From a virus (Duplodnaviria; Caudoviricetes): a DNA stretch of 41,629 nt. The translations under genes and the position numbers were made by a program. Numbering within the stretch: the stretch's first letter is position 1; each line of letters begins with the position of its first letter. Below are positions 1-41,629 of this stretch, in pieces. A model generated the notes under the pieces. The model worked only from the letters and a program-made list of their open reading frames with translations, did no database searches and was not told the DNA's origin. The stretch spans positions 1 to 41,629 of the IMG/VR virus record IMGVR_UViG_3300020045_012448. One strand, 5' to 3'.

Positions 1-2
1 TG

Positions 3-2030
3 CATTCGAATGTGGAAACGATTGTTCCGGCCATTTACAATTCAACACCAATTCCAGACATTCGCCGCCGCTATATCGAGGCAACGGGACCGGAACCAAC
101 ACAGCCGCAGCCAGACCCGCAGGGGCAGGTAGACCCGAACGCAATCGCCCAATACCAGCAGGCAGCGCAGGAATACGGCTCCCGCAAGCAGCGTGATGAC
201 GATGCGAAACTCTACAGCGACATGCTGGAACGCCTGATAGCGGCACAGATCGACGACAGCCGGTTGGATGCAGAGATTGAGGCGCAGGCACAGGACGCAT
301 TCACGACAGGCCGTGGCGTGGTTCGCTTGCGCTTTGAAGCGGACATGGATGAACAGGACCAGCCGATAAACGAGCGCGTGACGTTCGAGGCGGTGTCTTG
401 GCGCGATTTCCGTATGGGTCCGGCCAACCGTTGGGACAGAACGCCGTGGGTGGCATTCAAAATCCCGATGACCCGCGATGAATCGGAAAATATTGCAGAC
501 CCTGCCATGCTGGAAGCGCAAAAGAGCGCCGATGACGTGGAAATGAACGAAGACGACGAGGACGACAACGACGTTTGCGTTTGGGAAGTATGGGACAAGG
601 ACGAACGGGAAGTCCTGTTTATCGAAGATGGCGGGCGCTTGCTCAAGAAGGTTTCAGACCCGCTTGAACTGCCGACATTCTTTCCGATTGCGCAGCCTGT
701 GCAGCCCATCACCAAGGTTGGGTCCACAATTCCTGTTTGTCCGTTCACGGTTTACAAGAAACTGGCTGATGAACTCGACAACGTAACCAAGCGCATCAAC
801 AAGATCATGAAGGGCCTGAAGGTTCGCGGCATTGTTGCTGGTGATGCTTCGGCGCTGATTTCCCTTGCGGATGCTGATGATAACGAAATCAAGGTTGAAA
901 CCAATCTCGAAGCCTTGGCGCAAACAGGTGGGCTGGACAAGGCCATAGCATGGTGGCCTGTCGAGCAGGGCATCAAGGTGCTGGCTCAACTTTATCAGCA
1001 GCGCGAAAGCATCAAGGCGTCTATTTACGAAATCACCGGCATATCCGACATTGTGCGCGGCGCTTCCAATGCTGGCGAGACTGCCACTGCGCAGCAGATC
1101 AAGACGCAATGGGGTTCGCTTCGCATTCAGAAAATGCAGCGGATGATCGAGCGCCAGGTGCGCGATATATTCGTGATGATGGCTCACATCGCATCAACCA
1201 AGTTCTCCGAAGCCACGATTGTCCAAATGACGGGCCTTGCGTTGACGGATGGCGTTCGGGCGCTGATGCAGCAGCCTATCGACGCTGGATACCGCATTGA
1301 CGTTGAGAGTGATTCAACCGTGCGGGCAGACCTGACACGGCAGAAGTCCGACATGACAGAGTTTATGACGGGAACGGCCAACTTCTTCTCGTCAATGGCT
1401 CCTGTGGTGGCACAAGCCCCTGAAATGGCCGAACCGTTGTCAGAGATTTATGCAGCGGCGGCGCGGTTCTACAAGTTGGGCAAGGGTCCAGAGGACGCGC
1501 TTGAACGCATGACGGCAATTGCCAAGAAGGCAGCAACCACGCCACGGCCAAATCCAGAGGCCGAAATGCAAAAGATGGAAGCCGAAAAGGCAAAAGCCGA
1601 AATGGGTTTGAAGGCCGACGAACTCAAAGGCAAGGCCATGCTTGAGATGGAAAAGCTGAAGCTGGAGGATCGCCGCGTTTCGCTGGAGGAACAAAAAGCC
1701 GCTGCGGAATATGAAGGGCGCAGCGTTGATAATCGTTTCCGCGCCGAAGATCATAAACTGAAAGTGGCGATGGCCGGTGCGCGTCAAACAGAAGACGGCG
1801 AGATCGAAGACAAAACCGACAAAGTTGGCTCGATGATCATGCAGGCGCTGATGCAACTTGCCCAAACACAGCAACAGCACGGCGATGCGCTCTTGCAGGG
1901 CTTGCAGCAATTGCAGGACGGTAACCAGATGATCGCCGCAGCGGTTACGGCTCCGAAGCGCACTGAATTTCTCATAGACCCCGCAACCGGAAAGCCTACG
2001 GGCGCAATCCAACAAACGATGGTGAATTGA
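3..2030 (+). CDS. Phage portal protein (P22-like), 5'-truncated by the window edge
   Basis: Frame is open from base 3 (HSNVETIVPAIYN). Portal-like motifs YEITGISDIVRG, ETATAQQIK and YRIDVESDST, plus a C-terminal coiled-coil barrel. Confidence 0.8.
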   Translation, partial: HSNVETIVPAIYNSTPIPDIRRRYIEATGPEPTQPQPDPQGQVDPNAIAQYQQAAQEYGSRKQRDDDAKLYSDMLERLIAAQIDDSRLDAEIEAQAQDAFTTGRGVVRLRFEADMDEQDQPINERVTFEAVSWRDFRMGPANRWDRTPWVAFKIPMTRDESENIADPAMLEAQKSADDVEMNEDDEDDNDVCVWEVWDKDEREVLFIEDGGRLLKKVSDPLELPTFFPIAQPVQPITKVGSTIPVCPFTVYKKLADELDNVTKRINKIMKGLKVRGIVAGDASALISLADADDNEIKVETNLEALAQTGGLDKAIAWWPVEQGIKVLAQLYQQRESIKASIYEITGISDIVRGASNAGETATAQQIKTQWGSLRIQKMQRMIERQVRDIFVMMAHIASTKFSEATIVQMTGLALTDGVRALMQQPIDAGYRIDVESDSTVRADLTRQKSDMTEFMTGTANFFSSMAPVVAQAPEMAEPLSEIYAAAARFYKLGKGPEDALERMTAIAKKAATTPRPNPEAEMQKMEAEKAKAEMGLKADELKGKAMLEMEKLKLEDRRVSLEEQKAAAEYEGRSVDNRFRAEDHKLKVAMAGARQTEDGEIEDKTDKVGSMIMQALMQLAQTQQQHGDALLQGLQQLQDGNQMIAAAVTAPKRTEFLIDPATGKPTGAIQQTMVN

Positions 2031-2031
2031 T

Positions 2032-2469
2032 ATGCCCGCTTCAACATTTACGTTTTATCAAGATTTCAAGGAACAGCTCGGCAAGGGCGTTCATGATCTT
2101 TCAACGCATGATCTGAAAATCGCGCTGACGAATGCCGCACCAAACGTGGCAACGCATACGGTTTTGGCCGACATTACGCAGTTGGGAACGGGTGGCGGCT
2201 ATACCGGAGGCGCTGGCGGTGGCGTGGCACTTTCAGGCGAAAGCTACACTGAAAGCGCGGGAACCGGCACATTCATCGCGACGGATTTGGTGATCACTGC
2301 TTCAGGCGGCTCAATCGGGCCGTTTCAATATGCCGTGCTGTATAACAACACTGCCACGTCACCGGCAGACGCTTTGATTGGCTATCTGAATTACGGTTCG
2401 GCGATGACATTCGCCGATACTGAAACGCTGACGCTTGACTTCACGACGAGCATCTTCACTATTGCATAA
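2032..2469 (+). CDS. Phage virion structural protein (G/T/A-rich beta protein)
   Basis: Directly follows the portal. DLKIALTN...GGYTGG...IGPFQYAVLYN...LIGYLNYG resembles common small phage virion proteins. Confidence 0.65.
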   Translation: MPASTFTFYQDFKEQLGKGVHDLSTHDLKIALTNAAPNVATHTVLADITQLGTGGGYTGGAGGGVALSGESYTESAGTGTFIATDLVITASGGSIGPFQYAVLYNNTATSPADALIGYLNYGSAMTFADTETLTLDFTTSIFTIA

Positions 2470-2479
2470 GGTGTAGGCC

Positions 2480-3625
2480 GTGGCCACTCGCCTATACTTC
2501 AACGTCAAAAGCGCACCTGTTGCACCGTCTTCGTGGTCCGCTGGCTGGAATACTACCAGCGGCACGTTTAACTATGCTCTTGGTGACAGAGACGTAGCTG
2601 CGGGCGGGGTTGATATAGCCAACGGTGGCACTGGCACAACAAGCCAGTATCGCGCACTTGGCCGCTTTGTTTCTGCTCCACTCGCCGCACAAACCATCAG
2701 CGGGACGGTCAAAGGGCAAGTTAATGCCCGTGAAACCAACGCAACTGATAATTACTCTCTCGCCATCGGCATTAAGGTTATCCAGTCTGGCGGCAGTGAT
2801 CGCGGGGCAGTGCTTGCTGTAACCGCACCCGATGCTTCCGGCAATGAACTCGCCATAACCACCAGCACTAATCGCTCTTTTCGGGATAGTGCTGAAAGTG
2901 CAAGCATCTCATTATCGTCACTTGCGGTAAGCGACGGTGACAGAATTGTTGTTGAAGTTGGCTTCTACCAGCAATCAACTTCAACGGCTAATGCGTTCAT
3001 TACCCTTGGCGACACGCATAATGTCGCTGATCTTGCTGAAAACGAAACGACAACCACAAGCCTGGCGGCATGGGTCGAGTTTTCTCAAGACTTGCTGTTC
3101 AGCGACATTTTTCCAAGGGAACATTATTCAATCCCGACTGACAACGGGACTAATGCCACTACCGGCGTCACCATTACCCCGCAAACCGCAATGCGGACTA
3201 ATGATCTGGTTCTCGTTTATTGCCAGTCCCGCGCATCAGCCACATGGTCGGTGACAACCACAGGAGGACAGACTTGGAATGACGCAGGCGCCATAGGTGC
3301 TGCCGGTCCTTACGGGCGCTTATACTGGTGTGTATTCAACGGCACTTGGTCTGCAAATCCGGTTTTTACATCTACGGTAGGCACTGCCACCTCAGCAATA
3401 ATGCACTCGTTCTGTGCTCCGGACACTACAGGGACATGGGCAGTTGATAACGCTCTTGCCACTGCAACATTCACCGCTCCGTCCACACCGTTTACAGTCA
3501 CACGTACCGGCGTCACCACTACCGGCTCTATCGGCGTTGTCCTTGCCTCTTGGCACACGTCAGAACAGTATGTGCCTTGGGCCGATATGGATATGCTCTC
3601 GCCACACTGCGGGCATTCATCATAA
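2480..3625 (+). CDS. Virion fibre/appendage protein, truncated at a junction near 3545-3565; the last ~20 aa are probably chimeric
   Basis: S/T/A/G-rich beta-domain sequence that changes character abruptly after VVLASWHTS. Confidence 0.6.
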   Translation: MATRLYFNVKSAPVAPSSWSAGWNTTSGTFNYALGDRDVAAGGVDIANGGTGTTSQYRALGRFVSAPLAAQTISGTVKGQVNARETNATDNYSLAIGIKVIQSGGSDRGAVLAVTAPDASGNELAITTSTNRSFRDSAESASISLSSLAVSDGDRIVVEVGFYQQSTSTANAFITLGDTHNVADLAENETTTTSLAAWVEFSQDLLFSDIFPREHYSIPTDNGTNATTGVTITPQTAMRTNDLVLVYCQSRASATWSVTTTGGQTWNDAGAIGAAGPYGRLYWCVFNGTWSANPVFTSTVGTATSAIMHSFCAPDTTGTWAVDNALATATFTAPSTPFTVTRTGVTTTGSIGVVLASWHTSEQYVPWADMDMLSPHCGHSS

Positions 3626-3780
3626 TCATCTGCGCAATCAGCACATAAGGTCTCGTGCTGTCCGGCTCTACTGTGCATCAGATGGGAGCAATCATCACAC
3701 ATACTATCCTGACACCATTCGCAAGCATTAACTTGTTTCTCTTCGTCATATTCCTCGTTGCATATGGGACAGCTTTTCAT
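3543..3780 (-). CDS. Multi-CxxC zinc-finger protein, N-terminal part (broken at the left junction)
   Basis: MKSCPIC...CEWC...CDDC...AGQHETLCADC...CPQC...YCSDVC. The ORF-track extension to 3310 is antisense read-through of the left segment. Confidence 0.7.
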
Positions 3781-3822
3781 ATTTTTGACCCTTTCGGGTG
3801 GTTAAGTGATGTTGACGATGCC

Positions 3823-3913
3823 ATCTTAGCACGCCCGCGCAGACGCGCAACCATATCAACTTGACAAACGTGCGGAAAATACACTTGCACAGATGCGACA
3901 GATGAGGTATGTT
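3823..3913. promoter_or_regulatory. Divergent sigma70-type promoters
   Basis: Minus strand: TTGCGC-N16-TAAGAT with TGn extension (3850-3823). Plus strand: TTGCAC-N17-TATGTT (3885-3913). They lie between divergent genes. Confidence 0.5.
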
Positions 3914-3943
3914 GAGGCCGTTAGCCCTAACCAAGCCAAAAAA

Positions 3944-6019
3944 ATGGAAACCGCAGCGTCAAAAGAATACCTTATAGAGCATTGGTCGCAATCTGCAGTC
4001 GCGGAATTTATCCGCAACGAAAAATCATTTGAGCGAAAATATATTTTCGGAATTAAAGAGAAAGAGCGCAGTCTGGCATCCATAATCGGGAGCGTCTATC
4101 ATGGCACTTTGATGCATTTTTTTCTGGAAATTAAATCAAAAGGAACTGGTGAGATTCCGAGTGTTGATATCCTTTTGCAGGTTGCGCATGATCTTCTGGA
4201 TCATATCGGCGCGGACAAATACAGGCCGCAAATCAAAAAAACAATTGAACAATTACAAGCGGCCGCACTCAAGGCCGTAAATGCGTTGGTGATGAATTTC
4301 CTCGCGGAATGGTCTACTTCATACGCGCCGGAAATCCGGGAAATCCTGTTTGTGGAGGAGAGGTTTGTGGCTACGATTTCTTTGAATGATATTGAGGTTC
4401 CGATCCCCGTCAAGATTGTTCCAGACGTTGTTTTCGTTCATAAGGACGGTACGCTGGCGATCTTCGACCATAAGGCGAAGCATGCCTACACGAAGGAGGC
4501 AGACGTGAAGTTACGATACGGCAATCAAGCGATCACATACGGCAAAGGCGTAAAGGCCGCGATATCCGAGAACGAGGAATATCTGGAAGCCCTAAAAAAA
4601 TATCCCTTGATTGCGCGTGGCGTGAAGCATTTTTATTTTTACGAGAATAAATATTCTGCGAATCGCGACGGCTCCCGGCAGATTCGGCAAATTCCCATTG
4701 ATCTTGAAAAAGAAGGCCAGCTTTTTGAGCAGGTTTTATTCGAAGGGGTCTTCCGGATGATGGAAGCGGTCGGTAATCCAGATTATATTTACTTGATGAA
4801 TCCGTCAGATAATTTCCAAGCCGGAGATGAAATTATGGACTTCTGGATCAAGACGCATATTGATGGCATTGAAGGATTTCCAAGTTTGTCCGCAAAAAAT
4901 AAACGGATTCTATCACAGCGAAGAAGCCAGGTGCGCCGGGCCGCGCTGACCGGCATTCCCAAAAGCGTAATTAAGGCGTTCACGCAACCTAAGGATTTTA
5001 TATTTTTTAATAATAAAGATATGGCTGATCTAACCATTCCGGAGCGCATAGAGCATCGGCTCCGATCATTCAATTATCCCGTGCAAATTCGGCACGTCAT
5101 AGAGGGGTATTCTTGCGACACCTATCTTCTGGATATAGGCGCAGGCCAAAAAACGACCAGCCTGCAGAATTACAGACTTGATATTGCGAATGCAGCTGGC
5201 GCGCGCGACGTACGCATCATTTCTGGAATGGTGGAGTATCAAGATGGTGTTTTTCCGGGGATAGAGATCAACCGGAAAGTTCCACGGCCATTGCAGCTTG
5301 ATGTTTTTGATGCAAGCACAAAAAAAATTCCAATCGGACGGACAAATTTCGGGGAACTCATAACATGGGATATTGAGAATCCAAGCCATCCTCATATGAT
5401 GATCGCAGGAGCGTCTGGCAGCGGCAAATCGGTAACGATCCGCGTTATCGTAAACGAGGCGCTTCGCAAAGGAATCCGCGTGACGATTTTGGATCCGAAG
5501 CGCGAATTTTTAGATCTTAAAAATGGCAAAATAAGGGTAATTAATGACCTTCCGGACATTGAAGTTTTTATGGGAAATGCTGTCATCCGCATGGATAATA
5601 TTTTCCGCGAACATGGTGCGGTCGGAAATTCCGCAAACAAAGAGCTGATTATTTTTGACGAATCTGCAGACTGCTTCGCGCGAATGCAGAAAATCGCGTA
5701 CGAACAGGATGACGAAGGCAATAAGAGAATTGACCGCGATTTTAAGACGCTTGAGGATAACGTGCTTATTCTCGCACAGAAAGCGCGTTCAGCGGGCATC
5801 CACTTAGTATTGGCGGCGCAACGATTCAGCACGAAAGTTCTGACAGGCGACGCGAAGGCGAACTTCCCTGTCCGTCTCTGCCTGACGGTTGCTAGTGCGG
5901 TAGATTCGCGGGTCATGTTGGACGTGGGTGGCGCGGAAAAACTGAACGGAAAAGGGGACGCGCTATTTACTGCTCCGGGATTCCCAGAGCCAATACGGAT
6001 TCAATGTTTCACACTTTAA
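3944..6019 (+). CDS. PD-(D/E)XK (RecB/Cas4-like) nuclease fused to an FtsK/SpoIIIE alpha-beta motor
   Basis: N-terminus: HWSQSA, YHGTLMH, EERF, PDVVF, IFDHK, QAITY. C-terminus: FtsK alpha domain, Walker A PHMMIAGASGSGKS, Walker B IIFDESAD, AQKARSAGIHLVLAAQR, GAEKLNGKGDALF. Probable start is the ATG at 3944 after an A-tract. Confidence 0.88.
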   Translation: METAASKEYLIEHWSQSAVAEFIRNEKSFERKYIFGIKEKERSLASIIGSVYHGTLMHFFLEIKSKGTGEIPSVDILLQVAHDLLDHIGADKYRPQIKKTIEQLQAAALKAVNALVMNFLAEWSTSYAPEIREILFVEERFVATISLNDIEVPIPVKIVPDVVFVHKDGTLAIFDHKAKHAYTKEADVKLRYGNQAITYGKGVKAAISENEEYLEALKKYPLIARGVKHFYFYENKYSANRDGSRQIRQIPIDLEKEGQLFEQVLFEGVFRMMEAVGNPDYIYLMNPSDNFQAGDEIMDFWIKTHIDGIEGFPSLSAKNKRILSQRRSQVRRAALTGIPKSVIKAFTQPKDFIFFNNKDMADLTIPERIEHRLRSFNYPVQIRHVIEGYSCDTYLLDIGAGQKTTSLQNYRLDIANAAGARDVRIISGMVEYQDGVFPGIEINRKVPRPLQLDVFDASTKKIPIGRTNFGELITWDIENPSHPHMMIAGASGSGKSVTIRVIVNEALRKGIRVTILDPKREFLDLKNGKIRVINDLPDIEVFMGNAVIRMDNIFREHGAVGNSANKELIIFDESADCFARMQKIAYEQDDEGNKRIDRDFKTLEDNVLILAQKARSAGIHLVLAAQRFSTKVLTGDAKANFPVRLCLTVASAVDSRVMLDVGGAEKLNGKGDALFTAPGFPEPIRIQCFTL

Positions 6020-6029
6020 CAATTCAAGT

Positions 6030-6293
6030 ATGACAACCATCCAAGCAACACAAATTAATAAATTATTGGAGCAACTACAAACGTACTGCCAAAAACATCA
6101 AATCGCTAATGTTGTTGCGTGTAATTATATTTATGGCATGCAGGGAACACCGAGAGAGATTAAAATAGAATTTGCAATTATCTTAAAAAGTTTATGTGAT
6201 AGATTTGGAAAAAAATTCGTTGTTGAGGCGTATCTTAAAGCGATGGAGCTTGTGAATAATTATGAAATTGAAAAACCTAAAAATGATGAATAA
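6030..6293 (+). CDS. Hypothetical protein
   Basis: 87-aa ORF in operon position. Confidence 0.6.
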   Translation: MTTIQATQINKLLEQLQTYCQKHQIANVVACNYIYGMQGTPREIKIEFAIILKSLCDRFGKKFVVEAYLKAMELVNNYEIEKPKNDE

Positions 6294-6334
6294 AAAAAGA
6301 AAATATAGATTTTATTTTCATAAAAAACTTTAAT

Positions 6335-6502
6335 ATGACGGAAGATAAAAATGAAATCATCAATAAGATAATTCAAAAATGTGATGAGGAATTACGAAAA
6401 GCATGCAGCGCACAAGTGAACTGGTATACCCTCGGTGTACAGCGCGGAATAAACGAAATTCGCGCTTTTGTTCAATTACTTGACGAAAATAAATTATCGT
6501 AA
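6335..6502 (+). CDS. Hypothetical protein, 55 aa (not in the ORF track)
   Basis: MTEDKNEIINKIIQKCDEELRKAC...ENKLS* with an AT-rich leader. Confidence 0.5.
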   Translation: MTEDKNEIINKIIQKCDEELRKACSAQVNWYTLGVQRGINEIRAFVQLLDENKLS

Positions 6503-6508
6503 TATATT
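6480..6508 (+). promoter_or_regulatory. sigma70-type promoter upstream of the replication gene
   Basis: TTGACG-N17-TATATT. Confidence 0.55.
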
Positions 6509-6544
6509 CCTGATGTAATCCACGGCCATGAGAATGAAAAAATC

Positions 6545-6645
6545 AATCTACAATCTGACCTGCCCTCACCCGTCATTTCATGCGTTCGCTTGGTCGTGGG
6601 CTTATGTTTTCCGGCGGGATGGGCAGGTCAGATTGTAGATTTTTT
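6545..6645 (+). promoter_or_regulatory. Long stem-loop with U-tract in the leader of the replication initiator
   Basis: Perfect 21-bp inverted repeat AATCTACAATCTGACCTGCCC (6545-6565) / GGGCAGGTCAGATTGTAGATT (6621-6641), ending in a T run. Confidence 0.8.
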
Positions 6646-6657
6646 ATAAAAAGAAAG

Positions 6658-7443
6658 ATGAAAGAAACATTCTATTTCCCGCATGACATGGACGCACACA
6701 GTGATCCGAAGATAATGGAATTGCTGTGCTCATGCAGCGTTGCGGGACTTGGTTTTTACTGGATCATTATTGAAATTCTGCATCAGCAAGAAGATGGCCG
6801 CATTACGCTGGCACAATTCCGGCAATATTTGAGCTTTTATTTGAAGATTGGCGATGGAGTAGATTCAACACTTGTTGAACACTTGTTGAACAAAATTGAA
6901 CAAAATATGATTTCGGAGAATGATGACAAACTTTTATTAAAAACAGGTGATCTGATCTCTTCCAACAGAGTGGATGAAAACAAGAAATTTAGGCAAAGTC
7001 TATCCAAAAAGCGTTCTGCGGCTGGGAAGAAAAGCGCAGAGGCTAGAGCTTCCGCAACAAGTGTTGAACACATGTCAACAAGTGTTGAACAAAATGCAAC
7101 AAAGGAAAGGAAAATGAAAGGAAAGGAAAATGAAAAGAAAGAATCTCTTTCAGAGATTGAGCAAGCTCGGCCCGATAAAAGAAATTTAGAAATCTCAAAA
7201 ATGCTTGAGGCATTAAAAACAAAAATTGGAATAACTGATTTCGCCGATTCAAGCATTGAGCGCAATCTCGCCAAGCATTGCGTTGGCTTACTTGGGAAGC
7301 TGGGAAAAGATGAATTTGTCCGGCGGCTTGATTTAATTTTGCAGGATGATTTCAAGCGCAAAAACTGCAATCGGATTCGCTTTGTTTATAGCGAAATAAA
7401 GGCTTTTATTGAGCCGAAAAATAAAGAAATTTTATCTGTTTAA
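6658..7443 (+). CDS. Phage replication initiator (DUF4373/Lin1244-like)
   Basis: MKETFYFPHDMDAHSDPKI...GLGFYWIIIEILHQ N-terminus, a KRSAAGKKSAEAR motif and an iteron-encoded linker. Start moved to the ATG at 6658. Confidence 0.8.
   Translation: MKETFYFPHDMDAHSDPKIMELLCSCSVAGLGFYWIIIEILHQQEDGRITLAQFRQYLSFYLKIGDGVDSTLVEHLLNKIEQNMISENDDKLLLKTGDLISSNRVDENKKFRQSLSKKRSAAGKKSAEARASATSVEHMSTSVEQNATKERKMKGKENEKKESLSEIEQARPDKRNLEISKMLEALKTKIGITDFADSSIERNLAKHCVGLLGKLGKDEFVRRLDLILQDDFKRKNCNRIRFVYSEIKAFIEPKNKEILSV
6864..7132 (+). repeat. Iteron clusters; putative replication origin inside the initiator gene
   Basis: TTCAACA-CT-TGTTGAA palindrome plus TTGAACA repeats (6864-6905), CAACAAGTGTTGAACA x2 with a 21-bp period (7055, 7076), and AAAGGAAAGGAAAATG x2 (7101-7132). 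Confidence 0.65.
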
Positions 7444-7455
7444 TATCGGAAAAAT

Positions 7456-7794
7456 ATGGAAACGTCAGTCGTAAAACATGCCGAAAAAATACAGGTTACA
7501 TGCAAGGATGGAAGGATTTTATTTTATGATCTCGGTCGGCACGCAGCCGTGCGGACCGCCATAAGAACAGATATTTTTGTTGAGATTGAAGGCGTAATGG
7601 TAAACAGAAATGAGATAAAATACATAGAAAAAATGCCAGATGATTACGACGTTTTAATCGGACTTAATCACGACCAGCGCAATAAGGCTATTGCTGAATT
7701 TAGAAAATCTAAAGATGCTCTCGGAATGGAACCATCAAGGAAACTGAAATTAAAAAAAATCGCGAAAATTCTTCATTGTTCTCCAGAATCATGA
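7456..7794 (+). CDS. Hypothetical protein
   Basis: 112-aa ORF following the initiator. Confidence 0.65.
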   Translation: METSVVKHAEKIQVTCKDGRILFYDLGRHAAVRTAIRTDIFVEIEGVMVNRNEIKYIEKMPDDYDVLIGLNHDQRNKAIAEFRKSKDALGMEPSRKLKLKKIAKILHCSPES

Positions 7795-8039
7795 CTGAAA
7801 ATTTAGAGAAAAAATTAGCAAAAGCTACGGAGCTGCGGAAAGAATACGAGCGCGCCCGGCAAAAAATGTGGGATGCAATGAGTGAGGAGTTGCGGAATCC
7901 GTTCGGCCATAAAATCAGAATCTTTCGGGATGTCACGGAAAAAGAAATTAAAGCCGCAAAGAAAATAATTTGGAATAATATTAAAAAATTTCTTAACCAA
8001 AAACCACATGTCAAAAGCAAAGGAAGGTCAAAAAACTAA
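7791..8039 (+). CDS. Hypothetical basic protein
   Basis: ATGA overlap with the upstream gene; MTENLEKK... Confidence 0.55.
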   Translation: MTENLEKKLAKATELRKEYERARQKMWDAMSEELRNPFGHKIRIFRDVTEKEIKAAKKIIWNNIKKFLNQKPHVKSKGRSKN

Positions 8040-8217
8040 AAGCCAGGAACGCATGGAAAATCTACATAAGCCGACGGGAAGCGCCGGAATTTACAAACTC
8101 CTGCCTGAAGGATTTGAGGGCGATCAAGATGATTTACCATCATGACGCTGGGCGTATTTTGGCTGATGTCCGCACTGCATCCGAGTTGTCTAATTTTACT
8201 TTTTTTATTTGGGGATA

Positions 8218-8622
8218 ATGAATGAACGTGAACTGCAAAATCAGATCGTAGAATATATCAGATTGCTTGGCGGATGGGCAACGAAAGTGCAATCGGGAAG
8301 CATCCTGAAGGCATACACTAACAAATTTGGGCAAACGCGGATGACCCGAATTAACCTCGCAGATCAGGGAACTCCTGATGTCATTGCCTGTTTGTTTGGC
8401 CGCTTCCTTGCCATTGAAGTTAAGCGCGATGCTGAAGAATTGGCCGCGTGGGAAAATCAGTGGCAGCGTCATCTGTCCGGCAAACAATGCAAAAGTTACC
8501 AGCACAGCATTGAACAGCACGAAAGCCAGTCGCGCGTGCGGAAGGCTGGCGGCCTGACATTCGCCGTCTGCTCGCTTGAAGAACTGGAAAACGATTTCAG
8601 AGAGTTAAAATTAATCGCATGA
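8218..8622 (+). CDS. VRR-NUC / Holliday junction resolvase-like nuclease
   Basis: ERELQNQI, GTPDVIAC, FLAIEVK, KAGGLTFAVCSLEEL. Confidence 0.85.
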   Translation: MNERELQNQIVEYIRLLGGWATKVQSGSILKAYTNKFGQTRMTRINLADQGTPDVIACLFGRFLAIEVKRDAEELAAWENQWQRHLSGKQCKSYQHSIEQHESQSRVRKAGGLTFAVCSLEELENDFRELKLIA

Positions 8623-9275
8623 AAAAACTCACAGCAGTTATGATAATCAGGTTTCATTACGCCGCCGCCGATAAGCGTTTTGATTGGCGCTTTAAATATT
8701 TTAGGGATGAGGTGTTGCCGCGCATTCTCGCGCAAAAGAACCAGAATTTTGACATCGCCATCCGTTGCAATCCAGAACACGACAAACTGTTTCAGGATTT
8801 GCATCCAAGCATCAAAACTTTTCACGTCCGGAATGAACGCGTGACATATTTCAAAAGTAAGAATGGCAAGCGATACTTCCACGATCATGCGCGCTGGGAT
8901 GAGGTTGAAGGATTGCCGATGTATGACATCCAGATGGGACTTGATAGCGACGACTTGATTGATCCTGATTATGTTCACATTATCCGCGCAAACTGCAGGG
9001 CATTCATGCGAAAGAATCTCGGGAAAAAGCTGCACATTTCATTCCAACCGCGAAAACTCTATCTAAAAAACGGCTATGAAACGGGCATGATGGAATACAC
9101 GCCAACGCGTGGCTCTGCCTTTATGGCCTTATTTCAGCCGATAAAGGACGCAACGTATAAATTTATTTACCACACTTCACATCTGAATTTGTGGAAAGTG
9201 GCAGACAAATCAATTACAATTCCGCAAGGTCACTGCACCGTAAGCATTCACGGACATAACGAATCAACACGATGA
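8619..9275 (+). CDS. GT-A fold glycosyltransferase (putative rhamnosyltransferase-like)
   Basis: RFHY...RFKYFRDEVLPRILAQKNQNF and DxD motif GLDSDDLI. Confidence 0.72.
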   Translation: MKKLTAVMIIRFHYAAADKRFDWRFKYFRDEVLPRILAQKNQNFDIAIRCNPEHDKLFQDLHPSIKTFHVRNERVTYFKSKNGKRYFHDHARWDEVEGLPMYDIQMGLDSDDLIDPDYVHIIRANCRAFMRKNLGKKLHISFQPRKLYLKNGYETGMMEYTPTRGSAFMALFQPIKDATYKFIYHTSHLNLWKVADKSITIPQGHCTVSIHGHNESTR

Positions 9276-9766
9276 AAATAGATGAACAATTAAAGGCGAG
9301 AAAATGGCTTTTTGCAAGCAATAATTGGCCTACACGCACGGCTGCAATCGCAGAAATTATCCCGCCCGAAGCGTCAATCATTGAACTTGGTGCCGGCATG
9401 TGTTTCTTGCACGAATTACTCCCCAACAATCCATACACCGGAATTGATAAAGAATTCTGGACGGACAAAATCATCAGGAAGGCAGATTTCAACGCCGGTG
9501 AATTCCCGGAGCTAGGAAAATTTGATGTGATCGTCTGCCAGGGCGTTCTGGAATACATCAAAGACCTTGAAAAGTTTTTGCTGGCTATTCACAAATACGG
9601 ACGCCGCCTGATTTTGAGTTATTACAACGGGCCGCAGTGCCCTGCGCGAAAAAATAAAATGAAATTTGTTTGGCTGGAAAATTTGCTTGAAAAAACGGGC
9701 TGGCTGCAAATACGCTCGCGTAATCTGACATTGCATCAGCGGCTTTATTTATTATTAAGAAAATAA
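9272..9766 (+). CDS. Class I SAM-dependent methyltransferase
   Basis: IIELGAG, YTGID, ADFN, FDVIVCQGVLEYI. Confidence 0.85.
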   Translation: MKIDEQLKARKWLFASNNWPTRTAAIAEIIPPEASIIELGAGMCFLHELLPNNPYTGIDKEFWTDKIIRKADFNAGEFPELGKFDVIVCQGVLEYIKDLEKFLLAIHKYGRRLILSYYNGPQCPARKNKMKFVWLENLLEKTGWLQIRSRNLTLHQRLYLLLRK

Positions 9767-9767
9767 A

Positions 9768-10502
9768 TTGAAATGTTACTGGTACAAAGAGAGCCTGCAC
9801 GCCAACCGCGCAATGAATTTCGGTGATCAGTTATCACCGGTCGTTCTTAATTATGTCCTCGGCAGAAAATTCAAACTTGCCGCGCGTAATGAGCACGGGA
9901 AATTGCTGGCAATCGGGAGTGTAATGTCCGCACTCCGTCCCGGCGATGTCGTCTGGGGATCTGGCGCGATCAAGAATCGTCCATTGCAGATTTATCCAGG
10001 CAATAAATTTCTCGCAATTCGCGGGCCAATGACGGGAGCATTGCTTAAACTCGCTGGAGGTGAAGACCCGGGAGTCTACGGCGATCCGGCCTTGTTGTTG
10101 CCGTTGATCTACCAGGCCAAAATCCAGAAGACTGGAGAGGTCGGCATATTGCCGCATTATGTCGATAAAAGCGCTAAGATACCGCTTCAAACTGGCGAGC
10201 ATTACCGCATGATTGACATAACCGCCCCTTGGCCGGAAGTCGTTGACAATATTTGCGCGTGCAGTATGATTCGGACGTCTGCACTACATGGAATAATCGC
10301 CGCAGAAGCATACGGAATCCCTGTAATGTGGGAGCGATATTCGGACAAAATCATTGGTGGCGAATTCAAGTTCCAAGATTATTTCTTAGGCACTGGTCGC
10401 CTAAAACAAATACCTGGCCATTTCACGCAGCCGCTGGAGAATTTGCGTGCTATACAGAACAAGCTTATTGAAGTCTTAAAAAAATATTATGCAAAAGATT
10501 GA
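9768..10502 (+). CDS. Polysaccharide pyruvyl transferase family protein (ExoV-like)
   Basis: NFGDQLSP, AIGSV, VWGSG, AIRGPMT, GDPALLLP, GILPHY, SALHGIIAAEAYGIP. Confidence 0.88.
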   Translation: MKCYWYKESLHANRAMNFGDQLSPVVLNYVLGRKFKLAARNEHGKLLAIGSVMSALRPGDVVWGSGAIKNRPLQIYPGNKFLAIRGPMTGALLKLAGGEDPGVYGDPALLLPLIYQAKIQKTGEVGILPHYVDKSAKIPLQTGEHYRMIDITAPWPEVVDNICACSMIRTSALHGIIAAEAYGIPVMWERYSDKIIGGEFKFQDYFLGTGRLKQIPGHFTQPLENLRAIQNKLIEVLKKYYAKD

Positions 10503-11379
10503 TGTCGTCTACATCTTAGGTCGCGGAAGTTGCTGGAATGATAACGAGTTGCGTTACTCGCTCCGCAGCATTTCAAAATATTTCCCTGCAGCGGGTCGGG
10601 TTTTTCTAATCGGCGAAAAACCCGAATGGGTGCAGGGAGTAATCCACATCCCGGCTCCGGATAAGTTTGATAATAAGGTTCTGAACGCGAGAGTGAAATA
10701 TACTATTGCGGCCGAAGATCCGCGCGTCAGCAAAGACTTTGTGCTGATGAATGATGATATTTTCTTTCTCAAAACGGTAAATGACATCCCGAATTATAGT
10801 CGCGGCAAAATGGCGGAAATGATTGAGAGGCATCCAACACACAACGGCTATTATTACCACACTCTCAAGGATACTTACCGACGGCTTGATGCTATGGGAA
10901 TTCCAGATGCGATTGATTTTGAGGTGCATTGCCCTATTATTTTTAATAAAGAAAAATTGTTGTCAGTAATGGGGATGATCGGAACAGCGAAACCTTATTC
11001 TATACGCTCGGCATACGGGAATTTGATGCGATTAGAGCCGAAACATACGCGAGATTTTAAGGCCGCAAACATGATGGAATTTGCACTGCAGCACATGAAT
11101 CCGTTTAGTGGTTTTCTCTCAATTAATGATGCGGTCGTAGCGGATGAAGGCTTCCGTGACTGGATGCATACGAGATATCATCGCATATCAAAATACGAAA
11201 TTGATGAAAGGGGCTTAGGAATTTTGCCGGGCCGACCGATTTATGCGCGCCGATATTCCGCGCGGAAAAGCTTTGTTTATGGCAAGAATAAATATCAGCC
11301 AGGAGATATCATTACTTCGCCAGACATTGAAACCATCAAAAACACGCCAAAGCTCGCGGATTGCTGGATGTGGCGCTGA
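10489..11379 (+). CDS. Stealth-family sugar-phosphate transferase
   Basis: IDVVY, ELRYSLRSI, P.W, FVLMNDDIFF and EVHCP match Stealth conserved regions. Confidence 0.72.
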   Translation: MQKIDVVYILGRGSCWNDNELRYSLRSISKYFPAAGRVFLIGEKPEWVQGVIHIPAPDKFDNKVLNARVKYTIAAEDPRVSKDFVLMNDDIFFLKTVNDIPNYSRGKMAEMIERHPTHNGYYYHTLKDTYRRLDAMGIPDAIDFEVHCPIIFNKEKLLSVMGMIGTAKPYSIRSAYGNLMRLEPKHTRDFKAANMMEFALQHMNPFSGFLSINDAVVADEGFRDWMHTRYHRISKYEIDERGLGILPGRPIYARRYSARKSFVYGKNKYQPGDIITSPDIETIKNTPKLADCWMWR

Positions 11380-11399
11380 TTATTTTTTAATAATTCCCT

Positions 11400-11597
11400 A
11401 TGGCGAAAAAAGAATGTTCAAAATGTGATATGGTCTACGGTGTCCATTATTGTAATGACTGTCATCTGCGCATACAGCCGGAAACATGCAAAATATACAA
11501 TGGGATTTGTGGTGACTGCAGAGCAGCCGCCCGTGGCGAATTCGGAACACCTCGAAATAAAATGATGCGCGCGCCAATAACCAAAGAATCAAATTAA
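11400..11597 (+). CDS. Small Cys-rich zinc-binding protein
   Basis: CSKC, CNDC and CGDC motifs. Confidence 0.6.
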   Translation: MAKKECSKCDMVYGVHYCNDCHLRIQPETCKIYNGICGDCRAAARGEFGTPRNKMMRAPITKESN

Positions 11598-11623
11598 TTC
11601 TTATCCTTAACCACGAAAAAACC

Positions 11624-12064
11624 ATGAAAAAATATATAATCGCAGTTACAATCGGGCTTTGCTGCATAGTTTTTATTCCCACTGCACACGCATTGGCGCT
11701 GGGTTCCGGCGGGGATTTGAAGTGCAAAATCTGGCATGTTAGCGATGGCGTGTTGAGCGACTGGAGTCAGTATTGTCAATCCGATCCCACGGCAAAAGAA
11801 GAGCATGCACGTCTTTATGCCCTTGAGGTCGCCGTGAATGAACTGCAGGCGCAGAATAAAGCGCTGCAAAATCAGATCAGCGGAAAGCCTGTTAGTGTTT
11901 GCTCTCCGACAGTCCAGACGGTAACGGTTGCGACTGATAATCTGCGCATTGCTGCGCTTGAAAAGAGAATAGGCAAAACTGAACTGGATATCCGGTCGCT
12001 TGTGCGATCAATCAAAACAATTACTGACACGCTTGCATATTTCAAGAATTTTCTAAAAAAATAA
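11624..12064 (+). CDS. Secreted or membrane-anchored coiled-coil protein
   Basis: Signal-peptide-like N-terminus MKKYIIAVTIGLCCIVFIPTAHA followed by two heptad segments. Confidence 0.65.
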   Translation: MKKYIIAVTIGLCCIVFIPTAHALALGSGGDLKCKIWHVSDGVLSDWSQYCQSDPTAKEEHARLYALEVAVNELQAQNKALQNQISGKPVSVCSPTVQTVTVATDNLRIAALEKRIGKTELDIRSLVRSIKTITDTLAYFKNFLKK

Positions 12065-12066
12065 TT

Positions 12067-13431
12067 ATGAAAATTACTTGGAAAAATGATCGAAGAAAAG
12101 TTAAGGATCTGATTCCCGCTGATTACAATCCGCGTTTGCTGACCGAGAAAGATAGGCATGATCTGGAACAAAGCATCCAAAGATTCGGAGATGCTGACCC
12201 GGTCATAGTCAACGCTGGTACACGCGCGAATGTTCTGATCGGCGGGCATCAGAGGGTTATGATTTACGCAGATCTCGCATGGGATGAGATTGATGTCCGA
12301 GTCCCAGAACGCGAATTAACAATCGCCGAAGAAACGGAACTCAATATCCGCCTGAATAAGAATACGGGGCACTGGGATGAGGATAAGTTAAGGCTTTTTG
12401 ATCAAGGTTTCTTGTTGGGCGTGGGATTCGATAAAGTGGAAATGTCGCGTATCTTTGACAAAGCCGAAGCAAAAGACGACGCCTTTGATCCTGACAGCGC
12501 TCGGAAACAGAAAGCCGAAGCAAAAGACGACGCCTTTGATCCTGACAGCGCTCGGAAACAGAAAGCCGAAGCAAAACTTGGCGACGTTTTTGAACTTGGT
12601 CAGCATCGGCTTATGTGTGGCGACGCAACAAGCGCAGAGGATGTTGCAAAACTCATGAATGGCGAAAAAGCACAAATGGTTTTTACGGATCCCCCGTATA
12701 ATGTCGATTATCAGGGTGGCATGAACATCAAACGCGAGGGAATAATGAATGATGCAATGACGCCGGAATATTTTTATGAATTTTTGCGCAAATCATGCGT
12801 GAATATGCTCGCACATTGTATCGGCGGCGTTTATATCTGCATGAGTAGTTCGGAATTGCACACGCTCAAAATGGCTTTTGAGTCCGCTGGCGGACATTGG
12901 CAGACGTTTATTGTTTGGATTAAAAACAATTTCACGATGGCACGATCCGACTATCAACATATTTATGAGCCTATTCTGTATGGTTGGAATAAAGAAATTA
13001 ATAATCATTACTTCAATCAGGCGCGCAACATTCCAAATGCGTGGGAGGATTTACGAGAAATGAAAACGGTCTTTGACGGCGAACATACGACAATTAAATT
13101 CCAAGGCTTTGAAGTAAAAATCAAGGGCAGGGTGGAGGGGCAAATTAAGCGCAAAAAACAAGTAACGGACATCTGGCGCTATGATAAGCCGTCCGTGAGC
13201 AAAGAGCATCCGACAATGAAGCCGATTGCTCTTTGCGAAGAGGGTATAAAGAATAGTTCGCTCATTGGTGATATTGTCCTTGATTGTTTCGGTGGTTCCG
13301 GAAGCACGCTTGTTGCGGCCGAGCGCATGGGCCGTCGGTGCTTCATGATGGAACTGGATCCGCATTATATTGATGTGATTATTTTCAGGTGGGAACAGGC
13401 CACTGGCATGAAAGCAAAAAAGATAACATAA
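12067..13431 (+). CDS. ParB-like domain fused to an N4/N6 DNA methyltransferase
   Basis: LIPADYNPR, LIGGHQR, HRLMCGDAT, VFTDPPYN, HPTMKP, VLDCFGGSGSTL. Confidence 0.92.
   Translation: MKITWKNDRRKVKDLIPADYNPRLLTEKDRHDLEQSIQRFGDADPVIVNAGTRANVLIGGHQRVMIYADLAWDEIDVRVPERELTIAEETELNIRLNKNTGHWDEDKLRLFDQGFLLGVGFDKVEMSRIFDKAEAKDDAFDPDSARKQKAEAKDDAFDPDSARKQKAEAKLGDVFELGQHRLMCGDATSAEDVAKLMNGEKAQMVFTDPPYNVDYQGGMNIKREGIMNDAMTPEYFYEFLRKSCVNMLAHCIGGVYICMSSSELHTLKMAFESAGGHWQTFIVWIKNNFTMARSDYQHIYEPILYGWNKEINNHYFNQARNIPNAWEDLREMKTVFDGEHTTIKFQGFEVKIKGRVEGQIKRKKQVTDIWRYDKPSVSKEHPTMKPIALCEEGIKNSSLIGDIVLDCFGGSGSTLVAAERMGRRCFMMELDPHYIDVIIFRWEQATGMKAKKIT
12460..12576 (+). repeat. Perfect 51-bp in-frame tandem repeat (2.3 copies)
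   Basis: AAAGCCGAAGCAAAAGACGACGCCTTTGATCCTGACAGCGCTCGGAAACAG x2 plus 15 bp; encodes KAEAKDDAFDPDSARKQ. Confidence 0.97.
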
Positions 13432-13442
13432 TTGAAATACTT

Positions 13443-13925
13443 ATGATGATTATAGACCCACAAAAATTTGATTTTCGTTATCAGGGCGAGAGCAATGCGT
13501 GCGCAGCATTCGCCTGCTGGCATGCGTGGAGAATTATGCGACCGGAGGCGGCCGCAACTTCCACGCCCATTGCGTTGCATCGGCTTGAATTGCTGAAGCG
13601 ATACCCAAAAGCCGTTTATAGTCCGAAAAAGTCATCCTCAATTTATGGCATCATGAACGCGATGATGGATTTTCGTTATATCTCTGGATTCAGCCGGTTC
13701 CATGGTTGCGATATGGCAATCGTGGAACAAAAACTCCAGCAAAAAATACCTTTGATCGCAGAGAATTTTGTAAAAAACGATGATATCGTGACGCAAAATC
13801 ACGCGGTAGTAATCATCGGGATTCAGGATGATTTGCTAGTGGTTCTTGATTCCGCTCTGGCGATTGCTCGCATTCGTAGAATTAAGCCACAAGCCATATC
13901 AGATTTTTTTGAACTTCAATTCTAA
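13443..13925 (+). CDS. Papain-fold cysteine peptidase (C1/C39-like)
   Basis: YQGESNACAAFA (Q...C), NHAVVIIG (H), VVLDSA (D). Confidence 0.72.
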   Translation: MMIIDPQKFDFRYQGESNACAAFACWHAWRIMRPEAAATSTPIALHRLELLKRYPKAVYSPKKSSSIYGIMNAMMDFRYISGFSRFHGCDMAIVEQKLQQKIPLIAENFVKNDDIVTQNHAVVIIGIQDDLLVVLDSALAIARIRRIKPQAISDFFELQF

Positions 13926-14473
13926 TGATTAGTCGCGGATTAAAATATTGCCTTACGAACACACAACAAGAACGCACGCGAATAATGAAGGCGGAATTTT
14001 TGAAACATTTCAAAAAAAGCTATGGTGTGATTCAGCGAGTTTGTGACGATATAGGCATTGATCGCACAACGTTTTACGACTGGAAAAAAGATGATCCACA
14101 ATTTACGGCTGCCGTGCAGACGGCCGAGATTGAACGCAACGATTCCGTTGAGGATGCTCTTTTTGCTCTAATTGCGAATGGCGATGGTGCATGCATTCGT
14201 TTTTATTTGGGCCGAAGAAACCCGTTATATACACAAAAAGTAGTTAATAAAGTGTATACTGGTGAGCGAACACTGGAGGATTTATTGGATGAGTATCAAA
14301 CTGCCGATGAGAATGTTGCCGGACAACAAGCTGTTGATAGAGCGACTGTTCAAGATTCGGAACAAGCGCGGGGAACAGGTGCCATTTCTGTTGAACACAG
14401 CGCAGAATTATTATTGGAAAAAAAAGACTCGCCGAAATCTGATAGTGAAGGGTCGGCAGAAGGGACTAAGTAA
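13925..14473 (+). CDS. Terminase small subunit (HTH)
   Basis: GVIQRVCDDIGIDRTTFYDWKKDDPQF HTH, VEDALF, and position directly before TerL. Confidence 0.8.
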   Translation: MISRGLKYCLTNTQQERTRIMKAEFLKHFKKSYGVIQRVCDDIGIDRTTFYDWKKDDPQFTAAVQTAEIERNDSVEDALFALIANGDGACIRFYLGRRNPLYTQKVVNKVYTGERTLEDLLDEYQTADENVAGQQAVDRATVQDSEQARGTGAISVEHSAELLLEKKDSPKSDSEGSAEGTK

Positions 14474-15791
14474 GATTATTGATGCGGATCAGCTCACAGA
14501 CTGCGTCAAAAAAAGTACAAACGCAGTCGTCGTAAGCCATGAACAGGCTGCGACCAAGCGTCTATTTGCCGCAGTCAGTTATTACGTTGAAAACCTGACC
14601 ATCAAGCCAGAGATGTCAATTGATTCGGCTTCGGAAATGAAATTTCCTAAACGCGGATCAACCTATTTTATTGGAACGGCCGGGCAGAAGGCATTCGGAC
14701 GTGGCGATACCGTTGACCGTGCGCATTTATCCGAGGCTGCATTTTATCCGAATCTTGAGAATACACTCAACGGCATACAAGAAGCAGCAGAATTTGGACA
14801 GGTGGACATTGAAACAACGCCGAATGGCCACGACGAAATTTACGACATGTGGCAAAAAGCGAAGTCTGGGAAATCTGCTTATACCGCTATTTTTATTCCG
14901 TGGTTCATTGACCAGGAATACAGCGTAGAGAACATGACCGAAAAAGAAGTCACGGGACTTTCTGATGGTGTCCGTGCGATGTTTGCAATCCCGGATGACG
15001 AATTTATCGCGCATCTGGATGAAGAAGAGCGGAATCTCGTGGCGCGCGTGGCCCGCGAATGGAATATTTTATTGACGGCGGGGATGCTGAAATGGCGGCG
15101 CGCAAAGATTTGGGATATGGGAGAGCGCTTTTATCAGGAATATCCGGAGGATGATGTTAGTTGTTTTCTGCAGTCTGGCCGCTCCGTTTTTAATCATGTT
15201 ATCGTTGATCCATCGCGGCAGATTCCGCTTGATGATTTGGATTCTTGGAATGCGACAGATGCGGAAAAGGCGGCTCTTAAAACACGTCAGCTTTACGCAG
15301 GGCTGGACGGCGCTGAAGGAACCGAGCATGGCGACGCGCATTCTTTTGCTGTAATTGATCCGGGTGAGAAGCAGGCATCGGTAATTTTTGACTATACAAG
15401 TAATGAGCCAATCAATATTTTTGATGAAAAGATCGCGCGAATTATGCTGAATTATAATATTGAGCTTGGCGTAGAGAATAACAGCGTGGGGCGTGCGCAT
15501 TGCGAACGCCTTGAATTGCTGGAAGTTTCGTTCACGGAATTTCACACAGGCGCGAATAATCGCCCTACCATAATCACTGACCTCGAAGAGGCATATCGCA
15601 AGGAGATGCTAATTGAGAGCTATCCCGAAGCGGCAAATGAATTGAGGAGCGTGATTTATACAGATAAAAAAACAAGTTCAAGTGCGCTCCGCGCAGAGGC
15701 GGGCAAGGGTAAGCATGACGACCGAGTATTTGCCCGTATCATCGCATGGCAGAAGTTGCAGGAGCCAACTCCCGGCATTTCATTTCTATGA
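14289..15791 (+). CDS. Terminase large subunit
   Basis: FLLNTAQ, KGRQKGLS, AHLSEAAF, IETTPNG, FIPWF, QEYPED, GLDGAEG, GKHDDRV. GGAGG precedes the ATG at 14289. Confidence 0.93.
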   Translation: MSIKLPMRMLPDNKLLIERLFKIRNKRGEQVPFLLNTAQNYYWKKKTRRNLIVKGRQKGLSKIIDADQLTDCVKKSTNAVVVSHEQAATKRLFAAVSYYVENLTIKPEMSIDSASEMKFPKRGSTYFIGTAGQKAFGRGDTVDRAHLSEAAFYPNLENTLNGIQEAAEFGQVDIETTPNGHDEIYDMWQKAKSGKSAYTAIFIPWFIDQEYSVENMTEKEVTGLSDGVRAMFAIPDDEFIAHLDEEERNLVARVAREWNILLTAGMLKWRRAKIWDMGERFYQEYPEDDVSCFLQSGRSVFNHVIVDPSRQIPLDDLDSWNATDAEKAALKTRQLYAGLDGAEGTEHGDAHSFAVIDPGEKQASVIFDYTSNEPINIFDEKIARIMLNYNIELGVENNSVGRAHCERLELLEVSFTEFHTGANNRPTIITDLEEAYRKEMLIESYPEAANELRSVIYTDKKTSSSALRAEAGKGKHDDRVFARIIAWQKLQEPTPGISFL

Positions 15792-15818
15792 TTGACAATC
15801 ACGGAGAAGTGCTATAAT
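15792..15818 (+). promoter_or_regulatory. Consensus promoter, probably giving a leaderless portal mRNA
   Basis: TTGACA-N15-TATAAT with TGn extension; the ATG at 15826 follows the -10 box after a 7-nt gap. Confidence 0.7.
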
Positions 15819-15825
15819 GCGGGCA

Positions 15826-18024
15826 ATGAAGCTTTTGGATAAATTTTTTAAAGCAAAAAAGGAAAAAGATTTCGGCGCTACTCGCACAGAGGGCGGCATA
15901 GAATTGTTGCGCAGATTAACCGGTCAGGATTTTTCAGAAAAGGGAATGTTGGAAAGATACAGCAAATCAATCTATGTTTTTGCGTGTATTAACGCAATCG
16001 CTCAAAAGACAGCAAGCATTGATTTTAAGTTTTACCAAATCCTGAATAGTGCTGGAGACACAAAAGAAATCGTGACGCATCCTGCTGTTGATTTAATTTA
16101 CCGTCCAAATCCATTCCAAACAAAAACGGAATTTTTGGAAATCACTATCATAAACTTGAAATGCACTGGACAGGCGTTCTGGTACAAGGTGCGCAATGCA
16201 AGCGGTAAAATTGTGGAGATATGGAATCTGCGTCCGGATATGATGCGCGTAGTCCCTGATCCTGTAAAATTCATCAAAGAATATCGGTTCACGAAAAGCG
16301 ATGGCGCTGAAGTTGTTTTTATGCCCGAAGAAATTATTCACTTGAAATATCCGCATCCATTAAGCCCATATGCTGGGCTTAGCCCAATGGTTCCAGCGCA
16401 AGGTCGCATACAGACTGAAGAATATGCGGCGCAATATCAGCGTGATTTCTTTTTGAACAACGCGCGCCCGGATGCCGTATTGAAGAATGCTGGTAAAAAA
16501 ATGACAGAAGCGCAGAGAAAAGATCTCAAAGATGGTTGGAGTAAGCAGCATGAAGGTGTCGGCAATAATTCAAAAATTGCAATCTTGGATGGTGGGCTTG
16601 AGTATCAGCTTATAGCGCTCACTCAAAAGGAAATGGATTATATTGAGAGTATGAAGTTTACGCGCGATGATATCCTCGTTGCGTTTCATGTCCCGAAGCC
16701 AATCGTTACGGTCGTGGAGGATGTGAATCGCGCAAATAGCGAAACGGCAATGTTCATTTTTCTTTCTGAAACGATAAAGCCGGAAGTGAAACGGCTTGTA
16801 GAAAAGCTGAATGAGCAATTAATCTATCCAGATTTCGGCGAGGAGTATTATTTGGATTTTGATGATCCAACGCCGCAGGATAAAGAATATATGCTTAGAG
16901 AGGATGACACGCTGGTGCGCGCGAATATACGCCTGATTAACGAAGCCAGAGCAAGACGTGGTGACCCGCCAATTCGTGGTGGATGGAGTATTTACGGATC
17001 ATTAGTCACTGTTCCAATCGGTGGATTGTCTTCCTTGGACACGCCAGCGGCGAAAAAACTGATGGATATGATTCAAAAAGACAGTGATGCGAACGAAAAA
17101 CTGCTTACAGAAGCAAAATTGAGCGGGAAAAAATATGAATTCCGCGGACGTTATCAGCTCAAACAAAAATTTATCATGTTTGAAATGATGCAAAAACGGC
17201 TTAAGGATGTAGAGAATTTGGAATTGACGTTGAGGAAATTGCCAAAAAAGAAGATGGTTAAAAAGAAGACATGGAAACCGATTCTGCAGACCCCTGAGAT
17301 GAAGGCGATTTATGCCAATCTAATCAATAAAACAATTGATTCGCAAAGTGCAAAACTTAAAGAGGATTCAAACCATTTTTTTGAGGGGCAGATGCACCGC
17401 GTACTTGGCGAACTGGCAAAGAGAAAATCGAAGACAACCGCGAAGAAATTGGATGCAGCTGCAATTTTGAAATATGACAAAGAGGTTGAGCTAAGCATCA
17501 AATTTATCATACCTTTTATTGATAAATATTTGAATGATGCGGGAACCGCAGCGCTTGCGATGCTCGCGCCGCAGGAGGATTTTACCGCGAGTGCAATTGT
17601 TCAAAAAAAGATTGTGGAGCGTGCGAAATTTTTTGCAGTATCGGTGAACAGTACAACTTTGCAAAAATTGGACTCAACACTCGCCGAGGGTATCGCGGCA
17701 AGTGAAGGAATTGCAGATTTAACGGATCGCGTGAAAGAGGTTTATCAGGATTTTCCCATATATCGCAGTGAGATGGTAGCCAGAACAGAGGCTACAAATG
17801 CCAACAATGAAGGTGCGGTTGAGGGTTTTAGACAATCCAATATCGCAACCGGAAAGGAATGGATTAATGCTGGGGACAATCGTGTACGTGATGAGCATTT
17901 GGATCAATCCGAGGGCGGCGTGGGCGGAGAAATCGTTCCGCTTGATGATGTATTCTCTAATGGGTTAGAATTCCCTAGTGAAATAAATTGCCGGTGCGTA
18001 GTCGGGCCAGCATTTCTTGAGTGA
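15826..18024 (+). CDS. HK97-family portal fused to a phage Mu F-like head morphogenesis domain
   Basis: VFACINAIA, RPNPFQT, EEIIHLKY, FFLNNARP, AFHVPKP. C-terminus ARTEAT, KEWINAGDNRVRDEH, INCRC. Confidence 0.92.
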   Translation: MKLLDKFFKAKKEKDFGATRTEGGIELLRRLTGQDFSEKGMLERYSKSIYVFACINAIAQKTASIDFKFYQILNSAGDTKEIVTHPAVDLIYRPNPFQTKTEFLEITIINLKCTGQAFWYKVRNASGKIVEIWNLRPDMMRVVPDPVKFIKEYRFTKSDGAEVVFMPEEIIHLKYPHPLSPYAGLSPMVPAQGRIQTEEYAAQYQRDFFLNNARPDAVLKNAGKKMTEAQRKDLKDGWSKQHEGVGNNSKIAILDGGLEYQLIALTQKEMDYIESMKFTRDDILVAFHVPKPIVTVVEDVNRANSETAMFIFLSETIKPEVKRLVEKLNEQLIYPDFGEEYYLDFDDPTPQDKEYMLREDDTLVRANIRLINEARARRGDPPIRGGWSIYGSLVTVPIGGLSSLDTPAAKKLMDMIQKDSDANEKLLTEAKLSGKKYEFRGRYQLKQKFIMFEMMQKRLKDVENLELTLRKLPKKKMVKKKTWKPILQTPEMKAIYANLINKTIDSQSAKLKEDSNHFFEGQMHRVLGELAKRKSKTTAKKLDAAAILKYDKEVELSIKFIIPFIDKYLNDAGTAALAMLAPQEDFTASAIVQKKIVERAKFFAVSVNSTTLQKLDSTLAEGIAASEGIADLTDRVKEVYQDFPIYRSEMVARTEATNANNEGAVEGFRQSNIATGKEWINAGDNRVRDEHLDQSEGGVGGEIVPLDDVFSNGLEFPSEINCRCVVGPAFLE

Positions 18025-18043
18025 AAAAATTTAAAAAATTGAT

Positions 18044-18820
18044 ATGAAAAAGAAACTACTTTCGGCGCAAAACAACATTAAGCGGATCATGATATTTTCC
18101 GTCAAAAGTGTTGATGAACAGGCACACACGGTTGAGGGGGAATTTTCGCATCAGGTTGAGGATAGACAGGGCGATGTCGTAATTCAATCTGGATGGGATC
18201 TAAAAAACTATCTGACAAATCCAGTAGTGTTATGGGCGCATCAGCACATGGAGTTCCCAATCGGACAGATGATTGAGATTGGCGTAAATGCTGAAAATAT
18301 TCTTGTCGGGAAAATTAAATTTGCCGTTGGAGAATATGAAAAAGCTGCAACAGCTTTTGCGCTGGTCAAAGGCGGATATCTCCGTGCTTTCTCAGTCGGA
18401 TTCAATAATAAAAAATATGAGATTGATAGGGAAAATGACATTTATATTCTCAACGAAAATGAACTCTACGAAGTTTCCGTCGTGAATGTAGGGGCTGATC
18501 AGTTAGCCCTCGCAAAATCCAAAGGCATCATCACCGAGGCTGAAGAAAATGAAATCAAATCCTTGACCTCCGAAGAAAGCAGTGCTACAAATAAGACCGA
18601 AAGCGCAGTCAGATTGCTTTCAAAAGAAAAAAAGGAAACCATACGCTCAGCCATCAGGGCTTTAACCGAAGCGCTGAATACTGGTGCGGAAGCCGATATA
18701 AAAGAAGTTGGAAAAAAGGTCGAACACTCCTCGCAAGAGGGCGGCATCAAAAAAATTCCGGTTGCGATTATCAACAGTTGCGTCAAAGAGCTGCTGAAAA
18801 TCAAAAAAACTCAAACCTGA
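18044..18820 (+). CDS. HK97-family prohead protease
   Basis: DRQGDVV, NPVVLWAH, PIG, RAFSVGF, ELYEVSVVNVGA. Confidence 0.93.
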   Translation: MKKKLLSAQNNIKRIMIFSVKSVDEQAHTVEGEFSHQVEDRQGDVVIQSGWDLKNYLTNPVVLWAHQHMEFPIGQMIEIGVNAENILVGKIKFAVGEYEKAATAFALVKGGYLRAFSVGFNNKKYEIDRENDIYILNENELYEVSVVNVGADQLALAKSKGIITEAEENEIKSLTSEESSATNKTESAVRLLSKEKKETIRSAIRALTEALNTGAEADIKEVGKKVEHSSQEGGIKKIPVAIINSCVKELLKIKKTQT

Positions 18821-18843
18821 ATTTTTTTAATTCCAAATATTAT

Positions 18844-20190
18844 ATGCTCAAACTTAAAGAAATACTCGCTAAAGAGGCGAAGGATTTAAACGATGACGAA
18901 AAGGCGTTCCTTAAAGAACACGCCGCAGAAATAACGGAGGCGGCCGATAAGGAGAAATTTAAAGAATTCATCGGTACGTCTGCCGATGATGGACTGGATG
19001 TAGACAGCATCAAGGCATTACTTGCGGCGCATGCAAAAGAAGCGATTGCTGCCGCGAATGATGAGGAAAAAAAGGCGCTTTTTGCCAAAAAAGCTGACGA
19101 AATTGCGGAAGAAATTGCTCAAAAATTCGTTAAAGGCGTGGAAGATTCCCGCAAAAAGGCGATGGATGCTGGAATTAAGCATGACGAAAAAGGACAAGAT
19201 GTCACGCGTAAATTCTTCAAGGCATTTTTAGCAAATGATTTTGCTTCATGCAAAGCGTTGACCACGGACGCGAACGGTGTCGCCCCTGATGACACCAGAG
19301 CAGGACTCCTGATTCCGCAGGAACTCATGAATGAGGTTCTGCGTATCGCAGAAAAGCAGTATGGTCTTGCCAGAAGGGATTTTCTTTATCTTCCATTCAG
19401 TGGCCCCGGAAACGAAAGACAAATTCCGACGCTCGGAACCAGTGTTCGAACATTCTGGGTGGGGGAAAAACAGAAAATCAGCTCAACGCAGCCTAAGTTT
19501 GGCATTGTTACGCAGACCCTAAAGAAACTCGGCGCAATGGTTCCGCTGACCTCCGAAATTCTTGAGGATAGCCTTGTCGATATCAACGGATTGCTCGGCG
19601 AACTCTTCGCGGAAGCAATCGCAAAAGAAGAAGATATCCAGTTCTTTGCCGGAACAGGTTTCCCGTGGACTGGCCTTCTGTATAATCAGACACTGAATCA
19701 GGTAATCCAGAACGGATCAGCGGCGCAGATTAACGTGGATGAGCTAATCAGATTGGAGGATGCGACGTCGACAGGCGCGCTGGCAGGGGCAAAATACTAC
19801 ATGCACCGCACCGTCCTTTCAGCTCTTCGCCAGCTAAAAGACAAAAATGGCAGATATATTCTCGTTGATGCTGCGAATGGATTCCCCGCAACGCTGAATA
19901 ATAGGCCCTATGAGACTAGCGATGCATTCCCGGAACTCTCCACGGTGAGACAGGGCGATCCGTATATCCTTTTTGGAAACTTGAAAAAGACGGCAGCGTT
20001 TGGCGATAAGCAGCAAATTAGAATCAAACTGCTTGACCAGGCGACCATCACGGACACGGATGACTCAACGCAAATAAACCTCGCCGAACAAGATTGTGTT
20101 GCGCTCCGCGTGATTGAACGCGTCGGTTATGTCGTTACTCTCGGAAAGTCGTCATCGGTTCTGGTTGCGGGTGCACCATCATCCCCGTAA
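18844..20190 (+). CDS. HK97-fold major capsid protein with N-terminal delta domain
   Basis: GLLIPQE, WVGEK, KKLGAMVPLTSEILEDS, FFAGTG, LKDKNGRYI. Start moved to the ATG at 18844. Confidence 0.93.
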   Translation: MLKLKEILAKEAKDLNDDEKAFLKEHAAEITEAADKEKFKEFIGTSADDGLDVDSIKALLAAHAKEAIAAANDEEKKALFAKKADEIAEEIAQKFVKGVEDSRKKAMDAGIKHDEKGQDVTRKFFKAFLANDFASCKALTTDANGVAPDDTRAGLLIPQELMNEVLRIAEKQYGLARRDFLYLPFSGPGNERQIPTLGTSVRTFWVGEKQKISSTQPKFGIVTQTLKKLGAMVPLTSEILEDSLVDINGLLGELFAEAIAKEEDIQFFAGTGFPWTGLLYNQTLNQVIQNGSAAQINVDELIRLEDATSTGALAGAKYYMHRTVLSALRQLKDKNGRYILVDAANGFPATLNNRPYETSDAFPELSTVRQGDPYILFGNLKKTAAFGDKQQIRIKLLDQATITDTDDSTQINLAEQDCVALRVIERVGYVVTLGKSSSVLVAGAPSSP

Positions 20191-20230
20191 TTCACGAGAT
20201 AGCAAATTCTTTGTACTCTTCTGGGAAGGG

Positions 20231-20263
20231 GCGGCCCGGAATTTGGTTAGGATTCCGGGCCGC
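20231..20263 (+). terminator. GC-rich hairpin after the capsid gene
   Basis: GCGGCCCGGAAT / ATTCCGGGCCGC 12-bp stem with a weak U-tract. Confidence 0.6.
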
Positions 20264-20293
20264 GAACCATTATTCATCTTTTAAGAATCAATC

Positions 20294-20803
20294 ATGGCAG
20301 CAACAGTAGAAATCGATGAAAGTAACGGCGCTGGCGAAACTTTGACCCATAACATCACGAACACAAATATGGGTTCAGCGGATGCGGTCAATCTTGATCC
20401 GGTCGCATATCCGGTTACGCCCGGAGATCGCACCTACATCAAATATCAAAAAATTCATGTCACCAATATTGGAACATCTTCAAAAATTGATAATTTGAAG
20501 GTTTGGCGTACGGGTGCGCTGGGTACTGGCGGAACGCAGACGCATATTACGAATGCCAGGTCAACCTCTTATGGCGGCGCGCTTGCTTATGCAACGCCCG
20601 TGGCAACCGCAGTTACGGGAGTTGATCAGACTATGCCTACGTCCGTGCCGGCCACGGCAAATCTCGGTATCGGTGGAAGTTTGTCCGGAAGTCTTACAGC
20701 CGCAGGATCGTCTGATTATCTCGGACATCAGATTACAACGGATGCGTCCGCAACAGCTGGTTCAACGTCAACGATGAATTATCAATACGATGAAACTGCA
20801 TAA
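20294..20803 (+). CDS. Virion structural protein (head decoration or fibre-associated)
   Basis: T/G/A-rich 169-aa beta protein directly after the major capsid gene. Confidence 0.6.
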   Translation: MAATVEIDESNGAGETLTHNITNTNMGSADAVNLDPVAYPVTPGDRTYIKYQKIHVTNIGTSSKIDNLKVWRTGALGTGGTQTHITNARSTSYGGALAYATPVATAVTGVDQTMPTSVPATANLGIGGSLSGSLTAAGSSDYLGHQITTDASATAGSTSTMNYQYDETA

Positions 20804-20852
20804 ATCGCCCTAGAAAAGCAATAAACAAAGGATTTTTTATCAAATAATTCCC

Positions 20853-21083
20853 ATGCCAAAACTTCAAGAAGCAAAAAAAGTTTATCCACATAATTGCGGC
20901 CAATGCGGTGGAGGTTTCGAAACAGAAGCCGCTTATTTGGAACACATTTGCAATTCAACGGGGTATAAGCCGACTGATCCGGAACATCATGGCGAGGAAG
21001 GCAAAGCCATCTCTGAAGCCGCCTTAAAGCGTGGTGAGAAACGCAAAGGCGAAGAAGTTCATCCGGCAGATGCCGCAAAATAG
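20853..21083 (+). CDS. Small C2H2/C2HC-type zinc-finger protein
   Basis: HNCGQCGGGFETEAAYLEHIC: CxxC, F and LxH spacing of a classical finger. Confidence 0.65.
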   Translation: MPKLQEAKKVYPHNCGQCGGGFETEAAYLEHICNSTGYKPTDPEHHGEEGKAISEAALKRGEKRKGEEVHPADAAK

Positions 21084-21163
21084 AAAGAAAATAGAAAATC
21101 AGGGAGGCCAATTCAATGGCTTCAAGCCAAGCAAATCAATGCCGAGCGATAAAAAATTATCTT

Positions 21164-21194
21164 AAATATCTCGGCCTAAAAACCGAGATATTTT
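21164..21194 (+). terminator. Terminator-like hairpin, part of a putative attenuator
   Basis: AAATATCTCGG / CCGAGATATTT 11-bp stem. Confidence 0.55.
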
Positions 21195-21216
21195 CATATC
21201 ACTAACCGCAAAAATT

Positions 21217-21645
21217 ATGGATTATTTTCTTCACGAGGTCGGCCCGGACGGGCAAGAGGTTCTTAAAAAGGCAATCCCAGAACGCTGGGTGTGGGGCGTA
21301 CTTTATGAAGATGCCACGGAGCTTCATCAGTTTGGCGATGATGGTATCTTTCATCAGATTAAAGATATTCAGCATGAACGGATCAAAATGGCTGGACTTT
21401 ATAAATTTGATGATCCAGATAAAAAGATTCTGATTCCGTGGAAAGACGGTATGAAATTCATTCATAAATACCTCAATGTGCATAGCGCCGAGCAGCATCC
21501 GGATAATTTCAACGACACTTCGCGCGTTTATGTATTCGGATATAAATCTGGAAATCAGCATCACTACACATATGTTCTTCCAAATGATTGGATGATTTTT
21601 TCAAATGAAGAAAATATTGACCTGACCAAATTCCCGCTTAAATAA
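21217..21645 (+). CDS. Hypothetical phage protein
   Basis: 142-aa globular ORF (ERWVWGVLYED...LHQF...YVFGYK). Confidence 0.7.
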   Translation: MDYFLHEVGPDGQEVLKKAIPERWVWGVLYEDATELHQFGDDGIFHQIKDIQHERIKMAGLYKFDDPDKKILIPWKDGMKFIHKYLNVHSAEQHPDNFNDTSRVYVFGYKSGNQHHYTYVLPNDWMIFSNEENIDLTKFPLK

Positions 21646-21654
21646 ACAAAATGA

Positions 21655-23601
21655 ATGGCTAATTTAATAGATTCATACAGCGAAGCAAACTATAATAGTG
21701 ATTCAGATATTTTCGGGGCTGCGTCAGGATATTGGGGGCAAAGTTTCACGGTGGGTGCTTCGGATATCACACTTGATTCATGCAAATTTTATCTTACGAA
21801 AGCAGGCAGCCCGACCGGGAATATGGTTGCTAAACTTTATGCGCATACCGGCACTTATGGAACAAGCAGCAATAAGACAGGTGCTGTTTTGGCTACGAGC
21901 AATACAGTGTCGGTAGCGGATATTGCTACTTACCCATCCCATACTTTACAAGCCTTCACTTTTTCCGGTGCAAATAGGGTAACATTAGCCGCTGCCACTC
22001 ATTATTGTATAGAAATTGATTTTGAAGGTGAAGCAGCTCCGACAAATTATTTATATGTAGGCGTAGACACGTCTAGTCCAACCCATGGCGGGAATGCGTA
22101 TTCTGGGGCCGGATATTATTCTACGCGGGATGTTTGTTTTTATGTTTACGGGGTTTTGCCCCCATCGCAAGTTTCCATCACAAAATCGCTGAAATATTGT
22201 TTAAAAACGACGCCATCAGCAATCACGAAAGGACTGATTTATAAAATCAAAGCTCCTCATTCTGCCGCCACGAAATCGCTGAAATTTACGGTGAAAGCAC
22301 CTGCCACGGCTATTCAAAAATCGCTCAAATATACTGCGAAAATCACACCTACCGCGAAAACAAAGAGTCTAAAATATGATATTTATCTCGGCCATTTTTC
22401 GGCGACAAAAACTTTGCATTTTGCAGTTCGGAAAAACATTACAGCGACAAAATCGCTCAAGTTCACCGTGCGTGTTGTGCATTCTGCAATTCAGAAATCT
22501 TTGCATTTTGCGATAAAACCATCAAGCGCGAAGACCGCGAGCCTAAAATACTGCATAAAAATTCCTGCTTCCGCAAAGACCAAGGGGTTAATTTATCGCA
22601 TTAAAAAGCCACAGACGGCAAAACAATTGTCTTTGCGTTACGCGATGCGTCCGGCTGTTAGCATTTCAAAAAGCTTGAAATTCACAGTTAGAAAAACCGT
22701 TTCAGCCATTCAGAAAAATTTGCGGTATTCAATAAGGCCAGCAGTGGGCATTCAGAAATCTTTGAAATATTGCATAAAGCTCACACCATCCGCGCTGCAA
22801 AAGACATTGAGATTTACGATTTATCTTGGGACAGCGACGGTCGGTAAACAATTGAAGTTTGAGATTTTGAACGCGAAACAAATCACGAAGGCGCTGAAAT
22901 ATGAAATCCAGACGCAAACTCAAATTGACATTCAGAAGTCCTTGCGATATTTGGTGAAAGGAAATTTGTCTGTTCAAAAATCGCTTATCTATGACATTAA
23001 AGCCTCAAGAAATATTTCTAAGGGATTGGCCTTTACTGTCCGGATTTCTCCGTCCGCGATTGGAAAAGATCTAAAATTTGAAATCAAAATTTCACAACTG
23101 CCGCTAACGAAAAACTTGAGATATGCGGTAAAAACCCCCAAATCTGCAATTCAGGAGGAACTAAAATTCGCCGTAAAAACTAATCATCAAATAGCAAAAG
23201 ATCTTAGATATAAAATCGGAACAGGCAAGTCAGCGCAAAAAGAACTCGTTTATCATATTCGCAAACATTCATGCGCCACAAAGTCGCTTTCTTATAGGAT
23301 ATTTAAGGCGATTTCCCATCAAAAAAGTTTACATTATTCAGTAAAAATAAATTCCGGCGCGCAAAAAACGCTTCAATATGAGATAAAAAGAAGTCATCAG
23401 ATACAGAAATCGTTACAATATCGGTTGCGGTTTTTTCGTGAAATTGTAATCCAGAAAAATTTAAAATTCACCATAAAATCGCAGAGGGTATCGGTGAAAT
23501 CGCTTCAATATGTGGTGAGAATTTATCCATATAAAAAGAAGCCAATCACTCCATATACGCCAAAAGTGAAGCCGTACAAGTCGCTCATTCACACACCATA
23601 A
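21655..23601 (+). CDS. Fibre-like protein: N-terminal beta-sandwich plus ~31 basic 14-16-aa repeats
   Basis: GQSFT...FYLTKAGSP...TLAAATHYCI head domain followed by xxK(S/x)LxY/Fx(I/V)K/R repeats. Confidence 0.75.
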   Translation: MANLIDSYSEANYNSDSDIFGAASGYWGQSFTVGASDITLDSCKFYLTKAGSPTGNMVAKLYAHTGTYGTSSNKTGAVLATSNTVSVADIATYPSHTLQAFTFSGANRVTLAAATHYCIEIDFEGEAAPTNYLYVGVDTSSPTHGGNAYSGAGYYSTRDVCFYVYGVLPPSQVSITKSLKYCLKTTPSAITKGLIYKIKAPHSAATKSLKFTVKAPATAIQKSLKYTAKITPTAKTKSLKYDIYLGHFSATKTLHFAVRKNITATKSLKFTVRVVHSAIQKSLHFAIKPSSAKTASLKYCIKIPASAKTKGLIYRIKKPQTAKQLSLRYAMRPAVSISKSLKFTVRKTVSAIQKNLRYSIRPAVGIQKSLKYCIKLTPSALQKTLRFTIYLGTATVGKQLKFEILNAKQITKALKYEIQTQTQIDIQKSLRYLVKGNLSVQKSLIYDIKASRNISKGLAFTVRISPSAIGKDLKFEIKISQLPLTKNLRYAVKTPKSAIQEELKFAVKTNHQIAKDLRYKIGTGKSAQKELVYHIRKHSCATKSLSYRIFKAISHQKSLHYSVKINSGAQKTLQYEIKRSHQIQKSLQYRLRFFREIVIQKNLKFTIKSQRVSVKSLQYVVRIYPYKKKPITPYTPKVKPYKSLIHTP

Positions 23602-23625
23602 AAAAAGTTCTATAATCAAAATAAG

Positions 23626-24225
23626 ATGACCCCAAAAGGCTACACAACAAGGCAAGATATACAGAATTATTTACTGATAGATGTTGATCCGAGTTTTTAC
23701 GCGCAGGTGAATGATTGGATTTGTGAAATTGAAAGATATATCGACCAGCAGACAGGACGGAATTTCGTAGCAGATACGGTGGCTTCGGCGCGATATTATG
23801 ATGGGGATAATTCATCTTCTCTTCTGATTCAAGATGCCGTTGAAGTGACCGAGCTGAATATCGGAGGAACAATAATGAGCAAAGACACTGATCCAGTTTT
23901 AGCTGATGGCGATTATGTGACATATCCTTTTAATGACTTGCCGATAACGAAAATCCAATTGCGGGGTTCCATTTTTCCAGCCGCGCCAATGCAGTGCGTC
24001 AAAGTTACGGCAAAATGGGGATATAGTGCGCTTGTGCCTGCAGATATTAAGCAGGCCGCGACCGTGCTTGTCGCTGGCATCATCAATTATTCATGGAAAT
24101 CTGAAGGGGAAATTCAGCAAGAAACAGTAGGCGCTTATTCCGTGACGTATAAAACGAAAAGAGAGTGGCAAGATTTTGAGCGTGCAGAGGAAATTCTGGA
24201 TACGTACCGAAAAATGACATTTTAA
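23626..24225 (+). CDS. Head-tail adaptor (gp6/gp15-like)
   Basis: YTTRQDI, YIDQQTGRNF, VTAKWGY, VPADIKQA, ETVGAYSVTY. Confidence 0.82.
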   Translation: MTPKGYTTRQDIQNYLLIDVDPSFYAQVNDWICEIERYIDQQTGRNFVADTVASARYYDGDNSSSLLIQDAVEVTELNIGGTIMSKDTDPVLADGDYVTYPFNDLPITKIQLRGSIFPAAPMQCVKVTAKWGYSALVPADIKQAATVLVAGIINYSWKSEGEIQQETVGAYSVTYKTKREWQDFERAEEILDTYRKMTF

Positions 24226-24234
24226 TTTCTCGCG

Positions 24235-24546
24235 ATGCTTCAATCACATTATAACAAGACGGTCATAGTGAAGAGGCTGCGGGATGACAGCGGTAACACG
24301 GAAATTTATGACGTTCATCTCGCGGCAGTTCCCTGTTTAATTCAGCCACTTGATGATTCTTTTACCCAGGATATTGAAGGCAATTTCGGGGAAGAGTCGC
24401 TGATGATTTGCGATCCGTGCGATATTCTGGAAGGCGATTTAATTATTGATGGAGCCAGCAAATATCGGGTTGTCGGCTGCAAGGTGAATGAGTTTTTGGA
24501 GCAATCGCACCATATGGAATTACGAATTCGTATATCGCAAAAATGA
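24235..24546 (+). CDS. Head closure/stopper protein
   Basis: Size, position and the DILEGDLI...YRV...HHMEL motif. Confidence 0.7.
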   Translation: MLQSHYNKTVIVKRLRDDSGNTEIYDVHLAAVPCLIQPLDDSFTQDIEGNFGEESLMICDPCDILEGDLIIDGASKYRVVGCKVNEFLEQSHHMELRIRISQK

Positions 24547-24983
24547 TTTCAATTCAAATTACATCGCCCGGATTAGATAGATTGCGCGAGGCTCTAAAAA
24601 GAACACCGGAAAAAGTATTGACCGAAATTGAAGTTGCGATGAAAAAATCCGGGACATTAATTACGAATACAGCCATAAAAGAAGCGCCGGTAAATAAATT
24701 ATCCGGTGGCGGGCAACTCCGGCAAAATATCAGGCCGCATCTTTTGAGCAAAACTCATCTTGAAGTGGTTTCAGAGGTTCCATATTCGCATTTCGTTGAG
24801 GAGGGAACTGGAATTTATGCCGGCCATACAAAGTTTTTAGGCAAGATTCCAGGCGTCGGTTGGCGCTGGATAAAAGGCATGAAAGCGAATCCGTTTATGC
24901 GTAGAACTTACGACAAAACAAAGGATAAAATCAGTGACTTCTTCCGGCAGGCATTGCGGAATGTTTTTGATTCGTTAAAATAA
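24543..24983 (+). CDS. HK97 gp10-like neck protein
   Basis: APVNKLSGGGQLRQNI, YSHFVEEGT, KANPFM. Confidence 0.85.
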   Translation: MISIQITSPGLDRLREALKRTPEKVLTEIEVAMKKSGTLITNTAIKEAPVNKLSGGGQLRQNIRPHLLSKTHLEVVSEVPYSHFVEEGTGIYAGHTKFLGKIPGVGWRWIKGMKANPFMRRTYDKTKDKISDFFRQALRNVFDSLK

Positions 24984-24987
24984 GCAT

Positions 24988-25425
24988 ATGGCAGATACGC
25001 TCACATCAATTATTCCATTGATCGTCGCAAAAGTTGCAGCGCTTAAAAATGGCACAGCTCCGATTTTTGTTTCTGTTCTTGACCATGCAGATGGGGATTT
25101 TACCGGATTTCCGGCAGCCTGCATTTACGAAACTGGCGGCGATGGTTCCGTTGCCGACACGCACCGAAATTTGCGCACGTTCAAGTATACGATCAAATTA
25201 TATCAAGAGCAGAGCAAGGCAGGTAAAAGCAAGGCTGCGGCTGCCGCAATAATGCGTGACGCGGTTGACCGAATTCTCACCGCTTTTGATACTGACCGCG
25301 ATCTGGCTGGGGAGGTGGGGACGGTGCGCGTGCTTGATTTTGATACAAATTTCCAAGTGGCATCCGGAACTTTCAATTTTGCCGAAATCCGGTTGTCCGC
25401 AGTTGTACTTGTGCAGAGTTATTGA
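24988..25425 (+). CDS. Tail terminator protein
   Basis: Position before the tail tube; FPAACI motif; 145 aa. Confidence 0.65.
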   Translation: MADTLTSIIPLIVAKVAALKNGTAPIFVSVLDHADGDFTGFPAACIYETGGDGSVADTHRNLRTFKYTIKLYQEQSKAGKSKAAAAAIMRDAVDRILTAFDTDRDLAGEVGTVRVLDFDTNFQVASGTFNFAEIRLSAVVLVQSY

Positions 25426-25449
25426 CGGGGATATAATCGCGGCAGAGAT

Positions 25450-25626
25450 ATGGCCAAATTTAAAAATATTTCAGGTAAAGATTTAAGTGTTCCGGGAGTC
25501 GGAATAATTGAGGCTGGGCAAATTAGAGAAATGCCTGAAGGATTTCACAATGCTAATTTTGTGGAAATTCCAAATAGCACTGCGCGCCGACTTGAAGCGC
25601 AAAAAATAGATTCCATTAATGAATAA
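25450..25626 (+). CDS. Small virion-module protein, 58 aa (not in the ORF track)
   Basis: MAKFKNISGKDLSVPGVGIIEAGQIREMPEGFHNANFVEI... fills the gap, with TATAAT 12 nt upstream. Confidence 0.7.
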   Translation: MAKFKNISGKDLSVPGVGIIEAGQIREMPEGFHNANFVEIPNSTARRLEAQKIDSINE

Positions 25627-25631
25627 AAACC

Positions 25632-26825
25632 ATGACAGCTTTTTCCGATAAATCATATTTGGCAATTAAGGCGCAAAGCGTAGCGACGACGCCAGTTATT
25701 GCGACGCATTTTGTTCCGCTTATTTCAGAAAGTATCCGCGAAAACCCGAATTTTGCAGCGGATAGGCGCATGAAAGGTCTTGCGTGGAAGTCGGACGAAC
25801 TGTTGAAAGGCCCAAAACAGTGGGAAGGAAGCCTTGAAATCTATGCTGATCCAGATTCTCTTGGTCATTTTTTGAATATGATTTATGCAAAGGGCACGAC
25901 AACCGGTGATGCTGCAAATGGATATACTCATCCATTCACCGTTGGCGACGGCAAATCTTATTCAATTGAAATTCCGCGCGGTATTTATGCAGAACGTCTG
26001 TATGGCGTTCGCGGAAGCAATCTCAAATTCTCTTTTGAGGATAACAAAATGAAATTATCTCTGACTATTAAAGCTCTCGGAAAATTCTATACGCGATCAC
26101 TAGCGGTAGCGCTCACGGGCGCGGGCATGACAACAGCTGTTTTAAGCACGGAATCGGGACTGCGTCCGTGCGATGGTCTTTGCGTCGGCGACGTTATGAA
26201 TGTTGGCGGAGTTGATGTCACAATTTTAACCGTCCCAGCTGGTGGTACAAGCTTTACATTTGCGAGTACCGCAATTACGGCCGCAATCGGCGATCCTGTT
26301 TATCTGAAAGCGCAAACTCCATCGTTTACGAATCTCAAAGAGCCTTTTTATTTCGGCGAAACTCTTGTCGGCATGGCAGCAACATCCGCACTTGCTGATA
26401 CAGCGGCCGCATCGCGCGCAACCGCCACGCCATGCGCAGAAGTCGGCTTAGAATTGGATAACGCATTGGATGCGGAACCGGGGTCAGGTTATGCCGGGCC
26501 GTCCGTTCTATTGAACGGCGTTTATAGCGCATCCTTGAATCTCAAGCGTCTGTTTTCCACACCGCAGGATTATCAAAAATGGGTTGAGATTGTAAAACAG
26601 GCGGTAACAATCATCAGCACTGGGCGCTACATTAAGACAGATTTGACCACATCCGAATTGCTGACAATCAAGATGAACAAGATCAAATTGCTGACGCATG
26701 AAGAACCTCTGGAGGTCGGGAATTATATATATGACAATCAGACATTTGAAGTTTTACATGATGCTGGCGATGGCGCGGCAATCGCCATTTCTCTTATAAA
26801 TAGATCTCCTTCAACCGATTATTAA
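25632..26825 (+). CDS. Major tail tube protein with an inserted beta domain
   Basis: Position before the chaperone and tape measure; YTHPFT, SYSIE and ELDNAL motifs. Confidence 0.8.
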   Translation: MTAFSDKSYLAIKAQSVATTPVIATHFVPLISESIRENPNFAADRRMKGLAWKSDELLKGPKQWEGSLEIYADPDSLGHFLNMIYAKGTTTGDAANGYTHPFTVGDGKSYSIEIPRGIYAERLYGVRGSNLKFSFEDNKMKLSLTIKALGKFYTRSLAVALTGAGMTTAVLSTESGLRPCDGLCVGDVMNVGGVDVTILTVPAGGTSFTFASTAITAAIGDPVYLKAQTPSFTNLKEPFYFGETLVGMAATSALADTAAASRATATPCAEVGLELDNALDAEPGSGYAGPSVLLNGVYSASLNLKRLFSTPQDYQKWVEIVKQAVTIISTGRYIKTDLTTSELLTIKMNKIKLLTHEEPLEVGNYIYDNQTFEVLHDAGDGAAIAISLINRSPSTDY

Positions 26826-26837
26826 TCTAACAAAAAA

Positions 26838-27185
26838 ATGGAAGCTCCAACGATTGAGTTAATTACGCCGGATGCGCAAATAAAGGTTGTTATTCGTGAG
26901 TGGATAACAGGCCGCATGTTCGAGTATACGCAAGAGCCGCTTTATTCAGCCACAAATCTTCAACAGGTCGGTGACGGATTTGAGATGAAAAGTTTTGACA
27001 CCAAGAGCGCAGTTGTTACCGTAGCGCACAGGCAAATGGAGGCATTTGTTGTTTCTGTGGGGACGGAAACTGATCCAAAAAAATGTGTTGAAGCAATTCT
27101 GGACATGAGTAAGACGGATTACCTTTTGATTTCGGATAAAATCGCGGAGTTAAATAAGCCGGATAAAAAAAAATTACAAGCCTGA
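26838..27185 (+). CDS. Tail assembly chaperone (gpG-like)
   Basis: Lies between tail tube and tape measure and ends at an A9 slippery run. Confidence 0.8.
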   Translation: MEAPTIELITPDAQIKVVIREWITGRMFEYTQEPLYSATNLQQVGDGFEMKSFDTKSAVVTVAHRQMEAFVVSVGTETDPKKCVEAILDMSKTDYLLISDKIAELNKPDKKKLQA

Positions 27186-27316
27186 AATATCTGCAGGCAT
27201 TCCGAATTTGCAAACTCATGGGCTGGGATTGGTACACATACCAGTCGCAGCCCATTGACTTTATAAGGGCTATCCTTCACTGGAACGAAAAAGATAATAA
27301 GCAAAAAAATGTCTGA
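27173..27316 (+). CDS. -1 frameshift extension of the tail chaperone (gpGT-like)
   Basis: After GAT AAA AAA AAA, the -1 frame reads ITSLKYLQAFRICKLMGWDWYTYQSQPIDFIRAIL...NV*, ending across the tape measure start. Confidence 0.8.
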   Translation: MTSLKYLQAFRICKLMGWDWYTYQSQPIDFIRAILHWNEKDNKQKNV

Positions 27317-29159
27317 TGAACTCACGGAAAAAATAATACTTGATGCAGAAGACAAAACGTCGGGCGCGTTTAAAAGTGTCCAACAAAATCTTGGAACACT
27401 AAAAGGTCGTCTGGACGCTGCAGCGCCAGCATTCAAAGCGATTGCCGTTGCTGGTACGGTTGCACTAGGTGCCATAGCGACGGGGGTGACACTTTCAATC
27501 AAGGCATATCAGGAATCGGAGCGCGCGCAAAGACAGCTGGAAGCGGCTGTTATTGGCGTCTCAAAAGGAACGCAAGCACAGGTTGATCAAATAAATACAT
27601 TGGCAACGGCATTGCAGCGTAAATCTGGAATTGACGGTGATGCTCTGGCTATGGGGGCGGCACAGCTTTCCACATTCGGGCTGCAAAGTAAATCGGTTGT
27701 AGATCTCACCAAATCCTTAGCAGATCTCACGGTTAATCAGAATGGAGTAAATGCCGGAGCCGATCAGTACGTACAGAGCGCAAACACCATTGCAAAAGCA
27801 CTCAATGGGCAATTTGGGGTATTAGAGAAATCAGGTATCCGGTTCACTGACGCGCAAAAAAAAACAATCCAATTCGGTAAAGAAAGCGAGAAAGTAGCTG
27901 CGATTCAACAAGGGCTTGCTCAAAACCTCCGAGAAACAACCGATACGATGGGTGGAATTGATGCGGCAACGGCCAAATTGAGCCGACAATTTGGAGAAAT
28001 TCAGGAAAATATTGGTGGTGCTTTAAGCGATTCTTTTGTGGATTTGGCAAATAAAATATTGCCAGTGATCGATAGTATAAGAGGATGGACAGAGAAAAAT
28101 CCGAAACTAACTGTAAAAATTCTTGAATGGAGTACGGCGATTGCGGCAATTGTTACAGCTCTGGGTTTAGCGGGCATCGCAATTCCAAAAATAATAACGG
28201 GAATTGGCTTATTCAAGACAGCGGTTGGGGCGCTCGGCTCAATGTTGAAAATGGATTTATTGCCATTGTTGACAAATCCGTGGGTGTTGGCCTTTGCAGC
28301 CGCTGCTGCAGCAATATATTTGTTGTGGAATAACAGTGAAAGTTTCCGAAATACTGTAATGATGTTATGGGCAGAAATTCAACAAAATTTATTGCCATTA
28401 TTGTCAAAACTATGGAGTTCATTTGTTGATTTGGCGACGACGATATGGACTGGCATCAAGCCATCCTTGGAAAATATATGGGAGCAGCTCGTTAAGCTCA
28501 AACCCGCATTTGATTTTATTGCGCAAGTTGTCGGTGATTTAGTTTATGTATTATTCGTGGGACTAATCGGAATTATTGAAGGAGTCGTCATCTGGCTTGA
28601 ACAATTTTGTGAAGGATTAAAAATATTACTCGGATGGCTTGGGCCACCACTGCTGCAGGCATTATCGTGGGTATCAGATCGAATAATGGAAGTCGTTCAC
28701 GCATTCCAGTCAGTCGTTGAGTGGGTTGGGAAAGCAATAGATATGTTTGCAAAATGGGTTACGCAATCGTCAGGATATCAAAAAGGAACAGACTTATTCA
28801 ATTCTGGAATTTCCGGAAGTCAACTTTCACAAGCACTAAGTAATTCGCCCCTTAATCAGGCAATTTCCGCATCGCCTCTCAATCAAAGTCTGATACCGGG
28901 GCTTGGCTCATCTTCTGGATTCGGACTGCAACAATTTGCCGCTGGTGGTATAGTGGAAGGTGCTAGTGGGTCACCACAGATAGCAATCGTGCACGGCGGG
29001 GAACGCGTGCTAACAGCTTCAGAAGCTAAAAATACAGGACAGACTTTTAATTTTATTTTTAATGGGGATGTCGTTGGCGACGAAGGCATAAAGCAAGTAA
29101 TTCAGAAAGCCATTGATTCGCTGAACCGAAAAAATACGCTTACATTATCAGGCGTTTAA
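27309..29159 (+). CDS. Tape measure protein
   Basis: AEDKTSGAF N-terminus, periodic W/F helical repeats, C-terminal FAAGGIV...VHGGERVL. Confidence 0.92.
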   Translation: MSDELTEKIILDAEDKTSGAFKSVQQNLGTLKGRLDAAAPAFKAIAVAGTVALGAIATGVTLSIKAYQESERAQRQLEAAVIGVSKGTQAQVDQINTLATALQRKSGIDGDALAMGAAQLSTFGLQSKSVVDLTKSLADLTVNQNGVNAGADQYVQSANTIAKALNGQFGVLEKSGIRFTDAQKKTIQFGKESEKVAAIQQGLAQNLRETTDTMGGIDAATAKLSRQFGEIQENIGGALSDSFVDLANKILPVIDSIRGWTEKNPKLTVKILEWSTAIAAIVTALGLAGIAIPKIITGIGLFKTAVGALGSMLKMDLLPLLTNPWVLAFAAAAAAIYLLWNNSESFRNTVMMLWAEIQQNLLPLLSKLWSSFVDLATTIWTGIKPSLENIWEQLVKLKPAFDFIAQVVGDLVYVLFVGLIGIIEGVVIWLEQFCEGLKILLGWLGPPLLQALSWVSDRIMEVVHAFQSVVEWVGKAIDMFAKWVTQSSGYQKGTDLFNSGISGSQLSQALSNSPLNQAISASPLNQSLIPGLGSSSGFGLQQFAAGGIVEGASGSPQIAIVHGGERVLTASEAKNTGQTFNFIFNGDVVGDEGIKQVIQKAIDSLNRKNTLTLSGV

Positions 29160-29171
29160 TCTACTTAAAAT

Positions 29172-30440
29172 ATGGCAGGAACAATAAAATTTGACGGCGT
29201 TGATTTGCTTACAACGGATTACAATCCTCGTTTTATCAAACACGAATCAAGTCCAGACATACAATTGGATGTGATGGATCTGGCGAATGAGGACGGAGCC
29301 GTGCAGATCAGTGATCGCACAGGAAGCAAAATTATCACAACGCAAGGCATCCTCGTCGGCACTTCAGAGTCCGACTTGGAGGCTAAGATTGATGCCTTTA
29401 AGGAACTTTTTAGACGTGTAAATAAAGTGCTATATATTAACTGGAATGGCACATCAAGGCAATATATAGCGAGTTGTAGATTACATAGTTTTGACCGGGA
29501 TCATTTCAATATTGGATATGTGCCGTGGACTGCCGAATTTCTGGTTCCGACTGGAATTGCGGAAGCATCAACAGAAAGTAATCTAGAGGGGTATTTATTT
29601 ACTACATGGGAATATGACGCGACCGCGCTAAATTTTCTGGGTTCTGCCCCCCCACTTCCACGCATTAGCGTTACTGGTTATGATGCGGCCAGCTCGAATG
29701 CGCTAGGCATAGAAATCAAAAACACTGATACTGGCGAAAGAATGGTATATACTCGCGCTGGTGGGATCACTCAGAATATTCCCGTAGTGTTTGACTGCAG
29801 ATTAAAGACTGTTGCCGGCGACATTGCCCCCTCAAATTATTATGGAGTTTTTCCAAAATTTCTGCCGGGAATTGCGAACAATCTCCACGTGCGTGTCGGT
29901 GATATTATTGCCGAAAGCCATGAAATTTCCGATATGAATAATGTGGATGCTGCCACGATTACTTCTACGAGATCATATTGCGAGAGTGTAATTTTACCTT
30001 TTGCAGATGCTACTTTTAGGGGGATTGAATTGTATATAAGAAAAAGTGGAAGTCCAAGCACTGATTTAGTTTGCACTATTATGGGATCGGATGCATCTGG
30101 GAATCCATATGGAACCATTGCTACCATGACGATTGATAAATCTCTGGTGAGTAATTCAGCCTTTGGATGGGTGCGAGTAAATTCTGCTGCAGCATTCACT
30201 TTGAACGCTAATACGAAGTACTGGATATTTTGTTCTACTACTGGAGCATCAAACTATTATTGGCTTAGAGGCGCTCCCCCTTTTAATCAATATAAGCGCG
30301 GCGGAATGGCATTTTTGGAGGGCGGAATATATACTTATGAGAATGATTACCCCGCATTTTTTCGTCTATTATTTGGTGGAAAACAAGATCTAACAAAGAG
30401 TTATTATCTTCTGATCAGTTATTTTAAGCGCTGGCTATGA
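29172..30440 (+). CDS. Distal tail (Dit)-like protein with an inserted beta-sandwich domain
   Basis: Follows the tape measure; Dit-type N-terminus and C-terminal YFKRWL; ~150-aa insertion. Confidence 0.72.
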   Translation: MAGTIKFDGVDLLTTDYNPRFIKHESSPDIQLDVMDLANEDGAVQISDRTGSKIITTQGILVGTSESDLEAKIDAFKELFRRVNKVLYINWNGTSRQYIASCRLHSFDRDHFNIGYVPWTAEFLVPTGIAEASTESNLEGYLFTTWEYDATALNFLGSAPPLPRISVTGYDAASSNALGIEIKNTDTGERMVYTRAGGITQNIPVVFDCRLKTVAGDIAPSNYYGVFPKFLPGIANNLHVRVGDIIAESHEISDMNNVDAATITSTRSYCESVILPFADATFRGIELYIRKSGSPSTDLVCTIMGSDASGNPYGTIATMTIDKSLVSNSAFGWVRVNSAAAFTLNANTKYWIFCSTTGASNYYWLRGAPPFNQYKRGGMAFLEGGIYTYENDYPAFFRLLFGGKQDLTKSYYLLISYFKRWL

Positions 30441-31615
30441 GGAAAAATCTTTCAATTAAAGTATATTCTCCGCAAAACAATTTCTTGAAGGAATGGACAA
30501 ATGCAAAATTTCAAGGATTCACCAAACAGATTAATGGCGGATTAGGTGAGTGTGTGCTGACGCTCCCGGAAAAATTTGATTATTCTGGAGCGGAATTAGC
30601 AGAAAACAATTCTGTGATAATTACGATTGCAGATAAGGATACCAAAAACGTAGAGATGAATGGGCTGGTTATTTATTCTGGCTATATATCTTTTTATGAG
30701 CCTGACGCAAGCGGTAAAAATGAATCAATTACTGTTCATCTTCTTGGCCATTACACGAAATTGGCAATGGATATACTGAAACATGGTGCGCAAACGACAC
30801 TATATTCATGCGCTATCGGATTGCAAACTGCGGCCGGATCTTCGGATGGTGATGCTGGAATAATTATGAATGCGATTCTTGCTCGTTATGCGGCGGAAAC
30901 TGCCGACCATAAATTAACAGCTCTTTCAATTCCTGTTGTTGGGCAAAATCTGAATTATGTTTTTGCGCAAATGACATACCGCGAAGCGTTAGATATTGCG
31001 ATTTCTGCCTGTCCCGACAATTATTTTTATTACATTAATGCGTATGGTGGGTTTGTCCTGAAGACACAGGATTCCCAGCCACGCCACGAGTTTGTGCGTG
31101 GCAAAAATATGTCAAAAATTCATGTTGGACGAAGCATGGAAAATATTCGCAATGTGGTTCTATTCTGGAACGGCGCTAGTGTTTATAGGGAATATTCTGA
31201 TTTAGATTCTGTCGGTAAGTATGGACGCCGCGTTCAACGTATTACGGATAAAAATGTGCAGAATGAGATATCCGCGGACAATATCGCCGCAAAATATTTG
31301 GCTGAACATAAAGACCCGGACATCATCATCACATGCACAATTCCTGATAATAATCTATATATGACGGAAGGATTATTGAAGGGGTACGACATAGAGTCTA
31401 TCGAACCCGGCGACACCTGCAGGTTTGTTGGTTTTGATGATGAGAATGCCTATGTCTTCCGTGATAATATGGTCGTTACGCAGGTGCAATATTCGCTTTA
31501 TTCTGCCGTTATTACGATTCAAAATCTAAAAACAGATTTGGTGTATCAGGCAAAATCAGCACAATCGCAAATCAATCAAATCAATGCGAATGGCGTTCCA
31601 GATAGCTATACTTAA
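30437..31615 (+). CDS. Baseplate hub / Tal-like protein
   Basis: SVGKYGRRV, YDIESIEPGD; position after Dit. Confidence 0.7.
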   Translation: MRKNLSIKVYSPQNNFLKEWTNAKFQGFTKQINGGLGECVLTLPEKFDYSGAELAENNSVIITIADKDTKNVEMNGLVIYSGYISFYEPDASGKNESITVHLLGHYTKLAMDILKHGAQTTLYSCAIGLQTAAGSSDGDAGIIMNAILARYAAETADHKLTALSIPVVGQNLNYVFAQMTYREALDIAISACPDNYFYYINAYGGFVLKTQDSQPRHEFVRGKNMSKIHVGRSMENIRNVVLFWNGASVYREYSDLDSVGKYGRRVQRITDKNVQNEISADNIAAKYLAEHKDPDIIITCTIPDNNLYMTEGLLKGYDIESIEPGDTCRFVGFDDENAYVFRDNMVVTQVQYSLYSAVITIQNLKTDLVYQAKSAQSQINQINANGVPDSYT

Positions 31616-31637
31616 TTTTTTATTGTAATATATTGCC

Positions 31638-31907
31638 ATGCCACAAGAAGATCATGATTTATTAATTGCTCTCGGGACGGAAATGCGCGGAGTCCGGAAT
31701 GACATTAAGGAATTAAAGGATGGCGTATATCCGCACATTGCAGCTCTTGAAAAAGACAAGGCAGACAAAGTTGATATGGCCTTATTGCGCGTCCAAGTTG
31801 AAAGCATGCAAAAGAAATCGGATAAATATTTTCAGATCATGACATTGTTTACGGCCGCTGCAGGAGCGGTATTCAGTCTGCTTTTGTTTCACATTTTCAA
31901 ACAATAA
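31638..31907 (+). CDS. Holin-like protein (coiled coil plus C-terminal TM helix)
   Basis: Heptad region followed by IMTLFTAAAGAVFSLLLF; adjacent to the lysin. Confidence 0.6.
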   Translation: MPQEDHDLLIALGTEMRGVRNDIKELKDGVYPHIAALEKDKADKVDMALLRVQVESMQKKSDKYFQIMTLFTAAAGAVFSLLLFHIFKQ

Positions 31908-31910
31908 AAA

Positions 31911-32534
31911 ATGGAAAACTTTTCACAGCTTGATAATCTTTGGGGATCAAAAACGATTCACGGAACAAACTTCATGCTCAAGGATTATGGTTGCACAGTG
32001 TCATGTCTGGCCGATGTTGTGAATGATTTTGGCGGCTTACTGAATCCGTTCGGCGTTGCTAATGCTTTGAGTTTCAATGCCGATGGCAAAATAATTTGGG
32101 ATTCAATAAACAAAATTAATCTCAAGTTTATTTGGCGGGGATACTCTTATGATTCTGGCAAAGTAAATGCTGCGCTTCATACAGAGAATCAGCGCGTTTT
32201 GCTTGAACTTTCAATTCCCGGTAGCTCTTTAAGGCATTGGGTTCTTGCCAATAAATTGGTGGATGTGGGAAAATATGAAGTGCGAGATCCGCTCGGCGGT
32301 AAAATCGCCATATATCCATCTGCAGAACATCCACTTATTACCGGATATGCGATTGTGGAGAAGATGCCAGTTCCGCCCGCGCCAGTCAGCGAATGGGCGA
32401 AAGATGGTTATGAATTTTGCAAAACGGAACTCGGCATGACATCCGGACCGCAAGATCCCGTGACGGCGGAAATTCTTGCGACAGTTTTATATCGCTATCA
32501 TCAAAAATTTTATGGAAAAGATTTATCCACTTGA
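31911..32534 (+). CDS. C39-like cysteine peptidase lysin with a C-terminal SLH-like domain
   Basis: FSQLD...YGCTVSCLA...HWVL...VRDP, a Pro linker, then SEWAKDGYEF...PQDPVTAEILATVLYRY. Confidence 0.72.
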   Translation: MENFSQLDNLWGSKTIHGTNFMLKDYGCTVSCLADVVNDFGGLLNPFGVANALSFNADGKIIWDSINKINLKFIWRGYSYDSGKVNAALHTENQRVLLELSIPGSSLRHWVLANKLVDVGKYEVRDPLGGKIAIYPSAEHPLITGYAIVEKMPVPPAPVSEWAKDGYEFCKTELGMTSGPQDPVTAEILATVLYRYHQKFYGKDLST

Positions 32535-32739
32535 ATACGTCGGCGGCCGGAAATTCATTGGCTTCGTGTTACTGACGCTCTGCGGCACATTTCTTGTAAT
32601 GGCAGGCCATCTTGATGGCATGGTTTTTTGGGGATTCGCCACGGGAGGCTGGAGTATTTTCTCGGCGGCAAATGTAATTGAGAAAATAAAAGCGCCGGCG
32701 GAGGAAGTTACTCAGGCGGCGCAAGATGCCAGTAAATAG
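32512..32739 (+). CDS. Holin (two TM helices)
   Basis: GGRKFIGFVLL...WSIFSAANVIEK. Start moved to the ATG at 32512. Confidence 0.7.
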   Translation: MEKIYPLEYVGGRKFIGFVLLTLCGTFLVMAGHLDGMVFWGFATGGWSIFSAANVIEKIKAPAEEVTQAAQDASK

Positions 32740-32822
32740 CGCGCGTGCGCGCTCGCATGGATGAAGTAAGAAGGCCCAATAAGCCCCTTGATAGTCCGTA
32801 ATGCGGCGCGACCGCGCATTGT

Positions 32823-33539
32823 TTACCGGCTTTCTGCTATTTCATGGCGATCAAGACGAACCTTCGCCGCCTCCCCCACTCTGAAGACACGAAACCAAGG
32901 CTCGGCCGCTCCGGAAGATTCGGACTGCGACAAACAATCAATGAGGGCCTGCCGCGACCATCGGCCAGCAAGTATGCGCATATTATTCTCGCCACGTTCC
33001 AAGATATGCAAGCGCTCAAGATTATTGGCCAGGCGGTTGAACCGGTCCATATTAATGCCAAACGTTTCCCGCGCGCCGTTCACGCCCTCGCGCTTTAAGT
33101 TTCCGTTACGAATCAAATAGTCTGCCAGCTCCGACACCGGAATGCCATCAATTAGTTTTTCTTTTTGTCTGGCGAGATCCCGCGCATGCGCCCACCTAAA
33201 CAGACGCGAAATAAAGCGGGCTATGGCGCGGCGATAAAAAAACAGACTCATCACAACAACCAGCTTCGGAATTGCGCCATTTCGCACGGTAGCACACCAC
33301 AGCAGGGATTCCGTGACATGATCCGGAGTGAGCAACGCCACACCAATGAAAAGGCCGGAAATCAATTCCGCAGTTTTTTTGATTATGTCGGTGAATTTAT
33401 GGCCGCGGATGTAGCCAGCGATCCGTTCCGACACTGCGCCAGTGATCGTGATGTGCATAGTTTCTGGATTTTTTGCATAGTTTTGCATTTGAATTTTTGT
33501 TTTATGAATATTTTTTATATTTTTTTTTTGGAATTTCAA
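32823..33539 (-). CDS. Membrane-anchored protein with a C-terminal FtsK-gamma-like winged helix
   Basis: Two hydrophobic segments, then ELADYL...ARETFGINMDRFNRLANNLERLHILERGENNMRIL. The true start may be a later Met. Confidence 0.6.
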   Translation of the reverse strand: MKFQKKNIKNIHKTKIQMQNYAKNPETMHITITGAVSERIAGYIRGHKFTDIIKKTAELISGLFIGVALLTPDHVTESLLWCATVRNGAIPKLVVVMSLFFYRRAIARFISRLFRWAHARDLARQKEKLIDGIPVSELADYLIRNGNLKREGVNGARETFGINMDRFNRLANNLERLHILERGENNMRILAGRWSRQALIDCLSQSESSGAAEPWFRVFRVGEAAKVRLDRHEIAESR

Positions 33540-33724
33540 GCATTCTGGCTAAATTTGATTGTGAATAGTCGCGCCTGCTGGCGACTATATCGTAAGCGTG
33601 ATATTAACATCTTTATTTCCTTCTTTTCTATTTTGCCTTTTTTTGCGTCCTCAATAAGATAGTCAGCATAATCTTTCCCAATTTTTTTTATACGCTTAGT
33701 GGGATAGGTCTTTGGTAATTTCAT
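33536..33724 (-). CDS. Small basic hypothetical protein
   Basis: 62 aa with its own promoter and an ATGA overlap with the next gene. Confidence 0.55.
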   Translation of the reverse strand: MKLPKTYPTKRIKKIGKDYADYLIEDAKKGKIEKKEIKMLISRLRYSRQQARLFTIKFSQNA

Positions 33725-33750
33725 TGGGACTTTTTAAAGGATATTGTTAC

Positions 33751-33779
33751 ATGATAACATAACCAGCGTAAAACATCAA
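33751..33779 (-). promoter_or_regulatory. sigma70-type promoter
   Basis: TTGATG-N17-TATCAT with TGn extension on the minus strand. Confidence 0.55.
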
Positions 33780-33818
33780 ATATATTCATTGGACTTATGC
33801 ACTGAATCCGCACAGGTT

Positions 33819-33892
33819 TTGAACGGATTTTGAACGGTTGAATCGGGCGGTGACGGGAGGTTGAATGGTGACTTGAATTGGCGGTTGAACGG
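33819..33892 (+). repeat. Array of six co-oriented TTGAAY motifs
   Basis: TTGAACGG (33819, 33830, 33885), TTGAATCGG (33838), TTGAATGG (33861), TTGAATTGG (33873). Confidence 0.75.
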
Positions 33893-33894
33893 CA

Positions 33895-34830
33895 TCAATT
33901 AGCCAATACTTCTATTGCCTTAAATATTTCGTATGCCACCTGTGGCACGATTGCGTTGCCGTATGCCTTTAATTGCTCCGCTCTGTGGCGGCTCTTGGAT
34001 AATTTAAATTTGCCCAATTCAACGGAAAGCCCATCATCCACGCTACAAAGTTCGGCTGCAACTTCAGGCCAGTTTTGATTCCAAGAGCGTTCGGTAACTG
34101 ATCGTGATGCCCTCTGTCTTTTGCCAGATGCTTGTACCCATTCATCCCCTTGTAATCTCTGGTCGCGGGCGTTGGCAACATTTGCAACGCCGTCTGCAAA
34201 TCCTTGCCGCCCTGTCCATGTATGCTTGGGCCGTTTGCGTTTTGCGCTTTCGGCGTAGGTAACAACGCAATTTTTCCGGAAAGTGTCGGGGTTTTCTTTG
34301 TCCTGCTTCCGCTCCATTGCCACGGTGCCGATTCGCTTGCTCGGCAGGTTGGCAATAAACCAAACTCGATCTCTTCGATGTGGCGCGTTGACGGCGACAG
34401 CTGGAATAATAATCGGCTGCACTTCGTACCCGATACCTTCCAGATCAGATTGCACCTGTTGGAATACCACACCGGATTCAAGAGTAATGAGGCCACGCAC
34501 GTTTTCAGCGACGACCCATGTCGGCTTGATAATTTGTATAATTCTAAGCATCTCCAGCCAGAGGAAACGGTCATCTTCCGCGCCTCTTCTTGCACCCGCT
34601 TGGCTGAACGGCTGGCACGGAAAGCCGCCGGTGATAATGTCAATTCGTCCAGTGTAATTTGATGGATTGAAGGTCTTGATGTCGCCATATCGTTTTACTT
34701 TAGGGAAATTCTTTTTTAAGACTTCATTACAGAATGGGTCATTTTCCACTTGGAATATGTTTTTCCAGCCCATCCATTCCGCCGCAAGGTCAAAGCCGCC
34801 GATGCCAGTAAATAAACTCGCGTGATTCAT
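33895..34830 (-). CDS. DNA (cytosine-5) methyltransferase, alpha chain
   Basis: Motifs I FTGIGG, IV GGFPCQPFS, VI ENV, VIII HRRDRVWF and X YGNAIVPQVA; motif IX is absent from this frame. Confidence 0.93.
   Translation of the reverse strand: MNHASLFTGIGGFDLAAEWMGWKNIFQVENDPFCNEVLKKNFPKVKRYGDIKTFNPSNYTGRIDIITGGFPCQPFSQAGARRGAEDDRFLWLEMLRIIQIIKPTWVVAENVRGLITLESGVVFQQVQSDLEGIGYEVQPIIIPAVAVNAPHRRDRVWFIANLPSKRIGTVAMERKQDKENPDTFRKNCVVTYAESAKRKRPKHTWTGRQGFADGVANVANARDQRLQGDEWVQASGKRQRASRSVTERSWNQNWPEVAAELCSVDDGLSVELGKFKLSKSRHRAEQLKAYGNAIVPQVAYEIFKAIEVLAN
33969..34574 (-). CDS. Nested alternative-frame beta chain of the C5 methyltransferase (start uncertain, 34688 or 34574)
   Basis: LLPT/LPTP repeats and motif IX-like LQPNFVAWMMGFPLNW, as in the M.EcoHK31I arrangement. 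Confidence 0.7.
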   Translation of the reverse strand: MTVSSGWRCLELYKLSSRHGSSLKTCVASLLLNPVWYSNRCNLIWKVSGTKCSRLLFQLSPSTRHIEEIEFGLLPTCRASESAPWQWSGSRTKKTPTLSGKIALLPTPKAQNANGPSIHGQGGKDLQTALQMLPTPATRDYKGMNGYKHLAKDRGHHDQLPNALGIKTGLKLQPNFVAWMMGFPLNWANLNYPRAATERSN

Positions 34831-34938
34831 TCATTTTTGTTATCATTCTTGCCTCCGAGGAGGTCTATTCCGAATTTGTCTTTGGCTTTTCGCCGAGCTT
34901 CTAGCACTGTTACATTGTTCCAATAAACGGAAGGAGCT

Positions 34939-34998
34939 TTAAGGTTCTTTTGAGTGTCCATTCATGACAGAGTTTGCGGATTTTGTTTCGTGCTGCTG
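34939..34998. repeat. 60-bp direct repeat, copy 1
   Basis: 59/60 identical to 36501-36560. Confidence 0.95.
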
Positions 34999-35170
34999 TC
35001 CTTTCGGGGTAAGTTAGGATATTTCAATCTGGCAAGACCCCAAATTAACATGGAAAATATTGTGGGGTGTTTTTTTTGCTGAAAATCCAAGGTGTAAATA
35101 GTTTGTCAAAAGGATATGTACTTTCCAAAAGTGTATTTCTTTACTCCAGTTTTTCATATTTCACTTGGCG

Positions 35171-36196
35171 TTAAAATAAGTTTTGTTGTTTAAGCCGATC
35201 TTCCCCGATTTCGCAATAGGCTGAATTTAATTCAAACCCTATAAATCTTCTCCCCATATCCTTTGCGACGCGGGCCAAAGTAAAAGCCCCCATAAACGGG
35301 TCAAGCACCAGTCCGCCCTCTGGACAACCAGCTTTTATCATTGGTTCAATAAGTGCTGTCGGGAAAGTAGCAAAGTGTGACCCTTTGAATGGAGAAGTTG
35401 TCACTGACCACACGTCACGCTTGTTTCTGAAACCCGCCTTGCCAATAGTATCACCGTTTTCCTTAAAATATCCGTTATGGTTTATCATTGATGTTCCCCC
35501 TCCCGCTTCAGAGGGGCGATATTTTTTTCTGTTTGCAGAGTTTTGTGGGTCACCCCCATGCTTACCGTTGACGGATTTAGGTACAAAACCATCAACCATC
35601 ATGGGCCCCGAATAAACGGACTTTTCCTGTATAGCCTTGTTATTAAAATAATACTTCGGGGATTTGGCCAACAGGAAAACATACTCATGGCTCTTGGTGC
35701 ATCGGTCAGTAACACTTTCTGGCATCGGATTCGGCTTATGCCAGATAATGTCTTGCCGGAGATACCAGCCGTCTTCTTGGAGGGCAAAAGCAACGCGCCA
35801 TGGGATGCCAACAAGGTCTTTAGGCTTTAACCCAGTAGGGACGATTGAGGTCGGCATATTTTGAGTGCCCTTATTACTTTTTTGTTTGAGTGTATTGCAG
35901 CCACGCCCACCCCCAGCATAGCTATCTCCCAATATCAACCAAAGTGTGCCTTCTTTTTTCAGCGCCCGCTTCACTCCCCTGAACACACTGACCATATTCG
36001 TCACATATTCCTCCGGCGTCTTTTCAAGACCAAGCTGTTCATCATTACCATAATCACGCAAGCCCCAATACGGTGGCGATGTTATGCAACAATCCACAGA
36101 ATTGTCAGGGACCAGCCTCAACCCATCCAAACAATTCCCGCAAACGACCTCGTTTATGAGTTCGTGCCAGTCCTTAATTTCTGCAAGCATGTTCAT
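35171..36196 (-). CDS. Beta-class N4-C/N6-A DNA methyltransferase
   Basis: CITSPPYWGLRDY, LRQDIIWHKPNPMPESV, HFATFP, VLDPFMG. Confidence 0.93.
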   Translation of the reverse strand: MNMLAEIKDWHELINEVVCGNCLDGLRLVPDNSVDCCITSPPYWGLRDYGNDEQLGLEKTPEEYVTNMVSVFRGVKRALKKEGTLWLILGDSYAGGGRGCNTLKQKSNKGTQNMPTSIVPTGLKPKDLVGIPWRVAFALQEDGWYLRQDIIWHKPNPMPESVTDRCTKSHEYVFLLAKSPKYYFNNKAIQEKSVYSGPMMVDGFVPKSVNGKHGGDPQNSANRKKYRPSEAGGGTSMINHNGYFKENGDTIGKAGFRNKRDVWSVTTSPFKGSHFATFPTALIEPMIKAGCPEGGLVLDPFMGAFTLARVAKDMGRRFIGFELNSAYCEIGEDRLKQQNLF

Positions 36197-36229
36197 TTCG
36201 TAGGTCTTAAAGTTTCCCGTGAACTATAT

Positions 36230-36490
36230 TCAGTATTTGTCTTTGGCGCGTTGGCGAGCATTATCGGCTCGTTGATTCAGTCCCGCAACAACACCCTCAA
36301 TAAAGATATTTTCATTTCCTTTTAAGGAATAATTTGAATCTTTTCCCAAGCACTCGCTCAAGACGTGTGCCGCATACTGGTCTAGGGATTTTTCAAGCCA
36401 CTCATCAAAAGCTATAGACGACAATCTTCGGTTGATATAATCCGCACTATGCTTCACAAATTCGGTCAGTATTTCTTGTTTTGATTTCAC
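36230..36490 (-). CDS. Hypothetical protein
   Basis: 86-aa ORF overlapping the upstream stop codon. Confidence 0.6.
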   Translation of the reverse strand: MKSKQEILTEFVKHSADYINRRLSSIAFDEWLEKSLDQYAAHVLSECLGKDSNYSLKGNENIFIEGVVAGLNQRADNARQRAKDKY

Positions 36491-37134
36491 GGCTTATTGA
36501 TTAAGGTTCTTTTGAGTATCCATTCATGACAGAGTTTGCGGATTTTGTTTCGTGCTGCTGCTGCTGCTGCTGCGCGTGCTGCTGCGTCTGCTGCTGCGTC
36601 TGCTGCTGCTGCTGCGTATGCTGCTGCGTCTGCTGCTGCGTCTGCTGCTGCGTATGCTGCTGCGGCTGCTGCGTATGCTGCTGCGTATGCTGCTGCGCGT
36701 GCTGCTGCGTCTGCTGCGCGTGCTGCTGCTGCGCGATTTTTAGGCGTATCGGATTTTAATACCCTTTTCGCAGCTTCAATAGCTTCCCTAGGGAGTTTAC
36801 CATTGGGGCATTCCTTTTCGTAAATGTCAATAACCAATTCTGCGGCATAGATTGCCAGCGCAACGCTGTCTTTCTTTGTCCATTTGTAGGTTTTGACAAT
36901 CTTCATTTCCGACCAGCATTCTTTGTCGGCCTGAATCTCATGCTCCCCCCGCACCTCCACTCTCGCAAGAACGCCGCAATTGACATATCCCATAGCGTCT
37001 ATGATGTTCTTGCTGGCATGAAAACCGCGATTGCAGATTTGGATTTCACCATCAATCTTGTTCCAGACTCCTTCCTTGAACTGGAAACCGTTTGGTTTTA
37101 TGTCTGCGGGGAGTGATTTGTAGAGAGTTTTCAT
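36487..37134 (-). CDS. Phage protein with a C..GFHA N-terminal domain and an Ala-rich low-complexity tract
   Basis: ICNRGFHAS...LARVEVRG, ALAIYAAELV...PREAIEAAK, then AAYAAADAAA repeats encoded by a GCA-rich microsatellite at ~36553-36735. Confidence 0.75.
   Translation of the reverse strand: MKTLYKSLPADIKPNGFQFKEGVWNKIDGEIQICNRGFHASKNIIDAMGYVNCGVLARVEVRGEHEIQADKECWSEMKIVKTYKWTKKDSVALAIYAAELVIDIYEKECPNGKLPREAIEAAKRVLKSDTPKNRAAAARAADAAARAAAYAAAYAAAAAAYAAADAAADAAAYAAAAADAAADAAARAAAAAAARNKIRKLCHEWILKRTLINKP
36501..36560. repeat. 60-bp direct repeat, copy 2
   Basis: 59/60 identical to 34939-34998. Confidence 0.95.
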
Positions 37135-37206
37135 GGGTTTAGGATTAAATGATTTTCATTTTATGGAGTGTCTTTTGACTATATTTTGTTAATGATAGTT
37201 GGCTAT

Positions 37207-37570
37207 AATCCTTGAGAACTGGCAGGGAAGGAGGGCGAGAAGCCCTAGCTGTCTCACGTTTCAAGCGTTCTTCTCCCCAGCCAAGTTGTCCGCGCGGCGT
37301 CTTGGCGTTACTTTATCCCGCTCCTCCTCTGTCAGTTTTCAGTGTGCTTGACCCCTAAAATCTCTGGCGGCATCTGGCTTGCGTTCTCTAACCGTAAGCT
37401 GACTACACCCTTTCGCTTTTTAACGTCAGCTATGCTATGTAAAGGGCGACGGGAGGCTTGTTGCTACATTTATGATGTGCGGGTGTTGATGCTCCCGCTG
37501 GAACTCATACCCTTTCGGGTCGCTTCTCAAGAAGTTTCCGCCACACCAGAGGTTTCAGTTTTCAAGGATT
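37207..37570 (-). ncRNA. Candidate structured ncRNA locus with two tRNA-like brackets
   Basis: Terminal 14/15-bp inverted repeat, two TGAAAACTGA leaders, acceptor-like stems and a GAAA tetraloop hairpin; no credible ORF. Confidence 0.55.
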
Positions 37571-37738
37571 GGATTTTTTAGGTTTGGGATAAAGAATTTT
37601 GTGGAATATTTTGATATAGGTCTTTTTCAGCCATGTTAATATCTTTATTTTAGTTGCAGTTTTCATTTTTTTAAGGATGACGATGACAATGTGAGGCGGG
37701 AGTACTATCTCTAGGTCACTGGCCGTCAATAGCGTATC

Positions 37739-38011
37739 TCAAGCGTTATTCCCTCTACTATTCGCGCTCTTCCCGAGGAGCATTTTTTTAAAATTTCTGA
37801 TCATCTCTTTTTTTGATTTTTTATATTTTACGCATGCAAGTCGCGATTGAATTAACCTGCATTCAGGAAGACGGCAATAGCACATATCGCTGCGATGCGG
37901 GACGAATTGCATTCCGCAATTTTTGCAGCGCCGCCGATAAAGTTTTCCTTTTCTGCGCGGTCTTTTGTAAATTTTTTCTGGCCATTCTCTGATTAGTTTT
38001 ACGATCGGCAT
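37739..38011 (-). CDS. Basic zinc-ribbon protein
   Basis: RRCKNCGMQF...YCRLPECR. Confidence 0.65.
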   Translation of the reverse strand: MPIVKLIREWPEKIYKRPRRKGKLYRRRCKNCGMQFVPHRSDMCYCRLPECRLIQSRLACVKYKKSKKEMIRNFKKMLLGKSANSRGNNA

Positions 38012-38016
38012 TTTTT

Positions 38017-38295
38017 TTATTTTAAAGAGATCAGGAGATTGGTCGTCTCAATGAGTGCCGATAGTAGTATCGCCAAGCCAGAAAGGCCGCAGGCGATCCA
38101 ATAGAATTGCTGCCGCGTAAAACGAAATTGATTTGTGCGATTTTCGGGCATGTGCCAGAAATAGCCATCCGGTGTACATGGGCGGAATGGATAATAGGCT
38201 TTTGCCACTATCTTCATTCCTGTAATTTGCGCGATTTTTCGCCCGTTCCTTATGATATCGGCGCAGGTGGGCATTTTTTGTAAATCTTTAAGCAT
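38017..38295 (-). CDS. Hypothetical protein with a C-terminal TM helix
   Basis: Start moved to MLKDLQ (38295) to avoid overlap; FYWIACGLSGLAILLSALI. Confidence 0.55.
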   Translation of the reverse strand: MLKDLQKMPTCADIIRNGRKIAQITGMKIVAKAYYPFRPCTPDGYFWHMPENRTNQFRFTRQQFYWIACGLSGLAILLSALIETTNLLISLK

Positions 38296-38299
38296 AAAA

Positions 38300-38515
38300 T
38301 TAAGTGAATAAAGTAAAATCTGTTTCGCCAAATCTGTTTTTAGCGACAGAATATTTGTCGCCATATTCAGTTTCGCTGGGCTGAACCTCCCAGCCTTCTG
38401 CTTGAAGCTCCAGCATGTCTTCACTTCTAAATCCAAACATTGTAATACACGCACGATTATTCCCGATGATGACGGCGATTTGTTTCAATTTTTTAAGGAA
38501 TTTTTTATCAATCAT
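38300..38515 (-). CDS. Hypothetical protein
   Basis: 71-aa ORF with an A-rich leader. Confidence 0.6.
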   Translation of the reverse strand: MIDKKFLKKLKQIAVIIGNNRACITMFGFRSEDMLELQAEGWEVQPSETEYGDKYSVAKNRFGETDFTLFT

Positions 38516-38551
38516 TTTTATTATTTTAAAAAATAAATAACTGGTAATCTT

Positions 38552-39484
38552 TTAACGACGATCGTGCTTGAGTGCCGCTTTTTTCTTTTTGCCGGCATCA
38601 ATTTTTTCGTCCTCCGATTCCTCAAATGCCACCTCAACAAGTTGGCGCTCCGGGCCAGTAATATATCCGCCGCGTTCATTGATACTGTCTACTTGGATGG
38701 CGCGCGCCAGAGTTTCGCCCTCAACTTTTTCGCTCGTGGGAAGCAGCTTTGCCATCTGCTTAAAAACCGTCTTCATCCACATCCATAACATCGGATCGCC
38801 TTTGGCCCACGGGCCGGAATCTTTTGCTTTGGACATTTCCTTGATCTTCATTATGTCGGCTTTCGTCATATAGCGAAAGATTTTGCGTCCGTTAATCTCC
38901 GCCCACGCATAAGCTCCGATTGGTTCGCCGCGAACAGCAGCGGTACGCTCATGCTCTAGTCGCGGTGATGTGCCGAGAATTTCTCTAAATTTGTCATTCG
39001 CGTAGACGACTTCGGCATCGCACATAGTGATGCCAGAGCGGTAAGCGAGAGTCTTAAGTCCGCGATATCCGATCTGGAATTGCGCGATATTTCCGTAAGG
39101 CAGAACGTAACAATCGCCGGCGGCACTGCCGGGATAAAGTCCTAAGGCAGCGCATTCCATGAATGCGCCGATAAGGGATTCCTGCGTGCATGTTCGCAGC
39201 TTCGGAATTCGTTGAACAACATGCGCGACAGCAGACATGAATCGCAGAGCGTTTTGTTCGTTCCCGAGAAAATTATTCAATGCCGCCCTCTGCCCAGCAA
39301 GGAGTATTCTCACAGGATCAGATGCGGACTTTGCGACTGCGCTGGATGCCTTGGTGTCCACTATTACGTGAGTTGTTTGTTTTGCGCCTGCTCCCTGACT
39401 CTCGGCTATAACCGCAACAACCTTTTTTTCGCTCGGAGGCAAAAATGCGGTTTTTGTTTCGTTGAATGGTAATTCTGGTTCCAT
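38552..39484 (-). CDS. recT: RecT-family single-strand annealing protein
   Basis: PKLRTCTQESL, LGLYP, CYVLPY, AQFQIGYRGL, IGAYA, SGPW, MWMKTV. Confidence 0.92.
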   Translation of the reverse strand: MEPELPFNETKTAFLPPSEKKVVAVIAESQGAGAKQTTHVIVDTKASSAVAKSASDPVRILLAGQRAALNNFLGNEQNALRFMSAVAHVVQRIPKLRTCTQESLIGAFMECAALGLYPGSAAGDCYVLPYGNIAQFQIGYRGLKTLAYRSGITMCDAEVVYANDKFREILGTSPRLEHERTAAVRGEPIGAYAWAEINGRKIFRYMTKADIMKIKEMSKAKDSGPWAKGDPMLWMWMKTVFKQMAKLLPTSEKVEGETLARAIQVDSINERGGYITGPERQLVEVAFEESEDEKIDAGKKKKAALKHDRR

Positions 39485-39542
39485 TTTTTGAAATTAAAAA
39501 ATAAAAATCTTACTGAAGTTTGCCAATAGACTTAAATTACTT

Positions 39543-39713
39543 TTACTGTTTTTTTCGGTGCGCACACACTGCATCCAGCAGGAACTGCTGTGCGATTTCC
39601 GCGATGTGGACATGCCGATCGGCAGCTATCATCCGCAGTTCTTTGTGAAGGTCTTCCGAGATGCGCACCGACTGCGTCTTCGGCATCGTTTCTTTTTCTT
39701 TTTTCATTTTCAT
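39543..39713 (-). CDS. Ribbon-helix-helix (Arc/CopG-like) regulator, 56 aa (not in the ORF track)
   Basis: TQSVRISEDLHKELRMIAADRHVHIAEIAQQFL. Confidence 0.75.
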   Translation of the reverse strand: MKMKKEKETMPKTQSVRISEDLHKELRMIAADRHVHIAEIAQQFLLDAVCAHRKKQ

Positions 39714-39731
39714 AATTTAAAAAATAAAATA

Positions 39732-39872
39732 TTATTGATTTGTCATATCGTCATATTTGGCTTCCTCCTGTTCAGCGATTGCCCTTGTGGTGAGAATCGG
39801 CGCGCATTCGCAGAAGCGCCACACTTCGCCACATCTGACACATTCTTCGCCTGCAGGAATATTTGAACTCAT
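39732..39872 (-). CDS. Small Cys-containing ORF, or C-terminal part of the zinc-finger gene starting at 3780
   Basis: (MSS)NIPAGEECVRCGEVWRFCECAPILTTRAIAEQEEAKYDDMTNQ*. Confidence 0.5.
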   Translation of the reverse strand: MSSNIPAGEECVRCGEVWRFCECAPILTTRAIAEQEEAKYDDMTNQ

Positions 39873-39920
39873 CTTTTGACTTGGTGAAGGGATAAATAGA
39901 TTGATTCTCTGGTTTGTGGC

Positions 39921-40085
39921 CTATCCTCTCTTATTCCAACACTCTACACATAGCGTCTCGTGTCCACCCGCTTCAATAGCTTCCTCCTTCACGCAATCGG
40001 CACAGACGTCTTCTAAGCACCGTGCACAGATTGCGTAATGAAACTCCTCCTCAAATTCCGTCTTGCAGGATGTGCATAATTTCAT
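39921..40085 (-). CDS. Four-CxxC zinc-finger protein, 54 aa (not in the ORF track)
   Basis: MKLCTSC...CARC...CADC...AGGHETLCVEC aligns without gaps to the ORF starting at 3780. Confidence 0.8.
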   Translation of the reverse strand: MKLCTSCKTEFEEEFHYAICARCLEDVCADCVKEEAIEAGGHETLCVECWNKRG

Positions 40086-40308
40086 ATATTTTTTTTGTTA
40101 AAAAATAGTATTCCGGCGCAATACGAGGAGCTTCCGAACTCTCCGGTGGAAGACGATCCTTCAGAATCTCCTTAAATGGAGATTTTTTATTTCTAAATCT
40201 CCTCGGAAAAACTACATTCAGGAACCTATAAATCCGGTCAATCTTCCTTTGAATTCTTGCCTGGCAAGCAATGCACTTCTTATCGTGTTTAAAATTTTTA
40301 TATTCCAT
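40051..40308 (-). CDS. Hypothetical basic protein
   Basis: 85-aa ORF that overlaps the next gene. Confidence 0.45.
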   Translation of the reverse strand: MEYKNFKHDKKCIACQARIQRKIDRIYRFLNVVFPRRFRNKKSPFKEILKDRLPPESSEAPRIAPEYYFLTKKIYEIMHILQDGI

Positions 40309-40324
40309 ATTTTTCTACAAACCA

Positions 40325-40567
40325 GATTGCTTCTCTCTGTGCTATGAGCGATACCCTTTTTCTCGCCTTTTACAGCAGGGCTTGCGGCGTACAACTCGCT
40401 ATCTAAGTCCGAGGTAGTAGACCAGCTCTACTCGGCTACCATAGTTCTAGAACCTACATTCGTTTCAACCAATCAAGTATTACCTTTAAAGGCATCTACG
40501 CTCAGTTCCTCGTTGTACCTATGGTCGTTATGTCAACGGATTACTCACAGCACGAAAAGAACCAATC
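40325..40567 (-). ncRNA. Candidate structured ncRNA downstream of the holin
   Basis: 28-bp closing stem with G-U pairs on the minus strand, plus internal crossing 7-bp helices. Confidence 0.55.
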
Positions 40568-40751
40568 AGATTATCGGCTCCATTGTCAGTGCCCGCAATA
40601 TAACATCTAATATACTCTTCATTATAAGGATATATCCTATAGATGATAAGTCGGGGTTTTCGGCTAATGCGGCGGTCAAAACTCCTAGAACACCTTGCAG
40701 TGCGGCGAGGAGCAAAGTCTTTGAAAGATACCAAGGTTTTTTCTGAATCAT
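40566..40751 (-). CDS. Holin-like small membrane protein
   Basis: KKPWYLSKTL, two hydrophobic helices, ILRALTMEPI; follows the M23 gene. Confidence 0.75.
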   Translation of the reverse strand: MIQKKPWYLSKTLLLAALQGVLGVLTAALAENPDLSSIGYILIMKSILDVILRALTMEPII

Positions 40752-40752
40752 C

Positions 40753-41343
40753 TTACTTAGATTTTAGCATGGAAGTTAATAGTCCGACAAGGAGTTTTAG
40801 TTTTTCGATGATTTGATACTGGATTCTCACTCCGCTTGCGTATTTTTCGTTGAAATAAGGCTTTGGATCGCAGTTTCCTGCGTAGCCGTTCGCCTGTTGG
40901 GTGTTGTACCATTGCCAATCTTGTTCTATGACTGCCTGTTGAGGTTTGATTGAGAAATGAAGGTGAACTCCTTTGGCTCCGGTGCTTCCCATATAACCTA
41001 CTGTGTCTCCAACCTTAACAATCTGGCCGACTCCAACTGGAATGTTCGGTAAGATATGCCAATAGATATGTTTTATGTACGCAGATTCTCCGTTGATTTC
41101 TCTTTCGTCTTCGGTGCGGATAACTACGCCACATCCACCGCCCTCATCAGCTCCAGCGAAGACCACCTTGCCATCACTGGCCGCGAATATCTCCTGGCCT
41201 TCTATACCTGCACAATCTACGCCTGGATGACCCCTTAGTCCCATAGCTTTGTAGTTCGGAACTAGATTCTTTCCGAACTCCTGGGTGATGACCATCGGTG
41301 AGACCGGATAAAACAAAGCTAACCTCATCATTCTTCTATCCAA
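40753..41343 (-). CDS. M23 family peptidase (endolysin)
   Basis: GHPGVD (HxxxD), IYWH, YMGSTG, GVHLHF (HxH). Confidence 0.92.
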   Translation of the reverse strand: MDRRMMRLALFYPVSPMVITQEFGKNLVPNYKAMGLRGHPGVDCAGIEGQEIFAASDGKVVFAGADEGGGCGVVIRTEDEREINGESAYIKHIYWHILPNIPVGVGQIVKVGDTVGYMGSTGAKGVHLHFSIKPQQAVIEQDWQWYNTQQANGYAGNCDPKPYFNEKYASGVRIQYQIIEKLKLLVGLLTSMLKSK

Positions 41344-41629
41344 ATAACTGTATAAGCGTGAGTTTGACCTGCAACCAAGGCCACACCATTGAAGTTTACG
41401 GCTAGAATCTGCCCTGTACCTCTCAATACATGCGGCTGGTCTAACAAAGAGTTCGGTGAAAATGCCAAGAAGTCAAACCCAGCATCTTCTCTTATTCCTG
41501 CGAATGTAGCTGGCGTAGCCACGGGAGATGAAACCCTAATGATAGCAGCCGTGCCCACAGGAGTCCCCAGTGTCGGATTAGCGGTGTAATGTCCTACAGT
41601 TGCCGTTACTCCTGCATTAGTACAGTCAT
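41328..41629 (-). CDS. C-terminal fragment of a virion-type protein running off the window
   Basis: Open frame from the window end to ...HAYTVIWIEE*. Confidence 0.55.
   Translation of the reverse strand, partial: DCTNAGVTATVGHYTANPTLGTPVGTAAIIRVSSPVATPATFAGIREDAGFDFLAFSPNSLLDQPHVLRGTGQILAVNFNGVALVAGQTHAYTVIWIEE

What the first reader, a model, noticed from the sequence alone, without database searches (positions are those of the whole stretch)
3944..6019. Nuclease-FtsK motor fusion as the first rightward early gene
Seen: one uninterrupted ORF joins a RecB/Cas4-like PD-(D/E)XK nuclease to complete FtsK alpha and beta domains. It ends right after the beta domain (PIRIQCFTL), with no TM anchor and no gamma domain. 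Known: FtsK alpha/beta forms a hexameric dsDNA translocase, and HerA-NurA couples a related motor to a nuclease. Inference: this is a single-chain motor-nuclease that could resect DNA ends for RecT (no separate RecE/Exo gene was recognised), degrade host DNA, or move phage DNA.
Basis: partly seen in the sequence, partly recalled or inferred. Interest (0 to 1): 0.85.

Follow-up and report, generated by a model that had tools for sequence, protein, structure and literature searches.

The report
Motorised nuclease partner of phage annealases
This uncultured phage encodes one protein that joins a RecB-type DNA-cutting domain to an FtsK-type DNA pump; in related phages it takes the place of the small exonuclease that normally partners a DNA-annealing protein, so it likely uses ATP to feed DNA ends into its own nuclease and would make single strands for the phage's RecT.

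Summary
Confirmed. 3944-6019 is one 691-aa frame: a RecB-type PD-(D/E)XK nuclease (no Fe-S cysteines, so not Cas4-type) fused to FtsK alpha-beta, with no membrane anchor or gamma domain. About 80 full-length homologue clusters exist, mostly in Bacteroidota prophages and uncultured phages; both active sites are near-invariant. In 102 of 106 related loci an annealase-slot gene lies just upstream: RecT, Bet, Erf, Rad52/Sak, Sak4-like or unnamed families. None of 107 fusion loci carries a stand-alone exonuclease, whereas 71 of 75 fusion-free RecT groups do. FtsK moves DNA from beta to alpha, which points it at the nuclease. Best reading (0.7): an ATP-driven end-resection enzyme replacing RecE/lambda Exo, working like HerA-NurA without being a member. 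Partners share a C-terminal tag. This window's clade keeps only its basic helix, even though RecT here is transcribed away from the fusion. No activity, ring or binding is shown. The scan reported this system on at least seven other genomes; I found no paper on it in limited searches.

The parts
3944..6019 (+). Nuclease-FtsK(alpha-beta) fusion gene, 691 aa
3965..4855 (+). RecB-family PD-(D/E)XK nuclease domain (about residues 8-304): S15-x-S17, G49..H53, E138, D161, D175-x-K177, Q195xxxY199; family-specific E234-N-K236..N240..Q246
   Evidence: Pfam PF12705; motif conservation; AdnA nuclease Z 17.1 and 3l0a Z 16.9
4856..5023 (+). Helical linker (about residues 305-360), lower confidence at 331-360
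5024..5293 (+). FtsK alpha domain (about residues 361-450)
5294..6016 (+). FtsK beta (RecA-fold) ATPase: Walker A G489-S496 (5408-5431), Walker B D572-E573, arginine finger R615, Q626-R627, G635, K638
38552..39484 (-). RecT annealase, predicted partner, transcribed away from the fusion
   Evidence: PF03837 E 2e-32; phrog_148; same divergent layout in L001, L137, L138
38567..38602 (-). Basic C-terminal helix tag of RecT (about residues 295-306), shared with Bet-like partners of this clade's fusions; the terminal [LM]P part is absent
3538..3780 (-). Small Cys-rich ORF opening the leftward arm at the divergent junction; paralogue of 39921-40085; left end runs into apparently foreign DNA
6580..7443 (+). 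Replication-initiator-like gene downstream; its cluster is in 44 of 89 loci

Best explanation
The gene encodes one chain joining a RecB-type nuclease to an FtsK alpha-beta motor, and it likely serves as the ATP-driven end-resection partner of the phage's RecT, in place of RecE or lambda Exo. Shown: both domains, intact catalytic motifs, no anchor or gamma domain, an annealase-slot gene next to it in nearly all relatives, and no second exonuclease. Inferred steps: (1) the motor would form a ring on duplex DNA without KOPS guidance, most simply at a free end; (2) it would pump DNA from the beta face to the alpha face, where the N-terminal nucleases sit, the same order of parts as HerA-NurA; (3) the nuclease would degrade one strand (5' strand assumed by analogy with RecE) and leave a long 3' tail; (4) the annealase would be recruited through its basic C-terminal helix and pair that tail for recombination, repair and concatemer formation.
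For: Conservation: D161, D175, K177, Walker A G/K, D572, E573, R615, Q626, R627, G635 and K638 are in 78 of 78 aligned proteins, Q195 in 77 of 78. These motifs also hold at 85% or more in each of three clades down to about 25% identity. R615, R627, G635 and K638 map on FtsK's arginine finger R620 and DNA-gripping loop II R632/G640/K643. Direction beta to alpha: PMC7321959, passages. Context: 102 of 106 loci have an annealase-slot gene ending within 600 nt upstream; 72 are in named annealase families and 30 in three unnamed families (names checked on 31 representatives). Most overlap the fusion's start codon. Partner family changes at least 34 times on a 100-row tree, so the link is to the function, not to one gene. 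Exclusivity: 0 of 107 fusion loci and 0 of 14 RecT groups with the fusion have a YqaJ-, YqaJ-like or DUF3799-type exonuclease, against 71 of 75 RecT groups without it. Tag: terminal [LM][PLM] in 74 of 81 main-clade partners versus 1 of 75 fusion-free RecT; basic helix in 8 of 9 partners of this window's clade versus 2 of 75. Two further genes not used to set the pattern (L140, L220) both carry the helix (read by eye). The helix persists where RecT points away from the fusion (window, L001, L137), so it is not an artefact of gene overlap.
Against: No activity, polarity, oligomer or ATP dependence was measured. In this window RecT is not in the fusion's operon, and their true distance is unknown because both ends of the record look foreign. 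FtsK loop I is only half kept: the K657 position is A652 (K in 3 of 78) and the R661 position is K/R in 59 of 78. The distant clade has the fusion beside RecT with neither tag part (0 of 12), so the tag is not required family-wide; the helix is also in only 35 of 81 main-clade partners. Tag patterns were chosen after seeing the data, most family profiles were built from these same genes, the 106 loci are not dereplicated, and related rows are not independent. The exonuclease screen used three profiles, and only 70 of 107 loci had 3 kb or more on both sides. Six nuclease domains on one ring is an odd stoichiometry for a one-strand cutter.
Confidence: 0.7

Rival explanations
1. A processive double-strand shredder: the motor would feed host (or rival) DNA into six nucleases to destroy it, and the annealase link would be secondary.
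For: Six nuclease sites could cut both strands. Related HerA motors occur in anti-phage complexes (structures listed). PADLOC hits exist, for the motor half only.
Against: Strict exchange with the recombination exonuclease and start-codon overlap with annealases. Many carriers look temperate: an integrase cluster is in 18 of 89 loci.
Confidence: 0.1
2. Two jobs in one chain: the nuclease would act as an ordinary ATP-independent RecE-like exonuclease, while the motor does something else on the same intermediate (clearing proteins or host end-binding enzymes, driving branch migration, restarting forks).
For: The nuclease half resembles 3l0a (Z 16.9), which PMC3424549 groups with RecE/DUF3799 (passage). 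The linker is low-confidence and pTM is 0.54. FtsK stripping proteins off DNA is recalled, not from a call.
Against: The fusion order puts the nuclease on the motor's exit face, and the two halves stay fused across about 25-100% identity.
Confidence: 0.15
3. A DNA-moving device for packaging, injection or segregation of phage genomes, with the nuclease cutting concatemers.
For: FtsK-family motors package or transfer DNA in other elements (TcpA Z 26-28). Stand-alone FtsK alpha-beta genes occur in cultured phages.
Against: Terminase small and large subunit and portal genes are present elsewhere. No TM or gamma domain. The gene sits among replication and recombination genes.
Confidence: 0.04
4. 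Assembly or annotation artefact joining two genes.
For: The record looks chimeric at both ends; no reads were available over the ORF.
Against: About 80 full-length clusters and 107 of 107 loci with both halves in one frame, including isolate genomes.
Confidence: 0.01

Closest known systems
Phage exonuclease-annealase pairs (RecE-RecT, lambda Exo-Red beta, YqaJ-RecT, DUF3799-RecT)
   Same: PD-(D/E)XK nuclease encoded beside an annealase in the replication region; the fusion and these exonucleases exclude each other. YqaJ and DUF3799 are named as usual RecT neighbours in PMC8093625 (passages).
   Different: The nuclease carries a full FtsK alpha-beta ATPase, whereas lambda Exo is ATP-independent (PMC3424549 passage). 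One fusion family pairs with at least six named annealase groups.
HerA-NurA end-resection complex
   Same: FtsK/HerA-superfamily ring motor predicted to push a DNA end through its N-terminal (exit) face into a nuclease (PMC9960219, passages).
   Different: One chain, not two; motor closer to FtsK (Z 33) than HerA (Z 19.8); alpha domain instead of HAS barrel; PD-(D/E)XK nuclease instead of NurA; phage-encoded, annealase partner.
Chromosomal FtsK/SpoIIIE
   Same: Alpha-beta fold, Walker motifs, arginine finger and loop II.
   Different: No membrane anchor, no gamma domain, loop I lysine lost, nuclease fused; score 96 against an NCBIfam cut-off of 1566.
RecBCD / AddAB / AdnAB helicase-nucleases
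   Same: RecB-type nuclease domain (AdnA Z 17.1) fused to a motor for end resection.
   Different: Motor is an FtsK-type dsDNA translocase, not an SF1 helicase; nuclease is N-terminal; no Fe-S cysteines.

Membership tests
RecB-family PD-(D/E)XK nuclease | E...D...D/ExK catalytic motifs plus QxxxY | tested here: met
   E138 73/78, D161, D175, K177 78/78, Q195 77/78, Y199 69/78; PF12705 above cut-off
RecB-family PD-(D/E)XK nuclease | Fold | tested here: met
   AdnA nuclease Z 17.1, rmsd 3.7 A, 243 residues; 3l0a Z 16.9, rmsd 5.4 A, 230 residues
Cas4 / AddB Fe-S nucleases | Four conserved cysteines binding an Fe-S cluster (definition recalled) | tested here: not met
   No Cys before residue 391 in the window protein; no invariant Cys
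FtsK/SpoIIIE translocase | Alpha + beta domains, Walker A/B, arginine finger | tested here: met
FtsK/SpoIIIE translocase | DNA-gripping loops I (K657, R661) and II (R632, S634, G640, K643) | tested here: inconclusive
   Loop II kept (78, 70, 78, 78 of 78); K657 position K in 3 of 78, R661 position K/R in 59 of 78
FtsK/SpoIIIE translocase | Gamma (KOPS-reading) domain | tested here: not met
   4-28 residues after the last strand in 78 of 78; no PF09397
FtsK/SpoIIIE translocase | N-terminal membrane anchor | tested here: not met
   Nuclease at the N terminus; maximum hydropathy 1.33
FtsK/SpoIIIE translocase | Hexameric ring that translocates dsDNA | not tested
   No oligomer model was run; inferred from the conserved arginine finger
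Phage exonuclease-annealase module | Nuclease gene linked to an annealase gene | tested here: met
   102 of 106 related loci; in the window RecT is on the divergent arm
Phage exonuclease-annealase module | Sole recombination exonuclease of the module | tested here: met
   0 of 107 loci, whole window included, have another one by three profiles
Phage exonuclease-annealase module | Small stand-alone exonuclease without an ATPase | tested here: not met
   Intact FtsK ATPase fused
Phage exonuclease-annealase module | 5'-3' exonuclease activity and physical contact with the annealase | not testable with these tools
   Needs biochemistry
HerA-NurA | HAS-barrel HerA plus separately encoded NurA nuclease | tested here: not met
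   FtsK alpha domain and PD-(D/E)XK domain in one chain
RecBCD/AddAB/AdnAB | SF1 helicase motor | tested here: not met
   Motor half is FtsK by sequence and fold

The most novel reading that the evidence does not exclude
A third design of motor-driven DNA end resection, beside RecBCD-type and HerA-NurA-type machines: a self-contained FtsK ring carrying its own nucleases. Phages use it as a universal resection platform onto which any annealase fold (RecT, Bet, Erf, Rad52/Sak, Sak4, and at least two unnamed families that would be new annealases) docks through a portable C-terminal tag with clade-specific versions. It would resect at motor speed, could outrun host end-degrading nucleases, and would give a native dsDNA recombineering kit for Bacteroidota.
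Probability: 0.35. Interest if true: 0.88.

Novelty: new variant of a known kind. Interest (0 to 1): 0.68.

Why it matters
Textbook phage recombination pairs use a small ATP-independent exonuclease. An FtsK pump fused to the nuclease would be the first motor-driven member I could find, and a one-protein model for how a dsDNA translocase feeds an end into a nuclease. The gene also marks its upstream neighbour as a candidate annealase, which gives a lead on two unnamed phage families (phrog_3657 and cluster c30). Intact copies lie in prophages of cultured Bacteroidota, so the test is within reach and could supply recombineering tools for that phylum.

Tried and rejected
(1) Complex prediction of the fusion with the last 42 residues of the window's RecT: no answer, score 0.01 against a mark of 0.32, controls not folded; no evidence either way. 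(2) Nuclease half folded alone without an alignment: pLDDT 38, unusable, so no separate fold search of that half was possible. (3) Reads: one run listed, share 0.05, no RNA holder listed. Its contigs matched 3126-3276 and 3357-3507 exactly and covered nothing of the ORF; a hole proves nothing. (4) 'Unfused counterpart' in mycobacteriophages: the supplement of PMC8093625 lists recE-recT-x-'FtsK-like translocase' runs in 6 rows. I checked one phage, Xula: that protein holds only an FtsK gamma domain and no motor, so the lead is rejected for it; the others were not checked. Phage Courthouse has a stand-alone alpha-beta FtsK near a Ku gene, with no annotated RecT or exonuclease within 5 kb. (5) No phage record covers 80% of the fusion (0 of 261 matching records). 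(6) hhalign of the nuclease half against the three exonuclease alignments: not significant. (7) Promoter scan: 7 sites against 6.3 expected, none upstream of 3944. (8) Tag as hitch-hiking DNA: L005 and L007 are identical from the fusion start but only 13-15 of 30 nt alike in the tails; overlapping RecT-exonuclease controls lack the tag. Rejected. (9) Search for a tag pocket by clade comparison gave too many differences to single one out. (10) ESM Atlas on the two unnamed partner families: nearest named clusters Rad52/RecT at 0.76-0.77 (phrog_3657) and RecT at 0.92, rank 24 (c30); leads only. (11) Three short representatives covering only the nuclease half (P0127, P0130, P0142) may be cut contigs or real stand-alone forms; unresolved, and shorter proteins were not searched. 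(12) Host not determined.

Full report
Observation. Pfam finds PDDEXK_1 at 13-236 and FtsK_SpoIIIE at 462-538 above cut-off, and FtsK_alpha at 367-429 below cut-off. The model built on 78 sequences has pLDDT 90 and pTM 0.54. Its C-terminal half aligns to FtsK at Z 32-33 over 306-308 residues, ahead of TcpA (26-28) and HerA (19.8). Its N-terminal half aligns to the AdnA nuclease (Z 17.1) and to 3l0a (Z 16.9). There is no gamma domain and no membrane segment, and no cysteine in the nuclease half, so 'RecB-like' holds and 'Cas4-like' does not.

The genome. The window is a whole IMG/VR record classed as linear: a tailed phage with terminase, portal, protease, capsid and tape measure genes. Bases 1 to about 3550 have higher GC (0.53-0.55) and a second, unrelated portal gene. 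About 40500-41629 holds an M23-type peptidase on the minus strand. Both ends look foreign (inference). RecT lies at 38552-39484 on the minus strand. The nearest relatives (74% identity; L001, L137, L138) have RecT about 0.4-0.5 kb upstream and pointing away, so the divergent layout is real for this lineage. Starts are SD-less and A-rich, which by my recall fits Bacteroidota or Patescibacteria; the host is not determined.

The family. 81 of 101 hits are fusion-type, nearly all full-length, at 34-100% identity; the other 20 are ordinary FtsK. More distant fusions appear at 25-33%. The genome scan kept 66 loci, mostly labelled Bacteroidota. Nuclease and motor catalytic residues are near-invariant and hold across three clades. 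Using the alignment and the residues named in PMC7321959 (passages), the arginine finger and DNA loop II are kept, while the loop I lysine K657 is not. One relative carries what reads as an intein in Walker A (P0108, by eye).

Context. In 102 of 106 related loci (not dereplicated) a gene of an annealase-slot family ends within 600 nt upstream: RecT 28 (3 divergent), RecT-like phrog_561 20, Sak4-like 8, Bet-like 8, Erf 4, Rad52/Sak 4, and unnamed phrog_3657 22, c30 7, c343 1. Two loci had too little sequence and two had unclassified genes. Names were checked on 31 representatives; the Sak4 label is weak (AAA_24, phrog_124 at E 1e-6 to 1e-8). The partner family changes at least 34 times on a FastTree of 100 fusions, from which 2 truncated rows were left out; the window's clade of 9 has support 99.

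Control. 160 RecT loci, found without regard to the fusion, fell into 89 groups: 14 with the fusion and 75 without. Of the 75, 66 had a neighbouring exonuclease by clustering and 5 of the remaining 9 were found by the profiles, 71 in all. Pfam confirms YqaJ for 26 of 27 upstream types, YqaJ for 6 of 32 downstream types and DUF3799 for 7 of 7. The same profiles found none in the 14 fusion groups or in 107 fusion loci, the whole window included; 70 of these had 3 kb or more on both sides. The fusion therefore fills the exonuclease slot.

The tag. Earlier scan notes reported a shared C-terminal tag, and I tested it. After dereplication, a terminal [LM][PLM] is in 74 of 81 main-clade partners across nine groups, 0 of 9 in the window's clade, 0 of 12 in the distant clade and 1 of 75 fusion-free RecT. 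A basic helix K[KEQ]xx[LMIV][RK] is in 35 of 81, 8 of 9, 0 of 12 and 2 of 75. The patterns were picked after viewing, but two unclassified upstream genes seen later both carry the helix. This window adds two points. Its clade has a shortened tag, shared by RecT and Bet-like partners. The helix survives where RecT points away from the fusion, so it is a protein feature, not an overlap effect. What it binds is not shown.

Mechanism. FtsK moves DNA from the beta ring to the alpha ring (PMC7321959). A nuclease fused before alpha sits on the exit side. HerA's N-terminal barrel is likewise described as the putative exit, and HerA-NurA digests the 5' tail during translocation (PMC9960219, passages). 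Without gamma there is no KOPS guidance, so loading at ends is the simplest guess. I put ATP-driven resection for the annealase at 0.7, a loosely coupled two-job protein at 0.15, DNA shredding at 0.1, DNA transport at 0.04 and artefact at 0.01. Ring formation, polarity, coupling and hand-over are inferred.

What is known. It works like HerA-NurA and sits like RecE, but fails membership of HerA-NurA, chromosomal FtsK, RecBCD-type enzymes and Cas4. Paper searches: 5 papers; 4; 0; 20 of 733 listed; 3; 0; 5; 0; no listing described the fusion. I saw passages of PMC5512222 and PMC4569894 (unrelated uses of FtsK). PMC8093625 and PMC3424549 have no FtsK in the main text. Their supplements gave an Mrr_cat + FtsK gamma architecture (file 1 not searched) and 8 gene-context rows in file 1 (file cut when stored; 2 of 13 places seen in file 4). 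Two older comparative papers on annealases and on the FtsK-HerA superfamily were not held and could mention it. No cultured phage record holds the full fusion. The scan itself has reported the system on at least seven other genomes; these notes are not independent support.

Verdict. Real, widespread, apparently undescribed in print and directly testable: a new variant of the phage exonuclease-annealase module. Interest 0.68.

Noticed in passing
window 1-3550: Higher-GC segment with a second portal gene (phrog_12082, E 4e-145) and a fibre-like ORF; likely another phage joined by assembly. The junction falls inside the overlapping ORFs 2480-3625(+) and 3310-3780(-).
   Followed up: partly
window 40500-41629 (-): M23-type peptidase (40753-41343), a short holin-like ORF and a cut fibre-like ORF (last two by eye, no PHROG hit) upstream of the leftward early arm; possibly a second foreign piece.
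   Followed up: partly
window 3538-3780(-) and 39921-40085(-): Two paralogous Cys-rich small ORFs (20 of 49 identical, E 1e-10), one at each side of the broken junction.
   Followed up: partly
L005, L076, L088 and others (phrog_3657); L074, L082, L119 (cluster c30); L010; L140:3201-4178; L220:8427-9503: Unnamed protein families in the annealase slot carrying the tag: candidate new annealase families.
   Followed up: partly
P0108: Fusion homologue of 967 aa with an intein-like insertion in Walker A (by eye).
   Followed up: no
L394:2104-4213: Fusion split inside the motor, by frameshift or sequencing error.
   Followed up: no
L397:4690-5754 (phage Xula gp45): Annotated 'FtsK-like DNA translocase' but holds only an FtsK gamma domain; sits two genes after recT.
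   Followed up: yes
window 33895-34830 and 33969-34688 (-): Two overlapping frames on one strand both hit DNA methyltransferase families (phrog_363 E 2e-74, phrog_1008 E 8e-26); the genome has two more methyltransferases (12067-13431, 35171-36196).
   Followed up: no
window 8619-11379: Run of four ORFs of 164-296 aa between the replication and packaging genes; by eye sugar- or methyl-transferase-like, three without PHROG hits.
   Followed up: no
window 21655-23601: 648-aa ORF with many short K-x-L-x-Y/F repeats among the head-tail genes; no PHROG hit.
   Followed up: no
window 34939-34998 and 36501-36560; 6545-6565 and 6621-6641: A 60-nt direct repeat (98%) and a perfect 21-nt inverted repeat just before the replication-initiator gene.
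   Followed up: no
fusion residues E26, E30, E262, E267, D280, E296: Acidic residues kept in both tag-bearing clades and absent in the tagless clade; a speculative surface for the basic helix.
   Followed up: no
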